Positions 1 to 64,000 of a stretch of DNA of 64,000 bases are shown in pieces. Source of the stretch: an uncultured bacterium (lineage in GTDB: Bacteria; Verrucomicrobiota; Kiritimatiellia; CAIKKV01; CAIJXV01); contig CAIJXV010000093.1 in assembly GCA_903824675.1 (NCBI GenBank), positions 67,376 to 131,375 of the forward strand, in the 5' to 3' direction. A program made the translations under genes and the position numbers. Under the pieces are notes generated by a model. That model was given only the letters and a program-made list of their open reading frames with translations. It had not been told where the DNA came from and did not search any database. Positions within the stretch are counted from its first letter, which is position 1. Each line of letters begins with the position of its first letter.

Positions 1-1276
1 GCGGGACGCGGATACCATTCGCCACCATCCATCGGGCCCATTTACTCATCATGTCCGCCCGGGCCGTATCCGGAGAATCAGGACCACTCGCGTTCTTGAC
101 GGGAGAAAACTCCTCCGTCCGGTCGAAATCGACCACCAATACGCGCCGGGCATCCGGAAGCGCATCGAAAATGAATTTCTCGAACTTATAGGCATTGGGG
201 CGATCGGGTTTTTGCGCACAACCTTGTGCATCGCAAAAAGGAACTTTTTTGTGGGCCGAATGTAGGGGCAATCCGATTCGGGCTTCCTGGGCCAGAAATT
301 CAAGATCGAACACATGGATAGCCACACTGCCGTATTTGAATTTCAACTCCCCCGCGGCATCCCGGGCATGTTTTTGTTCCCGTGTCAGCTCGGTGTATTC
401 GACCATCGCATACTCCCCCCCCCGCCGCACCACAACCCCCATCCCTTCCTCGGGATCCCGCTTGGCACAAACCTTCAAGGACATCTGGGCTTTCGCCCGC
501 AAATGCAAGCCGATGAACTCCGGATCCGCAATGTCAACCAGGGGATTATCCACTTGAAAATAAAAAAGGGTTTTTATGCCCCGGCGGCACATGTCATCCA
601 ACATTCCGGTCCGTTGCAAAGCAGCCAACACACCCCCATGTCCATCCGGTGCTTGAAACAGACGGTCGGGCGCTTCCAACACAATCCGTCCGTCGGGCCA
701 GAGGGCGGGATACATCCCCTGTGCAAAGAAACACACCTCGGACGAAGGCAGGCCAAAGAAATTGTTGCGATCAAAAAAGGCACGGGTCTCGGCATCATTG
801 GCCTGACTGGTCATGACATAAAACGGCAGGGGTTTCCCAAAGGTTCGCCGGCAGGCTAATATTTTACGTGCATGAATGGCGAACAGGGAAGCCTTGCTCA
901 ACGGCCCCAATGCAAAGGTTCCTTTCGGTCCCTCAAATCCCAAGCGGGTCCCCTGCCCACCCGCCACCAACAAAACTCCCACTTCCCCCCGCCGCAAAGC
1001 CTGTTCCCCCAGGTCTCGCGCTGCCGCTCGATCCTCATTGGACAGGCTTTCCGGCGGAACCGATGTCACCTCAGCCATCGGATTCGTCGGGATAGAGGCC
1101 GGCATCAAACCGGGAAGCGATTCCTTCATCTTTACGAGAAGGGCCAGATCCAGGGCGGCAATCTGCTCCAACAAGGTTTGACGCGAGCCGGCATCGAGCC
1201 GACTCCAAAATTCCAATAGCTGCTCTTGCTGACACGCCGCCAACCGGGCACGGGCTTCTTCATAGGTCAAAGACAT
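1..1276 (-). CDS. UDPGP type 1 family / UDP-N-acetylglucosamine pyrophosphorylase-like protein (3' end runs off the window; absent from ORF track)
   Basis: Manual translation from ATG at 1276 gives MSLTYEEARARLAACQQEQLLEFWSRLD...VLLVAGGQGTRLGFEGPKG...KFEKFIFDALP...EEFSPVKNASGPDSP, the signature motifs of the UAP1/UDPGP family. Confidence 0.9.
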   Translation of the reverse strand, partial: MSLTYEEARARLAACQQEQLLEFWSRLDAGSRQTLLEQIAALDLALLVKMKESLPGLMPASIPTNPMAEVTSVPPESLSNEDRAAARDLGEQALRRGEVGVLLVAGGQGTRLGFEGPKGTFALGPLSKASLFAIHARKILACRRTFGKPLPFYVMTSQANDAETRAFFDRNNFFGLPSSEVCFFAQGMYPALWPDGRIVLEAPDRLFQAPDGHGGVLAALQRTGMLDDMCRRGIKTLFYFQVDNPLVDIADPEFIGLHLRAKAQMSLKVCAKRDPEEGMGVVVRRGGEYAMVEYTELTREQKHARDAAGELKFKYGSVAIHVFDLEFLAQEARIGLPLHSAHKKVPFCDAQGCAQKPDRPNAYKFEKFIFDALPDARRVLVVDFDRTEEFSPVKNASGPDSPDTARADMMSKWARWMVANGIRVP

Positions 1277-1292
1277 CGTCTTCTAACGCCTC

Positions 1293-4200
1293 TTATTTGG
1301 GAGTTCCGGTTTCATGCCGCAACCTCAACAGGACATTGCGTTCATTCGGATCCAATGTATCCGTCCGCTCCAGTAATCGGGCAATGAGCGGCTGCGCCTT
1401 ATCGGTGAAGCCTTGAGCAGCATACACTTCGGCCAGATGAACTTGGATCGACATCAGGTCGGCATTCAGAGACACGGCCTTCAACAGGGCGGACTCGCTG
1501 TCAGCCAGACGCCCCCGCTTCAGCAGGATGACGCCCAAGGTGTCCCAGGCGGGCGCCATCAGGGGATTCCGTTCCAGTGCCTCCCGCACCAGGGTTTCGG
1601 CCTCATCGAGCACGCCCCGCGTTTGAAGCAACCACGCCAGGTCATTCAAGGTTTCGTTTTTACGCTCACGGGCAAGACTGCGACGATAGGAAGCTTCCGC
1701 CAAAGTGACTTGCAGGCGGCGAAATTGCAGCGATCCCAAAATGTAATTCGCATCGGCATGATCCGGATCGATCTCCAGTAATTGCCGGACCCGGGCTTCG
1801 GCCCCTTCGGGCCGGTTCATCCGGACATCTAATTGCAACATCAGCCCGAGCAGCGTGACATTACGCGATTGTTGAACAAGGGCCTGCTCAAAAAAGCGGC
1901 GGGCATTTTCAAGGTTCTGCCGATCCATGGCGATCAAGCCCTGAAGAATCAGACCGGCAAAGGTCGGGTGGGCCGCCTGCTCGATCTGTTTCAAACACTC
2001 TTGTAAGCCCGCCTCATCCTGGCTGGAATAATGGACCGCCGCCAGCAATATCCAGGCTGATTGGTTATGCGGATTCAACTCAACCAACTCCTGCAGTTGC
2101 ACCCGTGCCCGATCGAGTTCGCCGGTCGCCAGGTAAATCTGAACCCACGCCAGAGCGGTTCGCTCCCGGGAGGCACCCATTTTTTCGAGACGGGTCAATA
2201 CCTCGCCGGCACCGGCATAATCCTTCGCCCGAATCCGGGTCTGGGCGAGGCCGAACAAGGCATTCCGGTTGTCAGGCGTTTGAGCCAGAACCTCGTTGTA
2301 GAGTTCGGCACTTTCCTGGGGCTGGTCCTGCACCAGATACACGGCCGCCAGAAGTTGCTTGAGCCGGGGAGCATTTTCGCCTTTTAAGCTAATGGCCCGG
2401 CGCAACCCGGAAACGGCCATTCCAGGATAACCCGAGACCGCCCAGGACAAGCCGATGTCGGCGAAAGCCTCAGGCATCCGCACATAGCCATAGGATCGGG
2501 CCAGCGACCAAACCCGGGCCTTTTGCCGTCCATCCCGAGAAAGCGCATCCACTTTTTGGATGATTTCCTGGCGGGCTGGAAAATCTCCACCTGCTTTGGC
2601 CAGAACATATTGATTCAACAAGGCACTGATATTGTCGCTATCCAGCTCGCGGGCTCGGACATAGGCTTCATAGGCAGGCGAGGCCTGACCATGATCCTCC
2701 AGCCACACGCCGAAATTATTGGCCTCCATGCTCAAGTGCCGGCCGATAAAAGCAGAAAATATTCGAGCATGATTCGGCTGAAGGGCCGCCGCCTTTAAGG
2801 AGGGAATTTCCTGTTCCCAGAAGGACCGATGGGCATCTATCAGGGCCGATGGGGAAACCGGAGCATTGGTTTGCACCCCCAAATAGAGGGTCCGATGAGG
2901 AAGATAATCCAATCCTGCTGAAAACCATAAATCAGGCATGCTGAAAATCGCCACCGTTTGCGAAATCTCCGGACCGGATTTGAGCCATTCCTGCATAAAG
3001 GCCATCAGGCTGACTTCCGCGAGGCTTTTCAGATTGGAATCGGTAAGGCGAGACGCGAGATGATGCCGATAGACCGAATCGTTACCCCGGGTTTGATCCA
3101 GAAGCTCGACAGAGACACCCCGGTCATGGGCTGCGATCAGAATATTATTGTCGATTTCCCCGGAGGTAATCAGCCAAGTTCGGCCCTGAAGGTCGTCCAC
3201 CACCTGGCGAGCCAGGTGATTGATGAGCGCCGCCGGTCGCGCATCGGCCTCGTTCCAATTCAAGCGCACGCCGTACCCGGCCAATCCCGTCAGGATCACA
3301 GCCAGGACGACTCCCACACCGACCCGCAAACGCCGTAATCCTGGCCGGTCCTCCAAGGGCCCACCCCAGTTCATCGGCAACAAAAACCAGTATGCCACCA
3401 AATATCCGTAATAGGCCGCCGCCAGCAGATAGGGCGTGACCACGATCATCCCGAACCCTAGAAGACGCCAGGGACTGATACCGGTATTAAATAGAACCGC
3501 AAGCCCCACGGCCGTCATGAGCAGATGCAGCAGATAAAAACTCCAGTCGCGTTCCTCGTTCAACCCCCGGCGGCCCACCAGGAGCGCGGTCATCCACGGG
3601 ATGATGGTCACCAGGCCCACCAGGAGCCATCCTACTTTAGGAAGGCCTTGCAGAATTTGCCGGTATTGCATTTTAAAAATAGCCCATACCGCCGGCCATA
3701 GCCCGTTAATATCATACAATCGGGCGGTTTCGGTCCCGGAAAAAACCCAAGCGACCCATACATAGGCGCCGAGTCCCACCACGCCACAGAAAAGGGTCGG
3801 CAGAATGATACGCATTTCAAGCCGTTGGGCCCGCCACAAGGTCACCAGCAGATAAATGCCGAAAAATGGGATGAACACAAAGAGGACCGCCGACTCAACC
3901 AGGCACACCCCGTACAAAAAAGCAAAAAGGAAGATCCAAATCCGGCGAAAAGAACGGGTGAATATCTGCAGTAAAGCCGTCAAACCCAATAGCAGAAGGA
4001 GGTCGAACGGTTCGCTGAATGCCCGAGTGGAAACCACCCAGTAAGGCATGCAAAACGCCAGAAACAGGGCGGCGGACAGCCCCGCCCAAAAACCCGCCAC
4101 CCGGGCCACTGACGCCGAATATACGCCCTCATTCTCCACCAGGCGGACAATCGCTTCCTGCATGATCTGGTAACACAACCCAACCCCGATCGCTCCAAAA

Positions 4201-4445
4201 ACCAGACTCGCCAGATTGTAGGCATGGGCCAGATCCCCGTGCCCGAAATATTGAAAGGGTTTCAGCGCCAAAGCCCATAATGGATGCGCGGCGGAGGACA
4301 TACCTAACAACCCGGAAACCTGGGCGATCAGTAAAGCCGAATCATTGGGATAGGCACCGGAACTGAGGGTCTTCCAATAAACCATTCCAGCCATGAAAGC
4401 CAAGAGTGGACCGATTCCGGCCGATGGCCGGAGTTTTAACTTCAT
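1293..4445 (-). CDS. Multi-pass membrane protein (DUF2723/TMEM260-like GT-C-type N-terminus) with long C-terminal TPR array
   Basis: N-terminal YPNDSALLIAQ...AAHPLW followed by about 10 hydrophobic helices, then many TPR-like repeats (e.g. PDNRNALFGLA, PHNQSAWILLA, PDHADANYILG). Start moved to 4445, which has an AGGAGA RBS. Confidence 0.75.
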   Translation of the reverse strand: MKLKLRPSAGIGPLLAFMAGMVYWKTLSSGAYPNDSALLIAQVSGLLGMSSAAHPLWALALKPFQYFGHGDLAHAYNLASLVFGAIGVGLCYQIMQEAIVRLVENEGVYSASVARVAGFWAGLSAALFLAFCMPYWVVSTRAFSEPFDLLLLLGLTALLQIFTRSFRRIWIFLFAFLYGVCLVESAVLFVFIPFFGIYLLVTLWRAQRLEMRIILPTLFCGVVGLGAYVWVAWVFSGTETARLYDINGLWPAVWAIFKMQYRQILQGLPKVGWLLVGLVTIIPWMTALLVGRRGLNEERDWSFYLLHLLMTAVGLAVLFNTGISPWRLLGFGMIVVTPYLLAAAYYGYLVAYWFLLPMNWGGPLEDRPGLRRLRVGVGVVLAVILTGLAGYGVRLNWNEADARPAALINHLARQVVDDLQGRTWLITSGEIDNNILIAAHDRGVSVELLDQTRGNDSVYRHHLASRLTDSNLKSLAEVSLMAFMQEWLKSGPEISQTVAIFSMPDLWFSAGLDYLPHRTLYLGVQTNAPVSPSALIDAHRSFWEQEIPSLKAAALQPNHARIFSAFIGRHLSMEANNFGVWLEDHGQASPAYEAYVRARELDSDNISALLNQYVLAKAGGDFPARQEIIQKVDALSRDGRQKARVWSLARSYGYVRMPEAFADIGLSWAVSGYPGMAVSGLRRAISLKGENAPRLKQLLAAVYLVQDQPQESAELYNEVLAQTPDNRNALFGLAQTRIRAKDYAGAGEVLTRLEKMGASRERTALAWVQIYLATGELDRARVQLQELVELNPHNQSAWILLAAVHYSSQDEAGLQECLKQIEQAAHPTFAGLILQGLIAMDRQNLENARRFFEQALVQQSRNVTLLGLMLQLDVRMNRPEGAEARVRQLLEIDPDHADANYILGSLQFRRLQVTLAEASYRRSLARERKNETLNDLAWLLQTRGVLDEAETLVREALERNPLMAPAWDTLGVILLKRGRLADSESALLKAVSLNADLMSIQVHLAEVYAAQGFTDKAQPLIARLLERTDTLDPNERNVLLRLRHETGTPK

Positions 4446-4548
4446 GGGCGGATCTCCTGTTTTTCCATAACCCCTTAACCATGCCATTTTATGGTTTTTT
4501 TTCCAAGCCCAAAGGCGCCGTCGCAGGTCCCTGCCACTGGGAAGATTC

Positions 4549-4577
4549 TTGCCAAAAGGCGGATGAGACGCTAGGAT
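4549..4577 (+). promoter_or_regulatory. Putative sigma70 promoter for panD
   Basis: TTGCCA-N17-TAGGAT upstream of the AGGAG RBS. Confidence 0.45.
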
Positions 4578-4601
4578 GCACGCCGTTTTGAGGAGTTCGC
4601 C

Positions 4602-4964
4602 ATGCAATCTTTCATGTTGAAGGCCAAAATTCATCATGCCCGCGTCACCCAGGCGGAGCTGGACTACGACGGCAGTCTGACGATTGACTCCCGGATCATG
4701 GATTTGGTCAAAATAGTTCCCTTCGAAAAAGTGCTCGTAGCCAACCTGGAAAACGGGAACCGATTTGAGACCTATGCCATCTCCGGCGAGCCGGGATCAG
4801 GAACGATCTGCCTGAATGGGGCCACCGCACGCCTCGGCAAGGTCGGGGATCGCATCATCATCTTTACGTTTGCCCTCATGTCCACCGATGAAGCCGCTAA
4901 TCACAAGCCCTTGATCGTTCGGCTTGATGCCAAAAATCGGCCGGAACAAATGATCGCCACCTGA
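4602..4964 (+). CDS. panD: Aspartate 1-decarboxylase
   Basis: MLKAKIHHARVT...YDGSLTID (Gly-Ser autocleavage site), RFETYAI, NGATAR. Confidence 0.96.
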   Translation: MQSFMLKAKIHHARVTQAELDYDGSLTIDSRIMDLVKIVPFEKVLVANLENGNRFETYAISGEPGSGTICLNGATARLGKVGDRIIIFTFALMSTDEAANHKPLIVRLDAKNRPEQMIAT

Positions 4965-4971
4965 TGATTCT

Positions 4972-4991
4972 CCGGACCCGCAGAGGTCCGG
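4972..4991. terminator. Hairpin between the convergent panD and clpX stop codons
   Basis: CCGGACC-cgcaga-GGTCCGG perfect 7-bp stem; no clear U-tract. Confidence 0.35.
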
Positions 4992-6245
4992 TCAGGCCAC
5001 CTGCTGGCCACCTTCATCCAGGAGTGCCTTCCGGGCGCAAACCATTTCCCGGGTAATTTTAAATACCTTGAGATTTTTTCGCCGGGGCGCCTCAAACATG
5101 GCCTCGAGCATGAGTTGCTCAAAAATAGCTCGCAATCCCCGCGCACCGGTACGTTTTTTCACCGCCAACCGGGCCAATTCTTGCAAGGCGGAATCTTCAA
5201 CCGTTAGGGAAATCCCCTCCATGGCAAACAATTTCTGGTATTGCCGAACCAGGCAATTTTTCGGTTGAATCAAGATATTGACCAAATCCGCCTCATTTAA
5301 ATCATTCATCATGGATACCACGGGTAAACGACCGACAAATTCGGGAATCAATCCGTATTTGACCAGATCCTCCGGCTCCACCGTCCCCGCCAGCGTCTCT
5401 ACCGAAACCCCGTGGGACTCACTCTCAGGATTCGCGAACCCCAAATGATGTCGGCCGGTGCGGTGACTCAAAACCGTATCCAATCCGACAAAGGCTCCTC
5501 CGCAGATAAATAAAATATGGGAGGTATCGATTTTGATATACTCTTGCTGAGGATGCTTCCGGCCGCCTTGTGGGGGCACATTGGCAACCGTCCCTTCCAG
5601 AATCTTCAACAGGGCTTGCTGCACACCTTCCCCCGACACATCCCGGGTGATCGAAACATTGTCTGTTTTTCGGGCAATCTTGTCGATTTCATCGATATAA
5701 ACAATCCCGCGTTGGGCACGGGCAATGTCAAAATCCGCCGACTGAATCAGACGCAAAAGGATATTTTCAACATCCTCCCCGACATACCCCGCTTCGGTCA
5801 ATGTCGTCGCATCCGAAATACTGAAAGGCACATCCAAACACCGGGCGAGGGTTTTGGCCAGAAGGGTTTTCCCCGTCCCCGTAGGCCCGATCAGCAAGAT
5901 GTTGCTTTTTTCGATTTCGACATCAGCATACGCCTCCGACATGGGTGACGAAGCCGTGTTTTGCTGCAGCCGCTTGTAGTGATTATGCACTGCGACCGAC
6001 AAAACCTTTTTGGGCTGGGTCTGTCCCACCACGTACTGGTTAAGAAATTCGAAGATCTCGTGGGGCTTCGGCACCTTTAAGGCGGCAATGGCAGGCCCGG
6101 GGGGCGGCGTCTCGCTAAGCATCGTATTGCACAGCAACACACATTGATCACAGATCATTACGCCGGGACCGGCGATAAGACGACGGACTTCTTTCTCCGA
6201 CTTACCACAAAAAGAACAATGGGTCTGATCCGCACGTTTGGCCAT
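4992..6245 (-). CDS. clpX: ATP-dependent Clp protease ATP-binding subunit ClpX
   Basis: Zinc finger CSFCGK...CDQC, Walker [31 protein letters not shown]. Start at 6245 follows a GGAGGG RBS. Confidence 0.97.
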
Positions 6246-6274
6246 GATCCGCTCCCTCCAGGTCTGTTCGCCGA

Positions 6275-6892
6275 TTAAGTTTTGCTCGCGACGTCCCGTT
6301 GGGATGTCAACACGGAATCGATCAATCCATAATCGCACGCCTCGACGGCGGACATGAAATTATCGCGATCGGTATCGCGCTCGATACTTTCCACGGGTTT
6401 GCGGGTGTGAGTGGCCAGAATGCCATTCAATCGATCTCGTAGCCGCAGGATTTCACGCGCCTGAATGCTGATATCCGAGGCCGCGCCCTGAACCCCGCCC
6501 CAAGGCTGGTGAATCATGATCCGCGCGTTGGGTAAGGCATACCGCTTGCCGCGCGTCCCGGCGGCCACCAATACGGCACCCATGCTGGCCGCCTGCCCCA
6601 CACAATAGGTCGCCACATCGCATTTGACAAACTGCATCGTGTCATAAATCGCCAGACCGGCAGTCACTGAACCCCCGGGCGAGTTGATGTAAATTCCGAT
6701 ATCCTTTTCCGGATCTTCACTCTGCAAGAACAGGAGTTGGGCAATGACCAGATTGCTGACATCGTCGTCAATCCCCGTCCCAATGAAAATAATGCGCTCC
6801 TTGAGCAAACGCGAATAAATATCGTAGGCCCGTTCTCCCCGCCCGCTCTGTTCAACCACCATGGGCACCAGCATCTGATTCATCCCTTTCAT
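6275..6892 (-). CDS. clpP: ATP-dependent Clp protease proteolytic subunit
   Basis: [45 protein letters not shown] overlap with the tig stop. Confidence 0.97.
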
Positions 6893-8220
6893 TGGTCGGT
6901 TTCCTTCCGGGGAACTTCGCCCCCAGCCGCATGGGTCAAGATCATCTGCAATGTTTTCTGGGCGCGCAAGTCATCCTGCATCGAGTCCTCAAGATGCTCT
7001 TTTTCGATCCGTTGCCGGACTTTGGCCACGGTCGTCTCCATCCGTTGGGCCAAAATCTCATATTCCCGCGCCACCTCTTCGTCCGACACCACGATCTGGT
7101 TGTCATCCGCAATGCGGTGAAGGATGTAATCGAGCTTGACCCGGTCCAACGAACCACGTGAAGCGGATTGATAAAGATCCTGTTGACGCGATTCCAACTC
7201 CGCCTGGGGCACCCCGTTACGCAGATTTTCAAACACCATCCGCCGCAGAATCCGCCGGGTTTCCTGTTCGACCATGGAATCCGGAAGATCGGTCAACAGG
7301 GTGTTTTTCAGAAGCCATTGAACGGCTTCCTCCCGCTGGCGCCCGGCTTCTTCAACCGTGGAATTTCGCAGCTGACTTTCCCGAATCCGGTCCTTCAATT
7401 CCTCCATCGACCCCACTTGCAGTCCCTTGAGGAACTCTTCATTGACTTCTGCCGGCTGCCGCCGACGGACCGTTTTAACCGTCAAATTATATTGCGCTGA
7501 AATTCCAGCCAATTCCTTGACCGAAAAATCAGCCGGGAATGTCACTTCAATTTTCTGGGTATCGCCTTTTTTCAACCCGACCACTGCCTCTAAAAGGCCC
7601 GGCACCGGGCAGGTGGAGGTTCCCAATAAAACCCAGAAATCGACCGCCTCAGCCGTCATTCGATGTTCCGCATCCACACGGCCGGAAAGGGGCGTCCCCC
7701 CGGTTTCACCGGTATAATCCAGTTGCACAAAATCACCCGTTGCGGCGGGTTCGCTGTCGTTTTCCGACAAGGTTCCCCGGCTGAGCCGCAACTCGTTCAA
7801 TCGTTCCTCCACCTGGGCATCGGTCACCTCGATTTTACGGGGCTCGATCTTAATTTGCTTCCAGTCGGGCGGATCGAATACGGGAGCGACATCGACGGTG
7901 AAATTGACCGTAAAGGGCGCCGCACGCAGGGGGGGATCATGTTGGACATTCACAATCGAAACCGGAGCGATTTTCTCCTCCTCCACCATTCCGCGATACG
8001 CCTGCGCCACCAGACGCTCTGCCACCTCTTCGCCAATTTCCCGGGTAAATTTGCGGGCCACCAGCGCGACCGGCGCACGTCCTGGCCGGAAACCGGGCAG
8101 GGCCGCCTTTTTCGCAAAGAATCCCTGGATTGAATCAAATTCGCGTTCTACAGCCTCGGACGCGACTTCCACTTTGACATTTTTCCGGCAGGGCGCCGAT
8201 TGCACAACCGATATATTCAT
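6889..8220 (-). CDS. tig: Trigger factor
   Basis: PGFRPGRAP ribosome-binding motif, FKBP-like middle domain, position upstream of clpP-clpX. Confidence 0.93.
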
Positions 8221-8256
8221 GACATCCTTTCCCGCTCAATAAAGCTTAGACCCACA

Positions 8257-9900
8257 TTACTCTTTCATGGCCATCAAAAACTCTGCATTACTTTTTGTTT
8301 TTTTAAGCCGCCCCGAAATCAACTCCATGGCCTCCACTGCCGGGACGCCATTGACTGCGCGACGCAAAATCCAAATCTTATTTAATTCGTCGGGATGGAG
8401 CAAGAGTTCTTCGCGTCGTGTCCCCGATTTTTCAATGTTGATGGCAGGGAAAATCCGCTTATCAACCAGGGCTCGGTCGAGTCCCAACTCCATGTTTCCA
8501 GTCCCCTTGAATTCCTCAAAGATCACCTCATCCATCCGGCTTCCGGTATCAACCAACGCCGTGGCCACAATGGTCAGGCTACCCCCGTTTTCAATATTCC
8601 GGGCCGCGCCGAAAAACCGCTTGGGCTTGTGCAGAGCGTTCGCATCCACACCGCCGGAAAGAATTTTTCCGCTATGCGGCTGAAGCGTGTTGTAAGCTCG
8701 GGCCAGACGGGTGATGCTGTCCAATAAAATGGCGACATCCCGGCCGCATTCGACCATTCGCTTGGCCATTTCGATGACCATTTCAGCCACTTGGACATGC
8801 CGTTCGGGCGGTTCATCGAAGGTCGAACTTAAAACATGGGCACTGGTCGTGCGTTCCATATCCGTGACTTCTTCCGGCCGTTCATCGATCAGCAACACGA
8901 TCAGAAAAACTTCCGGGTGATTGGTGGAGATGCTGTTGGCCACCTTTTGCAGCAGGACCGTTTTACCCGTCCGCGGCGGGGCAACAATCAACCCGCGCTG
9001 TCCTTTGCCGATGGGCGTAAAAATATCCATGACCCGCATGGAAATTTCTTCAGGGACGGTTTCCAGGATAAAGCGCTGGTTGGGAAACAAGGGTGTCAAG
9101 TTTTCAAAGGGAACCTTGCTCCGGGTTTGATCCGGATGGGCCCCATTGATTTTATCCACCTTGAATAGAGCAAAAAAACGTTCCTTTTCCTTGGGCGAAC
9201 GGATTTCTCCATCAACCTGGTCGCCGGTTCGCAGTGCGAACCGCCGGATCTGGGCCGGAGACACATAGATATCCTCTGGACAGGGCAGGTAATTATAATT
9301 GGGCGATCGTAAAAAGCCAAACCCATCCGGTAGGATTTCCAGAACCCCCTTGCCAAAGATCGCCCCACCGATCCGTGCATTGGCCCGGAGAATCTCAAAA
9401 ATCAGCTCATGCTTGCGCAAGGCGCCCAATTCCACCAAGCCAAAACTTTCAGCCATCGCCAGTAATTCGGGAACGGGCTTAATCTGCAACTCAAAAATGC
9501 TCAACGCCCGCGGCGTCCCCCGGGTAATCCGCTGATACCCACCGAATTGAGTGGAGGTCGGAGGAGGAGAGGCCGGAGGAGGAGTCGCTTGCGCCGGAGG
9601 CGGAAGGGGATCTCCCGGCTCGGGATTCGACGTCGGGGCCGAGGTCGGCATGGTCTCGGGACTCTGTTCTGTCCGGGGAACGTTGTCCATGGACGGCTTC
9701 ATCTCCGCGGGCTCATCCGGCGTCCGCACCGCCTGAGGCGCAGAAGACTGCGGGGGAGTAGAATCGGTCTCACCCTGACTTTGGGCCTCGGGTTCTTCGC
9801 TCGGAGTAACGGGCCGCATTCGACCTACGCGGAGTACCCGACCACGCGAATGAGGCGGACGCCGGGGCCGTGAATGTTGATTGTCGTGTTTTTCGTCCAT
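8257..9900 (-). CDS. rho: Transcription termination factor Rho with low-complexity N-terminal extension
   Basis: [55 protein letters not shown]. Confidence 0.98.
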
Positions 9901-9901
9901 A

Positions 9902-10498
9902 TTAGTAATCTCCCAGAAAAGTTTTCAATACCCGATCCAATTGTTCAGACACCATTTCAATCGTTCCACCGTTATAAATCACGAAGTCGGCACGTTCCAT
10001 TTTAACCTCCAGCGGCCATTGCGCACGCAACCGGCCAGCCGCATCATCCTCTGTCCACCCCCGCAACCGCATCCGTTCCGCTTGGGCCTCCCGGGGAGCA
10101 GCCACACACACCACTGCCGTCCATGGTTCATCCAATCCGATTTCATACATCAAGGGAATGATTACCACACCCATCCGCGCCCCTTCCGCCTCTCGCGCCA
10201 CCAGCCACTCGAGCCACAGGCGGTTTACCTGAGGATGAATCAATCGGTTCAGCCGGATCCTCTTGCCATCATGGGCAAAGATTTCGCGCCCCAACCGTCC
10301 TCGATCAATAGCGCCATCCGCACCGAGAATTTGCGAACCAAATTCGGCGATTATTTCCGGATAAACCGAAGACGATCGATCCAACAAAGCATGCCCCAGT
10401 TCATCTGCCTCACAAACGGGAAACCCGCGATCCTGCAACACTCGGCCCACTAGACTTTTCCCACACGCAATCCCCCCCGTTATGGCCAATGTTTTCAT
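9902..10498 (-). CDS. coaE: Dephospho-CoA kinase
   Basis: [38 protein letters not shown]. Confidence 0.93.
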
Positions 10499-10573
10499 GG
10501 ATGAAAGAAAGGAATAGGGGGGAGAATTACTGAATTTGTGGATGAATGTATTACGAACCTAAAGGAGATCATA

Positions 10574-10602
10574 TTTATAGCTGGTTTAGCGAAGACTGTC
10601 AA
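10574..10602 (-). promoter_or_regulatory. Near-consensus sigma70 promoter for coaE-rho-tig-clpP-clpX
   Basis: Minus strand TTGACA-N17-TATAAA. Confidence 0.7.
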
Positions 10603-10642
10603 CCCTGATCCGTGTTTTTTTATCAGCCGACCCCTGTTACCA

Positions 10643-11506
10643 TCAGAACAATTGCCGCTCCCGCAACGGGCGGGCCAGAGATTCAAATTCCAACGACTCA
10701 TAAAACGGCAGCATCTGATCTGCCGATTCAGGCTGGACCCGAAATCGCTCCCAATCCACCTCGGCCATTCGGTCGCCATACAAGCGAATTAAATTCCGAT
10801 TGACTTCAACCCGGTTTCGGCACGATGTTAATTTTTCACGCCAAACCGGCTTGAGCTCTTCCAAATGCTGTAAAATGCCTTCCCAATTGCCCCAATGACC
10901 AAGCCATAAGGCCGCGGTTTTGGGTCCAACACCTGGCACTCCGGGAATATTATCAACCGCATCCCCGGTCAGTGCCAAAAAATCGACCACAGCTTCCGGT
11001 GCAACCCCCAATTTCCCGACAATTTCCGCCGGTCCTAGCCGAACATTGATTTTGGCAGGGGAAACAATACCCACCCGATCGGTTGCCAATTGAAAAAAAT
11101 CCTTGTCGCTGGTCACCAATAAGATTTCCGACATGGCTCCCCCCATTCTCACCAAGGAGGCCATTAAATCATCCGCTTCTTCTCCGGAACGCTTTTCAAA
11201 ATGAATGCCTGCGCGTGTTAGATATTCCTCCCAAACCGTGAATTGTTCTTTAAGTTTTTCGGGCATGGGCGGACGATGCGCTTTATATTCGGGCAGCAGG
11301 GTGGTCCGTTCGGCTGAACGCCCACCATCCATAATGACCCCCCAATGGGTGGGTCTCCATTCGCGCTCCAATTGCCGCATCATCCGGATAAATCCGTAAA
11401 CGGCATTGGTGGGTCGCCCGTCGCGGGTGGACAATTCGGCAATCGCAAAAAAAGCGCGATAAAAGAGATTAGACCCATCAATCAACAAAAGCCGGGATGT
11501 GGACAT
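10643..11506 (-). CDS. Stand-alone 5'-3' exonuclease / flap endonuclease (PolA N-terminal domain only)
   Basis: LLIDGSNLFYRAFFA, TNAVYGF, YKAHR, EADD, TSDKD, GDAVDNIPGVPGVGPKTA. Ends at 287 aa with no polymerase domain. Confidence 0.9.
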   Translation of the reverse strand: MSTSRLLLIDGSNLFYRAFFAIAELSTRDGRPTNAVYGFIRMMRQLEREWRPTHWGVIMDGGRSAERTTLLPEYKAHRPPMPEKLKEQFTVWEEYLTRAGIHFEKRSGEEADDLMASLVRMGGAMSEILLVTSDKDFFQLATDRVGIVSPAKINVRLGPAEIVGKLGVAPEAVVDFLALTGDAVDNIPGVPGVGPKTAALWLGHWGNWEGILQHLEELKPVWREKLTSCRNRVEVNRNLIRLYGDRMAEVDWERFRVQPESADQMLPFYESLEFESLARPLRERQLF

Positions 11507-11520
11507 TCAACCTTGCAGGC

Positions 11521-14500
11521 TCAAGGAGTCGGAGCCGCCTGGGGATTCGGATTTGCAGGCCCCATCAAGGCGGCGCCCAAATCATCCGATTTCTTGATCC
11601 GTTTGCCCCCGGGATCAACCAGAGACGCCGTCACGAAAATCAACAGATTTTTCTTTTCACTCTTTTGAGAGGTGGTACTAAAAAGATGCCCCAGCAGAGG
11701 AATATCGCCCAACAGGGGAATCTTGTCATCAACCGTCTGCAATGTTTCGGTAATCAGGCCGCCCATCACCACCGTAGCGCCATCGTAAATTGAAATCTGC
11801 GTCGTCAGGGTCCGGGTATGGAAGAACGGCTGGGGCATGTTTAAAACATCTTCCGTTCCATCAGCATGCCGAATCACCGACCCATATTGTTGCCACGTCG
11901 GCTCGGTCACCACCTGCGGCGTCATGGTCAGATTAATCGTCCCCCCATTCGGGCTGACTTCCGGCATAACCGTGAGGATAACCCCTACTTCGCGCGTTTC
12001 AAAATCCTGGGGAATCGAAACAAAGGTGTTTTGCTGAACCACGGCTGCGCCCGTATTATTGTTGTTGTTTCCGGCATCCGACCCACTCTGCACATCGAAT
12101 GTGGTGGGATAAATGAATTCCGTCACTACCCGAATCGAGGCTTCGACCCCCGAACGAGTGGTTACTTTCGGGGCGGACAGCACATCGGCGTGCCCCTTTT
12201 GTTCAAGCGCATGCAAAACAAATGTTAATTCCGGATTCGTCAAAATACTGGAAATGGACAACAGCCGTCCCTTGGACCCCGACATCATGGTCTCTTCATC
12301 GCCAGATGACGAATTACCCCAGAACCGCAATCCCTTGGTGAAGCCGCCATCCGAACTATTTTTGTTCATCTGGATTCGTTCTGTGGCCGACAACGGGGTT
12401 CCAAACGCGGTATTCTTTTTCTGCATCATTTCCCAATTATCCGACAACAACCATTCGACCCCCAGCTCTTCCAGTTCCGTCTCATTGATTTCCACAAACC
12501 GGGCCTCGATTTCCACCTGCTGGGGAATAACATTGAGGACACTCAACAAAGCCTCGAATTTGGTCAGATTTTCCGTCGTATTGGCAACAATCACCTGACC
12601 GATTCCGGAATTGTATTGAATGGACGAACCTTGTGGAAATGGGACGCCCATTCCTATGAATTTATCTTTTAAATCATCCCCGCCAGTAGCTGCGGCGCCA
12701 CCATTACCCGCATCAGCCGAAACAAAGTTTCCGCCCTCTGTGCCACTCGTTCCCAAGGCTCTCATCGGGCCAATCGTGGTAACTTTTTCAATAAAGGTGG
12801 GCTCGACGGGATACATGCGCAAAATCATATCACGCGGCTCGTCCGTTCCATCCACGACCATCACCACCCGCCCCTCAACTCGATACTTCAAACCCGCAAC
12901 AGAAGTGATAATATTCAGCGCCTCTGCCAGAGAAATATACCGTGCGGTGAATGTGATAGGAGGGACACCTCCTGCGTTCGCAGCCGCATCCCCCGCCCCG
13001 TCACCTCCTGGAAACCCGCCGGCATTATCCCCACCAACGGCCGGCTGGGCTGCCCCCGCCCCTTTGATCTTGAGGATGATGTTAATTCCGCGAGGACCGT
13101 TTTCGCCTGCGGATTTATCCCCTTCCATACTGGCTTTATTCAAAAACTCAACAACATCATGAATGTTGGCCTGTCGAAATTCAATTTCCGGAATGGTGAT
13201 TTCAGCCATTTTCTTAATAATCGCCTGAGCCTGAGTATCCGGCTTGGATATTTCCTTGGTCGGCGGTGGCTTGATTTCCTTGTAATCCGGAGGATTCCAA
13301 GTTTTTGTTACATCCGCCACCATCCCCTTGGTGGTTGATTCCCGCTCGAGCAAGCCCGTCTTCATCCGCCGCCGAGCCACTTCGCCCAAATATTTAATGG
13401 CGTCCTTATTGGCCGGCTCCAATGCTAAAACAGCTTCAAATTGTGCTTTGGCCTTGTCAAATTCACGCGCGCCGAGGTAATCTTTCCCAGCCTTCAAGAG
13501 CAATTGGACATCCGATTTATTGGCGCCGATAGGCGTTTTCCCCGGCACAACCACCTTGCCAGCACCCGTCCCCGAATCGCTGGCTATTTTGATTTGCTCA
13601 ACTTTCTTTTCCAGTTTTTTACTTAATTCGATCAGGGGTGCATTGTCGGGATTTTCATTTAGATAGGCCTTGGAAAGGTCCAGCGCTTGTGAGTTCTTGT
13701 TCTCCTTGGCCAAACTCTTGACAATTTCAAACTGGCTGATGGTGATATTTTTATTCGCCCGTTTTACCAGTTCGCGATTTTCAACCGAATTCTGAAACGC
13801 ATTGCGAATCATGATAAAATTCGTGTAAGCCGTCTCATAATCCCTGGCCTTCATTGCCGCATCTGCTTTTTCGATTAATTTTTTTGCTTCTTCCGCATTC
13901 GCCTTCCGTCGCACTTCTTCCCGGGCGGCCAGACTCTCCGCAACTTTAGTCCGCCCCTTGAAATATTCTGTATTTTTATCCGAAGGTTGAAGTCCGGCTT
14001 CGGCTGGAACAGCCCCGGCAACCGGGGCCGCCGGAGCAATATCTGCAACTGCGGGCAACGGGGCTTCCGCTAAAGGCGCCTGAGCCTCGGCCGGAGCTTG
14101 GATATTCCCAGATTCGACAACTGGTTTTTCCCCTGCATCCAGCGGGGCGGAAACTTCTTTCGGAAGATCTTGCGTCACTTCGGCCGGAAGCGCTTCTGCG
14201 GCTGGCGCGGCATCTGCAGCCACCGGGGCGGCAGGAGCCTCAGGGGTAGTAACTTCTTTCGGAAGATCTTGCGTCACTTCGGCCGGAAGTGCTTCCTCGG
14301 CCGGCACGGCATCTGCAGCTACCGGGGCAACGGGAACCTCAGGGGTAGCAACCTCTTTCGGAAGATCTTGCGTTACTTCGGCCGGAAGTGCTTCCTCGGC
14401 CGGCGCGGCCACAGGAGCAACCGGTGTCACTGCAGGAGATTCTTCAGCCGTTGCTTTCGCCGGCTCAGCGGGAGAAACGGCGGCGGGCGGAGGGGCAGCC

Positions 14501-14718
14501 ATTCCGCCTAATTCGGCCGGGAGTTCATCAGCGGAAGGAGCCGGCGTGGGCGTGGCAACAGGGGTCACGGGTTGGGCATTCGATGCAATTCCTTGTTTTT
14601 CATTTATCAGGAGATCCTCCGGTGCCACCGTCGAATTATCCTGCCCCATTAAAAGCCAAGCGCCCAGTGCCATAACGACACAAAAAGCCGCAATAAACCC
14701 ATACTTCAGGTGCCGCAT
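11521..14718 (-). CDS. Type II/IV secretin (GspD/PilQ family, Amuc_1098-like) with Ala/Pro/Glu-rich N-terminus and TPR segment
   Basis: QVEIEARFVEI, LSAPKVTTRSG, DFETREVGVILTVMPEV, LVMGGL, KIPLLGDIPLLGHLF, NLLIFVTA. Signal/TM segment after MRHLKY; start at 14718 follows a GGGAGAG RBS. Confidence 0.92.
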   Translation of the reverse strand: MRHLKYGFIAAFCVVMALGAWLLMGQDNSTVAPEDLLINEKQGIASNAQPVTPVATPTPAPSADELPAELGGMAAPPPAAVSPAEPAKATAEESPAVTPVAPVAAPAEEALPAEVTQDLPKEVATPEVPVAPVAADAVPAEEALPAEVTQDLPKEVTTPEAPAAPVAADAAPAAEALPAEVTQDLPKEVSAPLDAGEKPVVESGNIQAPAEAQAPLAEAPLPAVADIAPAAPVAGAVPAEAGLQPSDKNTEYFKGRTKVAESLAAREEVRRKANAEEAKKLIEKADAAMKARDYETAYTNFIMIRNAFQNSVENRELVKRANKNITISQFEIVKSLAKENKNSQALDLSKAYLNENPDNAPLIELSKKLEKKVEQIKIASDSGTGAGKVVVPGKTPIGANKSDVQLLLKAGKDYLGAREFDKAKAQFEAVLALEPANKDAIKYLGEVARRRMKTGLLERESTTKGMVADVTKTWNPPDYKEIKPPPTKEISKPDTQAQAIIKKMAEITIPEIEFRQANIHDVVEFLNKASMEGDKSAGENGPRGINIILKIKGAGAAQPAVGGDNAGGFPGGDGAGDAAANAGGVPPITFTARYISLAEALNIITSVAGLKYRVEGRVVMVVDGTDEPRDMILRMYPVEPTFIEKVTTIGPMRALGTSGTEGGNFVSADAGNGGAAATGGDDLKDKFIGMGVPFPQGSSIQYNSGIGQVIVANTTENLTKFEALLSVLNVIPQQVEIEARFVEINETELEELGVEWLLSDNWEMMQKKNTAFGTPLSATERIQMNKNSSDGGFTKGLRFWGNSSSGDEETMMSGSKGRLLSISSILTNPELTFVLHALEQKGHADVLSAPKVTTRSGVEASIRVVTEFIYPTTFDVQSGSDAGNNNNNTGAAVVQQNTFVSIPQDFETREVGVILTVMPEVSPNGGTINLTMTPQVVTEPTWQQYGSVIRHADGTEDVLNMPQPFFHTRTLTTQISIYDGATVVMGGLITETLQTVDDKIPLLGDIPLLGHLFSTTSQKSEKKNLLIFVTASLVDPGGKRIKKSDDLGAALMGPANPNPQAAPTP
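14152..14405. repeat. In-frame 99-bp (33-aa) tandem repeat, about 2.6 copies, inside the secretin gene
   Basis: CGGAAGATCT starts at 14161, 14260 and 14359. Peptide unit (A/E)EALPAEVTQDLPKEVxTPExPxAPVAADAxP. Confidence 0.95.
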
Positions 14719-14762
14719 AAAGGCTCTCCCTTTGCTGATTACAAAAACGCGAGTTATAACTT

Positions 14763-15785
14763 TCAGGGGGCAGCAGCCGGACCCGCCTCCTGAACCGCAG
14801 ACTGTCGTTCTCCGATCCAAACCTCCCGGCCGGTTAAAAGGTCAATAATTAATACCAGCTTGCGCTCACTGTCAATCTCTTTTACCTTGAATTTTCCGTC
14901 CCGCAAAACGAACTCGGAATCCGTTCGCAACGTAATGGGCCGATTTTCGACATCAAATAACACTGTGATTTCGAACTCCGTCCGGGGGTTTCGCTGGCCC
15001 TTGACGAGCGGAATTGTTTTTTCCCCCCGCTGCAAAACCAGGACTGAATTTTCTTTGTCGAAGCTGACCAGCTTGAAACCGTCGGCTTCCTCGCCCAGGG
15101 TTTTAAAAAGGGTTTTATCCCCGTCCCGCAAATTTAATTGAAACATCAGCCGATGATCGGACAAGGTGCTGACCGCCTTGAAAACGAGGGCGAACTTCAA
15201 GGGTTTAATTTTCGTCAGATACAGTTTTGCGGTCCACGGCGGCCGATCCTGAGGGTCATTGGGCTTGGTCTTGAAATTGAATTCTTCAAGGTTGGTGAAG
15301 CCGTCGGCATCCAAATCACCGGCCGCATCCGAAGGATCGAGAGGATTCAACCCGTATTGGATTTCCCATTCGTTCAGCATCCCGTCTTTATCGCGATCCA
15401 GTGACAAGCCCACGATTTCAGGCTGGGCGAACCGACAAAAGGGACACGTCATGGCGGCATAGGGAATCGGTCGGTCGCAATGGATGCAGTTAACTCGCAA
15501 TTCGGGAACCATCACCTGGTTGGTTTTTGTCCAATCAGCGACTTGGAAAGGCGCTTGGCGCCGTTGGGTGCCATCCTCAAAAACAGCCAAGTCGGGGGGG
15601 GGCGGCTGGGGATGCGCAGGGGTCAATGCGGCCTGTTGCCGTTCGAATTGGGCATATTCACGCTTCAATAAGCCAACATGCATGGCTAAAAAAAACAACG
15701 AAAACAGGAGCGCCAACAAAATGAAAATCGCTGCCAGCTTGTCGTAATAACTTTTGAACCAGAGTTGGATTCGTTCCATGGCCAT
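14763..15785 (-). CDS. Amuc_1099-like pilus-system protein (N-terminal TM, CxxC...CxxC, Asp-rich thrombospondin-3-like repeats)
   Basis: YYDKLAAIFILLALL TM, CIHC-x9-CPFC, DRDKDGMLNEWEIQYGLNP...DLDADGFTNLEEF. Position between the Amuc_1100-like gene and the secretin. Confidence 0.7.
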   Translation of the reverse strand: MAMERIQLWFKSYYDKLAAIFILLALLFSLFFLAMHVGLLKREYAQFERQQAALTPAHPQPPPPDLAVFEDGTQRRQAPFQVADWTKTNQVMVPELRVNCIHCDRPIPYAAMTCPFCRFAQPEIVGLSLDRDKDGMLNEWEIQYGLNPLDPSDAAGDLDADGFTNLEEFNFKTKPNDPQDRPPWTAKLYLTKIKPLKFALVFKAVSTLSDHRLMFQLNLRDGDKTLFKTLGEEADGFKLVSFDKENSVLVLQRGEKTIPLVKGQRNPRTEFEITVLFDVENRPITLRTDSEFVLRDGKFKVKEIDSERKLVLIIDLLTGREVWIGERQSAVQEAGPAAAP

Positions 15786-15786
15786 A

Positions 15787-16809
15787 TCAGGATCGCTTTC
15801 CGTTGTCTTCTTTCCGGAATCGGTAGACATCCACTTCCAAAGTAACCGTCAGCTTGGATTCACGTCCAAACCGAATCCGCTGATCCCGATCCAGCACTTC
15901 AGCGGCGGGGGGCCGCGCAGGAGCCGGGGGGAAGGGAGCACCCGCAATTTCGGCAGGCGCAGGAGATGCTTCTGCCGGGGCCGCGGCAGCCGCCTGACGC
16001 GACACGGCCGAATCTTCTGCGGCCAGATCCACCCGGGTAACCACCACCAACATGGGATGTCGGGCAAGCTTATTCAGAATATCAAACACCACCGATTCGC
16101 GAGCCGAGAACCGGAACACAAAATGCATTTTGCCAAACAGCTCGCCCTCTGGAATCAAACCGGTCTCTTTAACCACCGGATTTTCCGCCACGACAGTAGC
16201 CGGAGCGGACTTCGCACCCCGCCGTCCCGAGGGCACAACCGGAGTCACACCCGTTTCTGTTCCAGCAACAATATCACCCTCAAATTCCTCGCGAATGACC
16301 GCCTTGAGCTCATCAATTTTGGCATCATAGAGGACTTTACACATCTCCTGAACAATGATCAATTGCTGGGTCAACCGCGGCACATCCGGATAGGGGGTCA
16401 AATCTCCAGCCATGTGGCGCTGGAAACCAAAGGCAAACTCGGGGGGAACCCCGATTTTGCGGTCGTGAGCCTGAGCCAACAACTCCTCCCGAACCTTCCA
16501 GAATTGCGTGCTGAAAGCCGCAGGTTTCTGGTCAACCGGCTCGGCTTGAGAGTCGCTCAGCAAGACCAGTAATTTCCTGAACTCCTCCCGAATCCGATCG
16601 AGATTGGAATTTTCCCGCTCGATATTCTCGGGGGATGGAAAGGGCTCCCGCGCATACAATTGCTTTTGGCGGGCGAGGCCACTGCCCAAGGTGGAACTGG
16701 CCTGCCGATATTCGATCACCTTGCGATAGAGAAAAAATCCCATCACAAGAAACATGACCAGGAGTACACTCCCAATAATGATAGCCACAATATGCTGGCG
16801 CGGATTCAT
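15787..16809 (-). CDS. Amuc_1100-like / PilO-like alignment protein
   Basis: N-terminal TM, coiled coil, PAAFSTQF...FAFGFQRH...LTQQL, HFVFRFSA, LEVDVYRF; synteny with pilM and the secretin. Confidence 0.7.
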   Translation of the reverse strand: MNPRQHIVAIIIGSVLLVMFLVMGFFLYRKVIEYRQASSTLGSGLARQKQLYAREPFPSPENIERENSNLDRIREEFRKLLVLLSDSQAEPVDQKPAAFSTQFWKVREELLAQAHDRKIGVPPEFAFGFQRHMAGDLTPYPDVPRLTQQLIIVQEMCKVLYDAKIDELKAVIREEFEGDIVAGTETGVTPVVPSGRRGAKSAPATVVAENPVVKETGLIPEGELFGKMHFVFRFSARESVVFDILNKLARHPMLVVVTRVDLAAEDSAVSRQAAAAAPAEASPAPAEIAGAPFPPAPARPPAAEVLDRDQRIRFGRESKLTVTLEVDVYRFRKEDNGKRS

Positions 16810-16851
16810 CGATTATCCTGTCGTTGATGCCCCCCGAAAGGGCCGCCGATG

Positions 16852-18477
16852 CTAGGGTTTGATTCCGATTTCGATCGTAAACTCGTTCAAAAAGTCAGTC
16901 CCCTGAACCGGCTTGACTCTTTTAACCTGAACCTCCTCGCTGAAGTGACCCTGTCCCTTCAACAAAGCGGCAAACTCACTGATGGCTTCCATCTTAACCT
17001 TGTCGGAAAAGGCTCGACCCCGGATTTCCAGATAGGTCCCGCTTCCCCCGGTCCGGGTAGACACTCCGATATAATTGATCCACATTCCCCCGAGCAGATG
17101 GTCATGAAGCGTGTTGAACATCTCCAGCCATTGGGTGCGACGATGAACCAGGTTCACCAGCGACTCGGCCTGGACATAAACATCGTGCTTCTGCCGGCCG
17201 ATCGCATCAATGGTCTGGGCACTGGAATCCAGTTGACTGACACTTTGCTGAACGGTTTCCATCCGACGCACATAATTGCTTCCAACCCGATGGAAGAAAA
17301 TCCACCAGATCAACATGATCACCACCAAGCCAAAGGCCGTCACCCCCAAAAACGGCAATCGCCGCTCAAACGTCTTGCGCCGGACCAATTCACGCGGCAT
17401 CAAGTTGATTTCCGAGGGGCACCGGTTGACCCGGCGCAACGCCGCCCCTACCACCTGTCCCAGAATACTCACGTCCCCGGCAATTTGATCCGTCGAGATC
17501 TTTTCTGATACGGCAACATTCCGGAAGGGGTTCAAATAATCGACATCGATCTTCAGCTTTTCCTTGAGAAACGTGTTGGTGTGGGGAATGATCGAACTCC
17601 CGCCCGCCAGCAACACCAATGACGGCTGGGACCCCCCCTGTTGGCTCCGGTAAAAATTAATCGTACGGCTAACCTCGGCATGCAACCGGGTCATTACATT
17701 GCGAACCACCTTCGACGCCCGTTCTGCCACTCCGGTTTCGCCCGCTTCATAGGTGCCGCCAAAACCGACGAAGGCATGGGCGACCTTGAGTTTCTCCGCA
17801 TCCTCAAAGGAGAGATCGAACTCCTTCATCAGTTCACGGGTGATCACATTCCCCGCAACCGGAATACTGCGGTTGAAAATCCGGGTGCCTTCGACAAATA
17901 CGACATCCGTCGACCGCGCCCCCATATCCAGAATCATCGTGCAGTCGGGGAGATCCCCATAATTGTAGCGCACCGCATTGTAAAGCGCCAGGGGGGACAC
18001 ATCGACAATTTCCGGATCCAGCCCCGCCGCCATGACGCAATCGGTGATCTTGGCCACCAATTCCTCTTTTACCGCCACAATCAGGACACTCAGTTGCCCG
18101 TCTTCTTCACCGGTTAAAAGATAATCCCATACGACTTCTTCGATCGGGAACGGTACATTGTTCTGGGCCTCAAAACGGACCACCTGCCCGATTTTATCCT
18201 TGGCTACCGGGGGTAACTTGACATTCTTGGGGATGACATTCTGACCGGAAATGGAAAGGCTCACTTTACCGGGATGAATCGCGTGCTCGCGCATGAGATC
18301 CCGAATGCCCGCAACAATGTAGGCGGAAGACTCGGTCGCGGTATCAGGATCCAACCCGATGGGAGCGCTCCCGTAATTCAGCAATTCAATTCCGCCACCC
18401 TTCATCTGGGTAAACTCGGCCAGAACCAATTTGCTTGCGCCAATATCGAGCGCCAGAATGCGTTCGCCGGAAAACAT
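16852..18477 (-). CDS. pilM: PilM-PilN fusion (Amuc_1101-like)
   Basis: ALDIGASKLVL, actin-like PilM motifs (LDMGARST, LLAGGSS), then EINLMP + TM + PilN-like C-terminus (LEIRGRA). Confidence 0.88.
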   Translation of the reverse strand: MFSGERILALDIGASKLVLAEFTQMKGGGIELLNYGSAPIGLDPDTATESSAYIVAGIRDLMREHAIHPGKVSLSISGQNVIPKNVKLPPVAKDKIGQVVRFEAQNNVPFPIEEVVWDYLLTGEEDGQLSVLIVAVKEELVAKITDCVMAAGLDPEIVDVSPLALYNAVRYNYGDLPDCTMILDMGARSTDVVFVEGTRIFNRSIPVAGNVITRELMKEFDLSFEDAEKLKVAHAFVGFGGTYEAGETGVAERASKVVRNVMTRLHAEVSRTINFYRSQQGGSQPSLVLLAGGSSIIPHTNTFLKEKLKIDVDYLNPFRNVAVSEKISTDQIAGDVSILGQVVGAALRRVNRCPSEINLMPRELVRRKTFERRLPFLGVTAFGLVVIMLIWWIFFHRVGSNYVRRMETVQQSVSQLDSSAQTIDAIGRQKHDVYVQAESLVNLVHRRTQWLEMFNTLHDHLLGGMWINYIGVSTRTGGSGTYLEIRGRAFSDKVKMEAISEFAALLKGQGHFSEEVQVKRVKPVQGTDFLNEFTIEIGIKP

Positions 18478-18485
18478 AGCCCCCC

Positions 18486-19121
18486 TTATTTTACAGCTTC
18501 AAAATCATCCGTATTGATAAAGGCAAATGGTGTTTCTTGACGGTTGAGTAGATATCCATCTTTCACCGTCAAATCCGGGCTCTTCCACCAATCCTTGGGA
18601 ATCTTGGCATCTTTTTCTTCCGATTTCAAATCAACTACTTCGCCGTTGTACAACACTTCAACGGCAACCGCAATGACATTTCCGTGACGCGCCACAGTGT
18701 TCGGCCGCAAGTACATCGCGCTCATCCGTGATTTACCCCGGGCCACATCCCGATGCGAAACCGCCCCCTTGAATAAGGTATATTCTTTGCGGCCAGGATC
18801 CCGTTCGGTCCCCTTGTTATAACACAGCACATAATATTGAAATACCAATTCATTGATCCATTCGGGGGTGGTTTCAAAGGTCACCGCAATTTGAGCCCAA
18901 TTTCCGGCCGACGTTTTACCCCGTGAGATGCTGGTGTTGTATTCGGGCGTCTTAATTAATTCCCGTTGACCGATTCCATCGATGGAACGAATCTTGACGG
19001 GGGATAGGGTCTTGCCACCCAGACCCGCAGCTGGCATCCGGTTTTGCGCGGACACGGCCGCCGCCAAAATCAGCATGATCGCCAAAACACAGGATGACAC
19101 ATAAAGTCCGTACCGTTTCAT
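18486..19121 (-). CDS. Amuc_1102-like secreted protein
   Basis: Signal peptide, TPEY...W...YYVL...AMYLRP...WW...LLNRQETPFAF pattern; first gene of the operon. GGAGG RBS before 19121. Confidence 0.7.
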   Translation of the reverse strand: MKRYGLYVSSCVLAIMLILAAAVSAQNRMPAAGLGGKTLSPVKIRSIDGIGQRELIKTPEYNTSISRGKTSAGNWAQIAVTFETTPEWINELVFQYYVLCYNKGTERDPGRKEYTLFKGAVSHRDVARGKSRMSAMYLRPNTVARHGNVIAVAVEVLYNGEVVDLKSEEKDAKIPKDWWKSPDLTVKDGYLLNRQETPFAFINTDDFEAVK

Positions 19122-19164
19122 GTTTGCGGCCTCCAATTGGGGGTACCAATCAAAATGATGGCCG

Positions 19165-19194
19165 TTTATACCTTAAAGCACGGATTAACGCCAA
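19165..19194 (-). promoter_or_regulatory. Possible sigma70 promoter for the Amuc_1102-1098-like operon
   Basis: TTGGCG-N18-TATAAA on the minus strand in an AT-rich divergent region. Confidence 0.35.
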
Positions 19195-19255
19195 TAGAAA
19201 AAATAAATCAAAAAATGGACCGCTTAGTCGCAAGTGACGGATCAAATCTGTGTTG

Positions 19256-19296
19256 TTTAAAAAAAATTTGACCATCCTTGTTCATCTCGCTATATT
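19256..19296 (+). promoter_or_regulatory. Sigma70 promoter with upstream A-tract for the large surface protein
   Basis: TTTAAAAAAAAT directly followed by TTGACC-N17-TATATT. Confidence 0.6.
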
Positions 19297-19408
19297 AATA
19301 GGGACTTGGGATGGGTTACAGAATTAAGAATACTGAACCTAATTTTCAAGTTCAGTCGAAATTTAACATAACGAACACACATATCTCTTATCTAGAATGA
19401 GGTGTTGG

Positions 19409-22384
19409 ATGAAAAAAATGTTGACCCGCTGGCTGGCGCTCAGCTTGTTATCCTTGATTTTGACTTCGTCAGTAAAGGCAGATGGATCCAATATGATGCC
19501 TTACGAGGAAACCTTTGAGTCTTTTTCCAATAACTATTCCATGCTCTACGATGACTCCGTGCCCGGCGTGCCGCCCCGATCCAATGGGTGGTGGCTCGGC
19601 AACAGCAATGACGTCGCCAATGTTTCCAATCTCACATTCTCGTACCTCGCGCCCGGATATCCCTACATCGCGGGCACTCAAACCAATGTTCTCTATTTTG
19701 AAACCGCCACGGGAAGCAAGGGAATATCCAATCTTTTCCCCACCATTCGGACCAACATGTATATGGAAATGATGTTGCGTCCCGGTCGAATGGATGCCGA
19801 AGAAAGCCCGCTGGTCAAGAACGTGACCAATAACTGCCATCTGGCAATGTATGTCAACACCAATGGATTTTTGACCGTTTATCACACCCGCATCACCCCC
19901 ACCGGCGAATATGTTTGGGACGACGAAGCGATGACTAACGTTTGGGTGGAAGGCGAACCGATCTTCTCCACACAATGGACCACCCTCTCCCACACACGGA
20001 TCGAATCCAATGATTGGATTCGAGTATTGATCGAGTTGTGCGTCGAATCCGCGGGATTGCCCCGATTCCAAATCCGCTTGAATAACGGGTTGCCCATGAC
20101 CGACACCAACGCGTTCTTCCTTTCTGGCGAAAGCGTTGACACAGCCCAACCGGGTGGCACTTGGTTTGTGTCTGCCCTGTATTCACTAAAAACCTTTTCC
20201 GGCATCTCCATCGGCGGCATGGGAATGATCGATGATCTCCGAATTCAACAAGGCGTGCCGCTGAACTTGTTGACCTTCACCATCACGCCGACCGTCGATG
20301 AACCCGGTTCCATTAACCCCTCTGAGAAATTTTATCTCGTTCAGGGAAGTTCCACTAATGTCGACATTGCGGCTCCCCTTTATTGGTACATTCAGGACGT
20401 CACAACAAACAGTGTATCGGTCAGCGGGTCCTTCGGTTCTGGCGTGACGAATTTCAGTCAGACCCTATCCGATATTCAAAACGACATCAGCATTCACGCT
20501 AAGATAAGAGCAGAAAACGCAGCGAGCAATACCAATACCCCCTTGTGGTGGCTGGCCAGTCATGGCTTGACGAATTTCAATGTCGACGCCACCAACGATG
20601 TCGATGCCGATGGCAGCCCGACCTGGCAGGAATACCAACTCGGAACCGACCCGACCAATGGGCTCTCGGTCCGCTACCTCATCGCCCCCAGTGTTTCAGG
20701 AATAGGGTCGATCGATCCGTCCACCAATCTCTATGTCTGGGGCTTCCGTCCCGACACACCCGTGTTTAACATCTCGGCTGATCCGGCCTATGTCATCACC
20801 GACATTCTGACCAATGGCGCGTCCATCGGGGGAACCTTCGGGATTCAATCCACGAATTATACGTGGGCCATGGTCTCCTCCTCCGGATCGATTCAAGCGG
20901 TTATCGGCGCCGGGTTCCCCCCACCCGCCAATGTGACTGCAAGCGATGGTAGCTTTACCGGTAAGGTTTATATCACTTGGGACCTGAATAGTATCGGCGC
21001 GACCAATTTCATGATCTATCGCGATACCGGAGCCAATGCCGCCCTGGCCACACAAATCGGGCAAACCAGTAATAACTTCTTCGAGGACACCACGGCCGGA
21101 GCCGGCATCGCCTATTATTACTGGATCAAAGCCTCGAATGAATTATTCATCAGCGGATTCAGCAGTGCCGATACCGGGTATCTCGGCCTGCCGGCGCCTA
21201 CCAATGTGACCGCAACCGATGGCAGCTTCACGAATAAGATTACCATTTCCTGGGCCACCCAGACGGATGCCACCGGTTATCAGGTCTGGCAGAATATTTC
21301 AAATGATGTCTCCACGGCCACCCGAATTCTGGAAACCACGGGCATCACAGTTGACAATCTCACGAATGCCGTGGCCGGCATTCAATATTGGTACTGGGTC
21401 AAGGCCACCAATGCCGTCGCCACCAGCGGGTTTAGCGTGCCGGATAGCGGCTGGCTCAACCTGATGCCCCCGGCCTGGATCACCGCCAGCGATGCCGCCT
21501 TCACGAATAAGATCGAAGTGGTCTGGCTGCCGGCCTTTAGTGCGACCGGGTATGAAGTCTGGCGCGATCTGGCCGACACAACCGGAACTGCGGCACGCGT
21601 GGGAACTTCAACGTCAACCAATTATAACGACTTGGACGTGGGTTTCGGGACCAACTACTATTACTGGGTCAAGGCCACCAACACCCTGGGAACCAGTGAC
21701 TTCAGCGCGTCGGATATCGGCACCTTGAAGTCTGCGGTCGTCTACGTGCTCCTCATTCCGTCGGTTGACGCACAGGGGACCATCGAGCCGGCAACCAGTA
21801 TCTGGGTGACTGCGGGATCAACGACCAACTTCCTGATCACCGCTTCGAATTATTATCATGTTGCCGGCGTTTCAACCGACAATGTGGCGGTCATAGGGAG
21901 CTTTGGCGGAAGTTCGTATAACTTCATCTACTCGAATGTCATGGTGACGGGGACCGGAACCGTTCATGGTCTGATCGCCGCCACGGGGACCACCAATAAC
22001 AATATCCCGTACTACTGGCTGGCGGCCAATGGCCTGACCAACGGGGGACTGACGTTCGAGCAGGCCGTGACCAATGATTATGACAGTGACGAGATGAGTT
22101 CGGGAGACGAATTCATCGCGGGGACGGATCCGACCAATCGGATGTCCTCCTTCAAGATCGTCTTCCGCGGCACTCAGAACGGATCCAATGTGGTCAAGTG
22201 GCTGGGTGGTACATCCGGTGGCGTCATGACGAATCCTTACCAGATCCTGTTCCGCACCAATCTGACCAGTGGAACGTGGGACGGCACGGGCGTGGTCGGC
22301 CGCGTCGAATTCACCAATACGTGGATGGATAAGGCGTCGACCAACTCCAGGGTCTTCTTCTACCGGATCAAAGCTACGGATTGA
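19409..22384 (+). CDS. Large secreted modular surface protein (3 InlB-B-like beta repeats, 3 fibronectin-III-like repeats, 2 TSP3-like Asp motifs, C-terminal FYRI domain)
   Basis: Signal peptide MKKMLTRWLAL...VKA. Repeats PxNVTA(S/T)DGSFTxK(I/V)xI(S/T)W, YxYW(I/V)KA(S/T)N, and PxxWLxxxGLT...DxDxDx...EYxxGTDPTN. Ends VFFYRIKATD. Confidence 0.8.
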   Translation: MKKMLTRWLALSLLSLILTSSVKADGSNMMPYEETFESFSNNYSMLYDDSVPGVPPRSNGWWLGNSNDVANVSNLTFSYLAPGYPYIAGTQTNVLYFETATGSKGISNLFPTIRTNMYMEMMLRPGRMDAEESPLVKNVTNNCHLAMYVNTNGFLTVYHTRITPTGEYVWDDEAMTNVWVEGEPIFSTQWTTLSHTRIESNDWIRVLIELCVESAGLPRFQIRLNNGLPMTDTNAFFLSGESVDTAQPGGTWFVSALYSLKTFSGISIGGMGMIDDLRIQQGVPLNLLTFTITPTVDEPGSINPSEKFYLVQGSSTNVDIAAPLYWYIQDVTTNSVSVSGSFGSGVTNFSQTLSDIQNDISIHAKIRAENAASNTNTPLWWLASHGLTNFNVDATNDVDADGSPTWQEYQLGTDPTNGLSVRYLIAPSVSGIGSIDPSTNLYVWGFRPDTPVFNISADPAYVITDILTNGASIGGTFGIQSTNYTWAMVSSSGSIQAVIGAGFPPPANVTASDGSFTGKVYITWDLNSIGATNFMIYRDTGANAALATQIGQTSNNFFEDTTAGAGIAYYYWIKASNELFISGFSSADTGYLGLPAPTNVTATDGSFTNKITISWATQTDATGYQVWQNISNDVSTATRILETTGITVDNLTNAVAGIQYWYWVKATNAVATSGFSVPDSGWLNLMPPAWITASDAAFTNKIEVVWLPAFSATGYEVWRDLADTTGTAARVGTSTSTNYNDLDVGFGTNYYYWVKATNTLGTSDFSASDIGTLKSAVVYVLLIPSVDAQGTIEPATSIWVTAGSTTNFLITASNYYHVAGVSTDNVAVIGSFGGSSYNFIYSNVMVTGTGTVHGLIAATGTTNNNIPYYWLAANGLTNGGLTFEQAVTNDYDSDEMSSGDEFIAGTDPTNRMSSFKIVFRGTQNGSNVVKWLGGTSGGVMTNPYQILFRTNLTSGTWDGTGVVGRVEFTNTWMDKASTNSRVFFYRIKATD

Positions 22385-22401
22385 TCGGTTCTTTGGGGCA
22401 T

Positions 22402-22439
22402 CAAAAACCGTGGGACCACCTCCCGCGGTTTTTGTTTTT
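22402..22439 (+). terminator. Intrinsic terminator after the surface protein gene
   Basis: CAAAAACCGTGGGA-ccacc-TCCCGCGGTTTTTG followed by TTTTT. Confidence 0.75.
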
Positions 22440-22442
22440 ACA

Positions 22443-22919
22443 ATGAAAAAAATTGATTCGTTATGCCTGTTTGTCGCCACCGGTTTTGGGACCGGCTATT
22501 CGCCGTGGGCGTCCGGCACCGTGGGAACTCTGCCCGGGGTCGCCATCGCCCTGCTCCTGTCACCCTTCGTGCTTCCGATTCAAATCCTTGTGGTACTGGC
22601 GCTGATCGCCGGGTCGGTTCCCTTTTGTGACCGCGCAGAAAAGATATTTGGCACCAAGGACGACGGGCGCATCGTGGCCGATGAAATGGTCACATTCCCA
22701 CTCTGCCTGCTCGGCTTGACCGGCGCCCCCCTTTGGATGTGGGCTCTCGCTTTCCTGAATCACCGGATTCTGGATATTCTCAAGCCACCGCCCGCTCGAC
22801 AAATCCAGGATTTAAAAGGGGGATTGGGTATTGTAGCCGACGATGTCGTCTCTTCGCTCTATTGTCTGGGTCTCAACCACCTGATGTTTTGGGCTATTAC
22901 GCACTTCATCGCTCGATAA
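22443..22919 (+). CDS. pgpA: Phosphatidylglycerophosphatase A
   Basis: ATGFGTGYSPWASGTVGT, KDDGRIVADEM, RILDILKPPP, GGLGIVADD. Confidence 0.9.
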   Translation: MKKIDSLCLFVATGFGTGYSPWASGTVGTLPGVAIALLLSPFVLPIQILVVLALIAGSVPFCDRAEKIFGTKDDGRIVADEMVTFPLCLLGLTGAPLWMWALAFLNHRILDILKPPPARQIQDLKGGLGIVADDVVSSLYCLGLNHLMFWAITHFIAR

Positions 22920-22958
22920 TCGATTGCTATTGCTAAACAGGAGAGGCAGAGTTAAACC

Positions 22959-23705
22959 ATGAATTTAGAAGCCCTTTTGGGCCAAGTTTCCGCCGGTTCT
23001 CTCACACCAGAACATGCGCTCAAATTAATCCGGGCTTCGGCGGAAACCGATATTGGTTTTGCCCATGTGGACCTTCACCGGCTCCACCGTCGTGGTTTTC
23101 CGGAAGTCATTTATTGCCCCGGAAAAACATCGGACCAGATTATTGCTATTATGAAAAGCCTCTCGGGCGCCGCTCAAAATAGTTTTGCAACCCGGGCTTC
23201 TCCGGATCAATTCACTGCCATTCATCGGGTTTTCCCTTCAGCCGTGTATCACGCAGTAGCCCGAGCCATCACGCTGGATGTCACCCCCCTCCCTCCTCCG
23301 CAAGGACAAGTTCTCGTGATGACCGCGGGAACCTCTGATATCCCTGTGGCCGAAGAAGCAGCCCTCACCGCAGAACGGCTCGGGGCTCATGTCAGCCGGC
23401 TTTTTGATGTCGGGGTCGCCGGACTGCATCGTCTTCTAACGCATCTGGATGAGCTCAAAAAAGCACGCGTTATTATCGCCGTCGCAGGGATGGAGGGCGC
23501 GCTCCCTTCCGTTGTCGGCGGCCTTGTCAATGTTCCCATTGTCGCCGTTCCCACCAGTATTGGATATGGCGCGCATCTTCAAGGTTGGACCCCCTTGCTG
23601 GCCATGCTCAATAGTTGCTCTCCCGGCATTTCAGTCGTTAACATCGACAATGGGTTTGGCGCCGGGGTGTGCGCGGCCCTCATCAATCACCCGCCCTCTT
23701 CGTAG
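22959..23705 (+). CDS. larB: Nickel-pincer cofactor biosynthesis carboxylase LarB
   Basis: DLHRLHRRGFPEVIYCPGK, AGTSDIPVAEEA, DVGVAGLHRL, AGMEGALPSVV, PTSIGYG, VNIDNGFGA. Confidence 0.93.
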   Translation: MNLEALLGQVSAGSLTPEHALKLIRASAETDIGFAHVDLHRLHRRGFPEVIYCPGKTSDQIIAIMKSLSGAAQNSFATRASPDQFTAIHRVFPSAVYHAVARAITLDVTPLPPPQGQVLVMTAGTSDIPVAEEAALTAERLGAHVSRLFDVGVAGLHRLLTHLDELKKARVIIAVAGMEGALPSVVGGLVNVPIVAVPTSIGYGAHLQGWTPLLAMLNSCSPGISVVNIDNGFGAGVCAALINHPPSS

Positions 23706-23726
23706 CCTCCCCAAAAGACATGCCTT

Positions 23727-24911
23727 ATGAATGAACGAATTCTTGTTTGGGATAGCATCGGGGGTGCCAGCGGAGACCTGTTGCTGGCGACCCTCTTGGA
23801 TCTCGGGGCCAACCCGGACGAGCTCAAAGCCGCCTTGCGGGGCATTCCGCTGCCTGATCCCTATGACATCGAGGTCACCCCCGTTGTCGATCATGGAATT
23901 AAAGGAGTGCGGGTCAACGTCGCCGTACACGCCCACGCACATACCCATCGGGGGCTGAATGACATCTTGAAACTCATCGAACAAAGCACCCTGCCACCAA
24001 CGGTCTGTGACCATATCACGCGGGTTTTTCGCCGACTGGCCGAGGCCGAAGCCGCCATCCACGCGGTTCCGGTCAACCAGGTTCATTTTCACGAAGTGGG
24101 CGCCGTGGATGCGATCATTGATATCTCGGCCGTCTGTTGGTTGCTCGATCATTTAAAAATCGATGCGCACCAGATTCGCCCTCTGCCTCTGGGACATGGC
24201 ACGATCAAATGCGCGCATGGCGTACTTCCCTCCCCAGCCCCCGCTACCTTGGAATTACTCAAGGGGGTTCCAGTCCTCTCGGTTGATGAACCCTTTGAAT
24301 TGGTGACGCCCACCGGGGCTGCGCTCCTGACGTCATTTCCCCTTCAGAAAGATCAATCCGCCCCTCTCCGGCTGGTGCGATCCGGCTATGGATTCGGACA
24401 CCGAACCCTGAACTCGCGGCCCAATTTGCTTCGAGCCTCCCTGTTCGAAATCGCCCTATCCGACTTAAGCACCCCGTCCGAATGCCTGATGCTGGAGTGC
24501 AATCTGGACAATGCCAACCCGGAATGGATCGGAGATGTGACCGGCCAATTGATGGAAGCTGGCGCATTGGATGTGTTTATCACTGCCGTTCAAATGAAAA
24601 AACAACGGCCCGGCCAGCTCTTGAGTGTCCTCTGCCGTTCCGGAGATGAAGACCGGTTGCAGTCCTTGATTTTCAGGGAAACCCCAACCTTGGGAATCCG
24701 CCGATTCCCGGTTCAGCGCACAACGCTTGAACGCCAGTTCTTACAAGTTAAAACCCGTTTCGGCACCATCGGAATCAAGTGCGGTTTTTGGCAGGGCGCC
24801 CGCATTACGGCTTCGCCGGAATATGAGGATTGCCGAATCCAAGCACGCCATCATGGCGTACCTCTTCGCCAGGTCTACGAAGCGGCATTACGGGCCATCC
24901 CGGAAGGGTGA
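23727..24911 (+). CDS. larC: Nickel-pincer cofactor nickel insertase LarC (full length)
   Basis: GGASGD, HAHAHTH, HFHEVGAVDAIIDI, HGVLPSPAPAT, LVTPTGAAL, ECNLD, MKKQRPG, PEYEDC. Confidence 0.93.
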   Translation: MNERILVWDSIGGASGDLLLATLLDLGANPDELKAALRGIPLPDPYDIEVTPVVDHGIKGVRVNVAVHAHAHTHRGLNDILKLIEQSTLPPTVCDHITRVFRRLAEAEAAIHAVPVNQVHFHEVGAVDAIIDISAVCWLLDHLKIDAHQIRPLPLGHGTIKCAHGVLPSPAPATLELLKGVPVLSVDEPFELVTPTGAALLTSFPLQKDQSAPLRLVRSGYGFGHRTLNSRPNLLRASLFEIALSDLSTPSECLMLECNLDNANPEWIGDVTGQLMEAGALDVFITAVQMKKQRPGQLLSVLCRSGDEDRLQSLIFRETPTLGIRRFPVQRTTLERQFLQVKTRFGTIGIKCGFWQGARITASPEYEDCRIQARHHGVPLRQVYEAALRAIPEG

Positions 24912-24926
24912 GACAACCCACGTCCT

Positions 24927-25787
24927 TCAGGCCAACGCCGTTCCCCGCCAGTGTAATTTTTGACGTAGAACAGAAAAATAGTCATATCCCGGCACATGCA
25001 AAAAGCGAATTCCCCGGGGAGATCGGGTCACCACCACGCGGTCACCCGGCAGCAGGGGCTCTCCCCGTTGCCCGTCGGCTAATAGCAATACTTCGTCTGA
25101 AGATTTATCCAAACGGATCACGATCTCGGACGTGTCCGGCACCACCAGCGGCCGAGTGCTGAGGGTATGGGGGCACATTAAGGCCACTAATAAGATGGCG
25201 GCTTCGGGCATGACAATCGGCCCCCCCGCCGACAAGGCATAACCGGTGCTGCCGGTTGGTGTTGCCACAATCAGCCCGTCGCCGACAAAATGGGAAACTT
25301 CCCGCCCCCCCACCGACATCCCCAACGTGATCACCCGCCCCCCGGTCGACCGGATAACAATATCATTCAAGGCCCGACAATGAATCACCTCGGGGCTCTC
25401 CCGTAAAATTGTCCCTGACAACATCGTCCGTTCCGAAACCGTTGCGGTATTTCGGGCTATAGATTCGATGGCCTTCGGCAATTCACCTTCTGTCACCGAG
25501 GTTAAAAATCCAAGACTGCCCAGGTTGACCCCTAGAATGGGCTTGTCCCGGCCATCCAACTCTCGGACGGCCTGCAGAAGGGTTCCATCGCCGCCCAGGA
25601 CGACGAGCGCCTCGATCGTCTCCCAATCCTGCGACAAGGTAGCGACCAGGGGAGGATCGGCCAAGACGGCCACTTCCGGGGTCGTCGTTACCGTCAGATC
25701 CCATTGCCGGGCCAATTCCAAAAGATGTCGCATCCCAGACCGGGCATGCGCCTTTTGTAAATTTGCAATCACCCCGATTTTTTTCAT
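24927..25787 (-). CDS. nadK: NAD kinase
   Basis: LGGDGTLL, GVNLGSLGFL, ALND, GDGLIVATPTGSTGYALSAGGP. Confidence 0.94.
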   Translation of the reverse strand: MKKIGVIANLQKAHARSGMRHLLELARQWDLTVTTTPEVAVLADPPLVATLSQDWETIEALVVLGGDGTLLQAVRELDGRDKPILGVNLGSLGFLTSVTEGELPKAIESIARNTATVSERTMLSGTILRESPEVIHCRALNDIVIRSTGGRVITLGMSVGGREVSHFVGDGLIVATPTGSTGYALSAGGPIVMPEAAILLVALMCPHTLSTRPLVVPDTSEIVIRLDKSSDEVLLLADGQRGEPLLPGDRVVVTRSPRGIRFLHVPGYDYFSVLRQKLHWRGTALA

Positions 25788-26518
25788 GGCTTGTTCCAAA
25801 CGCCTAGAAATTCCTCATTTCCCGCCGGCCCCAGAATAGGCGAAGGCGTGACGCCTTGCAAGATCAACGGCAAATGTCCCTGGACAAAATCCCGAATTTT
25901 ATTTACGGCTTCTTCCCGAAACCGAACCTCCCGCACCACTCCCCCCCGCCCGACTTTTTCCCGCCCGACTTCGAACTGGGGCTTGATCAGGGCAATCAGG
26001 CAACCGCCAGCTTTTAATAGTTCGAAAGCCGGCGGCAAAATCAGGGTCAACGAAATAAATGACACATCGATGGTCGCTATATCAACCGGCTCGCCCACCT
26101 GATCAGGAACCAGATACCGGGCATTGATTCGGTCCCGAACCACCACCCGGGGGTCATTGCGCAACTTCCAAGCCAGCTGTCCCTGGCCGACATCCACGGC
26201 ATAGACTTTTCGGGCCCCATTTTGCAGAAGACAATCAGTAAACCCGCCCGTGGACGCCCCGATATCAGCCGCGATTTTATCCCGTACGTCGCAACCAAAG
26301 GTTTGCAGTGCCTGCTCAAGCTTCCAGCCGCCCCGGCTGACATATTTTTCCGGAGCCACTAAAGCCAGAGGCACATCGACGGGATAGGTTTGTGCCGGCT
26401 TGAAAACCTTCTGATCGTTGACCAAAACATCCCCGGCCAAAATCAACCGCTGGGCTTTCTCTCGGCTTTCGCAGAGATTCCGCTCGACCAATAAAATATC
26501 CAGGCGTCGTTTTTCCAT
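25784..26518 (-). CDS. tlyA: TlyA family rRNA 2'-O-methyltransferase / hemolysin
   Basis: RLDILLVERNL (S4 domain), YVSRGGWKL, DIGASTGGFTD, DVSFISL, LIKPQFE, GPAGNEEF. Confidence 0.94.
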   Translation of the reverse strand: MEKRRLDILLVERNLCESREKAQRLILAGDVLVNDQKVFKPAQTYPVDVPLALVAPEKYVSRGGWKLEQALQTFGCDVRDKIAADIGASTGGFTDCLLQNGARKVYAVDVGQGQLAWKLRNDPRVVVRDRINARYLVPDQVGEPVDIATIDVSFISLTLILPPAFELLKAGGCLIALIKPQFEVGREKVGRGGVVREVRFREEAVNKIRDFVQGHLPLILQGVTPSPILGPAGNEEFLGVWNKP

Positions 26519-26538
26519 GAACCTGTTTCCCAGCAAAA

Positions 26539-27657
26539 TCAACGCCGAATGACCAATAAACCGGTCAAACCCGCACCTAGAAAAATCAGGTTGGGCAACC
26601 AGCCCGCCAACCAAGGTGTCAAGAGTTCCCGTTTTCCTAAAATCATGCCCAGATGAACCAGGAAAAAGAAGATGAAAAGGACAGCAATGGCTCCCAAAAC
26701 GGTAAACAGCGCCCCCTTACGACTGGTCGTCATGACGGCCGGCATTCCGATCAAGATCACAACAAAACAGGTCCAAGGCATGGCTAAACGGGCCTGCAAA
26801 TCGACATGACGCCGGATCCGGGTTGTTCGCGAAAGATTGGGGCGATTGGCAACATATCGGTACATTTCCCAAGACGAAAGCGTGTCCGTCTGGTTCAATT
26901 CCTGCAGAAAGTCTTGGGGCGTTTCCTTGTATTCAGGCTTTTCCACGGGATACGGCACCGGCTTACTGGGCCCCCCCACCGGCTCCCCTCGCAAGTCATA
27001 TTTTTGGGTTTTTAAACCGAAAAACCACCACTTTCCATCCAGCCATTCGGCTTTCTCTGCCCATAGCTCCTCTGCCAGAGACCCATCTTTCAGGTCCTGG
27101 GTAATCTTGACATCTTTGCATCGACCGGGCGTCCGACTGTCGAAAACCCGAACCAGCCAGTGTCGATGATCACCCCCGGTATGGTAAAGAAAATCCATGA
27201 ACATATTTTCTTGTGCCGGACGTTTTTTGATGTTCTCGGCCTCAAATCGCTTGACCCATAGGGTCGCTTGAGGGCCGATTGTTTCCTGGATAACAAGACA
27301 GAACAAGGCCGCACAAAACCCCACCAGTAAAAATGGAAACATTAACCGGTACAGGCTCATCCCCGTTGCCCGCAAGGCCGTCAATTCATTATGCCGCGCA
27401 AAATTAACCAAAGTATAAAGTTCACCCAACAATAGGGCCACGGGCATGACCACGACAATAAATGGCGCAAATCCGGTCACTGCGAACAAGTAATGAGCAT
27501 AAAAAAACAGGATCTGCCACAGGGGAACTTGGGCCTCAATGAATTCAGTGAATCGATCAAATATATCCAATACCAGGTAAATCAGGCTGAACGCGGCCAT
27601 GCAATACAAAAAAGGAATCAGATATTCCTTCAAAGCATACCGGGTAATAATGCGCAT
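26539..27657 (-). CDS. LptF/LptG family LPS export permease
   Basis: MRIITRYALKE, RHNELTALRATGMS, periplasmic beta-jellyroll segment, C-terminal LAGWLPNLIF. Confidence 0.9.
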   Translation of the reverse strand: MRIITRYALKEYLIPFLYCMAAFSLIYLVLDIFDRFTEFIEAQVPLWQILFFYAHYLFAVTGFAPFIVVVMPVALLLGELYTLVNFARHNELTALRATGMSLYRLMFPFLLVGFCAALFCLVIQETIGPQATLWVKRFEAENIKKRPAQENMFMDFLYHTGGDHRHWLVRVFDSRTPGRCKDVKITQDLKDGSLAEELWAEKAEWLDGKWWFFGLKTQKYDLRGEPVGGPSKPVPYPVEKPEYKETPQDFLQELNQTDTLSSWEMYRYVANRPNLSRTTRIRRHVDLQARLAMPWTCFVVILIGMPAVMTTSRKGALFTVLGAIAVLFIFFFLVHLGMILGKRELLTPWLAGWLPNLIFLGAGLTGLLVIRR

Positions 27658-27696
27658 GGAACAGAGACCCTCGCAAAAATGAATACATCCACACCT

Positions 27697-27724
27697 ACTA
27701 TACCCATCGGCGGGAATAGGGCAA
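27697..27724 (-). promoter_or_regulatory. Possible sigma70 promoter for lptF/G-tlyA-nadK
   Basis: TTGCCC-N16-TATAGT immediately downstream of the terminator. Confidence 0.4.
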
Positions 27725-27728
27725 TCCG

Positions 27729-27767
27729 AAAAAGAAAACACCGGCGACCGATAGGGCCGCCGGTGTT
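27729..27767 (-). terminator. Intrinsic terminator ending the accessory-symporter-porin operon
   Basis: Minus strand AACACCGGCGGCC...GGTCGCCGGTGTT stem followed by TTCTTTTT. Confidence 0.75.
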
Positions 27768-27811
27768 CCCAGCGAGGATCGATTTATACGCGTCCCCGGG
27801 CCGAAGAGGAC

Positions 27812-29182
27812 TTAAAACTCGTACATCACCTGCCACCGGGCAAATAATGCCAGATCGTCAACCTTGTAATAATCCCCCGGCTCCAGCATATCGCACAGGA
27901 CATGAACCGCGAGCTTGTCCTTCGCAGTCAACATTCCTTTCCCCACCACATATTCAGCAAATACTCCCCCCAACACGCCACGATCCCGCCCCTCTCCCGG
28001 ACCGTTATCTTCCATCGCCCACAAATAGCTGATATAGGCCTTTGTCGTCAATTTATCGCCCCAAGTGCATTTGACCCCGGCATTGGGCATGATCAGGTTC
28101 GACCAGCGCGCCGCGCCATCCGCATCATAGGCATATACGTAGAGTTCGCTATATTGAGGGAACCGCGACCACAAGGGATTCCACCCTTCATCTTTTTTTG
28201 TATTCGGATCGTCACCGGACAAAATATAAACCCCGGAGTAGACCATCGGCTTGCAACTTTGAATACCCGACAACTTGTACTGCACGGCCGCATCCACTCC
28301 GTAACCGGCCACATCCGCATCGCCCCGCCATCCCAATTGATAGGCCGCTTCAAGACTGGCAGACAGGCCGTTGCCGAAATCCGGCAGCAGGCGGAATCCC
28401 AAGGTGTTGACATCCAACTCATCATGGGCAACGGTATTCGTCCCAACGGCTTGGTCCCAATCACTCTCATTCTTGTAGAGACCATAGACTTCCAGCGGCA
28501 AATCCTTGATGGACTTGTTCTTCAAGTAAAATCCGCCCCCGGATTCGCGCATCTCGTTATTCCCGCTAACCAATCCAGTCAAGTCACGATCCGTTGAATT
28601 CATCGCCAACTCATCTTCGGGATCATTGTAAATGGCCAAAAAATCCACCGTCGTGTCCGGAATTTCACGAACCGTCAGTTTGGCGGCATTGAAATAAGTC
28701 GTACGGGATCCATCTTTTGGCGTTCCTTCAAGAATCACCATGCCATTGCCGTACATCAAATCCTGGCGCCCCACCCGCAGATCTATTTTTTGGTCCATCA
28801 GGTTGCGTACTTCCAAAAACAGATTATCAAGGACCACTTCGTCCGGGAAATCATACGTCGCATTATCCGGCTTCCCCGCCTGATCTGGACGTTGCCAATG
28901 ACGGAATTCATTTACGGCCCGGACCTTGAATAATACATCCTGGCTTAAATCGATTTCTGTCCAGAGCCGGGTTCGCATCCGAAAATAATTATTTTCGCCC
29001 GCGCGAGTGACCCCGGGTGGATCTTTTGAAATCGGGATTTTGTCGAAATATTCCTGACGCAGACGAAGATCGCCGCCCACCCGAACCCGCTCGGGCATAT
29101 TGGTTTGCGCGGTCGCCATGGCCGCCCCCATCATCCCGACCACTGCGCCGCTCACCATCCATCTCGTTATTTTTTTCATCAT
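27812..29182 (-). CDS. Alginate export (AlgE-like) family outer-membrane beta-barrel
   Basis: Signal peptide, GGDLRLRQE, LRVGRQDLMYG, SGDDPNT...WNPLW, terminal aromatic residue (YEF). Confidence 0.8.
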   Translation of the reverse strand: MMKKITRWMVSGAVVGMMGAAMATAQTNMPERVRVGGDLRLRQEYFDKIPISKDPPGVTRAGENNYFRMRTRLWTEIDLSQDVLFKVRAVNEFRHWQRPDQAGKPDNATYDFPDEVVLDNLFLEVRNLMDQKIDLRVGRQDLMYGNGMVILEGTPKDGSRTTYFNAAKLTVREIPDTTVDFLAIYNDPEDELAMNSTDRDLTGLVSGNNEMRESGGGFYLKNKSIKDLPLEVYGLYKNESDWDQAVGTNTVAHDELDVNTLGFRLLPDFGNGLSASLEAAYQLGWRGDADVAGYGVDAAVQYKLSGIQSCKPMVYSGVYILSGDDPNTKKDEGWNPLWSRFPQYSELYVYAYDADGAARWSNLIMPNAGVKCTWGDKLTTKAYISYLWAMEDNGPGEGRDRGVLGGVFAEYVVGKGMLTAKDKLAVHVLCDMLEPGDYYKVDDLALFARWQVMYEF

Positions 29183-29221
29183 CTCTCCTCGTTGACTGAG
29201 CTACTCGGTCCCATCCGTATA

Positions 29222-31126
29222 TTATTTTTCTTTTCCAGGTGCCGTTCCGCCAAAACAATAGTCTACATGAGCCTTGTCCAAGGGCGGGGTCAACAAGGTC
29301 ACCACCACCGCGACTAGAAACGACAGCGGTAACGCCACGACCAAGGGATCCACTACGGTCCAGGTCGGACTCCAGAAACGGGTGACCAGGTTTTCTTGAC
29401 CGGTCAACCACCGGCACAGTCCCACCGCGCCCGCGATCTTTGCATTCACAAACAGCAACCAGAATAAACTAACCCCAAACCCGATCAACATGGAGGCCAC
29501 GGCCCCGGCCCGATTCATTCGCCGCCAGAACAATCCCAGAATATAGGTCGGCAAAAAGGTCGCCGCACACAGGCCAAAGAAAATCGCCGTTGCCAATGCG
29601 ATAACATTACCCCGGATGAATTTCCCTGCCACAATCGCCACCACAATTCCAACCACTACCCCAATGCGGGTGACCAGTACGGATCGAAGATTATGCCGAC
29701 CGGCAAAATGTTCGTAAACATCACGCCCAATCGCGGTCCCCATCGTGTGGAATTGGCTGGATAAGGTGCTCATCGCCGCCGATAACAAGGTCAAAAGAAA
29801 GATGATCCCAAACCAGCGAGGCATCGCACTCCCGACATATTTTGGAATGATGGTATCGACATTCCCTTGCATCGCCGTTCCCAAGGTAATCGTCCGGGCA
29901 ATAGCAATTAAATGCGGCCGGATTTGATCGAATTCCCCGTCCCCCCCCCGAATAATTTCCGTCTTCGGCGTCCACAACACATAATTCAGGTTAGCTTCGG
30001 TTGCCTCACCCGGCAACCGGTAGCCAACAAATCGTTTCGCCCGGGCAATCACCTCTGGAGCCGCCTCGGCAGGCACCAATGTCAGTTTGGCTTTGCCATC
30101 CAGCCCGGGGTCCATCAAAACGGCGTCATTGATCATTCGACACTGAATCGTCTCTTTTTGAGCGAAATAAACGTTCGAGAGCGCACCCGTAACAAAAGCC
30201 ACCCCCGTCATGCAAAGAATGAAAAACCCACCGGTAACCACGGCGCGATTCAGGGATTGACGGGATTTAACCGTCATGAATCGCACAATTAACTGGGGCT
30301 GAGCCAACACGCCGATGCCCACGCCCATCACAATCGTCGACACCATAATCCACCACATGTGATAGCCGGACCCCGCAGGCATCGCCGTTCCCGCGGCCAT
30401 CCACCCGAATTTGGGCATTTGAGTCCACCCCTGATGCCCCATCGCCTTCAAAGGCCCCGGCACTTGATCGACCATCGCAGTCAGGGACTGATGCGCCGTC
30501 GTCACCCCACCCAAAATCGTGTAGGTAACCACCATCAGGACAATCATCCCCACCAACATGATACCCCCCTGCAGGGCATCCGTTAACATGACACCTTTGA
30601 GTCCTCCCGCAATCACATAGGCGGCGACAATAAAGGCAAAGATGTATAAGGCCACATCATACGGAATATGAAAAGCCAAGCCGATGAATTCCGCCCCGCC
30701 CACGATGACGGCGGTCGCATACAAGGGCATAAAGACGAAGATGATCAAGGCGCTGAAAATATGGATGAATCCGCTGGCATAGCGCTTCCCCAATAGTTCG
30801 GGAAACGTATGCGCGTCCAGATGATGTCCCATCCGCCGGGTTGGATTCCCGAAGAATACGAACGCAATGAAAATTCCCAGGAAAATATTCAACACCGTCA
30901 GCCATAACAACCCCATCCCGAAATTCGCGGCTACCCCGCCGAATCCTACAATAGCCGAGGTGCTGATAAAGGTCGCCCCATAGGACAGCGCCATAACCAC
31001 GGGATGGGCATTCCGCCCCGCCAACAGATAATCTGCCGCAGTTTTGGTCTGTCGATAGCCCAAATAACCTAAATAGCCCGTCACCAATAAATAAATCACA
31101 ACCACAATGATCGTTAACAAGTCCAT
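29222..31126 (-). CDS. Sodium:solute symporter (SSS) family protein
   Basis: DYLLAGR, SYGATFISTSAIVGFGG, AGGLKGVMLTDALQG, LSAAMSTLSSQ; about 13 TM helices. Confidence 0.92.
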   Translation of the reverse strand: MDLLTIIVVVIYLLVTGYLGYLGYRQTKTAADYLLAGRNAHPVVMALSYGATFISTSAIVGFGGVAANFGMGLLWLTVLNIFLGIFIAFVFFGNPTRRMGHHLDAHTFPELLGKRYASGFIHIFSALIIFVFMPLYATAVIVGGAEFIGLAFHIPYDVALYIFAFIVAAYVIAGGLKGVMLTDALQGGIMLVGMIVLMVVTYTILGGVTTAHQSLTAMVDQVPGPLKAMGHQGWTQMPKFGWMAAGTAMPAGSGYHMWWIMVSTIVMGVGIGVLAQPQLIVRFMTVKSRQSLNRAVVTGGFFILCMTGVAFVTGALSNVYFAQKETIQCRMINDAVLMDPGLDGKAKLTLVPAEAAPEVIARAKRFVGYRLPGEATEANLNYVLWTPKTEIIRGGDGEFDQIRPHLIAIARTITLGTAMQGNVDTIIPKYVGSAMPRWFGIIFLLTLLSAAMSTLSSQFHTMGTAIGRDVYEHFAGRHNLRSVLVTRIGVVVGIVVAIVAGKFIRGNVIALATAIFFGLCAATFLPTYILGLFWRRMNRAGAVASMLIGFGVSLFWLLFVNAKIAGAVGLCRWLTGQENLVTRFWSPTWTVVDPLVVALPLSFLVAVVVTLLTPPLDKAHVDYCFGGTAPGKEK

Positions 31127-31150
31127 GATGCCTCACCTGGGTGAAATGAC

Positions 31151-31342
31151 TTAAACCGCATCCTCAACTTCACTCTTCTCCTCCGCCACCCATTTCGCGA
31201 TCTCCTGTGGCGGATCTTCTTCTCCCCCTTTATTCCAGTTGATGATCCCATACACCAAACATAAAACCGCGCTCCCTATCGCCAACCCATACGCCAGCCA
31301 GATTCCTGGATCCGGTATTCCGATCATTGCGGCTCCCTTCAA
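31151..31342 (-). CDS. Symporter small accessory protein (single TM)
   Basis: GIPDPGIWLAYGLAIGSAVLCLVYGIINWNKG, directly upstream of the SSS gene. Confidence 0.8.
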   Translation of the reverse strand: MKGAAMIGIPDPGIWLAYGLAIGSAVLCLVYGIINWNKGGEEDPPQEIAKWVAEEKSEVEDAV

Positions 31343-31390
31343 AATCTGTTAATTAATTAACGAATAACCCTAGTCCCGCACTAGTGTTTT

Positions 31391-31419
31391 AATTCTGCTT
31401 AATCTCAAGATGGAGTCAA
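31391..31419 (-). promoter_or_regulatory. Possible promoter for the accessory-SSS-porin operon
   Basis: TTGACT at -35 with CAGAAT/AGAATT 16-17 nt downstream. Confidence 0.4.
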
Positions 31420-31482
31420 TCAAATTTTTCGAAATGCAGTCCCACCCTCACAATCGGTGTCTTTTAAGATCAAATAAAGGGA

Positions 31483-31511
31483 TTGAATTTCATCGCTTCC
31501 CTCCGTAAAGT
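31483..31511 (+). promoter_or_regulatory. Possible promoter for the PMM-rhaA-M48 operon
   Basis: TTGAAT-N17-TAAAGT. Confidence 0.4.
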
Positions 31512-31567
31512 AAGGTGTTTTTCGTCGCCTGTCACCGGATGGGGCGATTCTATAGAGGAGTTAATCA

Positions 31568-32890
31568 ATGGCCGGAATTTTTAAAGCTTATGATATCCGT
31601 GGAATTTATAGACAAACCCTGACGGATGATCTCGCTTATAAGATCGGCCGGGCCTTCGCCACTTACTTGAAATGCCGCAAGGTCGTCGTGGGACAGGACA
31701 TGCGCCCCCACTCCACCCCGTTGTTCAACGCCCTTGCCCGCGGCCTGACCGAACAAGGCGTTGATGTCATCCACCTCGGCCTCTGCTCAACCCCCATGTC
31801 CTATTTTGCCAATGGAAAACTGGGAGCTGACGGCGGCATTATGATCACCGCCTCACATAATCCAGGGGAATGGAACGGGTTTAAGCTCTGCCGCCAGCAA
31901 GCCATCCCGATCAGTGGCGATACCGGCATCCGGGATATTGAAAAAATCGTCAACGCCTCTTCCTTCGCCGCGCCAGCCCCGGTTCCAGGCCATATTTCCG
32001 AAATCAATATCCTCCCCGAATACGTTAAACATATTCAAAGCCGGGTCGCCCTCTCCCGCCCGGTCCATATTGCCGCGGATTTCGCCAATGCCATGGGCAT
32101 CCTCGAGGCCCGCTGTTTTGACGGCCTAATCCAAGTCGACCCTCTGTTCGACACCCTCGATGGAACCTTCCCCCATCACGAGGCCAATCCGCTTAATACC
32201 GACACCCTTAAAACTCTCCAAACCCTCGTTCGATCCAAACCTTATGATTTCGGCGTCGCATTCGATGGGGACGCTGATCGGGCCGGGTTTATCGATGAAC
32301 AGGGATCCATCATTCCCATGGATCTGATTACCGCCTTGATCGCCCAAAGCCTTCTGGCCCAGACCCAAGGCGCCATCTTTTATGATCTCCGCAGTAGTTG
32401 GATTGTCAAAGAAGTGATCCAAGCCGCCGGAGGGAAACCCATGATGTCCCGTGTCGGCCATGCTTTCATTAAACAGCAAATGCGCGATGCCGATGCCCTC
32501 TTCGCCGGTGAATTATCCGGACATTATTATTTCAAGGATAATTATTTCACCGAAAGTTCGGCCCTCGCCGTCTTTTGCATCGCCGATATCCTCTGTCGAA
32601 CCGGTCGCCCTTTATCCGAATTAATCCGGCCCCTTCGCAAGTACCACGCCAGCGGGGAAATCAATTCCGAGGTCGAAAATACCGCCCAGATTCTCGCCAC
32701 CCTGCGGAAACGTTATGCGGACGGACGTATCTCCGAGCTCGATGGCTACAGTGTCGAATATGCCGACTGGTGGTTTAATGTCCGCGTTTCCAATACGGAA
32801 CCGCTGATCCGCCTCAACTTGGAAGCCCGATCGGACGCGCTCATGAAACAAAAACGGGATGAAATTCTAGCGGTCATCCGCGGCCATTGA
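31568..32890 (+). CDS. Phosphomannomutase/phosphoglucomutase
   Basis: [16 protein letters not shown] (phospho-Ser loop), [21 protein letters not shown]. Confidence 0.93.
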
Positions 32891-32927
32891 ACAACCCTCT
32901 CTGATCCTTAAACCCGGAGTACTACCC

Positions 32928-34196
32928 ATGAACACCCAGAAAATCGAACAAGCCTATCGCCTCGCTCAAGATCGTTATTCCGCCTCCGGGGTCAATACCC
33001 AAAAGGCCCTCAAAGCTCTGGCCCAAATCCCCCTGTCACTCCATTGTTGGCAGGGCGATGATGTCACCGGCTTCGAAAACAAGGGGGGCTTAAGCGGGGG
33101 CGGCATCCAAACCACCGGCAATTACCCCGGCAAAGCACGATCCCCGGCCGAACTTCGCGATGACCTCGAGATGGCTTTCCGGATGATCCCAGGCCATCAC
33201 CGGCTCAATCTGCACGCGCTCTATGCCGAAACCGGCGCCAAGGCCGTGCCCCGCAATGAACTCGAACCCCGTCATTTCGCCAATTGGGTCGAATGGGCCC
33301 GAATCCAGGGACTCGGTCTCGACTTCAATCCGTCCTGTTTCTCCCATCCCCTCGCCAACGGTGGATTCACCCTCTCCTCCCGCGACGCCGGTATTCGCCG
33401 CTTCTGGGTCGAACACGCCATTGCCTGCCGCCGCATTGGAGCCTCTTTCGGCCGGCGCCTCGGAACCCCCTGCGTCACTAATCTCTGGATCCCCGACGGC
33501 TTCAAAGATACTCCTGTCGATCGCCGCACTTCACGCTCCCTGCTTAAGGAATCGCTGGATGCCGTCTTTGCCGAATCGATCTCCGAAAAATGGAACTTGG
33601 ATGCGGTCGAAGGCAAGCTCTTCGGCATTGGTTCCGAAAGTTGCGTCATCGGGTCCCATGAATTCTACCTCGGCTATGCGATCAAAAATCACAAGCTTAT
33701 CTGCCTGGATGCCGGCCACTATCATCCTACCGAATCGATTGCCGACAAAATTTCGTCCGTTCTTTTCTTCCTCGATGCCATTCTTCTGCATGTCAGCCGC
33801 GGGGTCCGTTGGGACAGTGACCACGTCGTCACCCTCACCGACGACCTGCGTGCGATCGCCGAGGAAATCGTCCGGTCCGAAGCGCTGGATCGCATCCACA
33901 TCGGACTCGACTATTTTGACGCCAGCATCAATCGGGTAGCCGCCTGGGTCATCGGGGCACGCAACATGATGAAGGCGCTTCTGATCGCCCTGCTCGAACC
34001 GGCAGCCCTTCTGCGCAAGGCGGAGGCCCGCGGGGATTTCACCAGCCGCCTCGCCCTCCAAGAGGAAGCCAAGAGCCTCCCCTTTGCCGCGGTTTGGGAT
34101 TACTTCTGCATGATCGAAGGGGTTCCGGTGGGGGATGTCTGGCTGACCGATGTCCGGCGCTACGAAGCCTCCGTTCTCTCCCGCCGCAAATCATGA
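32928..34196 (+). CDS. rhaA: L-rhamnose isomerase
   Basis: [74 protein letters not shown]. Confidence 0.95.
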
Positions 34197-34212
34197 TGAA
34201 AGGCCTTTGAGA

Positions 34213-35529
34213 ATGAACGGCCACGCGGCCCTTTATTCCCGACGCCGCTTTCTGATGACGGCCTCGGCTTCAGCCTTGGTTACGGCAACCGGCTGTGCCA
34301 CCAATCCCGTCTCAGGCCGTCGGGAATTGAATCTTTTGAGCGAGGCCGATGAGATCAAAATCGACCGGGAATCGGCGCCTCACCAGTTCTCAGCCGATTA
34401 TGGCGCCGTTTCCAATACCCGGCTCAATGCCTATCTGACCGAAGTGGGGCTTCGGCTTGCAACTCAATCGCACCGGCCCCAAATGCCCTACTCTTTCCGG
34501 GTCGTCAATGCCGTCTATGTTAATGGCTACACCTTTCCCGCCGGAAGTGTCGCAGTCACCCGGGGCCTGCTCGTCAGCCTGCAAAATGAAGCCCAATTGG
34601 CCGCCCTGCTCGGCCATGAAATCGGACACGTCAATTACCAGCATACCGCTCGGGCCATGAGCCGGGGCATTCTTTACTCGCTGGTCATCGGGGCCCTCTC
34701 CTCTGCCCTGAGTGATAAATATTCGGATATTGCCGCCGGGTTGGGCGGATTGGGCGCTGGACTGGCGCTGGCGTCCTATAGCCGGGACAATGAACGGGAA
34801 GCCGACGCCATCGGCATGGATTACATGGCCCGGACCGGAGCCAATCCGCTGGGCATGGTCCAGTTAATGGAAATACTCGTCGCCCTCAACGACAAAAACC
34901 CCTCCGCCCTCGAAGTCCTGTTTGCCACCCATCCGATGAGTACGGAACGCTTGGAAACCGCGCGCCATAAAATTCAATCCGATTACGCAGCCGACACTCA
35001 GCGGGATCTTCACCGGGAACGATATCTCGACCAACTCGCTCCGCTACGTCGCATCAAGCCCGCACTCGATGCGTTTCAAAAGGGCGAAGAACTCCTGATG
35101 TCCAAAAAATTCGGCGAAGCGGGTTCTGAATTCAAAAAAGGTCTGAATCTGGCCCCCGGCGATTATGCCGGCCTGCTCCTCTCCGCCAAGTGCCGGCTGG
35201 CCCAGAACGATTATTCGGAGGCCGCCCGTATCGCCCGGGATGCCCAGACCTCCTATCCCGGGGAACCCCAAGCCCATCACATCGCCGGAATGGCGTTCGC
35301 CAAGGCCCGCCAGTTCGAGCAGGGGCTGTCCGAGTTTAATCGCTATGCCACCCTGCTCCCCGGCAATCCGTTCACGGTCTATTACCAAGGATTCTGCCGG
35401 GAAGGAATGCAACAGCGCCAGCCGGCCGCCGAAGCGTACCAGAAGTTTTTGCAGCAAGTGGATGAAGGCGAAGAAGCTCAACACGCCTATCAGAAGCTGA
35501 TCGAATGGGGCTACATCAAAAAACAATAA
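34213..35529 (+). CDS. M48 family metallopeptidase with C-terminal TPR (BepA-like), predicted Tat lipoprotein
   Basis: SRRRFL twin-arginine motif, TATGC lipobox, HEIGH, YSRDNEREAD, THP. Confidence 0.88.
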   Translation: MNGHAALYSRRRFLMTASASALVTATGCATNPVSGRRELNLLSEADEIKIDRESAPHQFSADYGAVSNTRLNAYLTEVGLRLATQSHRPQMPYSFRVVNAVYVNGYTFPAGSVAVTRGLLVSLQNEAQLAALLGHEIGHVNYQHTARAMSRGILYSLVIGALSSALSDKYSDIAAGLGGLGAGLALASYSRDNEREADAIGMDYMARTGANPLGMVQLMEILVALNDKNPSALEVLFATHPMSTERLETARHKIQSDYAADTQRDLHRERYLDQLAPLRRIKPALDAFQKGEELLMSKKFGEAGSEFKKGLNLAPGDYAGLLLSAKCRLAQNDYSEAARIARDAQTSYPGEPQAHHIAGMAFAKARQFEQGLSEFNRYATLLPGNPFTVYYQGFCREGMQQRQPAAEAYQKFLQQVDEGEEAQHAYQKLIEWGYIKKQ

Positions 35530-36073
35530 TATTCGCCAGCAAACCCTCGGACACCCGCTTCGCCAAAGCCGACCCGGCCAGTTCCCGAATCGCCGCCAAA
35601 GCAAATTCCATCGTCGTTCCCGGCCCCTGGCTGGTCATCAACCGCCCATCAATCACCACCCGGTCCGGCAAACGCGAAGTGACCGTCAATTGGTCCGCCA
35701 CCGCCGGATGACAGGTCACCCGCCGGTCATTCAGCACCCCCGCCGCTTGTAAAACCAGCGGACCTGCACAAATAGCCCCGACCCATTGGCCGGCTTCAAC
35801 CATGTTGCGAATTTGCGCCAGGACGCGCACATCCCGCATCAACCGGAGGGTCCCATCCATCCCGCCGGGAATCATCATGAGATCGAACGTCCGGTCGCCG
35901 AGTTCCTCCCAACTTAAATCAGGAACCAACCGGACGCCCCGCGAGGCGGTAATTTCACCGGGGCGCAACCCGGCCACCGTCACCTCGAATTGGGCCCGAC
36001 GGAACACATCGATCAGGATCACCGCTTCGATCTCTTCCACCCCATCCGCCAAAGGAATCAATACTCGGATCAT
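35516..36073 (-). CDS. DJ-1/PfpI (YajL/ThiJ) family protein
   Basis: LADGVEEIEA, IPGG, GAICAGP, TSQGPGT. Confidence 0.92.
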   Translation of the reverse strand: MIRVLIPLADGVEEIEAVILIDVFRRAQFEVTVAGLRPGEITASRGVRLVPDLSWEELGDRTFDLMMIPGGMDGTLRLMRDVRVLAQIRNMVEAGQWVGAICAGPLVLQAAGVLNDRRVTCHPAVADQLTVTSRLPDRVVIDGRLMTSQGPGTTMEFALAAIRELAGSALAKRVSEGLLANIIVF

Positions 36074-36087
36074 GGTCGTGCCCTCTT

Positions 36088-36783
36088 TTAATCCCGCCGT
36101 CCACCCAATATGCCGGACCGCAAGAGATAGTACAATAAAGTCATCAAGGCGGAAATGGCAGAAGCCAGATAGGTCATAAAGGCCGCGTTCAAAACCTTGC
36201 CCGCATCCGCCGCTTCCATCGGTGAAACGATTCCGGCAGACACCATCAATCTCTTGGCCCGGGAACTCGCGTTCCATTCCACCGGCAAAGTGACCAGTGA
36301 AAACACCACCACGAACGTGAATAACACAATGCCCACCTTAATCAAGCCCATCGACCCAAGGAAAAAACCCAGGGGCAGAATGATGTAGGAAGCCATGCTG
36401 CCGATCTGGGTCATCGGCACCAGGGCTGTTCGCATCCCCAGGAAACCATAGGAGGAGGCGTGTTGCAGGGCATGTCCGGCCTCATGACAGGCCACCCCAA
36501 TCGCCGACAAGGAGGGCGACCCAAAAACCTCCGGCGACAATCGCAGGACCCGGCTGGTGGGGTCGTAATGATCGCTCAAGAACCCTCCCACCGCCTCAAT
36601 CTTGACCGCTTGTAATCCCTGTCGATCCAAAAGGCGCCGCGCCGCTTGCGCTCCGGTCATCTGCGAGGTCGCCATCCGTTGCGAATATTTATTAAAAGTC
36701 CATTTGGTCTTGATCGAGGCAAACAACGCGAGCAAAAAAGCCGGCGCCATGAAAACGAGATATCTCCAATCCATCATCAACAT
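36088..36783 (-). CDS. Putative neutral zinc metallopeptidase (YugP-like)
   Basis: LSDHYDP, AIGVACHEAGHALQH, TLPVEWNASSRA, AAFMTY. Confidence 0.9.
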   Translation of the reverse strand: MLMMDWRYLVFMAPAFLLALFASIKTKWTFNKYSQRMATSQMTGAQAARRLLDRQGLQAVKIEAVGGFLSDHYDPTSRVLRLSPEVFGSPSLSAIGVACHEAGHALQHASSYGFLGMRTALVPMTQIGSMASYIILPLGFFLGSMGLIKVGIVLFTFVVVFSLVTLPVEWNASSRAKRLMVSAGIVSPMEAADAGKVLNAAFMTYLASAISALMTLLYYLLRSGILGGRRD

Positions 36784-36883
36784 CTTTGGTCTCCTCCTTG
36801 GACTACCCTAAAAGTAAATCAAAAAAAATGGCCGCTGGCAACAGTGAGACGGAAGGGTTGATTTTTTACGCCTATCAGGTAAA

Positions 36884-39184
36884 GTGAGCCCTCAGACATC
36901 CAGTTTCCAGTCCCTTTCCGGCGATGTTTCGGTAATAGAAGGATCCGGCATGAACCGCGGTAAAGCCACCTTGGTCTCCCAAACGGAATCCCTGACTTTT
37001 GATCGAATCACCGGCCGGCTTCTGTCGTGCCGTTCTTCGGGCCCCGGCGGAGAGGAATTTATCGCCTCATCCCCCACTCATCCCGCCTGGATCCTCCAGT
37101 ATCGGCAAGGCAAAACCCTGCACCGGCTTTCATCCCGGGATGCCCGTCAAACTCAAATCAGCCTGACGAAAGAAGATGGGGTTCAAACTCTGGCGATGGC
37201 CTTCCATCACGTGGGCGGATTGAATTTATCGGTTCTCGCCACCGTCCGGGTTTCAGTTTTGGAGCCGGGAAGCCGATGGGGCCTGACCCTCGATAATCAG
37301 GCCGGCTTGGAAATTGTCGACCTCCAATTCCCGTTCATTGTCACTCGTTATGATCTCAAGGGGTCCCTGCTCATTCCCTCCTATGCCGGCAAGTTAAAAG
37401 CCCATCCATCCCCGGAGTCGCTGGAACCCGACTCTGCCGAAGCTTGGGCGTTTTCCATCGAAAACGGCAATTCGGCCCATTATCCCGGCGGGTTCTTCGC
37501 CCAATTCCTGGCTTATTACACCCGGCGCGCCGGACTCTACCTGGCCTGCGAAGATTCAATGGCCCATGTGAAACTCTTCAAAACCTTGCATTGCGAACCC
37601 GGCATCCGATTGGGTATTGCTCATGTCGGCGACTGGCCTCAACCCGGCACCCGAACCCTTGAATATTCCATCGTCCTCCGTTGCTTCAAAGGCGATTGGT
37701 ATGATGCCGCCGATCTGTATCGCACCTGGACCCTTCAACAGCACTGGGCGGTCCCGCTCCACCGCCGAACGGATATTCCGGCCTGGCTTCTCGATTCTCC
37801 CGCCTATATCTCCCTGCGCCTTCAAGGCGAACTCGATATCGGTCCGGTTTTTCCTGTCAAGGCCTTCCTCCCGTATACCAAGATTCTCCCCCACCTCGAC
37901 CGTCTTTCCCGCCAACTGCAAGCCCCGCTTGCGGTCATCCTTATGGCTTGGGAGCGGGGCGGCCCCTGGGTCTATCCGGATTGCTTCCCTCCCATAGGAG
38001 GCGATGCCGCCCTGAAGCGATTCTGCCATCTGGCCCGTCAACGCGGGTGGCGAGTCGGATCCTATTGCAACGGAACCCGCTGGGTCACACGCCACTTCTG
38101 GAATGACTACGACGGGAAAGCCTTCTTTCACAAAAACCGGGGGGATCGAAGTGTTTGCCGCACGCCTTCGGGTGAAGCCTGGCAGGAATCCTGGGACCGA
38201 ATGTGGCGCCCCAGTTATGCCTGTTGCCTGGGCGAACCGCACACCCGTCAGATCGCCGAAAAATTTGTCGCCCGGCTTTTCGGGTGGGGCATGGAGTCCA
38301 TCCAGTTTTTCGACCAGAATATGGGTGCGGCCACGTTCCCCTGTTTCGCGACCGACCACCCCCACCCTCCGGTTCCCGGCCGCTGGATGGCCGAATCCAT
38401 GCAAGCGGTCATGCGCGGCTTTAAAAAAGCCGCCCGCTCATCGCCCGCTCTCCAGGTCATCCATTCCACCGAGGCGCCCTGCAATGAAACCTGTTTACCC
38501 CTCTTCCAGGAATGCGACGTTCGCGTCATTCCTCCGGGACATGTCTCGAATTATGATTTCCTGCCCCTCTACCATTACCTCTATCACGAGTGCATCATCC
38601 TGCAAGGCGGGATGGGGATGGGGCCCGAGCCCCATCACCTGTCCACCCGTAACGCCTGTAATGCGGTTCTCGGCGAGGTCCCGGGCGCGGTCATGACCGA
38701 TGACGGGTCGCTGCTGAATCGGGACACCGGCAATTGGGCGCCCTGGAAACCCGCCGTTGGATCCCACCGCGAATCCCTGACCATGTTGCGCAATGTGCTC
38801 GCGCTTCGCCGGGGCCCCGGTCGCGACTTTTTAGTCTTCGGCCGGATGCAAAGACCGTCCCGGGTGAAAGGCATCAAAATCGAAACCTGGGAAAGCAACT
38901 CCCGGGTGAATCGCATCCCGGCGGTTTTCCATGCCGCCTGGGAAGCCCCCGATGGACGTTTGGGTATTGCCTTGGCCAACTGGACGTCTGCTCCGCAACG
39001 CCTCTTTCTCTCCGATCCGCGTTTCGGAAAATCCGTATTGATCCATCTGATCGGGGGACGCAAGAAGCCCCCTCGTCGTCTGCAGCGAAACTCAAACCAG
39101 CCGTTGACCCTTTCCATACCCGCCTGGGGCTGTTGCCTGGTCGAATCGATGCCCCCCGTTACCGGTCCTCATCGAAAAGGGTGA
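36884..39184 (+). CDS. Large cytoplasmic putative glycoside-hydrolase-like protein (DUF6259-like); start uncertain (36884 or 36950)
   Basis: 766-aa ORF with consistent codon use; GDWYDAADLYRTW, WERGGPW, FFDQ, STEAP, LYHYLYHE. No signal peptide. Confidence 0.6.
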   Translation: MSPQTSSFQSLSGDVSVIEGSGMNRGKATLVSQTESLTFDRITGRLLSCRSSGPGGEEFIASSPTHPAWILQYRQGKTLHRLSSRDARQTQISLTKEDGVQTLAMAFHHVGGLNLSVLATVRVSVLEPGSRWGLTLDNQAGLEIVDLQFPFIVTRYDLKGSLLIPSYAGKLKAHPSPESLEPDSAEAWAFSIENGNSAHYPGGFFAQFLAYYTRRAGLYLACEDSMAHVKLFKTLHCEPGIRLGIAHVGDWPQPGTRTLEYSIVLRCFKGDWYDAADLYRTWTLQQHWAVPLHRRTDIPAWLLDSPAYISLRLQGELDIGPVFPVKAFLPYTKILPHLDRLSRQLQAPLAVILMAWERGGPWVYPDCFPPIGGDAALKRFCHLARQRGWRVGSYCNGTRWVTRHFWNDYDGKAFFHKNRGDRSVCRTPSGEAWQESWDRMWRPSYACCLGEPHTRQIAEKFVARLFGWGMESIQFFDQNMGAATFPCFATDHPHPPVPGRWMAESMQAVMRGFKKAARSSPALQVIHSTEAPCNETCLPLFQECDVRVIPPGHVSNYDFLPLYHYLYHECIILQGGMGMGPEPHHLSTRNACNAVLGEVPGAVMTDDGSLLNRDTGNWAPWKPAVGSHRESLTMLRNVLALRRGPGRDFLVFGRMQRPSRVKGIKIETWESNSRVNRIPAVFHAAWEAPDGRLGIALANWTSAPQRLFLSDPRFGKSVLIHLIGGRKKPPRRLQRNSNQPLTLSIPAWGCCLVESMPPVTGPHRKG

Positions 39185-39189
39185 AACGC

Positions 39190-41049
39190 ATGTCATTATC
39201 TTCATTCTCCAGGGAAGGGATCGGAGATCCACCGTTCCAGCCGGGATATGCCTCCGTTTGGCCCCGCCGCCTTCTTCCGGTCCTGATCCTCGGTTGTACC
39301 TTGGTCAGTTTGGCCTTCTGGGGTGCCGGTATTTTCCCCGGCACGCTATTTTTCACCGCCGCCATATTGACCGCGGCCGCCGCAAGCCACGCTGTGATTC
39401 AACCCCGCGAAACTCTTTTCCCGGTTCGTCCCTGGGTCGAAATCACCATCCTCCTCATCCTTCTCGGGTGGGGACTAACCCTGCTCCCTCTGCCTCCGAT
39501 GCTTTTGGATGCATTCAAAGGTCCCCGAAGTGCCCTCTGGCATCCTGTCACGGATCTTGTTAAGGCGATTGAGGCAACCGCGCTGAAACCCGCGTCCAGC
39601 GCCGCTTCCTGGCCCACCCTCACACTTGACCGGGCGGGTACCCTGCGGGGGCTGATGCTCTTTATCGCTTGTGCCATGTCCGCCTGGCTGGCCGCCGCCA
39701 TTGAACCTCGTTTTAAAAAAGGATTCCTCCGATTTCTGCTCATCCTCGGTACCGTTGTCGCCGTGGCCGGATTTCATTCACAATGGACCTTTCCCCAGGG
39801 AAACCGGTTGTGGTGGATCTTCCCGGTGCCGCCCTCCCTCCCGGGGTCCGTTGGCGGCTTTATCAATCGCAACCATTTCGCCGGTTTTGTCGCCCTCTTC
39901 TGTCCCCTGGCCTTCGGTTTGACGGTCGGCGCCTTGCGGGATCGAAAATTTATGCCGGCTTTGGCAGCCCTTCTGACCTTACTCGTCCTGACGGCCGTCG
40001 TCTTCAACAGCCTGTCCCGGGGTGCGATGCTGGCGGCTGGCGCAGGAACCCTCGGAGTCGCGGTCCTCTTCGCACGAACCCGCATCAAAAAGCCCGTCGC
40101 CTTCCTCCTTCTGTGCGTGATGGTTGCGGGAATCAGTTTGATCGTCCTCTGCCCACCGGTCCGTTCCCGCCTTTCAGAATGGCACTCGCCCAGATCCTTA
40201 CCCAGCGCACAATCCCGCCTGAACCAGTGGCACGATGGCCTGAAAATCATTCCGGACTACCCATTGGAAGGCATTGGAGTCAACGCCTTCGGCACGGTCT
40301 ACCCCCAATATCGAGCGACCACCTCCAGCGGCACTCTCCGGTATGCTGAAAACGATTATGTTCAATTCATCGTCGAAACCGGGCTGGCCGGCGTTCTGCT
40401 GACCGCCCTGCTGGGATGGACCCTTTATCGGCGGCGGGTCCTTTTGCGGCGCGCCGCACCCTTTGATGCGGACGTGGATATCCTCGTCTGGGGAGTGGGC
40501 ATCACCGTGGCGGTCCATTCGTGCTTCGATTTTCCGCTTCGGATTCCACTCTATGCACTGACCGTGGCCACCTTTATCGGGCTGCTCTTCCGCCCCCTTC
40601 CCTTGCGATGGCCCGGTAAAATTTTAGGCGGACTTGAAACGGGGCCCAGCCTGGCCCTGCTGCCGACCCTTTGTTGCTTGATTCTGATCGGCCTGCATCC
40701 TTTTCAACGCGAGGCGCATGTCATGGATCATCCCGCCTTCCTCCAGCAAGCATCGACCCGAGATCGGCTCCGCGCCATTATTTGGAGCCCCGCCAATGCC
40801 CAAGCCTGGTTTTTTCTGGGTTGGCAAATCGGCGTGCTCAACCCGAAGGACTACCCCACTGAATACCGTCTCGCGGAACGGTGCGTTACCCGGTCCGCCC
40901 AACTCGACCCTCAAAATTACCGCATCTGGCGCCACTTGACCGCCATGCGACAGGCCTTGGACGACCGCAGCGGGGCGGAAGAAGCATGGGATAAAGCCCA
41001 CGCCTTGCGCCCCTGGGTCAGCCGGCCGGGGAAAGAGGCTCGCCCATGA
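39190..41049 (+). CDS. O-antigen ligase (Wzy_C) family membrane protein with soluble TPR-like C-terminus
   Basis: FINRNHFAG, SLSRGAML, SRLNQW, GIGVNAFGTVYP, YAENDYVQ, HSCFDFPLRIP. Confidence 0.82.
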   Translation: MSLSSFSREGIGDPPFQPGYASVWPRRLLPVLILGCTLVSLAFWGAGIFPGTLFFTAAILTAAAASHAVIQPRETLFPVRPWVEITILLILLGWGLTLLPLPPMLLDAFKGPRSALWHPVTDLVKAIEATALKPASSAASWPTLTLDRAGTLRGLMLFIACAMSAWLAAAIEPRFKKGFLRFLLILGTVVAVAGFHSQWTFPQGNRLWWIFPVPPSLPGSVGGFINRNHFAGFVALFCPLAFGLTVGALRDRKFMPALAALLTLLVLTAVVFNSLSRGAMLAAGAGTLGVAVLFARTRIKKPVAFLLLCVMVAGISLIVLCPPVRSRLSEWHSPRSLPSAQSRLNQWHDGLKIIPDYPLEGIGVNAFGTVYPQYRATTSSGTLRYAENDYVQFIVETGLAGVLLTALLGWTLYRRRVLLRRAAPFDADVDILVWGVGITVAVHSCFDFPLRIPLYALTVATFIGLLFRPLPLRWPGKILGGLETGPSLALLPTLCCLILIGLHPFQREAHVMDHPAFLQQASTRDRLRAIIWSPANAQAWFFLGWQIGVLNPKDYPTEYRLAERCVTRSAQLDPQNYRIWRHLTAMRQALDDRSGAEEAWDKAHALRPWVSRPGKEARP

Positions 41050-41795
41050 ACCCCAATCAACTGGCCTTGGGCGCGATCCTTCCTTTCGTTCTGGGGGGCC
41101 TCTTCTATCTCCTCCACCGCCACAATCGGGTCTCGGGTCACTTCTTCATCCTCTGGCCCGGCCTCATGGCCGCTGGCGCACTCTGGGCGGTTGCCCCCGA
41201 TCTGCCCCGGCTCGTCGGTGCCCATGCGCTCTACCTCCGATTAAGCCAACTCCCGATCTGCGATATTTTCTTCTGGCATTATACCATTGATCGGATCGAG
41301 TTTGATTCGCCCCTGTTCCTGGTCGCCTGGTTCAGCATGGCCTATGGCGTCATCACTGCGGTGTTGGACGCGTTAACAAGAGCCGAAAAATGGGGAAAGC
41401 ACGAAACCAGGGAATCGGCCGGCGAGAATCGGGGTGAGATGAAAGCTCCCGCCGCCATTCATTTTGCCATCGGTTGGCTGGTCGTCACGCTGGTCATGGC
41501 TCCAAATCTTTGGCGCGCCTGGACCGCCCACCGCCCCTTGGGACGATCCTTGACCCGATGGGTTATCTGGAGTGCCGTCTCGGGAATTTGGGCCATCCTT
41601 CCCAGCCTCATCAAACGCCTGGGATGGGTTCCGCCGGATCAGGCCCTGAATCTGTTCTGGGGGTATGGATGGATATCCCATTCGTCGATCGGGCACATCC
41701 AGATCGCCGGCCCAGCCATCTTGACCGCGCTTCTGGCCTTGCAATACGGCGTGATCGTGGGGTGTTATTTCCGGGCCGACGCAAAACGAAAATAA
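41046..41795 (+). CDS. Membrane protein made of two similar halves of about 120 aa
   Basis: ATGA overlap with the upstream gene. Internal similarity: WAVAPDLPRLVG/WAILPSLIKRLG, DIFFWHY/NLFWGYG, YGVITA/YGVIVG. Confidence 0.65.
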   Translation: MNPNQLALGAILPFVLGGLFYLLHRHNRVSGHFFILWPGLMAAGALWAVAPDLPRLVGAHALYLRLSQLPICDIFFWHYTIDRIEFDSPLFLVAWFSMAYGVITAVLDALTRAEKWGKHETRESAGENRGEMKAPAAIHFAIGWLVVTLVMAPNLWRAWTAHRPLGRSLTRWVIWSAVSGIWAILPSLIKRLGWVPPDQALNLFWGYGWISHSSIGHIQIAGPAILTALLALQYGVIVGCYFRADAKRK

Positions 41796-41798
41796 GAC

Positions 41799-42353
41799 CT
41801 ACCAATAGATATACGATGTGAATTCGCGACGTTCCGACGTCGAGAGTTGATTGACATCCGGCAAAATATACCGGTTTTCATGCACGTCGATCAAAACCTT
41901 GCCGTGTTCCCCATATTCTTCAGCCGAATTGGTCGACCATTGCATCATGAAGTCCCGCTCGGTTTTGTCAGCCGCCATAATCACTTTGAAGAATAGCAGA
42001 CCATATTTGTACTCGATCCCGCGAATACCGCAGATGATTTGCTCGTAATAATGTTTCACCAAACTCTCCCGGATCAGAGCTTGGGATTGAAGATCGAACT
42101 CACTCAGGTTTTCGATGATTCCGATTTCTTTTTCCTTATCGTCCGCCGTCGTGTAGCGGAGCGATATGAATTGGTCCGGATACCGGATGGGGAACATGCG
42201 CACGGCAAAAACGCCCCGGTAGAGATCATCGCCGGTCACCGCGCAATGCAATAACGAAAAGGTTCCCTCGAAGATTTTGGTTTCGGCGGGTGTGAGTCGG
42301 CGCACACCGGTTTTTTTCAGCAGCTCATCCTGATACGTATAATCGGTATTCAT
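41799..42353 (-). CDS. DUF1854 family protein
   Basis: VFAVRMFPIRYPDQFISL...EIGII...YY...I..I, LIDVHENRYILPD...LS; downstream of an ABC exporter. Confidence 0.8.
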   Translation of the reverse strand: MNTDYTYQDELLKKTGVRRLTPAETKIFEGTFSLLHCAVTGDDLYRGVFAVRMFPIRYPDQFISLRYTTADDKEKEIGIIENLSEFDLQSQALIRESLVKHYYEQIICGIRGIEYKYGLLFFKVIMAADKTERDFMMQWSTNSAEEYGEHGKVLIDVHENRYILPDVNQLSTSERREFTSYIYW

Positions 42354-42355
42354 GA

Positions 42356-44632
42356 TCAGGTCTCCAATCGGGTCAGCTGGGTCTGAATCATCACCAGTTT
42401 ATAATAAATTCCCTGTTTTTCCAGCAACTGCTCGTGCGTTCCGGATTCGGCGATACGACCGTCATCGAAAACAAAGATGATATCGGCATTCTTGAGGGTC
42501 GACAACCGGTGCGCGATCGCGATCGTCGTCCGGCCCTTGCAGATCACCGACAGGGCCTTCTGGATTTCCTGTTCAGATTCGGTGTCGACCGAGGAGGTCG
42601 CCTCATCCAAAATCAGGATCCGGGGATTGCACAGCAACGCCCGGGCGATGCTGATGCGCTGACGTTCACCGCCGGAGAGACCTGCGCCGTTTTCCCCCAG
42701 TTTGGTGTCGTAACTGGACGTTCGGCGCGCAATGAAGTCGTGCGCATTCGCCGACTTGGCGGCATCCAGGACCGCCAGGGCGTTGGCGTCTGGCCGGCCG
42801 TAGGCAATGTTGTCCGCAATGCTGGCGCGGAACAAAAAGGGCTCCTGCAACACCAACCCCACCTGCCGGTGGAGATCATCCTTGGACAGCTTGCGCACAT
42901 CGACACCGTCCAGCAAGACCTGCCCTTCGTGGACATCGTAAAAACGGCAGATCAGATTCACCAATGTGGTTTTGCCCGATCCGCTCTTGCCGACAATCCC
43001 CACGAATTGGCCGGGTTCGATTTTCATCGTAACACCCTTTAACACCGGCGTGTAAGGATCATACCCAAAGACCACATTTTTCAACTCGATGCTGCCTTCT
43101 GCCGACGGCAGCCGCACCGGATTCGGATCCTGGGACAAGGCGGAATGCGAATCCAACACTTCAAAGACCCGCTGACCGGCGGACAGAAATCCGGTCAACC
43201 AGTTGGAAAACATGGTCAGGGATGAAATCGGCCCATAGAACATCCCCACGTATCCCAGGAACGCCATCAATGTCCCCAGGGTGATGTGCTTTTCCAATAC
43301 CATCTGCCCACCGGAAAACCAGATGATCAGACCGCCCAACCCAAAAATGAATCCCATGATGGGGCCGAAAACCCCCTGGCTCATTTCCAACGACCGACGG
43401 GTATTCTGCATGTATTCCGCCGAAGCACTGAACCGTTGCTTCTCGCGCTCCTCCTGCCCGAATACCTTGACCAACCGAATCCCGTTCAACAACCCTCCCA
43501 GTAATTGATACATCTTCGACTGGCTATCGGACAACCGATAGTAGCGCGGATAAATATGCCGCCAAAAGTAGGTGGTGCCGATCGCCACGAACGGAATCGG
43601 GAGCATGACCAGCAAGGCCAGTTTCCAGTTCATGACAAACAGCATCGACCCGATCCCCAGGACCAGCAGCAGGTTCAATAAAAACCCCTGTGCCACTTGT
43701 CCGACGAAACTCTGGAAATAGTCCACGTCGTACAAAACCCGGCTCATCAGGCTCCCCACCGAATGCCGGTTGTAATACTCGACGTTCAGTCCGATCAATT
43801 TTGCCTGTAACCGCTCGCGCAGTTCTTTCGTGATCCGGGTCCCGATCAAGCTACTGATGACGGAAATACCCATATTCAAGAGCTGACGCCCCAACGACGC
43901 ACCCACCAGGACCATCAAAATGACCAACAGCATCCGGATCGCTTCCCGGTGCGCCAAGGTCACCGCGGTCGATGCCGGATTGAAAACCTGGTCGACCATC
44001 ATCCGCGTCAACATCGGCGGCACCAGATCCAACGTCACCCCCATCAACATGACGGCAAACAACAGGGATATGCTCCATTTATAAGGACGCATTAACCCCA
44101 TGGTCCGGCTGAATAACCCGCCATGCCCTTTGCATCGGGTACATTCCGCCCCACGCCCCGGCAACGGCAGTCCGCATTGCGAACAATATCGTTCGCTGGG
44201 CCGGGTCAACGCTTCCAGGCTGACCGGTTTGCCATCCACCATCCGCTTGATTTCCGCACACGTCCGTCCAAATAATTCGCGTTTGCCGTTCGTATAACGC
44301 ACCAGACTGACATAAGCGGAATCCACCATGACTTCGAGGAAGGCGCTCCCCACCGTTTGCGCGCATCGAATCTTCTGGATATCCTTGATCGCAATCGGCG
44401 ATTCCAGGGTTCCGGTTGCGGCGCCCACCCCAAAGGTCCCCAGTTGGGTCGTCCCGACCACCAGCCAAACCTCACCCACCTGTCCGTCCAAATCCAAATC
44501 GGCACAGGCGCAGAACAGACAATCCGCATCGGTGAATCCGGCCGCTTCCGCCTTGGCTCGAATCTCGGCCGGCAGACTTTTCAGGATTAAATCGGGACGG
44601 ACCACAGGGACCTTTTCTTGCTTCACAGTCAT
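42356..44632 (-). CDS. ABC exporter (TMD+NBD) with N-terminal extension and C4 zinc ribbon
   Basis: GKSGSGKT, LSGGERQR, ILDEATSSVD, IAHRLST; YCSQCGLP...CTRC before the TMD. Confidence 0.93.
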   Translation of the reverse strand: MTVKQEKVPVVRPDLILKSLPAEIRAKAEAAGFTDADCLFCACADLDLDGQVGEVWLVVGTTQLGTFGVGAATGTLESPIAIKDIQKIRCAQTVGSAFLEVMVDSAYVSLVRYTNGKRELFGRTCAEIKRMVDGKPVSLEALTRPSERYCSQCGLPLPGRGAECTRCKGHGGLFSRTMGLMRPYKWSISLLFAVMLMGVTLDLVPPMLTRMMVDQVFNPASTAVTLAHREAIRMLLVILMVLVGASLGRQLLNMGISVISSLIGTRITKELRERLQAKLIGLNVEYYNRHSVGSLMSRVLYDVDYFQSFVGQVAQGFLLNLLLVLGIGSMLFVMNWKLALLVMLPIPFVAIGTTYFWRHIYPRYYRLSDSQSKMYQLLGGLLNGIRLVKVFGQEEREKQRFSASAEYMQNTRRSLEMSQGVFGPIMGFIFGLGGLIIWFSGGQMVLEKHITLGTLMAFLGYVGMFYGPISSLTMFSNWLTGFLSAGQRVFEVLDSHSALSQDPNPVRLPSAEGSIELKNVVFGYDPYTPVLKGVTMKIEPGQFVGIVGKSGSGKTTLVNLICRFYDVHEGQVLLDGVDVRKLSKDDLHRQVGLVLQEPFLFRASIADNIAYGRPDANALAVLDAAKSANAHDFIARRTSSYDTKLGENGAGLSGGERQRISIARALLCNPRILILDEATSSVDTESEQEIQKALSVICKGRTTIAIAHRLSTLKNADIIFVFDDGRIAESGTHEQLLEKQGIYYKLVMIQTQLTRLET

Positions 44633-44884
44633 GGGCTGTCTCTCCCAAGTCGGAGACTCGCTATTTTCCGCGCGGGGAATTCTGAATCCCCCCGACACGC
44701 CGAGTTGGTTCCGACCCTTCTGCCCTCAAAAACCCCGAAATCTTGAAGGAACCGGCTGAAAATACAATCTTTTTTTGAACATTTTCGTCATGCCACTCAC
44801 AAAAAGCGCTTGCCTTTCACAGATTATCCCCCTATCAATGACGCCCATTGAGGATCATCTTTCCTCTTTATAAAGGAAATACCC

Positions 44885-46270
44885 ATGTACTCCATCGGCT
44901 GGTCATCTCGCGATATCACCCCTTCCCGGCCCGCTCTCCTTCAAGGCCAGATGCACGTCCGCATTGCCTCCTCCGCCATGGATCCGCTCACCCTTACGGC
45001 CCTCGTGATCGAAAAGCCCCGGGGCGAATGCGCCATCCTCGTTTCGTGCGATCTGGCTTATATCAGCAATTCCCTCTGGACCCGTATCCGCCAACTCATC
45101 CATAAAGCCCAGCCGGATTTCCCGACGGCTCAAATCGTTCTCAATGCCACCCATACGCATGATTCCCTGGTTTTCGATGGCGATTTCTACGCTCATCCCG
45201 GCGGCAATGTTATGACGGCCGATGAATGTGAAGCCTGGTTGGCAGACCATGCCGTGATCGCCATTCTCGATGCCTGGAATAATCGAAAGCCCCACCGGCT
45301 GGGCCACGCCTACGGCCATGCGGTCATCGGACATAACCGCTATGCGGTCTATGCCAATGGCATCGGCCAGATGTACGGCGCCACCAATCGCGAGGATTTT
45401 GATCATATCGGCGGATACACGGACCACTCCCTGGATATGTTTTTCACCTGGGATGCCACCGGCGTCCTGACCGGCGTGGCGCTCGCGATTCCCTGTCCAT
45501 CCCAGGTCGACGAACATCTGATCCAGTTCTCCGCTGATTTCTGGCATGAAATCCGGGTTGATCTCCGCGCCCGGTTCGGCGCCCATTTGCAGATCTTTCC
45601 CATCTGTTCCGCGGCCGGCGATCAGTCCCCCCACTTCCTCCTCTACAGCCGCGAGGAGGCCGAAATGCGGCGGCGACGCGGCCTTACCGAACGTCAAATC
45701 ATCGCCCGCAAGGTTGGCGAGGCCGTCGAACAAGCGCTCAGCTGCACCCCTCCGATCGCCGAGTCTGCGGAAGTTTTTGAACATTCCATCCGCAAAATGA
45801 AACTCACCGGATTGAAGATCACCCGGGACCAATGTCGTTGGGCCGAAGCCCAATTAGCGAGTTGGCGTAAAAACAATACGGATGAGGAGTCCTGGTATCC
45901 CCGGGGTTTAAAACGGGTCATTAAATCCTGGAAAAAGAAAATTCCAGCCGCGCCCTTCCCGGTCGAACTCCATGTCGTCCGCCTGGGAGATGCCGTTCTG
46001 GCCTCCAATCCCTTCGAGCTGTTTCTCGATTACGGACTGCAAATCAAGGCGCGAAGCCCTGCAGCCCAGACGGTCATCATGCAACTGGCCGGGCGCGGAA
46101 TGTACCTCCCCACCGCCCAGGCCTTGAATGCCGGCGGTTATGGCGCCAACCCCATCGTCAGCGAAGTGGGCGACGTCGGGGGACGGGAATTGGTGGAAGC
46201 GACCCTGGCCCTGATCCGTAAACAATTCAGCCCGCCCGGCGCAGTTAAAGAGCGCCCGGCGCGAAAGTAA
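44885..46270 (+). CDS. Neutral/alkaline ceramidase-like hydrolase family protein
   Basis: GWSSRDITP, DPLTLTAL, VSCDL, NATHTH, CPSQVDE, SAAGDQSP, YLPT, GGYGA. Confidence 0.6.
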   Translation: MYSIGWSSRDITPSRPALLQGQMHVRIASSAMDPLTLTALVIEKPRGECAILVSCDLAYISNSLWTRIRQLIHKAQPDFPTAQIVLNATHTHDSLVFDGDFYAHPGGNVMTADECEAWLADHAVIAILDAWNNRKPHRLGHAYGHAVIGHNRYAVYANGIGQMYGATNREDFDHIGGYTDHSLDMFFTWDATGVLTGVALAIPCPSQVDEHLIQFSADFWHEIRVDLRARFGAHLQIFPICSAAGDQSPHFLLYSREEAEMRRRRGLTERQIIARKVGEAVEQALSCTPPIAESAEVFEHSIRKMKLTGLKITRDQCRWAEAQLASWRKNNTDEESWYPRGLKRVIKSWKKKIPAAPFPVELHVVRLGDAVLASNPFELFLDYGLQIKARSPAAQTVIMQLAGRGMYLPTAQALNAGGYGANPIVSEVGDVGGRELVEATLALIRKQFSPPGAVKERPARK

Positions 46271-46314
46271 TCCGCTCTCGGCGGCAACAGATCATTTCGG
46301 CTTCAGTCAGTAAA

Positions 46315-47652
46315 TCACCGGTAGGCCGGCAACATCTTTCCGTGCGCTTTAATCAACTCATCGCACAGTTTCCGAATTTGATCGAGGGTCAATTCCGAGG
46401 CCGTATGCGGGTCGACCATCGCCGCATGATAAATGGCCTCCTTCCGGCGGGTTAAGGCCGCTTCGATCGTCAGCAACTGGACATTGATATTGGACCGGTT
46501 AAGCGCCGCAAGTTGCTCCGGAAGATCCCCCACCTGACATCCCTGGACCCCGTTTCGGTCCACCAGACAGGGCACTTCGACGCAGGCCTTGGCCGGCAGG
46601 TTGGGGATCAACCCCTGATTGATCACATTGCCGCCGATATGACAGGGCCGATCGGTTACGATGGCCTCCATGATATAGGAGGCATATTCATGGGACCGGG
46701 CGTGCGTCAGGCTGGGGTTGCGGATCAATTCACCCGCTCTTTTTTTCCAGTGGGCAATCTGGTTGATACAGCGGCGCGGATATTCATCCAAGGGGATATT
46801 GAACTCCTCGATAAGTTCCGGATGCGTCGACTTGATCCAGTAAGGGGTATATTCCGCGTTATGCTCGGAGGATTCGGTGATGTAATATCCAAAATGCAGC
46901 ATCATCTGCAAGCGCACCATGTCCCAGTTTTTCTCAGACCCTTTCCGACGCCAGACGTTCAGCTTTTCCGCCGCCCGCCGTTTAATCTCCGGATACAAAT
47001 CCTTACCGTTTCGTTCAATCTCCAACAGCCACCCCATATGGTTGATCCCGGCGATTTTCCACCGGATCGCGCCCTGCCGGGGATCAATACCCAGGTTCGT
47101 CAACAGCCCTTCGGCGCACACCTGCACGGAATGGCACAACCCCACTCCGCGAATCGATGACCCCCGAAGCAGGGCTCCGGTGATCATGGCCATGGGGTTT
47201 ACATAATTCAGAAACCAGGCCTTCGGACAAACGTCCTCCATATCGCGGGCAAATGACTGCACCACCGGAATGGTGCGCAGAGCGCGAAAAATTCCGCCAA
47301 TGCCCAGCGTATCCCCAATCGTCTGGCGTAACCCGAATTTCTTGGGAATCTCAAAGTCAATTACGGTTGAGGGTTTGTACCCCCCCACCTGGACGGCATT
47401 GACGACAAAATCCGCTCCTTGCAATGCTTTTTTACGGTTGGGCACACCCAGAAAAGCCCGGATACTTGCACGGTTCTGGTTCGCATTGCGATTAATGGTT
47501 TCCAACATGAACAGGGATTCCTTTAACCGGGCCCCGTCGATATCGTAGAGGGCAATCTCCGAATCCCGCAACGCTTCAGTGCACATGCTGTCGCCCAGCA
47601 CATTATTGGCAAAAACCGTACTCCCGGCCCCCATAAAAGCTATCTTTGACAT
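46315..47652 (-). CDS. melA: GH4 alpha-galactosidase/alpha-glucosidase
   Basis: KIAFMGAGS, IGDTLGIGGIFRALRT, LNYVNPM, GLCHSV, AGINHM, TESSEHNAEY. Confidence 0.9.
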   Translation of the reverse strand: MSKIAFMGAGSTVFANNVLGDSMCTEALRDSEIALYDIDGARLKESLFMLETINRNANQNRASIRAFLGVPNRKKALQGADFVVNAVQVGGYKPSTVIDFEIPKKFGLRQTIGDTLGIGGIFRALRTIPVVQSFARDMEDVCPKAWFLNYVNPMAMITGALLRGSSIRGVGLCHSVQVCAEGLLTNLGIDPRQGAIRWKIAGINHMGWLLEIERNGKDLYPEIKRRAAEKLNVWRRKGSEKNWDMVRLQMMLHFGYYITESSEHNAEYTPYWIKSTHPELIEEFNIPLDEYPRRCINQIAHWKKRAGELIRNPSLTHARSHEYASYIMEAIVTDRPCHIGGNVINQGLIPNLPAKACVEVPCLVDRNGVQGCQVGDLPEQLAALNRSNINVQLLTIEAALTRRKEAIYHAAMVDPHTASELTLDQIRKLCDELIKAHGKMLPAYR

Positions 47653-47683
47653 GATTCGTTCCTTGATTATGAACTCGCCTCGT

Positions 47684-48100
47684 TCACTCCCCGATGATTT
47701 TAACTAAAACGCGTTTTTTTCGCTTCCCATCAAATTCGCCGTAAAAAATTTGCTCCCACGGGCCCAGGTCCAGCCGCCCGTCCGTCACCGCCACCACCAC
47801 TTCACGCCCCATGATCGACCGTTTTAAATGCGCGTCGCCATTATCTTCAAATCCGTTGTGGGCATATTGGGAATGAGGCTTTTCCGGAGCCAGCTTCTCC
47901 AGCCATTTTTCAAAATCGGCGTGCAACCCGCTCTCGTCGTCGTTAATGAAGACCGAGGCCGTAATGTGCATGGCATTGCACAAGGCCAAACCCTCCCGGA
48001 TCCCCGACGCCTTGAGGCAGCTCTCCACTTGCGGAGTGATATTCACAAATCCCCGACGGGTTGGCAATTCAAACCAAATCTCCTGCCGGTGACTTTTCAT
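47684..48100 (-). CDS. yjbQ: YjbQ / UPF0047 family protein
   Basis: [39 protein letters not shown]. Confidence 0.9.
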
Positions 48101-49905
48101 TTCACGCCCTGTTGATGCAAACTGCGGTACAGCGTCGCCCGTGAAATACCCAGCAACCGGGCGGCCGCCACCCGGTTGCCCCCGGTGCGGGCCAGGGCGT
48201 TCCGCAGGGTTTCCGGGTCAACCCGAACCCGGGCCCGGAGCAGGGCCGGTTCGGCCCCGGCCGCAGCGAATCCGATCATCGGTTGCGCGGGATTTGCCCA
48301 AATTGCCGGCGGTGGAAAATGTTCGGGCTCGATGACCCGCCCCTTGCATTTCAACAGGGCAAATTGCAGCCAGTTTTCAAGCTCGCGAATATTGCCCGGC
48401 CATTGGTAGGTCAGGAGGACATCGAGACTCGCCGGGCTCAAGGTCACCGGTTCCCGCTCTGCGTCCCGGGTGGCCTGTTCCAGGATATGCGCGGCAATGG
48501 CCGGAATATCCATCCGTCGTTCCATCAGGCGCGGCAATTGAATCGGCATCACGCTCAACCGGTAAAATAAATCCTCGCGGAACCGCTTCTGGAGGATCTC
48601 CTGCTTTAAATCCTTATTCGTAGCGCTGATGACGCGCACATTGACCTTCAGCGTCTGCTCACTCCCCACCCGTTCGAAATGACCCTCCTGGAGCACACGC
48701 AAGAGCTTGACCTGCATCGCCAGCGAAATGTCACCGATTTCATCCAGAAAGATGGTGCCCCCATCGGCCAGTTCAAATCGGCCTTTTTTATCGCGAATCG
48801 CCCCTGTGAAGGCGCCCCGCACATGGCCAAACAGTTCGCTTTCGAGTAGTCCTTCCGGCAGGGCGCCGCAATTGACGGGCACGAACATCTTGTTTCGGCG
48901 CCGCCCCTCGCTATGAATCGCCCGCGCCACCAATTCCTTGCCGGTCCCGCTATCCCCCTGGATCAGCACCGGCACGGGTGAATCGGACAGGTCGCGGATC
49001 AGATCAAAAAGCGCTAACATTTGGGGTGCCTTGCCGATGATGCCGCAAAATGACTCCGTCTCACCGGACCGACGGGATAGAACCTTTTCCCGCGTGATGT
49101 CCCGCAGGGCCATCACCACTCCCCGCGGCTGGCCGGAGTTGTCATAAATCGGAGTGACCTGGGTCATGGTATGCCGCCGCTCGCCGGAGCGGGTCACAAT
49201 ATCCACCGCCCGCTCGCAAATCGGCCGATCCAGAGACGGCACCCCTTCTTCGAACAAACACTTGCCGCCACATAAGCCGCCGGGAAAAAGATCGCCACAC
49301 TTGTGATTCAACACCTCGCTCCGGCTATATCCGGTGATCCGTTCCGCGGCGGAGTTCAGATAAAAAATCCGTTGATCCAGATCATGGGCCAGCAATCCTT
49401 CCGTAATGTTGTCCAACACGCCGGTATATTTCCGTCGCAGGAGTTGAAAGGCATTCAAATACCCATGTTCCAGAAACTCACTCACCCGTCCCCGCAATTC
49501 CTCGCATATAATCCGACTTTCAGCCACGGATACCGTCTCGGAGTTGGCGGTCCAAGCGCGCAGGGTCCATCGAAGCGTCTCGGGATCGCCGGGAAGAAAA
49601 GGCCGATGCCCGACTTCCTGTCCTTCGATTTGTACGACCAAATCAAATCCTTGTGACGGCAGATCGGCCAGGGTAAAGGCGCGATTCGGATGGGGCAGGC
49701 CGGCCTCGGACAGGGCGCTCTGAAAGGCCTCGGGAATACCGGACGTCTCCCATCCGGCACAGGTCACATCCAGATTCGTCGGGCCGCTCCGACTCACCCA
49801 GGCGGCGGCCACCGCCGCGGGTCCCGCCGTTCCAGCGCTCACAAAGAGCAGGCGGAATGGCGCCTCTTTCGCGGAGGGCACCCCCAATAAATGATTATCG
49901 TTCAT
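48097..49905 (-). CDS. Sigma54-dependent enhancer-binding protein: degenerate ArsC/LMW-PTP domain + PAS + AAA+ + HTH_8
   Basis: [68 protein letters not shown]. Confidence 0.92.
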
Positions 49906-49906
49906 A

Positions 49907-50971
49907 TCACCCGTTCCCTTTCCCCCGCTTCACGCTATCCCCCCGCCCCCGGGCTGGCGGCCGTTTCAAGCGTTCCAATCGGCGAACAATGCACCGCGCG
50001 CAGGCACCCCCATCTTCATCGACACACGGCTTATTGGGGTATAACTGGTAAAGTGCCCGATAGGCGACTGGCGTGATGTTGGGCATAAACACGTTGCCGC
50101 CCCGGGTCAAGACCAGGTCCCGACCGTTCGGGCAAAGGGCGTCGAAGGCGGTGGTGGCCGGAATATGCGACAGGGGGTTCATCAGCCGCAACAACGCGAT
50201 CGCCTTGAAGTAAATTTCCCGATCCGCCCACGCCGGATGCCCCCCAAGCGGGGTGTCGGGATGGGCGATAAACGGCCCACACCCGATCATATCCAGATCC
50301 AACTGGGTCGCAAATAACAGATCACGGGCCAGCACGTCCAATCCGCTGAAGGGAAGGCCGATCATAAAGCCGCTCCCCACTTGGATCCCCGCCGCCCGAA
50401 TTTGATCGAGACAGGCCAGTCGTCCATCATAATCGTCATCGGGATGAATTTTGGCGAATAACTCCCGATCCGACGTCTCGAAACGGAGCAAATACCGGTC
50501 GCATCCGGCAGCCCGGAACCGGGAATAATCGTCCGCCGGTCGCTCGCCTATCGACAGCGTCACGGCCAGTCCGGCCTCGGCTTTTATTTTTTCCAGCAGG
50601 TCACACACCCGGTCGGTCGTGAACCAGGGATCCTCGCCCGATTGCAAAACGACCGTGCCAAATCCCCAGTCGCGGGCCTGGACCGCCTGTGCCACGATTT
50701 CGTCCGGAGCCATCCGATACCGCTTGACCCCGGGACTTCCGGCTCGAATACCGCAATAATCACAACGCCGGTGACAATAATTGGAAAACTCGATGATCCC
50801 CCGTAAATGCACCTCATCGCCCACCGCCCGGCGCCGAACTTCGTCCGCCCGCGCATACAATTCCCGCAAATCATCACCCTGGACCTCAAGTAAAGCCCGA
50901 AGGTCCGCCTCTGTCGGCGGACGATCATTCCGGTTGAGCCGGTCCAATGGTTGCTCGAGTTCGGGTGTCAT
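49907..50971 (-). CDS. hydE: [FeFe]-hydrogenase maturase HydE (radical SAM)
   Basis: RGIIEFSNYCHRRCDYC, VLQSGED, RYLLRFETS, GSGFMIGLP, GPFIAHPDTP, IPATTA, MPNITP..YR.LYQLYPNKPC. Confidence 0.9.
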   Translation of the reverse strand: MTPELEQPLDRLNRNDRPPTEADLRALLEVQGDDLRELYARADEVRRRAVGDEVHLRGIIEFSNYCHRRCDYCGIRAGSPGVKRYRMAPDEIVAQAVQARDWGFGTVVLQSGEDPWFTTDRVCDLLEKIKAEAGLAVTLSIGERPADDYSRFRAAGCDRYLLRFETSDRELFAKIHPDDDYDGRLACLDQIRAAGIQVGSGFMIGLPFSGLDVLARDLLFATQLDLDMIGCGPFIAHPDTPLGGHPAWADREIYFKAIALLRLMNPLSHIPATTAFDALCPNGRDLVLTRGGNVFMPNITPVAYRALYQLYPNKPCVDEDGGACARCIVRRLERLKRPPARGRGDSVKRGKGNG

Positions 50972-51000
50972 CGTAACGATCGCTTTCGAGGATCTGTCCG

Positions 51001-52068
51001 TCAGGCGCGAATCAGTTTTTTGCCCAGGGCTTCTTCATAAATGGCGAGGACGTTTACAAGAGGAGTGTCGGGTTGGATGCAATGGGCCGGCGAAAAAATA
51101 TAACCGCCGCCCCGGGCGATCACATCCAGCCGGTGCCGGGCTTCTCTCCGGCACTCGGCTTCGGATTTGAAGGGCAGTGTCTGCTGGGTACTGATCAGTC
51201 CGCAAAAAGCCAGCCGGCCACGGGCCACCGCACGGATCGTTTCCGGGCTCATCCCGGCCGGCTCGGGCTGCATCGCATCGAGCACGTCCAACCCCATGTC
51301 GATAAAGGTCGGCAGAAGATCATGGGTGTCACCACAGGAGTGCATCATCGCCTTGCAACCGAACTCATGGGCCAAATCATAAAACTTTTCCAGCCGGGGC
51401 CGGAAAATCTCCTCGAAGTCCGGCGCGGAGAAAAGCCGCCCATTCTGGGTGCCGCAATCCTCGCCCAAATGAAGAATATCGATTTTGCCCCGGGCAACCT
51501 CCAGGGAACGACGCATCACCGTATACCAGTAATCGACCCGGCGATCGATGATCGCCATGCCCACTTCATCGCGCAGGGCGATGTCCATGAGGACCTGCTC
51601 CATGCCACGTCCGCGGGATACGCCGTTGACAATATCGGGAATACCGGCGCCGCCCAGCACGATGGCATAATCCTTGACCTTGTCGCAATCCGCAACGAGC
51701 TGCGAATAGTCCACATCCCGGGGATCGGGCCAGGCATACTGATTGACATCCTCCATCGTTTTCAAGTCCGCCAGGGGCAGGTGGACCGCTTCGTCATAGG
51801 TTCCCCGCAAACTGTGCTGGATCCGGCGATATCCCGACCCCCACAGATCATAAAAATCAACATCCGTCCGGTTGGGCCGCTGGCCTTTGAAATCGGGGAA
51901 CACGGGCATGACATGCCGGAAATCGATCCCCAAAGCCTCCAGGAAATCCTGGGGGGCAAAATAGGCCTTCAGCGTGGATTCCATCTCAGGCGTCAGATAA
52001 ATCTGCAAAGGCACCCGATCCGTTGTTTCCCATTTCAATGCCCGAAGTACTCGTTCCTTAGAAGTCAT
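51001..52068 (-). CDS. Uroporphyrinogen decarboxylase-like (URO-D/MtaA superfamily) protein
   Basis: MTSKERV...DRVP, RGMEQVLMD, GEDCGTQ, MHSCGD, GGGYIFSPAHCIQPDTP. GGAGG RBS. Confidence 0.85.
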   Translation of the reverse strand: MTSKERVLRALKWETTDRVPLQIYLTPEMESTLKAYFAPQDFLEALGIDFRHVMPVFPDFKGQRPNRTDVDFYDLWGSGYRRIQHSLRGTYDEAVHLPLADLKTMEDVNQYAWPDPRDVDYSQLVADCDKVKDYAIVLGGAGIPDIVNGVSRGRGMEQVLMDIALRDEVGMAIIDRRVDYWYTVMRRSLEVARGKIDILHLGEDCGTQNGRLFSAPDFEEIFRPRLEKFYDLAHEFGCKAMMHSCGDTHDLLPTFIDMGLDVLDAMQPEPAGMSPETIRAVARGRLAFCGLISTQQTLPFKSEAECRREARHRLDVIARGGGYIFSPAHCIQPDTPLVNVLAIYEEALGKKLIRA

Positions 52069-52090
52069 GCAAAATCCTCCCTGTCGATGC

Positions 52091-52119
52091 AGTATAATTT
52101 CTGAAGGATTAATATGAAA
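52091..52119 (-). promoter_or_regulatory. Possible promoter for the UroD-like-hydE-bEBP-yjbQ-melA operon
   Basis: TTTCAT-N17-TATACT on the minus strand. Confidence 0.45.
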
Positions 52120-52209
52120 GCAAGAAAACAAGGCTCGTTCTGCATTTCTGTGGGTTACTTGAGTTCGGCTCACTGGAATGCCCGCAATTACTCAGGATGT
52201 CGGATTTTC

Positions 52210-52467
52210 ACCACAGAGGCACGGGGGCACGGAGAGAGAAAATCACACCGCCCCCGAAGCGGGCTGTCTCGAAAGGCGGCCTTTCAAGCCATCCCGTGTG
52301 TTTCCTTGAGGGGGCCGAGTCCACTGATTACTTCAACGGATATGCAGCTCCGGTGTTCTCCGGTTCCTTCAAAATCCAACGCGGGCCGATTGGGCACGCT
52401 GCGTGCCAAGGCGGACCGCATCTGCGGTTTCCGGGCTGTCACCTCCGTGTCTCGGTGACACCGTGGT
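52210..52467. repeat. Structured intergenic element bounded by imperfect 25-bp inverted repeats
   Basis: ACCACAGAGGCACGGGGGCACGGAG (52210-52234) versus CTCCGTGTCTCGGTGACACCGTGGT (52443-52467): 19/25 complementary, with several internal hairpins. Confidence 0.65.
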
Positions 52468-52594
52468 TAATCGCTTTCCCGTCAGTTTTGCGTGGGACGG
52501 CAACGGGACAGGAGGAACCCTTATCAAGGGCGAAACCAAAAGTGGTTACGGGTTAAAAGATCCCTCGACCCTTCCAATGCCCGTCAACCGGCCA

Positions 52595-55150
52595 CTACTC
52601 ATCCAGCAATCGGTAATTCCGGATGACCAATGAGTTTTGACCATTCACCACGTACGGGTCCCGCCACAATTCAACAAGGCCGGCCCGGGTGTTAAAACCA
52701 AACACCATCCCGCTGACCCCTGTGTTTTGCGCTTGAAACCCTCGTGCTATTTCGCTGGCCATGATGACCACAAAGAAATAATTCTGACGGGCATCAAACA
52801 GGCCCACCGAGTTGCGAATCAGGGATTCATTTCGGAAAGGGGGGTTATGATTGGTGGTCGCAAACAGGTTGTTTGCATACGAGAAGGTATCCATCATATT
52901 CGTCATGTGCGCGATCAACCCGGTATAATTGGTAATGGACTGCTGAACGATGCTATTCGTCCACAAAACCGCCAATTCATACGCATCCTTGACACTTAAG
53001 CGCGCCACCGTGGCCGTATTCTGGTAAGGATATTGATCCAACGGCATATTAAAAAAGGCGGAGGCCAACACATCCGCATCATAGGTATTGGGATTGATCT
53101 TGCCCCGTGCCACTCCATTCGTCGACAGGGCAAAAATGTCGAAAATCCGATCCGGCGGATAATTCGGGCCACCGACCAACCGAATGGTATCCCATTTGCC
53201 AACCGGCAGATAACCCAACTCACTGATGCTTTGCAAAGTTCGCTTGGAGTTGGTCGGGGACAGGACATACATGGTATCAAAAGGATCGGAACATTTCGTC
53301 GTCGTCCAATCATTGGTCGCACAATGATTTACAGTCCCGATCGAGGGGTGAGTTTCGTTTGACAAAAGCGGCGAATTCGTGGCTTGATAGGTTTTCCAAA
53401 AGAAATCCGACGCATTGGTTGGCGATGCCCGCCGCCAGTTGAATCGGGGATCGACACACTCCATACCTGACCAACCTAAATTAATGGTATTGGTTGTAGC
53501 AACCGCAGTGGCGGGTAACGTAACCCCCGCCGGCTTCAGCGACGGCACAAAGAAAACCAGTTGCTCTACCACGTCATTGGTCGGATAGGGTACCGCATCG
53601 ACCATCTGATGGAGTGAATCGAATATCTGGGCGCGCTTAACTTGAACCCTTAAACTGAGATTTTGTTTAGTTGCGGCTAAATTGGTGTAAATCCCTGACG
53701 TCTGAATGGAGCCCAAATTAATGGCGCGATACTTATTGCCGACAGCCATGGCGGGGAATATGGGGTATGATTTTGTAAAAGTCTGGATTGCCGGCGAAGG
53801 TACAAATCTAGAATCGGTGGATCCGCCGCCGATGCCAAATTGAAAATCCACTTCCAGGCTGTAGTTATTGACGAGCGGCAGTTCCATAAACGGATAGCAA
53901 ACCTCAACATAGAATGTCATGACGTGTGTCAAAGTGCCATCCGGCTTCAAAACAATCCGATTGGTAATGCCGATTTCATTGATCATGGGGCACAATTCGG
54001 TCGACGGTCCGCCTTTAACGCTCACCGCATTGGATGGGATGGAATCAAGATCCAGGTAATCCACCAAACTATCAAAAACCCACTTTGAATTTACGTTATT
54101 AAATCGGGAGGGATCGCTCGCTATGAGTCTTGTTGTAAAGTCTCCCTCAATTTTTTGCAACTGATCCCACCGCCCCGTCAAGACCAGCGCATCAGACGGC
54201 GAGAATTCGCCGGGAGGGAATCGGGAATACACGGCAAAATTATCGGGCCAGTACGAAAATCCACGGTTTTGGAAGAGCTCAGCGACGCTCTCATACTTTC
54301 CAAAATCCGCCCGGTCCATCAGGAAGTCGGCCAACGCACTTGGATCCTGAAATTCATTGGTCAAGGCGCCCAATTGGAGCTCATTGGCGCGAATCCCCAT
54401 CTGGCGTGCCGCATTCGACGCCCCGGCATAATTGGCATCCAACAGCCCTGAACAATTGAAGATCGCATAGGCGAATTGAACTTGTTTGCTGGGCATCGGA
54501 TTCAGCGGGGAATAACCGGTCATTTGGTTAACATCCACCAGGTTCCATTCCGGCGCAGGAATTTTCGCAAACCGATCATTTGCATTCCAACTTATCGGAA
54601 CGTTTTTATTCGAAACCTTAATCCCCCACTCTGCTCCATAATCCTCAATGGTTTGGATCCAACCAATGGTATTTTGGCTTAAATTGATCACCGCAAAATT
54701 GGTATTCATATCGGCGAAGTCCGGGCTGACGGTCCGCAGAAAAACGGCATCCCCCACCCGCGCCACACCCAAGGGCATAAACGAGCCGGCGGGCATGTTG
54801 GAAATGGCGCCGGTCATTGCGGCTAGAAATTCGGCCTTACAGGTCGGCATCACCGGATCGCTGGGATCATGCTGAGACATCATCGCATTGTACTGTTGAC
54901 TCCAGTTCGGGTAGACGTCCGAATTTAAATTGGTGGTGACATCCATCAAGGCTCGCGCCAGGGCGACATTCAGCACATGCCGGGAAGAGATATCCATCCG
55001 GTAATAATTCGACGTCGTGTTCTCTGTTCGCATGAAATAAACAAAGGCCGTCGCCATCAGGGTCAGCAGCGACAGCAACCCCAATACCACCACCAATGCG
55101 ATGCCCTGCCGCCCTTTTCGACGGTCCCTGTTGAAATCAGTAATCGTCAT
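52595..55150 (-). CDS. Large PilX/GspK-like minor pilin (Verru_Chthon cassette protein A-like)
   Basis: RRKGRQG|IALVVVLGLLSLLTLMATAF class III signal lacking Glu5; 851 aa; AGGAG RBS. Confidence 0.75.
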   Translation of the reverse strand: MTITDFNRDRRKGRQGIALVVVLGLLSLLTLMATAFVYFMRTENTTSNYYRMDISSRHVLNVALARALMDVTTNLNSDVYPNWSQQYNAMMSQHDPSDPVMPTCKAEFLAAMTGAISNMPAGSFMPLGVARVGDAVFLRTVSPDFADMNTNFAVINLSQNTIGWIQTIEDYGAEWGIKVSNKNVPISWNANDRFAKIPAPEWNLVDVNQMTGYSPLNPMPSKQVQFAYAIFNCSGLLDANYAGASNAARQMGIRANELQLGALTNEFQDPSALADFLMDRADFGKYESVAELFQNRGFSYWPDNFAVYSRFPPGEFSPSDALVLTGRWDQLQKIEGDFTTRLIASDPSRFNNVNSKWVFDSLVDYLDLDSIPSNAVSVKGGPSTELCPMINEIGITNRIVLKPDGTLTHVMTFYVEVCYPFMELPLVNNYSLEVDFQFGIGGGSTDSRFVPSPAIQTFTKSYPIFPAMAVGNKYRAINLGSIQTSGIYTNLAATKQNLSLRVQVKRAQIFDSLHQMVDAVPYPTNDVVEQLVFFVPSLKPAGVTLPATAVATTNTINLGWSGMECVDPRFNWRRASPTNASDFFWKTYQATNSPLLSNETHPSIGTVNHCATNDWTTTKCSDPFDTMYVLSPTNSKRTLQSISELGYLPVGKWDTIRLVGGPNYPPDRIFDIFALSTNGVARGKINPNTYDADVLASAFFNMPLDQYPYQNTATVARLSVKDAYELAVLWTNSIVQQSITNYTGLIAHMTNMMDTFSYANNLFATTNHNPPFRNESLIRNSVGLFDARQNYFFVVIMASEIARGFQAQNTGVSGMVFGFNTRAGLVELWRDPYVVNGQNSLVIRNYRLLDE

Positions 55151-55706
55151 TGCGGCTCCTGTGATAATTCGGGAAGTAGACCCGTTTGGAAAATGAATTG
55201 GAGAAATTATTGGTGGCCGCTCCGCGCGCCCGATCATCCGACGCGCGGAAACTCAAATTAATATCGACAAATGAGGGCGGGTCAACGGAATCCAACTCAA
55301 AGGTCAAAGAATCAATATTTCGGATGATTTCGTCGTTGTTCCGCCTGAGAATCCCGCCCGACAGCTCGAGCTTCACCTCGGCCACTAATCCATCATCCGG
55401 ATTGACTCCGTTTGTGCTGTCGTTCAAAATATAGTATGTAATTTTGCTGCCGCTGACCGCGGGGACCGGCAGGCGCGAATCGGCATTCAAGGAAAAGACC
55501 GCCTTGGCCACCTCGCGCTCCAAATAATCCATGACCGTCCGCCCGATCATATTAATTTCAGCCTTGCGATTCCCGATCTCCCAGGCCCGGGTCGCATTGG
55601 TAAAGAGCCGGCTGCTCATCATCACCAGGAGAACCAGGATGAACATGGCCACCAGCAATTCAATCAATGAAAAACCGCCGGATGTGGAATCGGAATGCCT
55701 TTTCAT
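55137..55706 (-). CDS. PilW/GspJ-like minor pilin
   Basis: SGG|FSLIELLVAMFILVLLVMM. Confidence 0.85.
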   Translation of the reverse strand: MKRHSDSTSGGFSLIELLVAMFILVLLVMMSSRLFTNATRAWEIGNRKAEINMIGRTVMDYLEREVAKAVFSLNADSRLPVPAVSGSKITYYILNDSTNGVNPDDGLVAEVKLELSGGILRRNNDEIIRNIDSLTFELDSVDPPSFVDINLSFRASDDRARGAATNNFSNSFSKRVYFPNYHRSRNDDY

Positions 55707-56188
55707 GGAGAAGGTGCCCCATAAATCAATTCCGTGTAAAAAACCACGGGATCCGTGAATTGCGCCGATTTCCCATTTTGCACTTCCAGCCGGACCCGCC
55801 ACACCGGGGTCGAAGGCACCGTGGTATTCAATCGCACAAAATATTTCCAGCTCAGGACATTTCCATTGTTCGTCACCACATTCGGCGCGACTTGGTCATC
55901 GCCCGTCGGAACGTTGCCAAAAATGAGCGTCTGGTTTTCAAAATCAGCGATCGTTTCCGCCATCAACGCATTCGTCGCCTGGAAAGAATTAAACTTGTCA
56001 TCGGCAAACATCGCCGCCCGCGTATTTTGCACCGCAGATTCAACCTCTCTCAACCCGACGGGAAATAAAGACATCAAGGTCACCAGCCCAATCGCCACCA
56101 CCAACATCGCCAGGCAGATCTCCACCAAGCTGAACCCACCCTGTCCCGCCGGCAACCCGGCCCCTGTAAGGCGCTTATTCATAATCAA
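55703..56188 (-). CDS. PilV/GspI-like minor pilin
   Basis: QGG|FSLVEICLAMLVVAIGLVTLMSLFPVGL. Confidence 0.85.
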   Translation of the reverse strand: MIMNKRLTGAGLPAGQGGFSLVEICLAMLVVAIGLVTLMSLFPVGLREVESAVQNTRAAMFADDKFNSFQATNALMAETIADFENQTLIFGNVPTGDDQVAPNVVTNNGNVLSWKYFVRLNTTVPSTPVWRVRLEVQNGKSAQFTDPVVFYTELIYGAPSP

Positions 56189-56666
56189 TCATCCCCGTCA
56201 AACCATTGATCCGCAAAGCGGCATTCATGCCGGCATTGTTGACATCCCTTAATCCCAACGTGATGGTTTGATTATTGAGCAATGAACCACTGGGTTTAAA
56301 CGTAATTTTCAACCCACCGGTCGGAATGGTATTGGTGAATTGCGCCCCCAAGGGAAGCTCCTGGGGCATGCCCCGCACCAATCCGACGCCGGTATTATTC
56401 GTAATATAATACACTTGATTGCTGATGATATTGACCATGATTTCGACTCTTTTCAGCACGGCATATTGACGGGCTAAAGACAGCGAAGAACGGACATCAT
56501 TAACCGCTGCGTTTAATTCCTTGCCCCGTTTCACGTTATTCCATGAAACGACACTCGCGGTCGTGATCAACAGCATCAGGATCATGACCGTCATCATTTC
56601 GATCAGCGTGAAGCCCGCCACTGATCGATTCCGTGAAAGGACATTAGTTGCCAATGTAGGATACAT
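56175..56666 (-). CDS. FimT/GspH-like minor pilin
   Basis: VAG|FTLIEMMTVM, LSLARQYAV, ITFKPSG, INGLTG. Confidence 0.85.
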   Translation of the reverse strand: MYPTLATNVLSRNRSVAGFTLIEMMTVMILMLLITTASVVSWNNVKRGKELNAAVNDVRSSLSLARQYAVLKRVEIMVNIISNQVYYITNNTGVGLVRGMPQELPLGAQFTNTIPTGGLKITFKPSGSLLNNQTITLGLRDVNNAGMNAALRINGLTGMIDYE

Positions 56667-57123
56667 TATCGCCAAGGGTATTGATGTTTTTATCCGGCCC
56701 CGCCGAAATCAGGCTGACCGTACTATTGGTGGGATCAACCGTAATGGAATAGGGCGAACCCCAGCCATCGTAAAATGTCACATTGGTTCCATCCATTTCC
56801 CAAAAAGCCCGCTGGCGTTTATTCAGCACGGTATAGGGCAAAACCGGGTTGGATGAAACCAGGTACTTGACCAATTGATAATTATTGTTTCGCCAGGTTG
56901 AATTGGTCTGCAAACCATCCGGATCCCCCGGCCATTTCTCGTATTCCGCCTTAAAACTGCGGATGGCCTGCTCCATCGCCCGCATATCCACTTTGGCGCG
57001 GGTGATTTGCGCTTTCTGTCGCGCCTTCCAGAGACCGGACCCGACCATGGCCATTAAAAGCACGATCAGGGCGATGACGACCATCAATTCCACCAAGGTA
57101 AAAGCCTGGACTGATTTTTTCAT
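56644..57123 (-). CDS. GspG-like (pseudo)pilin 3
   Basis: VQA|FTLVELMVVI, FKAEYEKWP, DGWGSPY, ISAGPDK. Confidence 0.88.
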   Translation of the reverse strand: MKKSVQAFTLVELMVVIALIVLLMAMVGSGLWKARQKAQITRAKVDMRAMEQAIRSFKAEYEKWPGDPDGLQTNSTWRNNNYQLVKYLVSSNPVLPYTVLNKRQRAFWEMDGTNVTFYDGWGSPYSITVDPTNSTVSLISAGPDKNINTLGDNVSYIGN

Positions 57124-57132
57124 GGTGTGGTA

Positions 57133-57654
57133 TTACCAACTTACGACGTCGTCGCTGGGATCAGCCACGAGAGGCCCCTCGGACCAGACCGCCACAGCCC
57201 GCATGACCACGTTATTGGTCTTCTTGGATCCGGTGCCCCGCTGGATCGCAATCTGGTTGTCATAATTGACGTCAAACGCGATCTTATAGAGCCGGGGATC
57301 GGCATCGGTTGACCACGGGTCTTTCATTCCGCCACTGACCGCCGTCGATTTTGAACTGATTTCCATGTAGTTCAAATTCTTGGTGTTGTTGCTCATCAGG
57401 CAGGAAACCCGGTCTTTATCCATCGTAACGGCCGACTCCGACGCACTCGCTTGCGCCGGCCAGGTTCGATTGTCGGACAAGACGTTTTTCCACGCCAATT
57501 CCAACTGTTTGATTTCGGCTCGCGCCCGGGTTTTTTTAGCCTGATTTTTTGCCGCGTTGATGACCGGAAACAACATCGCCATCAAAATGGCGATGATCCC
57601 GATCACCACCAACAATTCGATCAGCGTAAACCCCTGGGCACTATTTCGTTTCAT
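57133..57654 (-). CDS. GspG-like (pseudo)pilin 2
   Basis: AQG|FTLIELLVVIGIIAILMAMLFP, KDPW, VWSEGP. Confidence 0.9.
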   Translation of the reverse strand: MKRNSAQGFTLIELLVVIGIIAILMAMLFPVINAAKNQAKKTRARAEIKQLELAWKNVLSDNRTWPAQASASESAVTMDKDRVSCLMSNNTKNLNYMEISSKSTAVSGGMKDPWSTDADPRLYKIAFDVNYDNQIAIQRGTGSKKTNNVVMRAVAVWSEGPLVADPSDDVVSW

Positions 57655-58366
57655 AGGAATGCGTCTTTCCCGTTAACCAAAAATCATCCGACGGATCATT
57701 GACATCTTCGCCGATACACCATAACTGGTAAGACTGATAGTTATCAGTCGCTGATGATGTATAGTAGTATCGACACGAATCGTTGGCCGTGCCTCCGCCG
57801 GGGGCTCGAGTTTTCTGGCTCATCCAGGGATCCGCGACAATAAACCCATATTGTTCGTAGGTGGTCTGTCCTTTATCCGCCGCGGAATTGGTCTGTGTTC
57901 CCATCGAATAATCACTCACCTGAATATCTTCCAGATAATGCGCCCATTTGTAGGACGCGGTGGGGAAAGGATAATCTGTAAATGCCGATGTCCCATGGAT
58001 TTTTCTTTTTTTGACCTTAGAAAAGATATATCCCTCCAAGCCGGGCCCGGCCCCTTTCCGTTCCGAAACGGGAACATAGAAAAGCTTGCCATCCGAAGGG
58101 TCCGTCTGCGAATCAGGATTCCAGTCCTGTGGCTGATGTCCAAAATGGCTGACCGGGGGATAATGTCCATATTCCGAGTAAAAAGCTTCTACGGCCAATT
58201 GAATCTTGGTCAGATCGTCCATGGCTTTTTTATAATTGATCTTCCGATAAACATATTTACCGGTCATCAGCGTTATGGATGCCAAAACGGCGATGATCAC
58301 CACCACCGCCAGTAACTCAATGAGGGTAAAACCCAGCTTTCGGCAGAAATGACCCTTCCGATTCAT
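57641..58366 (-). CDS. GspG-like (pseudo)pilin 1
   Basis: KLG|FTLIELLAVVVIIAVL, FYSEYGHYPP, DPW, YQLWCIG. AGGAGG RBS. Confidence 0.88.
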   Translation of the reverse strand: MNRKGHFCRKLGFTLIELLAVVVIIAVLASITLMTGKYVYRKINYKKAMDDLTKIQLAVEAFYSEYGHYPPVSHFGHQPQDWNPDSQTDPSDGKLFYVPVSERKGAGPGLEGYIFSKVKKRKIHGTSAFTDYPFPTASYKWAHYLEDIQVSDYSMGTQTNSAADKGQTTYEQYGFIVADPWMSQKTRAPGGGTANDSCRYYYTSSATDNYQSYQLWCIGEDVNDPSDDFWLTGKTHSYETK

Positions 58367-58389
58367 AACCACCTCCTTTATTCTCTTAA

Positions 58390-58418
58390 ATTATAGCCTT
58401 TTTTGAGGTCACTCACAA
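58390..58418 (-). promoter_or_regulatory. Internal sigma70 promoter for the seven-pilin cluster
   Basis: TTGTGA-N17-TATAAT. Confidence 0.6.
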
Positions 58419-58459
58419 GCGCCTTAATCGGACTGGCACCGGCTTCAACCCCCGCTGGA

Positions 58460-59812
58460 TCAACCCGACAGGTTCCCCACGATCGAAATCAGCGGCATGA
58501 ACATCGCGATGACGATGGTTCCGACAATCACCGCCAGGAAGATGATCAGGATCGGCTCGATAATCGACGTCATCGCATCCACGGCCGTGTCGACCTCATC
58601 CTCGTAATTACTCGCAATCCGCATCAGCATATCCGGCAGGGCGCCCGTCTCCTCACCCACCTGGATCATGCTCACCACCATGCTGGGAAAAACGCCCGAC
58701 GCCTCGAGCGGTCCGGCCACGGTTTCCCCTTCCTTCACACTGTCATGCACCTGCTGGATGGCCCGGATCAAAACCTTGTTGCCGGCGATATCCCGCACGA
58801 TATTCAAGGCGCTGAGCATCGGCACGCCACCGGTCAGCAGGGTTCCCAACGTCGAGGTGAACTGCGCAATGGCCGATTTCCGCATCAAATCTCCAAAGAT
58901 CGGCGCCGATAATTTGAGCCGGTCCAGCAATTCCGACCCCACCTTGGTCTTGGCGAGCATCTTGATCGCAATCACCAAAGCGGCAATCGCGCCGATCACA
59001 TAAATCCCCTGCTGGGTTACCGCCTCGCTGACGTTCAGCACGAATCGAGTCAGAATCGGCAAGGGGGTATCCCCCAACATATCGCTGAAGATTTCCTTGA
59101 ATTTCGGGATTACGAAGACCATCAGCACGCCTAAAATGACCATCGCAATAACCAGCACGACCACCGGGTAAACCATGGCCCCTTTGATCTTGTTGCGGAT
59201 TTTTTGCGATTTTTCCATATGCTCCGCCAACCGCGTCAACACCGTCTCCAAGGCGCCGCTGGCTTCCCCCGCGCGGACCATGTTGACAAAGAAAAAGTCG
59301 AAAATCCGGGGATGCTGAGCTACCGCCTCGGCAAAGGTACTGCCGTTCTCCACCGATTCAGCCATCGCGGTGATCGCGTTGCGCATCGTCGAATTGGGTT
59401 CCTGTTTCTGCAGGATATGCAACCCCCGCAGTAACGGCAAACCCGCGCTGTGCAAGGTGGCGAATTGTCGCGAAAAAACCATTAATGTCTTGAGATTGAC
59501 ATTGGGTTTGAAGAGGTTGGCCAAAAATCCGGGCAGCTTCATCTCCATCTGCATGCCCTTTTTCGGCACCGCAGCGGGAGGTCCGCCGGCCCGGACAGGT
59601 GCACCCGCCGGTGCCGCGGCCGAAGAGGCGGCTCCGGAAGTCGCGGCCGGTTTCGCGGCCGCTTTTCCACCGCCGCCCACTTCCGTGACCATGGTGGGGA
59701 ACAGACCCCGTTCCCGAATGCCGGCCACGGCTTTCGCCTGGCTCTCGGCTTCAATGACCTCCTGCACCTCACGCCCCTTGGCGTCCATTGCGGTATATTT
59801 GAATTTGGGCAT
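58460..59812 (-). CDS. pilC: Type II secretion / type IV pilus platform protein GspF/PilC
   Basis: FSRQFATLHSAGLPLL, FVNMVRAGEASGALE, AMVYP, GEETGALPDML, IEPILI, AMFMPL. True start is MPKFKY at 59812. Confidence 0.93.
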   Translation of the reverse strand: MPKFKYTAMDAKGREVQEVIEAESQAKAVAGIRERGLFPTMVTEVGGGGKAAAKPAATSGAASSAAAPAGAPVRAGGPPAAVPKKGMQMEMKLPGFLANLFKPNVNLKTLMVFSRQFATLHSAGLPLLRGLHILQKQEPNSTMRNAITAMAESVENGSTFAEAVAQHPRIFDFFFVNMVRAGEASGALETVLTRLAEHMEKSQKIRNKIKGAMVYPVVVLVIAMVILGVLMVFVIPKFKEIFSDMLGDTPLPILTRFVLNVSEAVTQQGIYVIGAIAALVIAIKMLAKTKVGSELLDRLKLSAPIFGDLMRKSAIAQFTSTLGTLLTGGVPMLSALNIVRDIAGNKVLIRAIQQVHDSVKEGETVAGPLEASGVFPSMVVSMIQVGEETGALPDMLMRIASNYEDEVDTAVDAMTSIIEPILIIFLAVIVGTIVIAMFMPLISIVGNLSG

Positions 59813-59840
59813 GAAATCGAGTCCTCCCTGACTATTTCGC

Positions 59841-59868
59841 ATTATAGAAAACCCGCCCGCCGATGCAA
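59841..59868 (-). promoter_or_regulatory. Sigma70 promoter for pilC
   Basis: TTGCAT-N16-TATAAT, then a GGGAGG RBS. Confidence 0.55.
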
Positions 59869-59892
59869 TGCTTATTCCATTCCAGGGGCACC

Positions 59893-60244
59893 GCCGGGCG
59901 CATCTGCGATTCGGTTCACAGAAACCGCCTAAAGGGCGTTTATACCAACCGTTTTCTTTCATTGTCGGCCCGCCCTCCGTGGCGGGCGTCGGGTGAGGGT
60001 GCGGGCTGGATCCGCGCGGACGCCGGGCGCTGAGGCCCGGCCTACACGGGAATCCGGTTGTGGGCGAAGCCTCACCTGGGGGCGGTTTATCAAGGAAACA
60101 GGCGAACCGTTTTCTTTCATTGTCGGCACGCCCCTCCGTGGCGGGCGTCGGGTGAGGGTGCGGGCTGGATCCGCGCGGACGCCGGGCGCTGAGGCCCGGC
60201 CCACACGGGGAATCCGGTTGTGGGCGAAACGCAGATGCGCCCGG
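59893..60244. repeat. REP/BIME- or MITE-like element: perfect 16-bp terminal inverted repeats enclosing two direct repeats of about 122 bp
   Basis: GCCGGGCGCATCTGCG (59893-59908) and CGCAGATGCGCCCGGC (60229-60244). Direct repeats at 59947-60068 and 60105-60227. Each has a GTCG-led hairpin and an opposite-strand GTAG/GTGG-led hairpin (GCCGGGC-N6-GCCCGGC). Confidence 0.9.
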
Positions 60245-60255
60245 CACCGTACCCA

Positions 60256-60284
60256 TAAAAAAGGCCGACCCTTTCGGGCCGGCC
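60256..60284 (-). terminator. Intrinsic terminator of the fab operon
   Basis: Minus strand AGGCCGGCCC-GAAA-GGGTCGGCCT-TTTTT. Confidence 0.8.
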
Positions 60285-60318
60285 TGTCGTCGTCATTTCA
60301 GATCTAGATGCCGATCGC

Positions 60319-61563
60319 TCAATCCACGCGCTTGAGGCACAGGGAGGCGTTGTGGCCGCCAAATCCCAGCGAATTATTCAAGCAGGCACGGATTTTGAAG
60401 TCGCGCGGGGTGTTCGGAACATAATCCAGATCGCACTCGGGATCGGGCGTGGTGTAGTTGATCGTCGGGGTGACGACCCCCTTCGCCATGGACAGGGCGC
60501 AGACCACGGTTTCCATGCCGGCCGCCGCGCCTAAAAGGTGTCCCGTCATCGATTTCGATGAACTCACCATGACTTTATAGGCCCGATCGGGACCCATGGC
60601 TGTTTTAATGGCCGCGGTCTCGAATTTGTCGTTCAATTCAGTGCTGGTTCCATGCGCATTGATGTAATCGATGTCGGCCGGGGTCACGCCCGCATCCTTC
60701 ATCGCCATCACCATTGCCCGGGCCGCACCTTCGCCACCCTCTGCCGGCGCCGTGATATGATTGGCATCGCAGGTCATTCCAAATCCGGCCACTTCGCACC
60801 AGATCCGGGCGCCGCGCTTACGGGCATGTTCCAAATCCTCCAGCACGACGACCGCCGACCCCTCGCCCATCACAAACCCATCGCGGTCCTTGTCAAAAGG
60901 CCGACTGGCTTTGGTGGGATCGTCATTGCGCGTGCTCAAGGCGCGCATGGCAGAAAATCCGCCGATCCCCAGGGGGCAAATCGTCGCCTCGGTCCCGCCG
61001 GCCAGCATCACATCGGCATCGCCGCGTTCAATGAGACGCTGGGCTTCGCCGATCGAATGGGCGGCCGTCGCGCAGGCCGAAACCACGCCAAAATTGGGCC
61101 CCTTGAATTTCATGTCGATCGCGATCAAACCCGCACACATATTGATGATCATCTGCGGAATCATGAAGGGCGAACACCGGTCCGGACCCTTGTCCCGCAA
61201 AATCGAGTGCTGGGTTTCGAGCGTCTGTAATCCACCGATCCCTGAACTGACCGTACAGCCGCACCGGAAGAGATCTTCCTGCGCCAGGTCCAGTCCGGAA
61301 TCTTTCATCGCCATTTTGGCCGCCGCCACAGCATAGTGGCAAAAGGCGTCCATGCGCCGTTGTTCCTTCTTCGGAATAAAGGCGTCCACATCAAATTCGA
61401 TCACTTCACAGGCAAAGTGGGTCGGCATGTTCGACGCATCAAACCGGGTGATCATCCGCGCCCCGGAATACCCGGTCGTCAGACGTTTCCAAATCGTCTC
61501 CAAATCGCTTCCCAAAGGGGAAACGACCCCCATCCCCGTGATCACCACGCGCCGCTTATCCAT
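60319..61563 (-). CDS. fabF: 3-oxoacyl-ACP synthase II
   Basis: [46 protein letters not shown]. Confidence 0.97.
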
Positions 61564-61603
61564 GATCGCTCTCCTAAAAAAATCTCAGATTGATGTCCGC
61601 CAT

Positions 61604-61643
61604 CAAGAAAGGCCGAGGAGATGGGAAACCCCATCTCCTCGGC
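61604..61643 (-). terminator. 14-bp perfect hairpin between acpP and fabF (partial terminator or stability element)
   Basis: GCCGAGGAGATGGG-aaac-CCCATCTCCTCGGC; weak U-tract (CTTTCTT) on the minus strand. Confidence 0.6.
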
Positions 61644-61666
61644 ATAAAAAACCGGCAGGATCGACT

Positions 61667-61906
61667 TCAGTCGCCGATGTTCTTGCCTTTGAGGTATTCA
61701 ATAACCGCGCCGACCGTCGTCAGCTTCTCGGCATCCTGGTCCGGAATTTCCTGTCCGAATTCCTCTTCGAACGCCATGACCAATTCGACGGTGTCCAATG
61801 AGTCAGCACCCAGGTCCTCGATGAAGGAAGCCTCGGGCTTGACCTGATCCGCATTGACCCCCAGTTGCTCAACAATGATATCCCGAACTTTATCTTCAAG
61901 CGCCAT
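61667..61906 (-). CDS. acpP: Acyl carrier protein
   Basis: [20 protein letters not shown]. Confidence 0.98.
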
Positions 61907-61953
61907 TTTCTGTTTCTCCTTACCTTATGCCTATCCCTTGGTTCCCGATACCC

Positions 61954-62703
61954 TTACATCACCATTCCACCGTTGACGGATAAAACTTGCCCCGTCAGGT
62001 ACGCGGAAGCGTCGCTGGCCAGGAACAACACCGCATGGGCGATGTCCGCCGGCAAACCGAACCGCCGCATCGGAATGGCGTCCAACATTTTTTTCCGGAT
62101 TTCCTCCGGCAAAGCATCCGTCATTTTGGTCTCAATAAACCCGGGCGCAATCGCATTCGCCCGGATGTTACGCGAGGCCAGTTCCTTGGCGGTCGACTTG
62201 GTCAGGGCGATCGCCCCTGCCTTGGACGCCGCATAATTACACTGCCCGGCGTTGCCGATCAAGCCGATAATCGAGGCGATATTGATGATGTTGCCCGATT
62301 TTTGCTTCATCATCAGCTTGGCCACGGCCTTGGTCATCAAAAAGGTGCCCTTGAGATTGATATCCAGCACCGCATCCCAGTCCTCTTCGGACATGCGCGC
62401 CAGATAACCGTCCCGGGTAATCCCCGCATTATTCACCAGGATGTCGATCCGGCCACAGGCGGCCTGCACCGCATCCACGGCCGCATCCACCTCAGCCGCT
62501 TTGCTGACATCCGCAGCCACGGAAATGACCTTGCGGCCCATCCCCTTCACCGCGGCTTCGGTTTCGGCCAGCCATTCCACCTTGACGTCGCACAGCGCCA
62601 GATCAGCCCCTTCCGAAGCCAGTTTCTCCGCCACCGCACGCCCGATGCCCCGGCCCGCGCCAGTCACCAACGCTATTTTACCGTCCAAGCATCCCATGAT
62701 CAT
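61954..62703 (-). CDS. fabG: 3-oxoacyl-ACP reductase
   Basis: [40 protein letters not shown]. Confidence 0.96.
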
Positions 62704-62733
62704 TCTCCTTGCCGGTCCGTCGTCCCCGGGCTC

Positions 62734-63660
62734 TCAAGCACCGCGTACCGCGGCCCCTGTGGTTTTCAGGCTCGCTTCATCCTGTATAGCATAAGCCACC
62801 GCCGACTTGTCAATACGCTTTATCAATCCCCCTAAAATCTTTCCCGGCCCGCATTCGACATAATGCCCCAGCCCAGCCCCTTGAAACCATTGGATACTGC
62901 GCACCCATTGCACCGGGGAGGTCACTTGACGCACCATCGTCTGCTTGATCTGCGCCGGATCATGCGGCAGCCCCGTGACGTTCGCCACGGCCGGAATCCG
63001 CGGTGCCTGGAAGGAAATCGGCCCCAAAAAGGCCTCTAATTCCCGTGCCGCCGAACTCATCAGCTTTGAATGAAAGGCCCCGGCCACCGGCAAGACCACT
63101 GTTCGCTTCGCTCCCGCGGCCTGCGCCAACCGATCCGCTTCCGCTATCCGGTCCTTCGCACCCGATAAAACGGTCTGCTCCGGCGAATTGAGATTCGCAA
63201 TCTCGACTCCCGCCGCAACGCTGATTTTCTCCAAGTCCACCGCCGACAGGCCCATTACGCTCAACATCCCCCCGGGCTGTTCCTCGCAAGCCGCCTGCAT
63301 AAACCGCCCGCGGGCATCCAGGATCCGCACCCCATCCTCAAAACTCAATACCCCCGCCGCATAAAGCGCCGTCCATTCTCCCAGACTCAATCCCGCCACG
63401 CCTCCGACCGCCAGGTCCGGACACTCGGCGCGCAACAGTGCATAACACGCCGCGCTCATGGTGAAAATAGCCGGCTGACACCGGTTGGATTTGGTCAATT
63501 CCTCGATCGGTCCCTCGAAACACAGACGCGCCAGGTCAAACCCGAGAACCGCACTCGCCTGGTCGAACAGCGCCCGGCAGGCCGGATGCCCTTCCGCCAG
63601 ATCCTTGCCCATTCCCACCGCCTGTGCTCCCTGTCCGGCAAAAACAATCGCGTATTGCAT
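62734..63660 (-). CDS. fabD: Malonyl-CoA:ACP transacylase
   Basis: FAGQGAQ, QPAI, GLSLGEW, VAGAFHS, ECGPG. Confidence 0.95.
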   Translation of the reverse strand: MQYAIVFAGQGAQAVGMGKDLAEGHPACRALFDQASAVLGFDLARLCFEGPIEELTKSNRCQPAIFTMSAACYALLRAECPDLAVGGVAGLSLGEWTALYAAGVLSFEDGVRILDARGRFMQAACEEQPGGMLSVMGLSAVDLEKISVAAGVEIANLNSPEQTVLSGAKDRIAEADRLAQAAGAKRTVVLPVAGAFHSKLMSSAARELEAFLGPISFQAPRIPAVANVTGLPHDPAQIKQTMVRQVTSPVQWVRSIQWFQGAGLGHYVECGPGKILGGLIKRIDKSAVAYAIQDEASLKTTGAAVRGA

Positions 63661-63680
63661 TGGTCGATCCTCCTCGCTCC

Positions 63681-64000
63681 TTAAATCTCCAAAACCATCG
63701 CACCCCAGGTGAATCCCCCCCCAAACGCCACCAACACCACCCGGTCACCCGGTTTCACCCGACCCGACCGAATCGCCTGGTCCAGAGCCACCGGAACAGT
63801 CGCCGACGACATGTTGCCGTACTTCTCGACATTGATAAAAACCTTATCCACCGGCAGGCCCAACCGGTCACCGATCGCCTGGATGATCCGAATGTTGGCC
63901 TGATGGGGAATCACCATCTTGATGTCGTCAAAAGTCAGGTCGCATTTTTTCAATACCTGCAACGTCGCATCGGACATGGTCCGCACCGCATGTTTAAAAA
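63681..64000 (-). CDS. fabH: 3-oxoacyl-ACP synthase III (C-terminal part; 5' end beyond window)
   Basis: VIPHQANIRII, YGNMSSATVP, AFGGGFTWG. Confidence 0.93.
   Translation of the reverse strand, partial: FKHAVRTMSDATLQVLKKCDLTFDDIKMVIPHQANIRIIQAIGDRLGLPVDKVFINVEKYGNMSSATVPVALDQAIRSGRVKPGDRVVLVAFGGGFTWGAMVLEI

Follow-up and report, generated by a model that had tools for sequence, protein, structure and literature searches.

Results

Gene and transcription unit

The window, by which we mean the whole 64,000-nucleotide stretch of DNA analysed, carries on its plus strand a gene (19409..22384, from the ATG at 19409 to the TGA at 22382–22384, stop codon included) for a modular protein of 991 aa. 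This open reading frame, which a sequence-only reading had picked out as coding for an exported protein, proved to be real; a GAGG Shine-Dalgarno-like motif lies 6 nt 5′ of its ATG, and with a start at the alternative in-frame ATG at 19397 the product would be 4 residues longer. The N-terminus, MKKMLTRWLALSLLSLILTSSVKA followed by DG, was judged by eye to be a putative Sec signal peptide (aa 1–24, 19409..19480), with a basic n-region, a hydrophobic core and a cleavage-type site between VKA and D. Orthologues of the protein share 98% (P0002), 71% (P0003) and 69% (P0004) identity with it.

Upstream, the divergent spacer (19137–19408) has a GC content of 35.7%, compared with 55.1% in the whole window, and contains a sigma-70-like promoter candidate on the plus strand, TTGACC-17-TATATT (19268..19296, 10/12 matches), although chance alone would yield one site of this quality over the region. 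An intrinsic terminator (22402..22444, plus strand; 14-bp stem with 7 G-C pairs, T-run) begins 18 nt past the stop codon. The gene is covered by lake metatranscriptome contigs, and RNA contigs from three runs terminate at 22394–22398, near this terminator. Judged by the promoter-like site and the strong terminator, the gene is predicted to form its own transcription unit. Its product is best explained as a Sec-exported modular protein, all-beta and either surface-bound or extracellular, from a freshwater bacterium of the Verrucomicrobiota.

Neighbouring MUL2-type operon

Across the spacer, on the minus strand, lies a five-gene operon (11521..19136) whose members were identified with NCBIfam and Pfam as Amuc_1102-like (18486–19136), Amuc_1101/PilM-like (16852–18477), Amuc_1100-like (15787–16809), Amuc_1099-like (14763–15830) and an Amuc_1098-like secretin (11521–14820), followed by genes for a 5′-3′ exonuclease, CoaE and Rho. 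The description of the 991-aa gene as divergent from a secretin operon over an AT-rich region was thus accurate. In Akkermansia, Amuc_1098–1102, or MUL2, is a locus of type IV pilus-like character (Davey et al. 2023, cited by PMC13174399 and PMC12418764). The operon in the window has the five families in canonical order, with CoaE and Rho after the secretin, the side on which they flank the published Akkermansiaceae loci (PMC13174399). The Amuc_1102_rel and Amuc_1099_fam models score above their NCBIfam cut-offs and the models for 1098, 1100 and 1101 below theirs, and because three of the five fall short, the proteins of the window are best seen as distant MUL2 relatives. Such a locus encodes an alignment subcomplex (PilMNOPQ-like) and a pilin-like protein, with neither an ATPase nor a platform protein.

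Domain layout and the Ca-loop linkers

The 991-aa protein has the order putative signal peptide, N-terminal domain, R1, Ca-loop linker 1, R2, three FN3 domains, R3, Ca-loop linker 2 and tail, all encoded on the plus strand. The N-terminal beta-rich domain (aa 25–286, 19481..20266) had no match in Pfam and NCBIfam searches, and AlphaFold2 gave no usable model of it (pLDDT 37). Comparison of the repeats placed R1 at aa 287–372 (20267..20524), R2 at aa 421–503 (20669..20917) and R3 at aa 775–860 (21731..21988); these three beta-rich units of about 83 aa are 31–34% identical in pairs (E 1e-10 to 1e-15). Relatives matching the R1 part carry PF18998 (Flg_new_2), and the window protein has no Pfam match there. 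The three central domains (aa 504–772, 20918..21724) are classical bacterial FN3 domains, with Pfam fn3 and Ig_J_second above cut-offs and a match to the Fn3-like PDB entry 3MPC (E 0.003); their F strands, YYYWIKA, YWYWVKA and YYYWVKA, are each followed by a G strand.

The two linkers share a motif. Linker 1 (aa 375–420, 20531..20668; PLWWLASHGLTN...DVDADGSPTWQEYQLGTDPTN), recognised by inspection as EF-hand/TSP3-type, has the Ca loop DVDADG...E and is followed by R2 and no tail. In linker 2 (aa 865–912, 22001..22144), the Ca loop is degenerate (DYDSDEMSSGDE) and precedes AGTDPTN (aa 904–910); AlphaFold2 predicts three short helices here (model residues 8–13, 23–28 and 38–44; pLDDT 87–91). Linker 2 gave a weak Amuc_1099_fam match at model positions 97–152 and a weak match to TSP3_bac (PF18884), which scored 12.8 bits on aa 899–910 against a cut-off of 25 and which also matches 7 of 40 family members. 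The consensus, P..WL..YGLTN...D.D.DG...E..AGT.PTN, describes a single EF-hand/TSP3-type helix-loop-helix, and to judge by its sequence this is a generic TSP3-type motif.

Fold of the tail

After linker 2 comes a 79-aa tail (aa 913–991, 22145..22381) that ends in FFYRIKATD, so that the earlier placement of a GTDPTN motif and an end domain of about 80 aa, rich in beta structure, at about 22145–22384 was borne out. The AlphaFold2 model of linker 2 and tail (pLDDT 80.4) has three helices and six strands. Among the top 50 Foldseek matches in the PDB were titin, neogenin and other FN3 domains (probability up to 0.99, E about 0.03, TM 0.4–0.5 on the target), and by sequence the nearest PDB entry is again the Fn3-like 3MPC. 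The possibility that the tail represents a new fold was rejected on the ground that the top Foldseek matches were all FN3 domains. We predict a beta-sandwich of the FN3 superfamily with six rather than seven strands, a topology taken from a single AlphaFold2 model of moderate confidence; a G strand would be missing because the protein stops two residues past the F strand, FFYRIKA. At the level of sequence, Pfam fn3 (PF00041) matches only the central repeats and not aa 913–991, even at E ≤ 1, and hhalign found no significant similarity between the tail and the protein's own FN3 repeats (E 0.03).

A large C-terminal family

A canonical tail profile built from unrelated proteins, without the window protein's own family, recovered the window tail both with hhalign (93.7%, E 1.9e-7) and with hmmsearch (i-E 3e-6 over aa 913–989), at a score of only 13.8 bits, which marks it as an outlier of the family. 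This recovery, like the conservation of the tail among orthologues, indicates that the domain is no chance feature. No Pfam-A or NCBIfam model matches the tail in the window protein or in any of 40 family members, in keeping with the claim that the domain was uncharacterised. At the 50% identity level, a tail-only profile returned 3,875 protein clusters at E ≤ 1e-3 and 362 at E ≤ 1e-10. The carriers are mutually unrelated and include PATR autotransporter repeats, subtilase with CBM6, pectate-lyase-like, PKD, Lcl_C, sialidase and chitobiase proteins; the suggestion of the sequence-only reading that FYR-ending tails like this one are common among unrelated exoproteins of verrucomicrobia is confirmed. 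Named members come from Kiritimatiellia and Verrucomicrobiota, mostly from Kiritimatiellales. At least 63 of 97 full-length representatives have signal-peptide-like N-termini, as counted with a rough heuristic that overlooks obvious cases.

The expectation that the domain would always be C-terminal stood in large part. In 135 of the 149 top representatives (91%), no more than 5 aa separate the end of the last domain from the C-terminus, and in independent metagenome loci the stop codon follows within 6 aa of the domain end in 85 of 88 open reading frames. For linker-type proteins, the module is C-terminal in 87/89 (98%) and single-copy in 85/89. The window protein shares this placement, its tail ending 2 aa before the stop with the linker directly ahead. 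The rule fails for 10 of 97 linker-preceded copies, which are internal, for linker-less copies, which form tandem arrays of up to about 10, and for a few proteins with further domains or acidic extensions beyond the tail. Internal occurrence is one of the observations that the sequence-only reading had said would refute its proposal. The profile also matches ordinary Pfam fn3 arrays (e.g. P0132), including one Firmicute S8 peptidase, and the fold itself is therefore generic.

Conservation is higher in the module than around it. Orthologues of 69–71% overall identity are 71–90% identical in the tail, P0004 being the extreme case (90% against 69% for the whole protein), and in the adjacent paralogues L033, L036 and L037 the linker and tail are 66–82% identical compared with about 43% for the remainder. 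Linker and tail together are thus a real C-terminal module, uncatalogued in Pfam-A and NCBIfam and recurrent on unrelated PVC exoproteins. The neighbourhoods of tail loci are rich in glycoside hydrolases, which suggests polysaccharide use as their context; around 80 of these loci we found no enriched neighbouring gene that would fit a dedicated partner.

Discussion

We have described a modular protein, predicted to be Sec-exported and separately transcribed, with a two-part C-terminal module of an uncatalogued family, and we hold with moderate confidence that this is most likely a shared module for localisation or attachment. The last ~130 residues comprise an EF-hand/TSP3-type linker and then a predicted six-stranded FN3-superfamily sandwich, a divergent member of a very large family whose linker-preceded form is single-copy at the extreme C-terminus. 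The task that we propose for the module would be to keep exported proteins on the cell surface or to offer them to a shared partner, perhaps with the help of Ca, and presumably it would add neither to catalysis nor to ligand specificity. A role of the tail in localisation is plausible from these features, and the position at the extreme C-terminus is the one expected of a sorting or anchoring tag.

A more modest explanation is that the tail is a mere structural, spacer or glycan-binding FN3-like domain, brought to the terminus by shuffling of a 'linker + FN3' cassette and involved in neither sorting nor anchoring. Terminal FN3-like domains of glycoside hydrolases are often just spacers, and the FN3-superfamily fold, the cross-matches to classical fn3 arrays, the tandem and internal copies, the polysaccharide-use context, the internal linker of the window protein ahead of a different domain and the lack of an enriched partner gene in the neighbourhoods would all fit. 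Yet a spacer or carbohydrate-binding module would not be expected to close 98% of linker-type proteins with just 0–6 residues beyond it, its carriers (PATR adhesin-like repeats, proteases and lectin-like proteins) are too unrelated, and conservation of the module above the rest of the protein in paralogues is unexpected for a spacer. We regard this explanation as a serious possibility, although a somewhat doubtful one. A bolder proposal than a shared localisation module is that linker and tail form a dedicated localisation tag of Kiritimatiellia and Verrucomicrobiota, read by an envelope partner or an export step, and so serve thousands of exoproteins in the way that the T9SS CTD or PEP-CTERM serves others. 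Recognition might then involve Ca-dependent docking, or a strand donated by the partner to complete the open F-strand edge of the six-stranded sandwich. We entertain this stronger version only tentatively and consider it rather unlikely; in its narrowest form, the partner in this lineage would be the MUL2 pilus-like system.

That narrow form corresponds to the suggestion of the sequence-only reading that the secretin system next door reads the tail as a sorting signal and has the 991-aa protein as its cargo, in a PVC-specific secretion pathway. Divergent transcription across a common AT-rich spacer is compatible with it. A cargo gene may sit divergently beside a type II secretion operon, as in the case of pulA-pulC in Klebsiella. 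The adjacency is also kept in the orthologues of about 70% identity, but the close relatives are collinear throughout, including PgpA, LarB, LarC and NAD kinase, and because the entire region is collinear the adjacency adds no weight. A scan for distant MUL2 loci returned one near-identical locus and none that was distant, and the gene lies beside the operon only in collinear close relatives. In its favour, gene and operon have similar depth in the same metatranscriptomes, in which LarB and LarC downstream are at about zero. On an unrelated contig (L015), two tail genes stand immediately ahead of two secretin-like genes, both with Amuc_1098_fam as their best NCBIfam match; these, however, score 154 and 62 bits against a family cut-off of 750, and one secretin locus among about 80 is close to chance expectation. 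In about 0.7 Mb around the other tail genes, 79 of 80 loci had no secretin and all were without PilM-, Amuc_1100- or Amuc_1102-like genes. The Amuc_1099-like component of the operon carries the linker motif as well, but this motif is of the generic TSP3 type. The taxa diverge too, as named tail proteins are mostly from Kiritimatiellales whereas MUL2 has been documented only in Verrucomicrobiales and partly in Chthoniobacterales. In the published Akkermansiaceae loci (PMC13174399), the flank opposite the secretin, CoaE and Rho holds genes for 3-dehydroquinase, ProRS and a helicase and no FN3 protein. The locus lacks an ATPase and a platform protein, and the literature connects it with attachment and with the acquisition of mucin or glycans rather than with the export of proteins. 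The prediction that the 991-aa gene is a transcription unit of its own also tells against the proposal. We consider cargo status of the 991-aa protein very unlikely and a role of MUL2 as translocon for the tail speculative and unsupported by the other tail loci; the operon is a neighbour in this lineage rather than a demonstrated translocon.

That a type II secretion or pseudopilus machine of a general kind, and not MUL2, recognises the module also seems quite improbable. Some 30 kb downstream, the window encodes GspF (58460–60256), five proteins with prepilin N-methylation motifs, GspG- and GspH-like among them (within 55137–58372), a small open reading frame without a Pfam match (55703–56188) and an 880-aa protein without any family match (52595–55237), and this GspF and pseudopilin operon might belong to such a machine. 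The substrates of type II secretion are periplasmic proteins that have folded and bear Sec signal peptides, and the 991-aa protein has a predicted one. Against this, we know of no established linear or domain signal for type II substrates, nothing links the tail to the GspF cluster, and within the window neither an ATPase nor a secretin was found in this cluster.

Members of Verrucomicrobiota and Kiritimatiellia are major degraders of mucin and of sulfated and fucose-rich polysaccharides, and to our knowledge it is poorly understood how their many large exoproteins come to lie on the outer membrane or beyond it, PEP-CTERM/exosortase aside. A conserved module that thousands of unrelated exoproteins carry and that Pfam-A and NCBIfam lack offers a concrete handle, as an HMM, for the prediction of surface proteomes and for a partner search by phylogenetic profiling. 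Should it be a sorting or anchoring tag, it would be a new entry on the short list of bacterial C-terminal sorting systems, and should it be only a terminal FN3-like spacer, it would still help to annotate domains in proteins that at present count as hypothetical. Export of tail proteins by MUL2 would change the view of a medically studied locus, but we found no support for it here.

Comparison with known systems

The neighbouring operon is like MUL2 of Akkermansia in its five families, their order and the placement of CoaE and Rho, and differs in the NCBIfam scores of three of its five proteins and in the presence of the 991-aa gene, which is absent from the described loci. The tail has the same fold as FN3 domains (PF00041; bacterial Fn3-like 3MPC), and its conserved positions fall in register with theirs: strand B has the Trp, strand C the Tyr, and the F strand forms the tyrosine corner (FYRIKA in the tail, YYYWVKA in the protein's own repeats). 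It differs in being strongly biased towards terminal positions, in a conserved ..TNL.. motif that follows strand C and, in contrast to the central repeats, in lacking a G strand. The family's linker, with D-x-D-x-D-G-x(5)-E followed by GT.PTN, recalls the bacterial TSP3 repeat (PF18884) or an EF-hand-type Ca loop, although the C-terminal copy of the window protein is degenerate and below the Pfam cut-off; it is a single helix-flanked loop with a conserved P..WL..YGLTN lead-in rather than a multi-repeat wire. Cellulosome dockerins, too, are Ca-binding helix-loop-helix elements with which a variety of glycan-degrading enzymes end; the module has one Ca loop instead of two F-hand repeats, followed by a beta-sandwich, it has no known cohesin-like partner, and no dockerin similarity was detected in it.

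Among C-terminal tags, PEP-CTERM/exosortase, LPXTG and GlyGly-CTERM share with the tail the use of one element by many exoproteins of one lineage, and PATR-repeat proteins, which elsewhere bear autotransporter barrels or PEP-CTERM, here end in the tail. The tail differs from these tags as a folded domain without a transmembrane helix, basic cluster or short signature motif, and with no sortase-like partner identified; the C-terminus of the window protein, ...NSRVFFYRIKATD, has no hydrophobic helix, nor was one seen beyond the tail in the exceptions inspected. The T9SS CTD of Bacteroidota (type A, TIGR04183/PF18962 Por_Secre_tail) is, like the tail, an Ig-like beta-sandwich of about 80 aa at the extreme C-terminus of unrelated proteins with Sec signals. 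Its models (Por_Secre_tail; NCBIfam T9SS type A or B) matched neither the window protein nor the 40 family members, and the tail is set apart by its FN3-like six-stranded fold, the Ca-loop linker ahead of it, its tandem and internal copies, its lack of a known cleavage, attachment or translocon, and its named members in Kiritimatiellia and Verrucomicrobiota. Of all these systems, the T9SS CTD would nevertheless provide the closest analogy for how the tail might act.

A C-terminal module on exported proteins

The 991-residue protein is encoded on the plus strand from an ATG at 19409 to a TGA at 22382-22384. Another in-frame ATG lies four codons upstream, and 19409 is the likelier start because a GAGG motif stands 6 nt ahead of it. 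The N-terminus, MKKMLTRWLALSLLSLILTSSVKA|DG, reads by inspection as a Sec signal peptide. The tail falls where the sequence-only reading had placed it, at aa 913-991 (22145-22381), with AGTDPTN at aa 904-910. Towards the center, aa 504-772 hold three domains matching FN3 or Ig_J_second (Pfam), and self-comparison reveals three further repeats of ~83 aa (R1 to R3, 31-34% identical). An element of the form 'P..WL..GLTN...D.D.D...E...GTDPTN' is present twice, once after R1 and once after R3. The N-terminal 260 residues gave no family match, and an AlphaFold2 model of this domain from three sequences was unusable (pLDDT 37). Six-frame translation of the window yielded no other tail.

A tail-only word-indexed search returned a 52-aa fragment as its sole match. 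Since single-sequence phmmer with the window tail did not detect canonical tails either, a profile was needed. Full-length searching found three orthologues (98%, 71% and 69% identity), together with six proteins of unrelated body that share only their C-terminal ~120 residues with the 991-aa protein: a calcium-loop linker, then a tail of ~70 aa with FYRI.V or YYQIKV at its very end. We built a profile from nine tails, leaving the linker out, and ran it on 1.84 billion representative proteins; it matched 3,875 clusters at E ≤ 1e-3 and, at the stricter E ≤ 1e-10, 362. When the top 150 matches were reanalyzed, the last domain ended within five residues of the C-terminus in 135 of 149 proteins, and at least two copies were present in 44 of 149. 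Presence or absence of the linker separates tail proteins into two classes. In the linker-type class, which includes the 991-aa protein, the module is C-terminal in 87/89 and single-copy in 85/89; linker-less copies stand mostly in tandem arrays and are terminal in only 47/147. At the 80 loci of an independent metagenome scan there were 88 tail ORFs, 85 of which reach a stop codon within six residues of the tail. Compared with a profile from which its own family had been left out, the window tail still aligned well (hhalign 93.7%, E 1.9e-7); judged by its sequence, it is a divergent but real family member.

Exceptions to the terminal position carry acidic C-terminal extensions or further domains after the tail, and a search there for PEP-CTERM signals found none. 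Two proteins (P0135 and P0150) have a 30-40-aa acidic low-complexity extension, while in two metagenome ORFs (L059:2249-4840 and L065:6668-10060) linker and tail precede an additional domain of ~170-250 aa, a rare architecture.

The module is found on diverse exported proteins. Its few named carriers derive from metagenome-assembled genomes of Kiritimatiellales, Pontiellaceae, Kiritimatiellia and Verrucomicrobiota. Across the carriers as a whole, the bodies include sialidase, chitobiase, PKD, PATR autotransporter-type repeats, subtilase with CBM6 and InlB-B-repeat, pectate-lyase-like, Lcl_C and C39-like domains. A crude test recognized a signal-peptide-like N-terminus in no fewer than 63 of 97 full-length representatives, a lower bound given that the heuristic misses the obvious signal peptides of two members (P0003, P0004) and that many representatives are N-terminally truncated. 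In adjacent paralogues at three metagenome loci (L033, L036, L037), linker and tail are 66-82% identical as against ~43% for the rest of the protein, which suggests extra constraint, or gene conversion, on the module. Of the 77 loci with a profile-found tail ORF, 11 (these three, L042 and seven others) have a pair of tail genes, most often side by side and in the same orientation.

Predicted fold

AlphaFold2 modeling of linker plus tail from a 40-sequence alignment (pLDDT 80) predicted a linker of three short helices, the best-predicted part, and a tail of six strands. The linker is, by its motif, an EF-hand/TSP3-type calcium loop; it gave weak matches to TSP3_bac and, in 18 of 40 members, to the Amuc_1099 family model at positions 105-152. 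Foldseek placed the tail model with FN3 domains in the PDB (neogenin, titin and others, probability up to 0.99). Among PDB sequences, the tail profile best matched a bacterial Fn3-like protein, 3MPC (E 0.02), and PDB searches with tail profiles gave nothing above it. Cross-matches of the profile include P0132, a classical fn3 array of nine domains, and a Firmicute S8 peptidase that contains internal repeats. On this evidence, the tail is a member of the FN3 superfamily. Searches with Pfam-A (2025) and NCBIfam (2026) gave no match to the tail in any of 40 members; neither library models the C-terminal module of the large family described here, a calcium-loop linker followed by a predicted FN3-like sandwich of six strands.

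Transcription of the 991-aa gene

A spacer of 272 bp (35.7% GC against 55.1% for the window) separates the gene from the divergent operon. With a promoter-like site of its own at 19268-19296 and a strong hairpin and T-run just past the stop codon (22402-22444), the gene looks monocistronic. Its sequence is present in lake and freshwater metagenomes. In contigs of three lake metatranscriptome runs, the gene and the divergent operon have similar word depth and the downstream LarB and LarC have near-zero depth; contig depth being a poor measure of expression, this shows only that gene and operon are transcribed. The 991-aa protein is an expressed, divergent member of the module family.

Over window positions 9800-25000, contigs of these runs (X14, X15, X17) are 95-99% identical to the window, and span the secretin, PilM-like and Amuc_1102-like genes and the entire 991-aa gene, with contigs of each run ending at 22394-22398, shortly before the terminator hairpin. 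Between the same relatives, in a comparison that takes in loci L001 and L003, the PilM-like protein (16852-18477) is 87-93% identical and the 991-aa protein only 69-71%, the kind of fast evolution that surface-exposed proteins typically show.

The neighboring secretin operon

The divergent minus-strand operon encodes Amuc_1102-like (18486-19136), Amuc_1101/PilM-like (16852-18477), Amuc_1100-like (15787-16809), Amuc_1099-like (14763-15830) and Amuc_1098-like secretin (11521-14820) proteins, followed in order on the same strand by a 5'-3' exonuclease, CoaE and Rho. This operon is the counterpart of the Akkermansia MUL2 locus. The literature, cited at second hand, ties MUL2 to attachment and to the acquisition of mucin or glycans; the locus is kept in most Verrucomicrobiales, less in Chthoniobacterales and essentially absent from Methylacidiphilales (PMC13174399, PMC12418764, bioRxiv 10.64898/2025.12.30.696933). 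In published loci one flank holds the secretin, CoaE and Rho, which matches the window; the other flanking genes listed there are 3-dehydroquinase, ProRS and helicase, with no FN3 protein among them (PMC13174399). Species genomes scanned for distant MUL2 loci with an alignment of the PilM-like protein, which was too uniform, yielded a single locus, 91% identical.

In the Amuc_1099-like protein, an N-terminal hydrophobic helix is accompanied by a CxxC...CxxC zinc-ribbon-like motif (CIHCDRPIPYAAMTCPFC) and, before a beta-rich C-terminal half, a 'W..YGL...D.D.DG..N..E' calcium-loop motif like that of the tail linker. Homology to the 991-aa protein beyond the linker was rejected, as BLASTP was not significant and only the generic motif is shared. 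The Amuc_1099-like ORF overlaps those of the Amuc_1100-like protein (44 nt) and the secretin (58 nt); the latter is called at 1065 aa in relatives versus 1099 aa.

Sorting, attachment or structure

The sequence-only reading proposed that the tail could be a sorting or surface-anchoring signal, with this adjacent secretin system as its possible translocon. In relatives ~70% identical the gene also adjoins the operon, but as their whole neighborhood is collinear this adds nothing. Around the 80 other tail loci (~0.7 Mb) there was no PilM-, Amuc_1100- or Amuc_1102-like gene, and a single locus (L015:1-6949) had secretin-like genes: two of them (4251-5921, 5948-6949) directly follow two consecutive tail-bearing genes (1-396, 404-4156), on a contig too short to show more, and best match Amuc_1098_fam at 154 and 62 bits against a cut-off of 750. 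Chance alone could account for one such locus in 80. We found no enriched partner gene around these loci; the other recurrent neighbors were glycoside hydrolases and housekeeping genes, and the apparent second-largest neighbor cluster was rejected because its ORFs are antisense shadows of the tail genes. Cargo genes of the T9SS are likewise scattered, so non-adjacency alone does not refute a general sorting role. It does remove the sole positive evidence for MUL2 other than gene order in this lineage, and we regard the 991-aa protein as a possible but very improbable MUL2 cargo.

Equally speculative is a general type II secretion route for tail proteins, for which the window offers a minus-strand type II secretion or pseudopilus-type operon (52595-60256). 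This encodes GspF (58460-60256), five proteins with prepilin N-methylation motifs (57641-58372, 57133-57654, GspG-like 56644-57123, GspH-like 56175-56675, 55137-55802), a small ORF without Pfam match (55703-56188) and an 880-aa protein without Pfam or NCBIfam match (52595-55237). FabF, FabG and FabD lie upstream, and no ATPase or secretin adjoins it. The operon could be a source of the pilins or platform protein that the MUL2 locus lacks.

PEP-CTERM/exosortase is an established alternative C-terminal sorting route. A 1114-aa TPR protein (1293-4637, minus strand) has the XrtA/PEP-CTERM-system protein PrsT as its best NCBIfam match (130 bits, below cut-off), and an O-antigen-ligase-like membrane protein (38734-41049, plus strand) matches an exosortase-associated ligase model, together a hint of such a system in the same organism.

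Taken together, the extreme positional bias, the diversity of carriers and the extra conservation suggest that the module has a shared function in localization or attachment, a reading we favor tentatively and at even chance or somewhat less. Its main rival, that the module is merely a structural or glycan-binding terminal FN3 domain, strikes us as less likely, and a dedicated C-terminal sorting or anchoring tag as slightly less likely still. Searching the literature for C-terminal sorting domains in this group of bacteria turned up none.

Comparison with known domains

Compared with ordinary FN3 domains, the window tail has no Pfam fn3 match and stops two residues past the tyrosine-corner F strand, whereas the neighboring FN3 repeats have a G strand. 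Nor is it significantly similar to those repeats; descent as a recent copy of them was rejected, hhalign giving the same register but E 0.03 and probability 1.6%. To judge from the libraries and papers searched, fold and calcium loop had not been described in this fixed combination, as a C-terminal module that thousands of exoproteins share; taken separately, the FN3 fold and the calcium loop are each already known.
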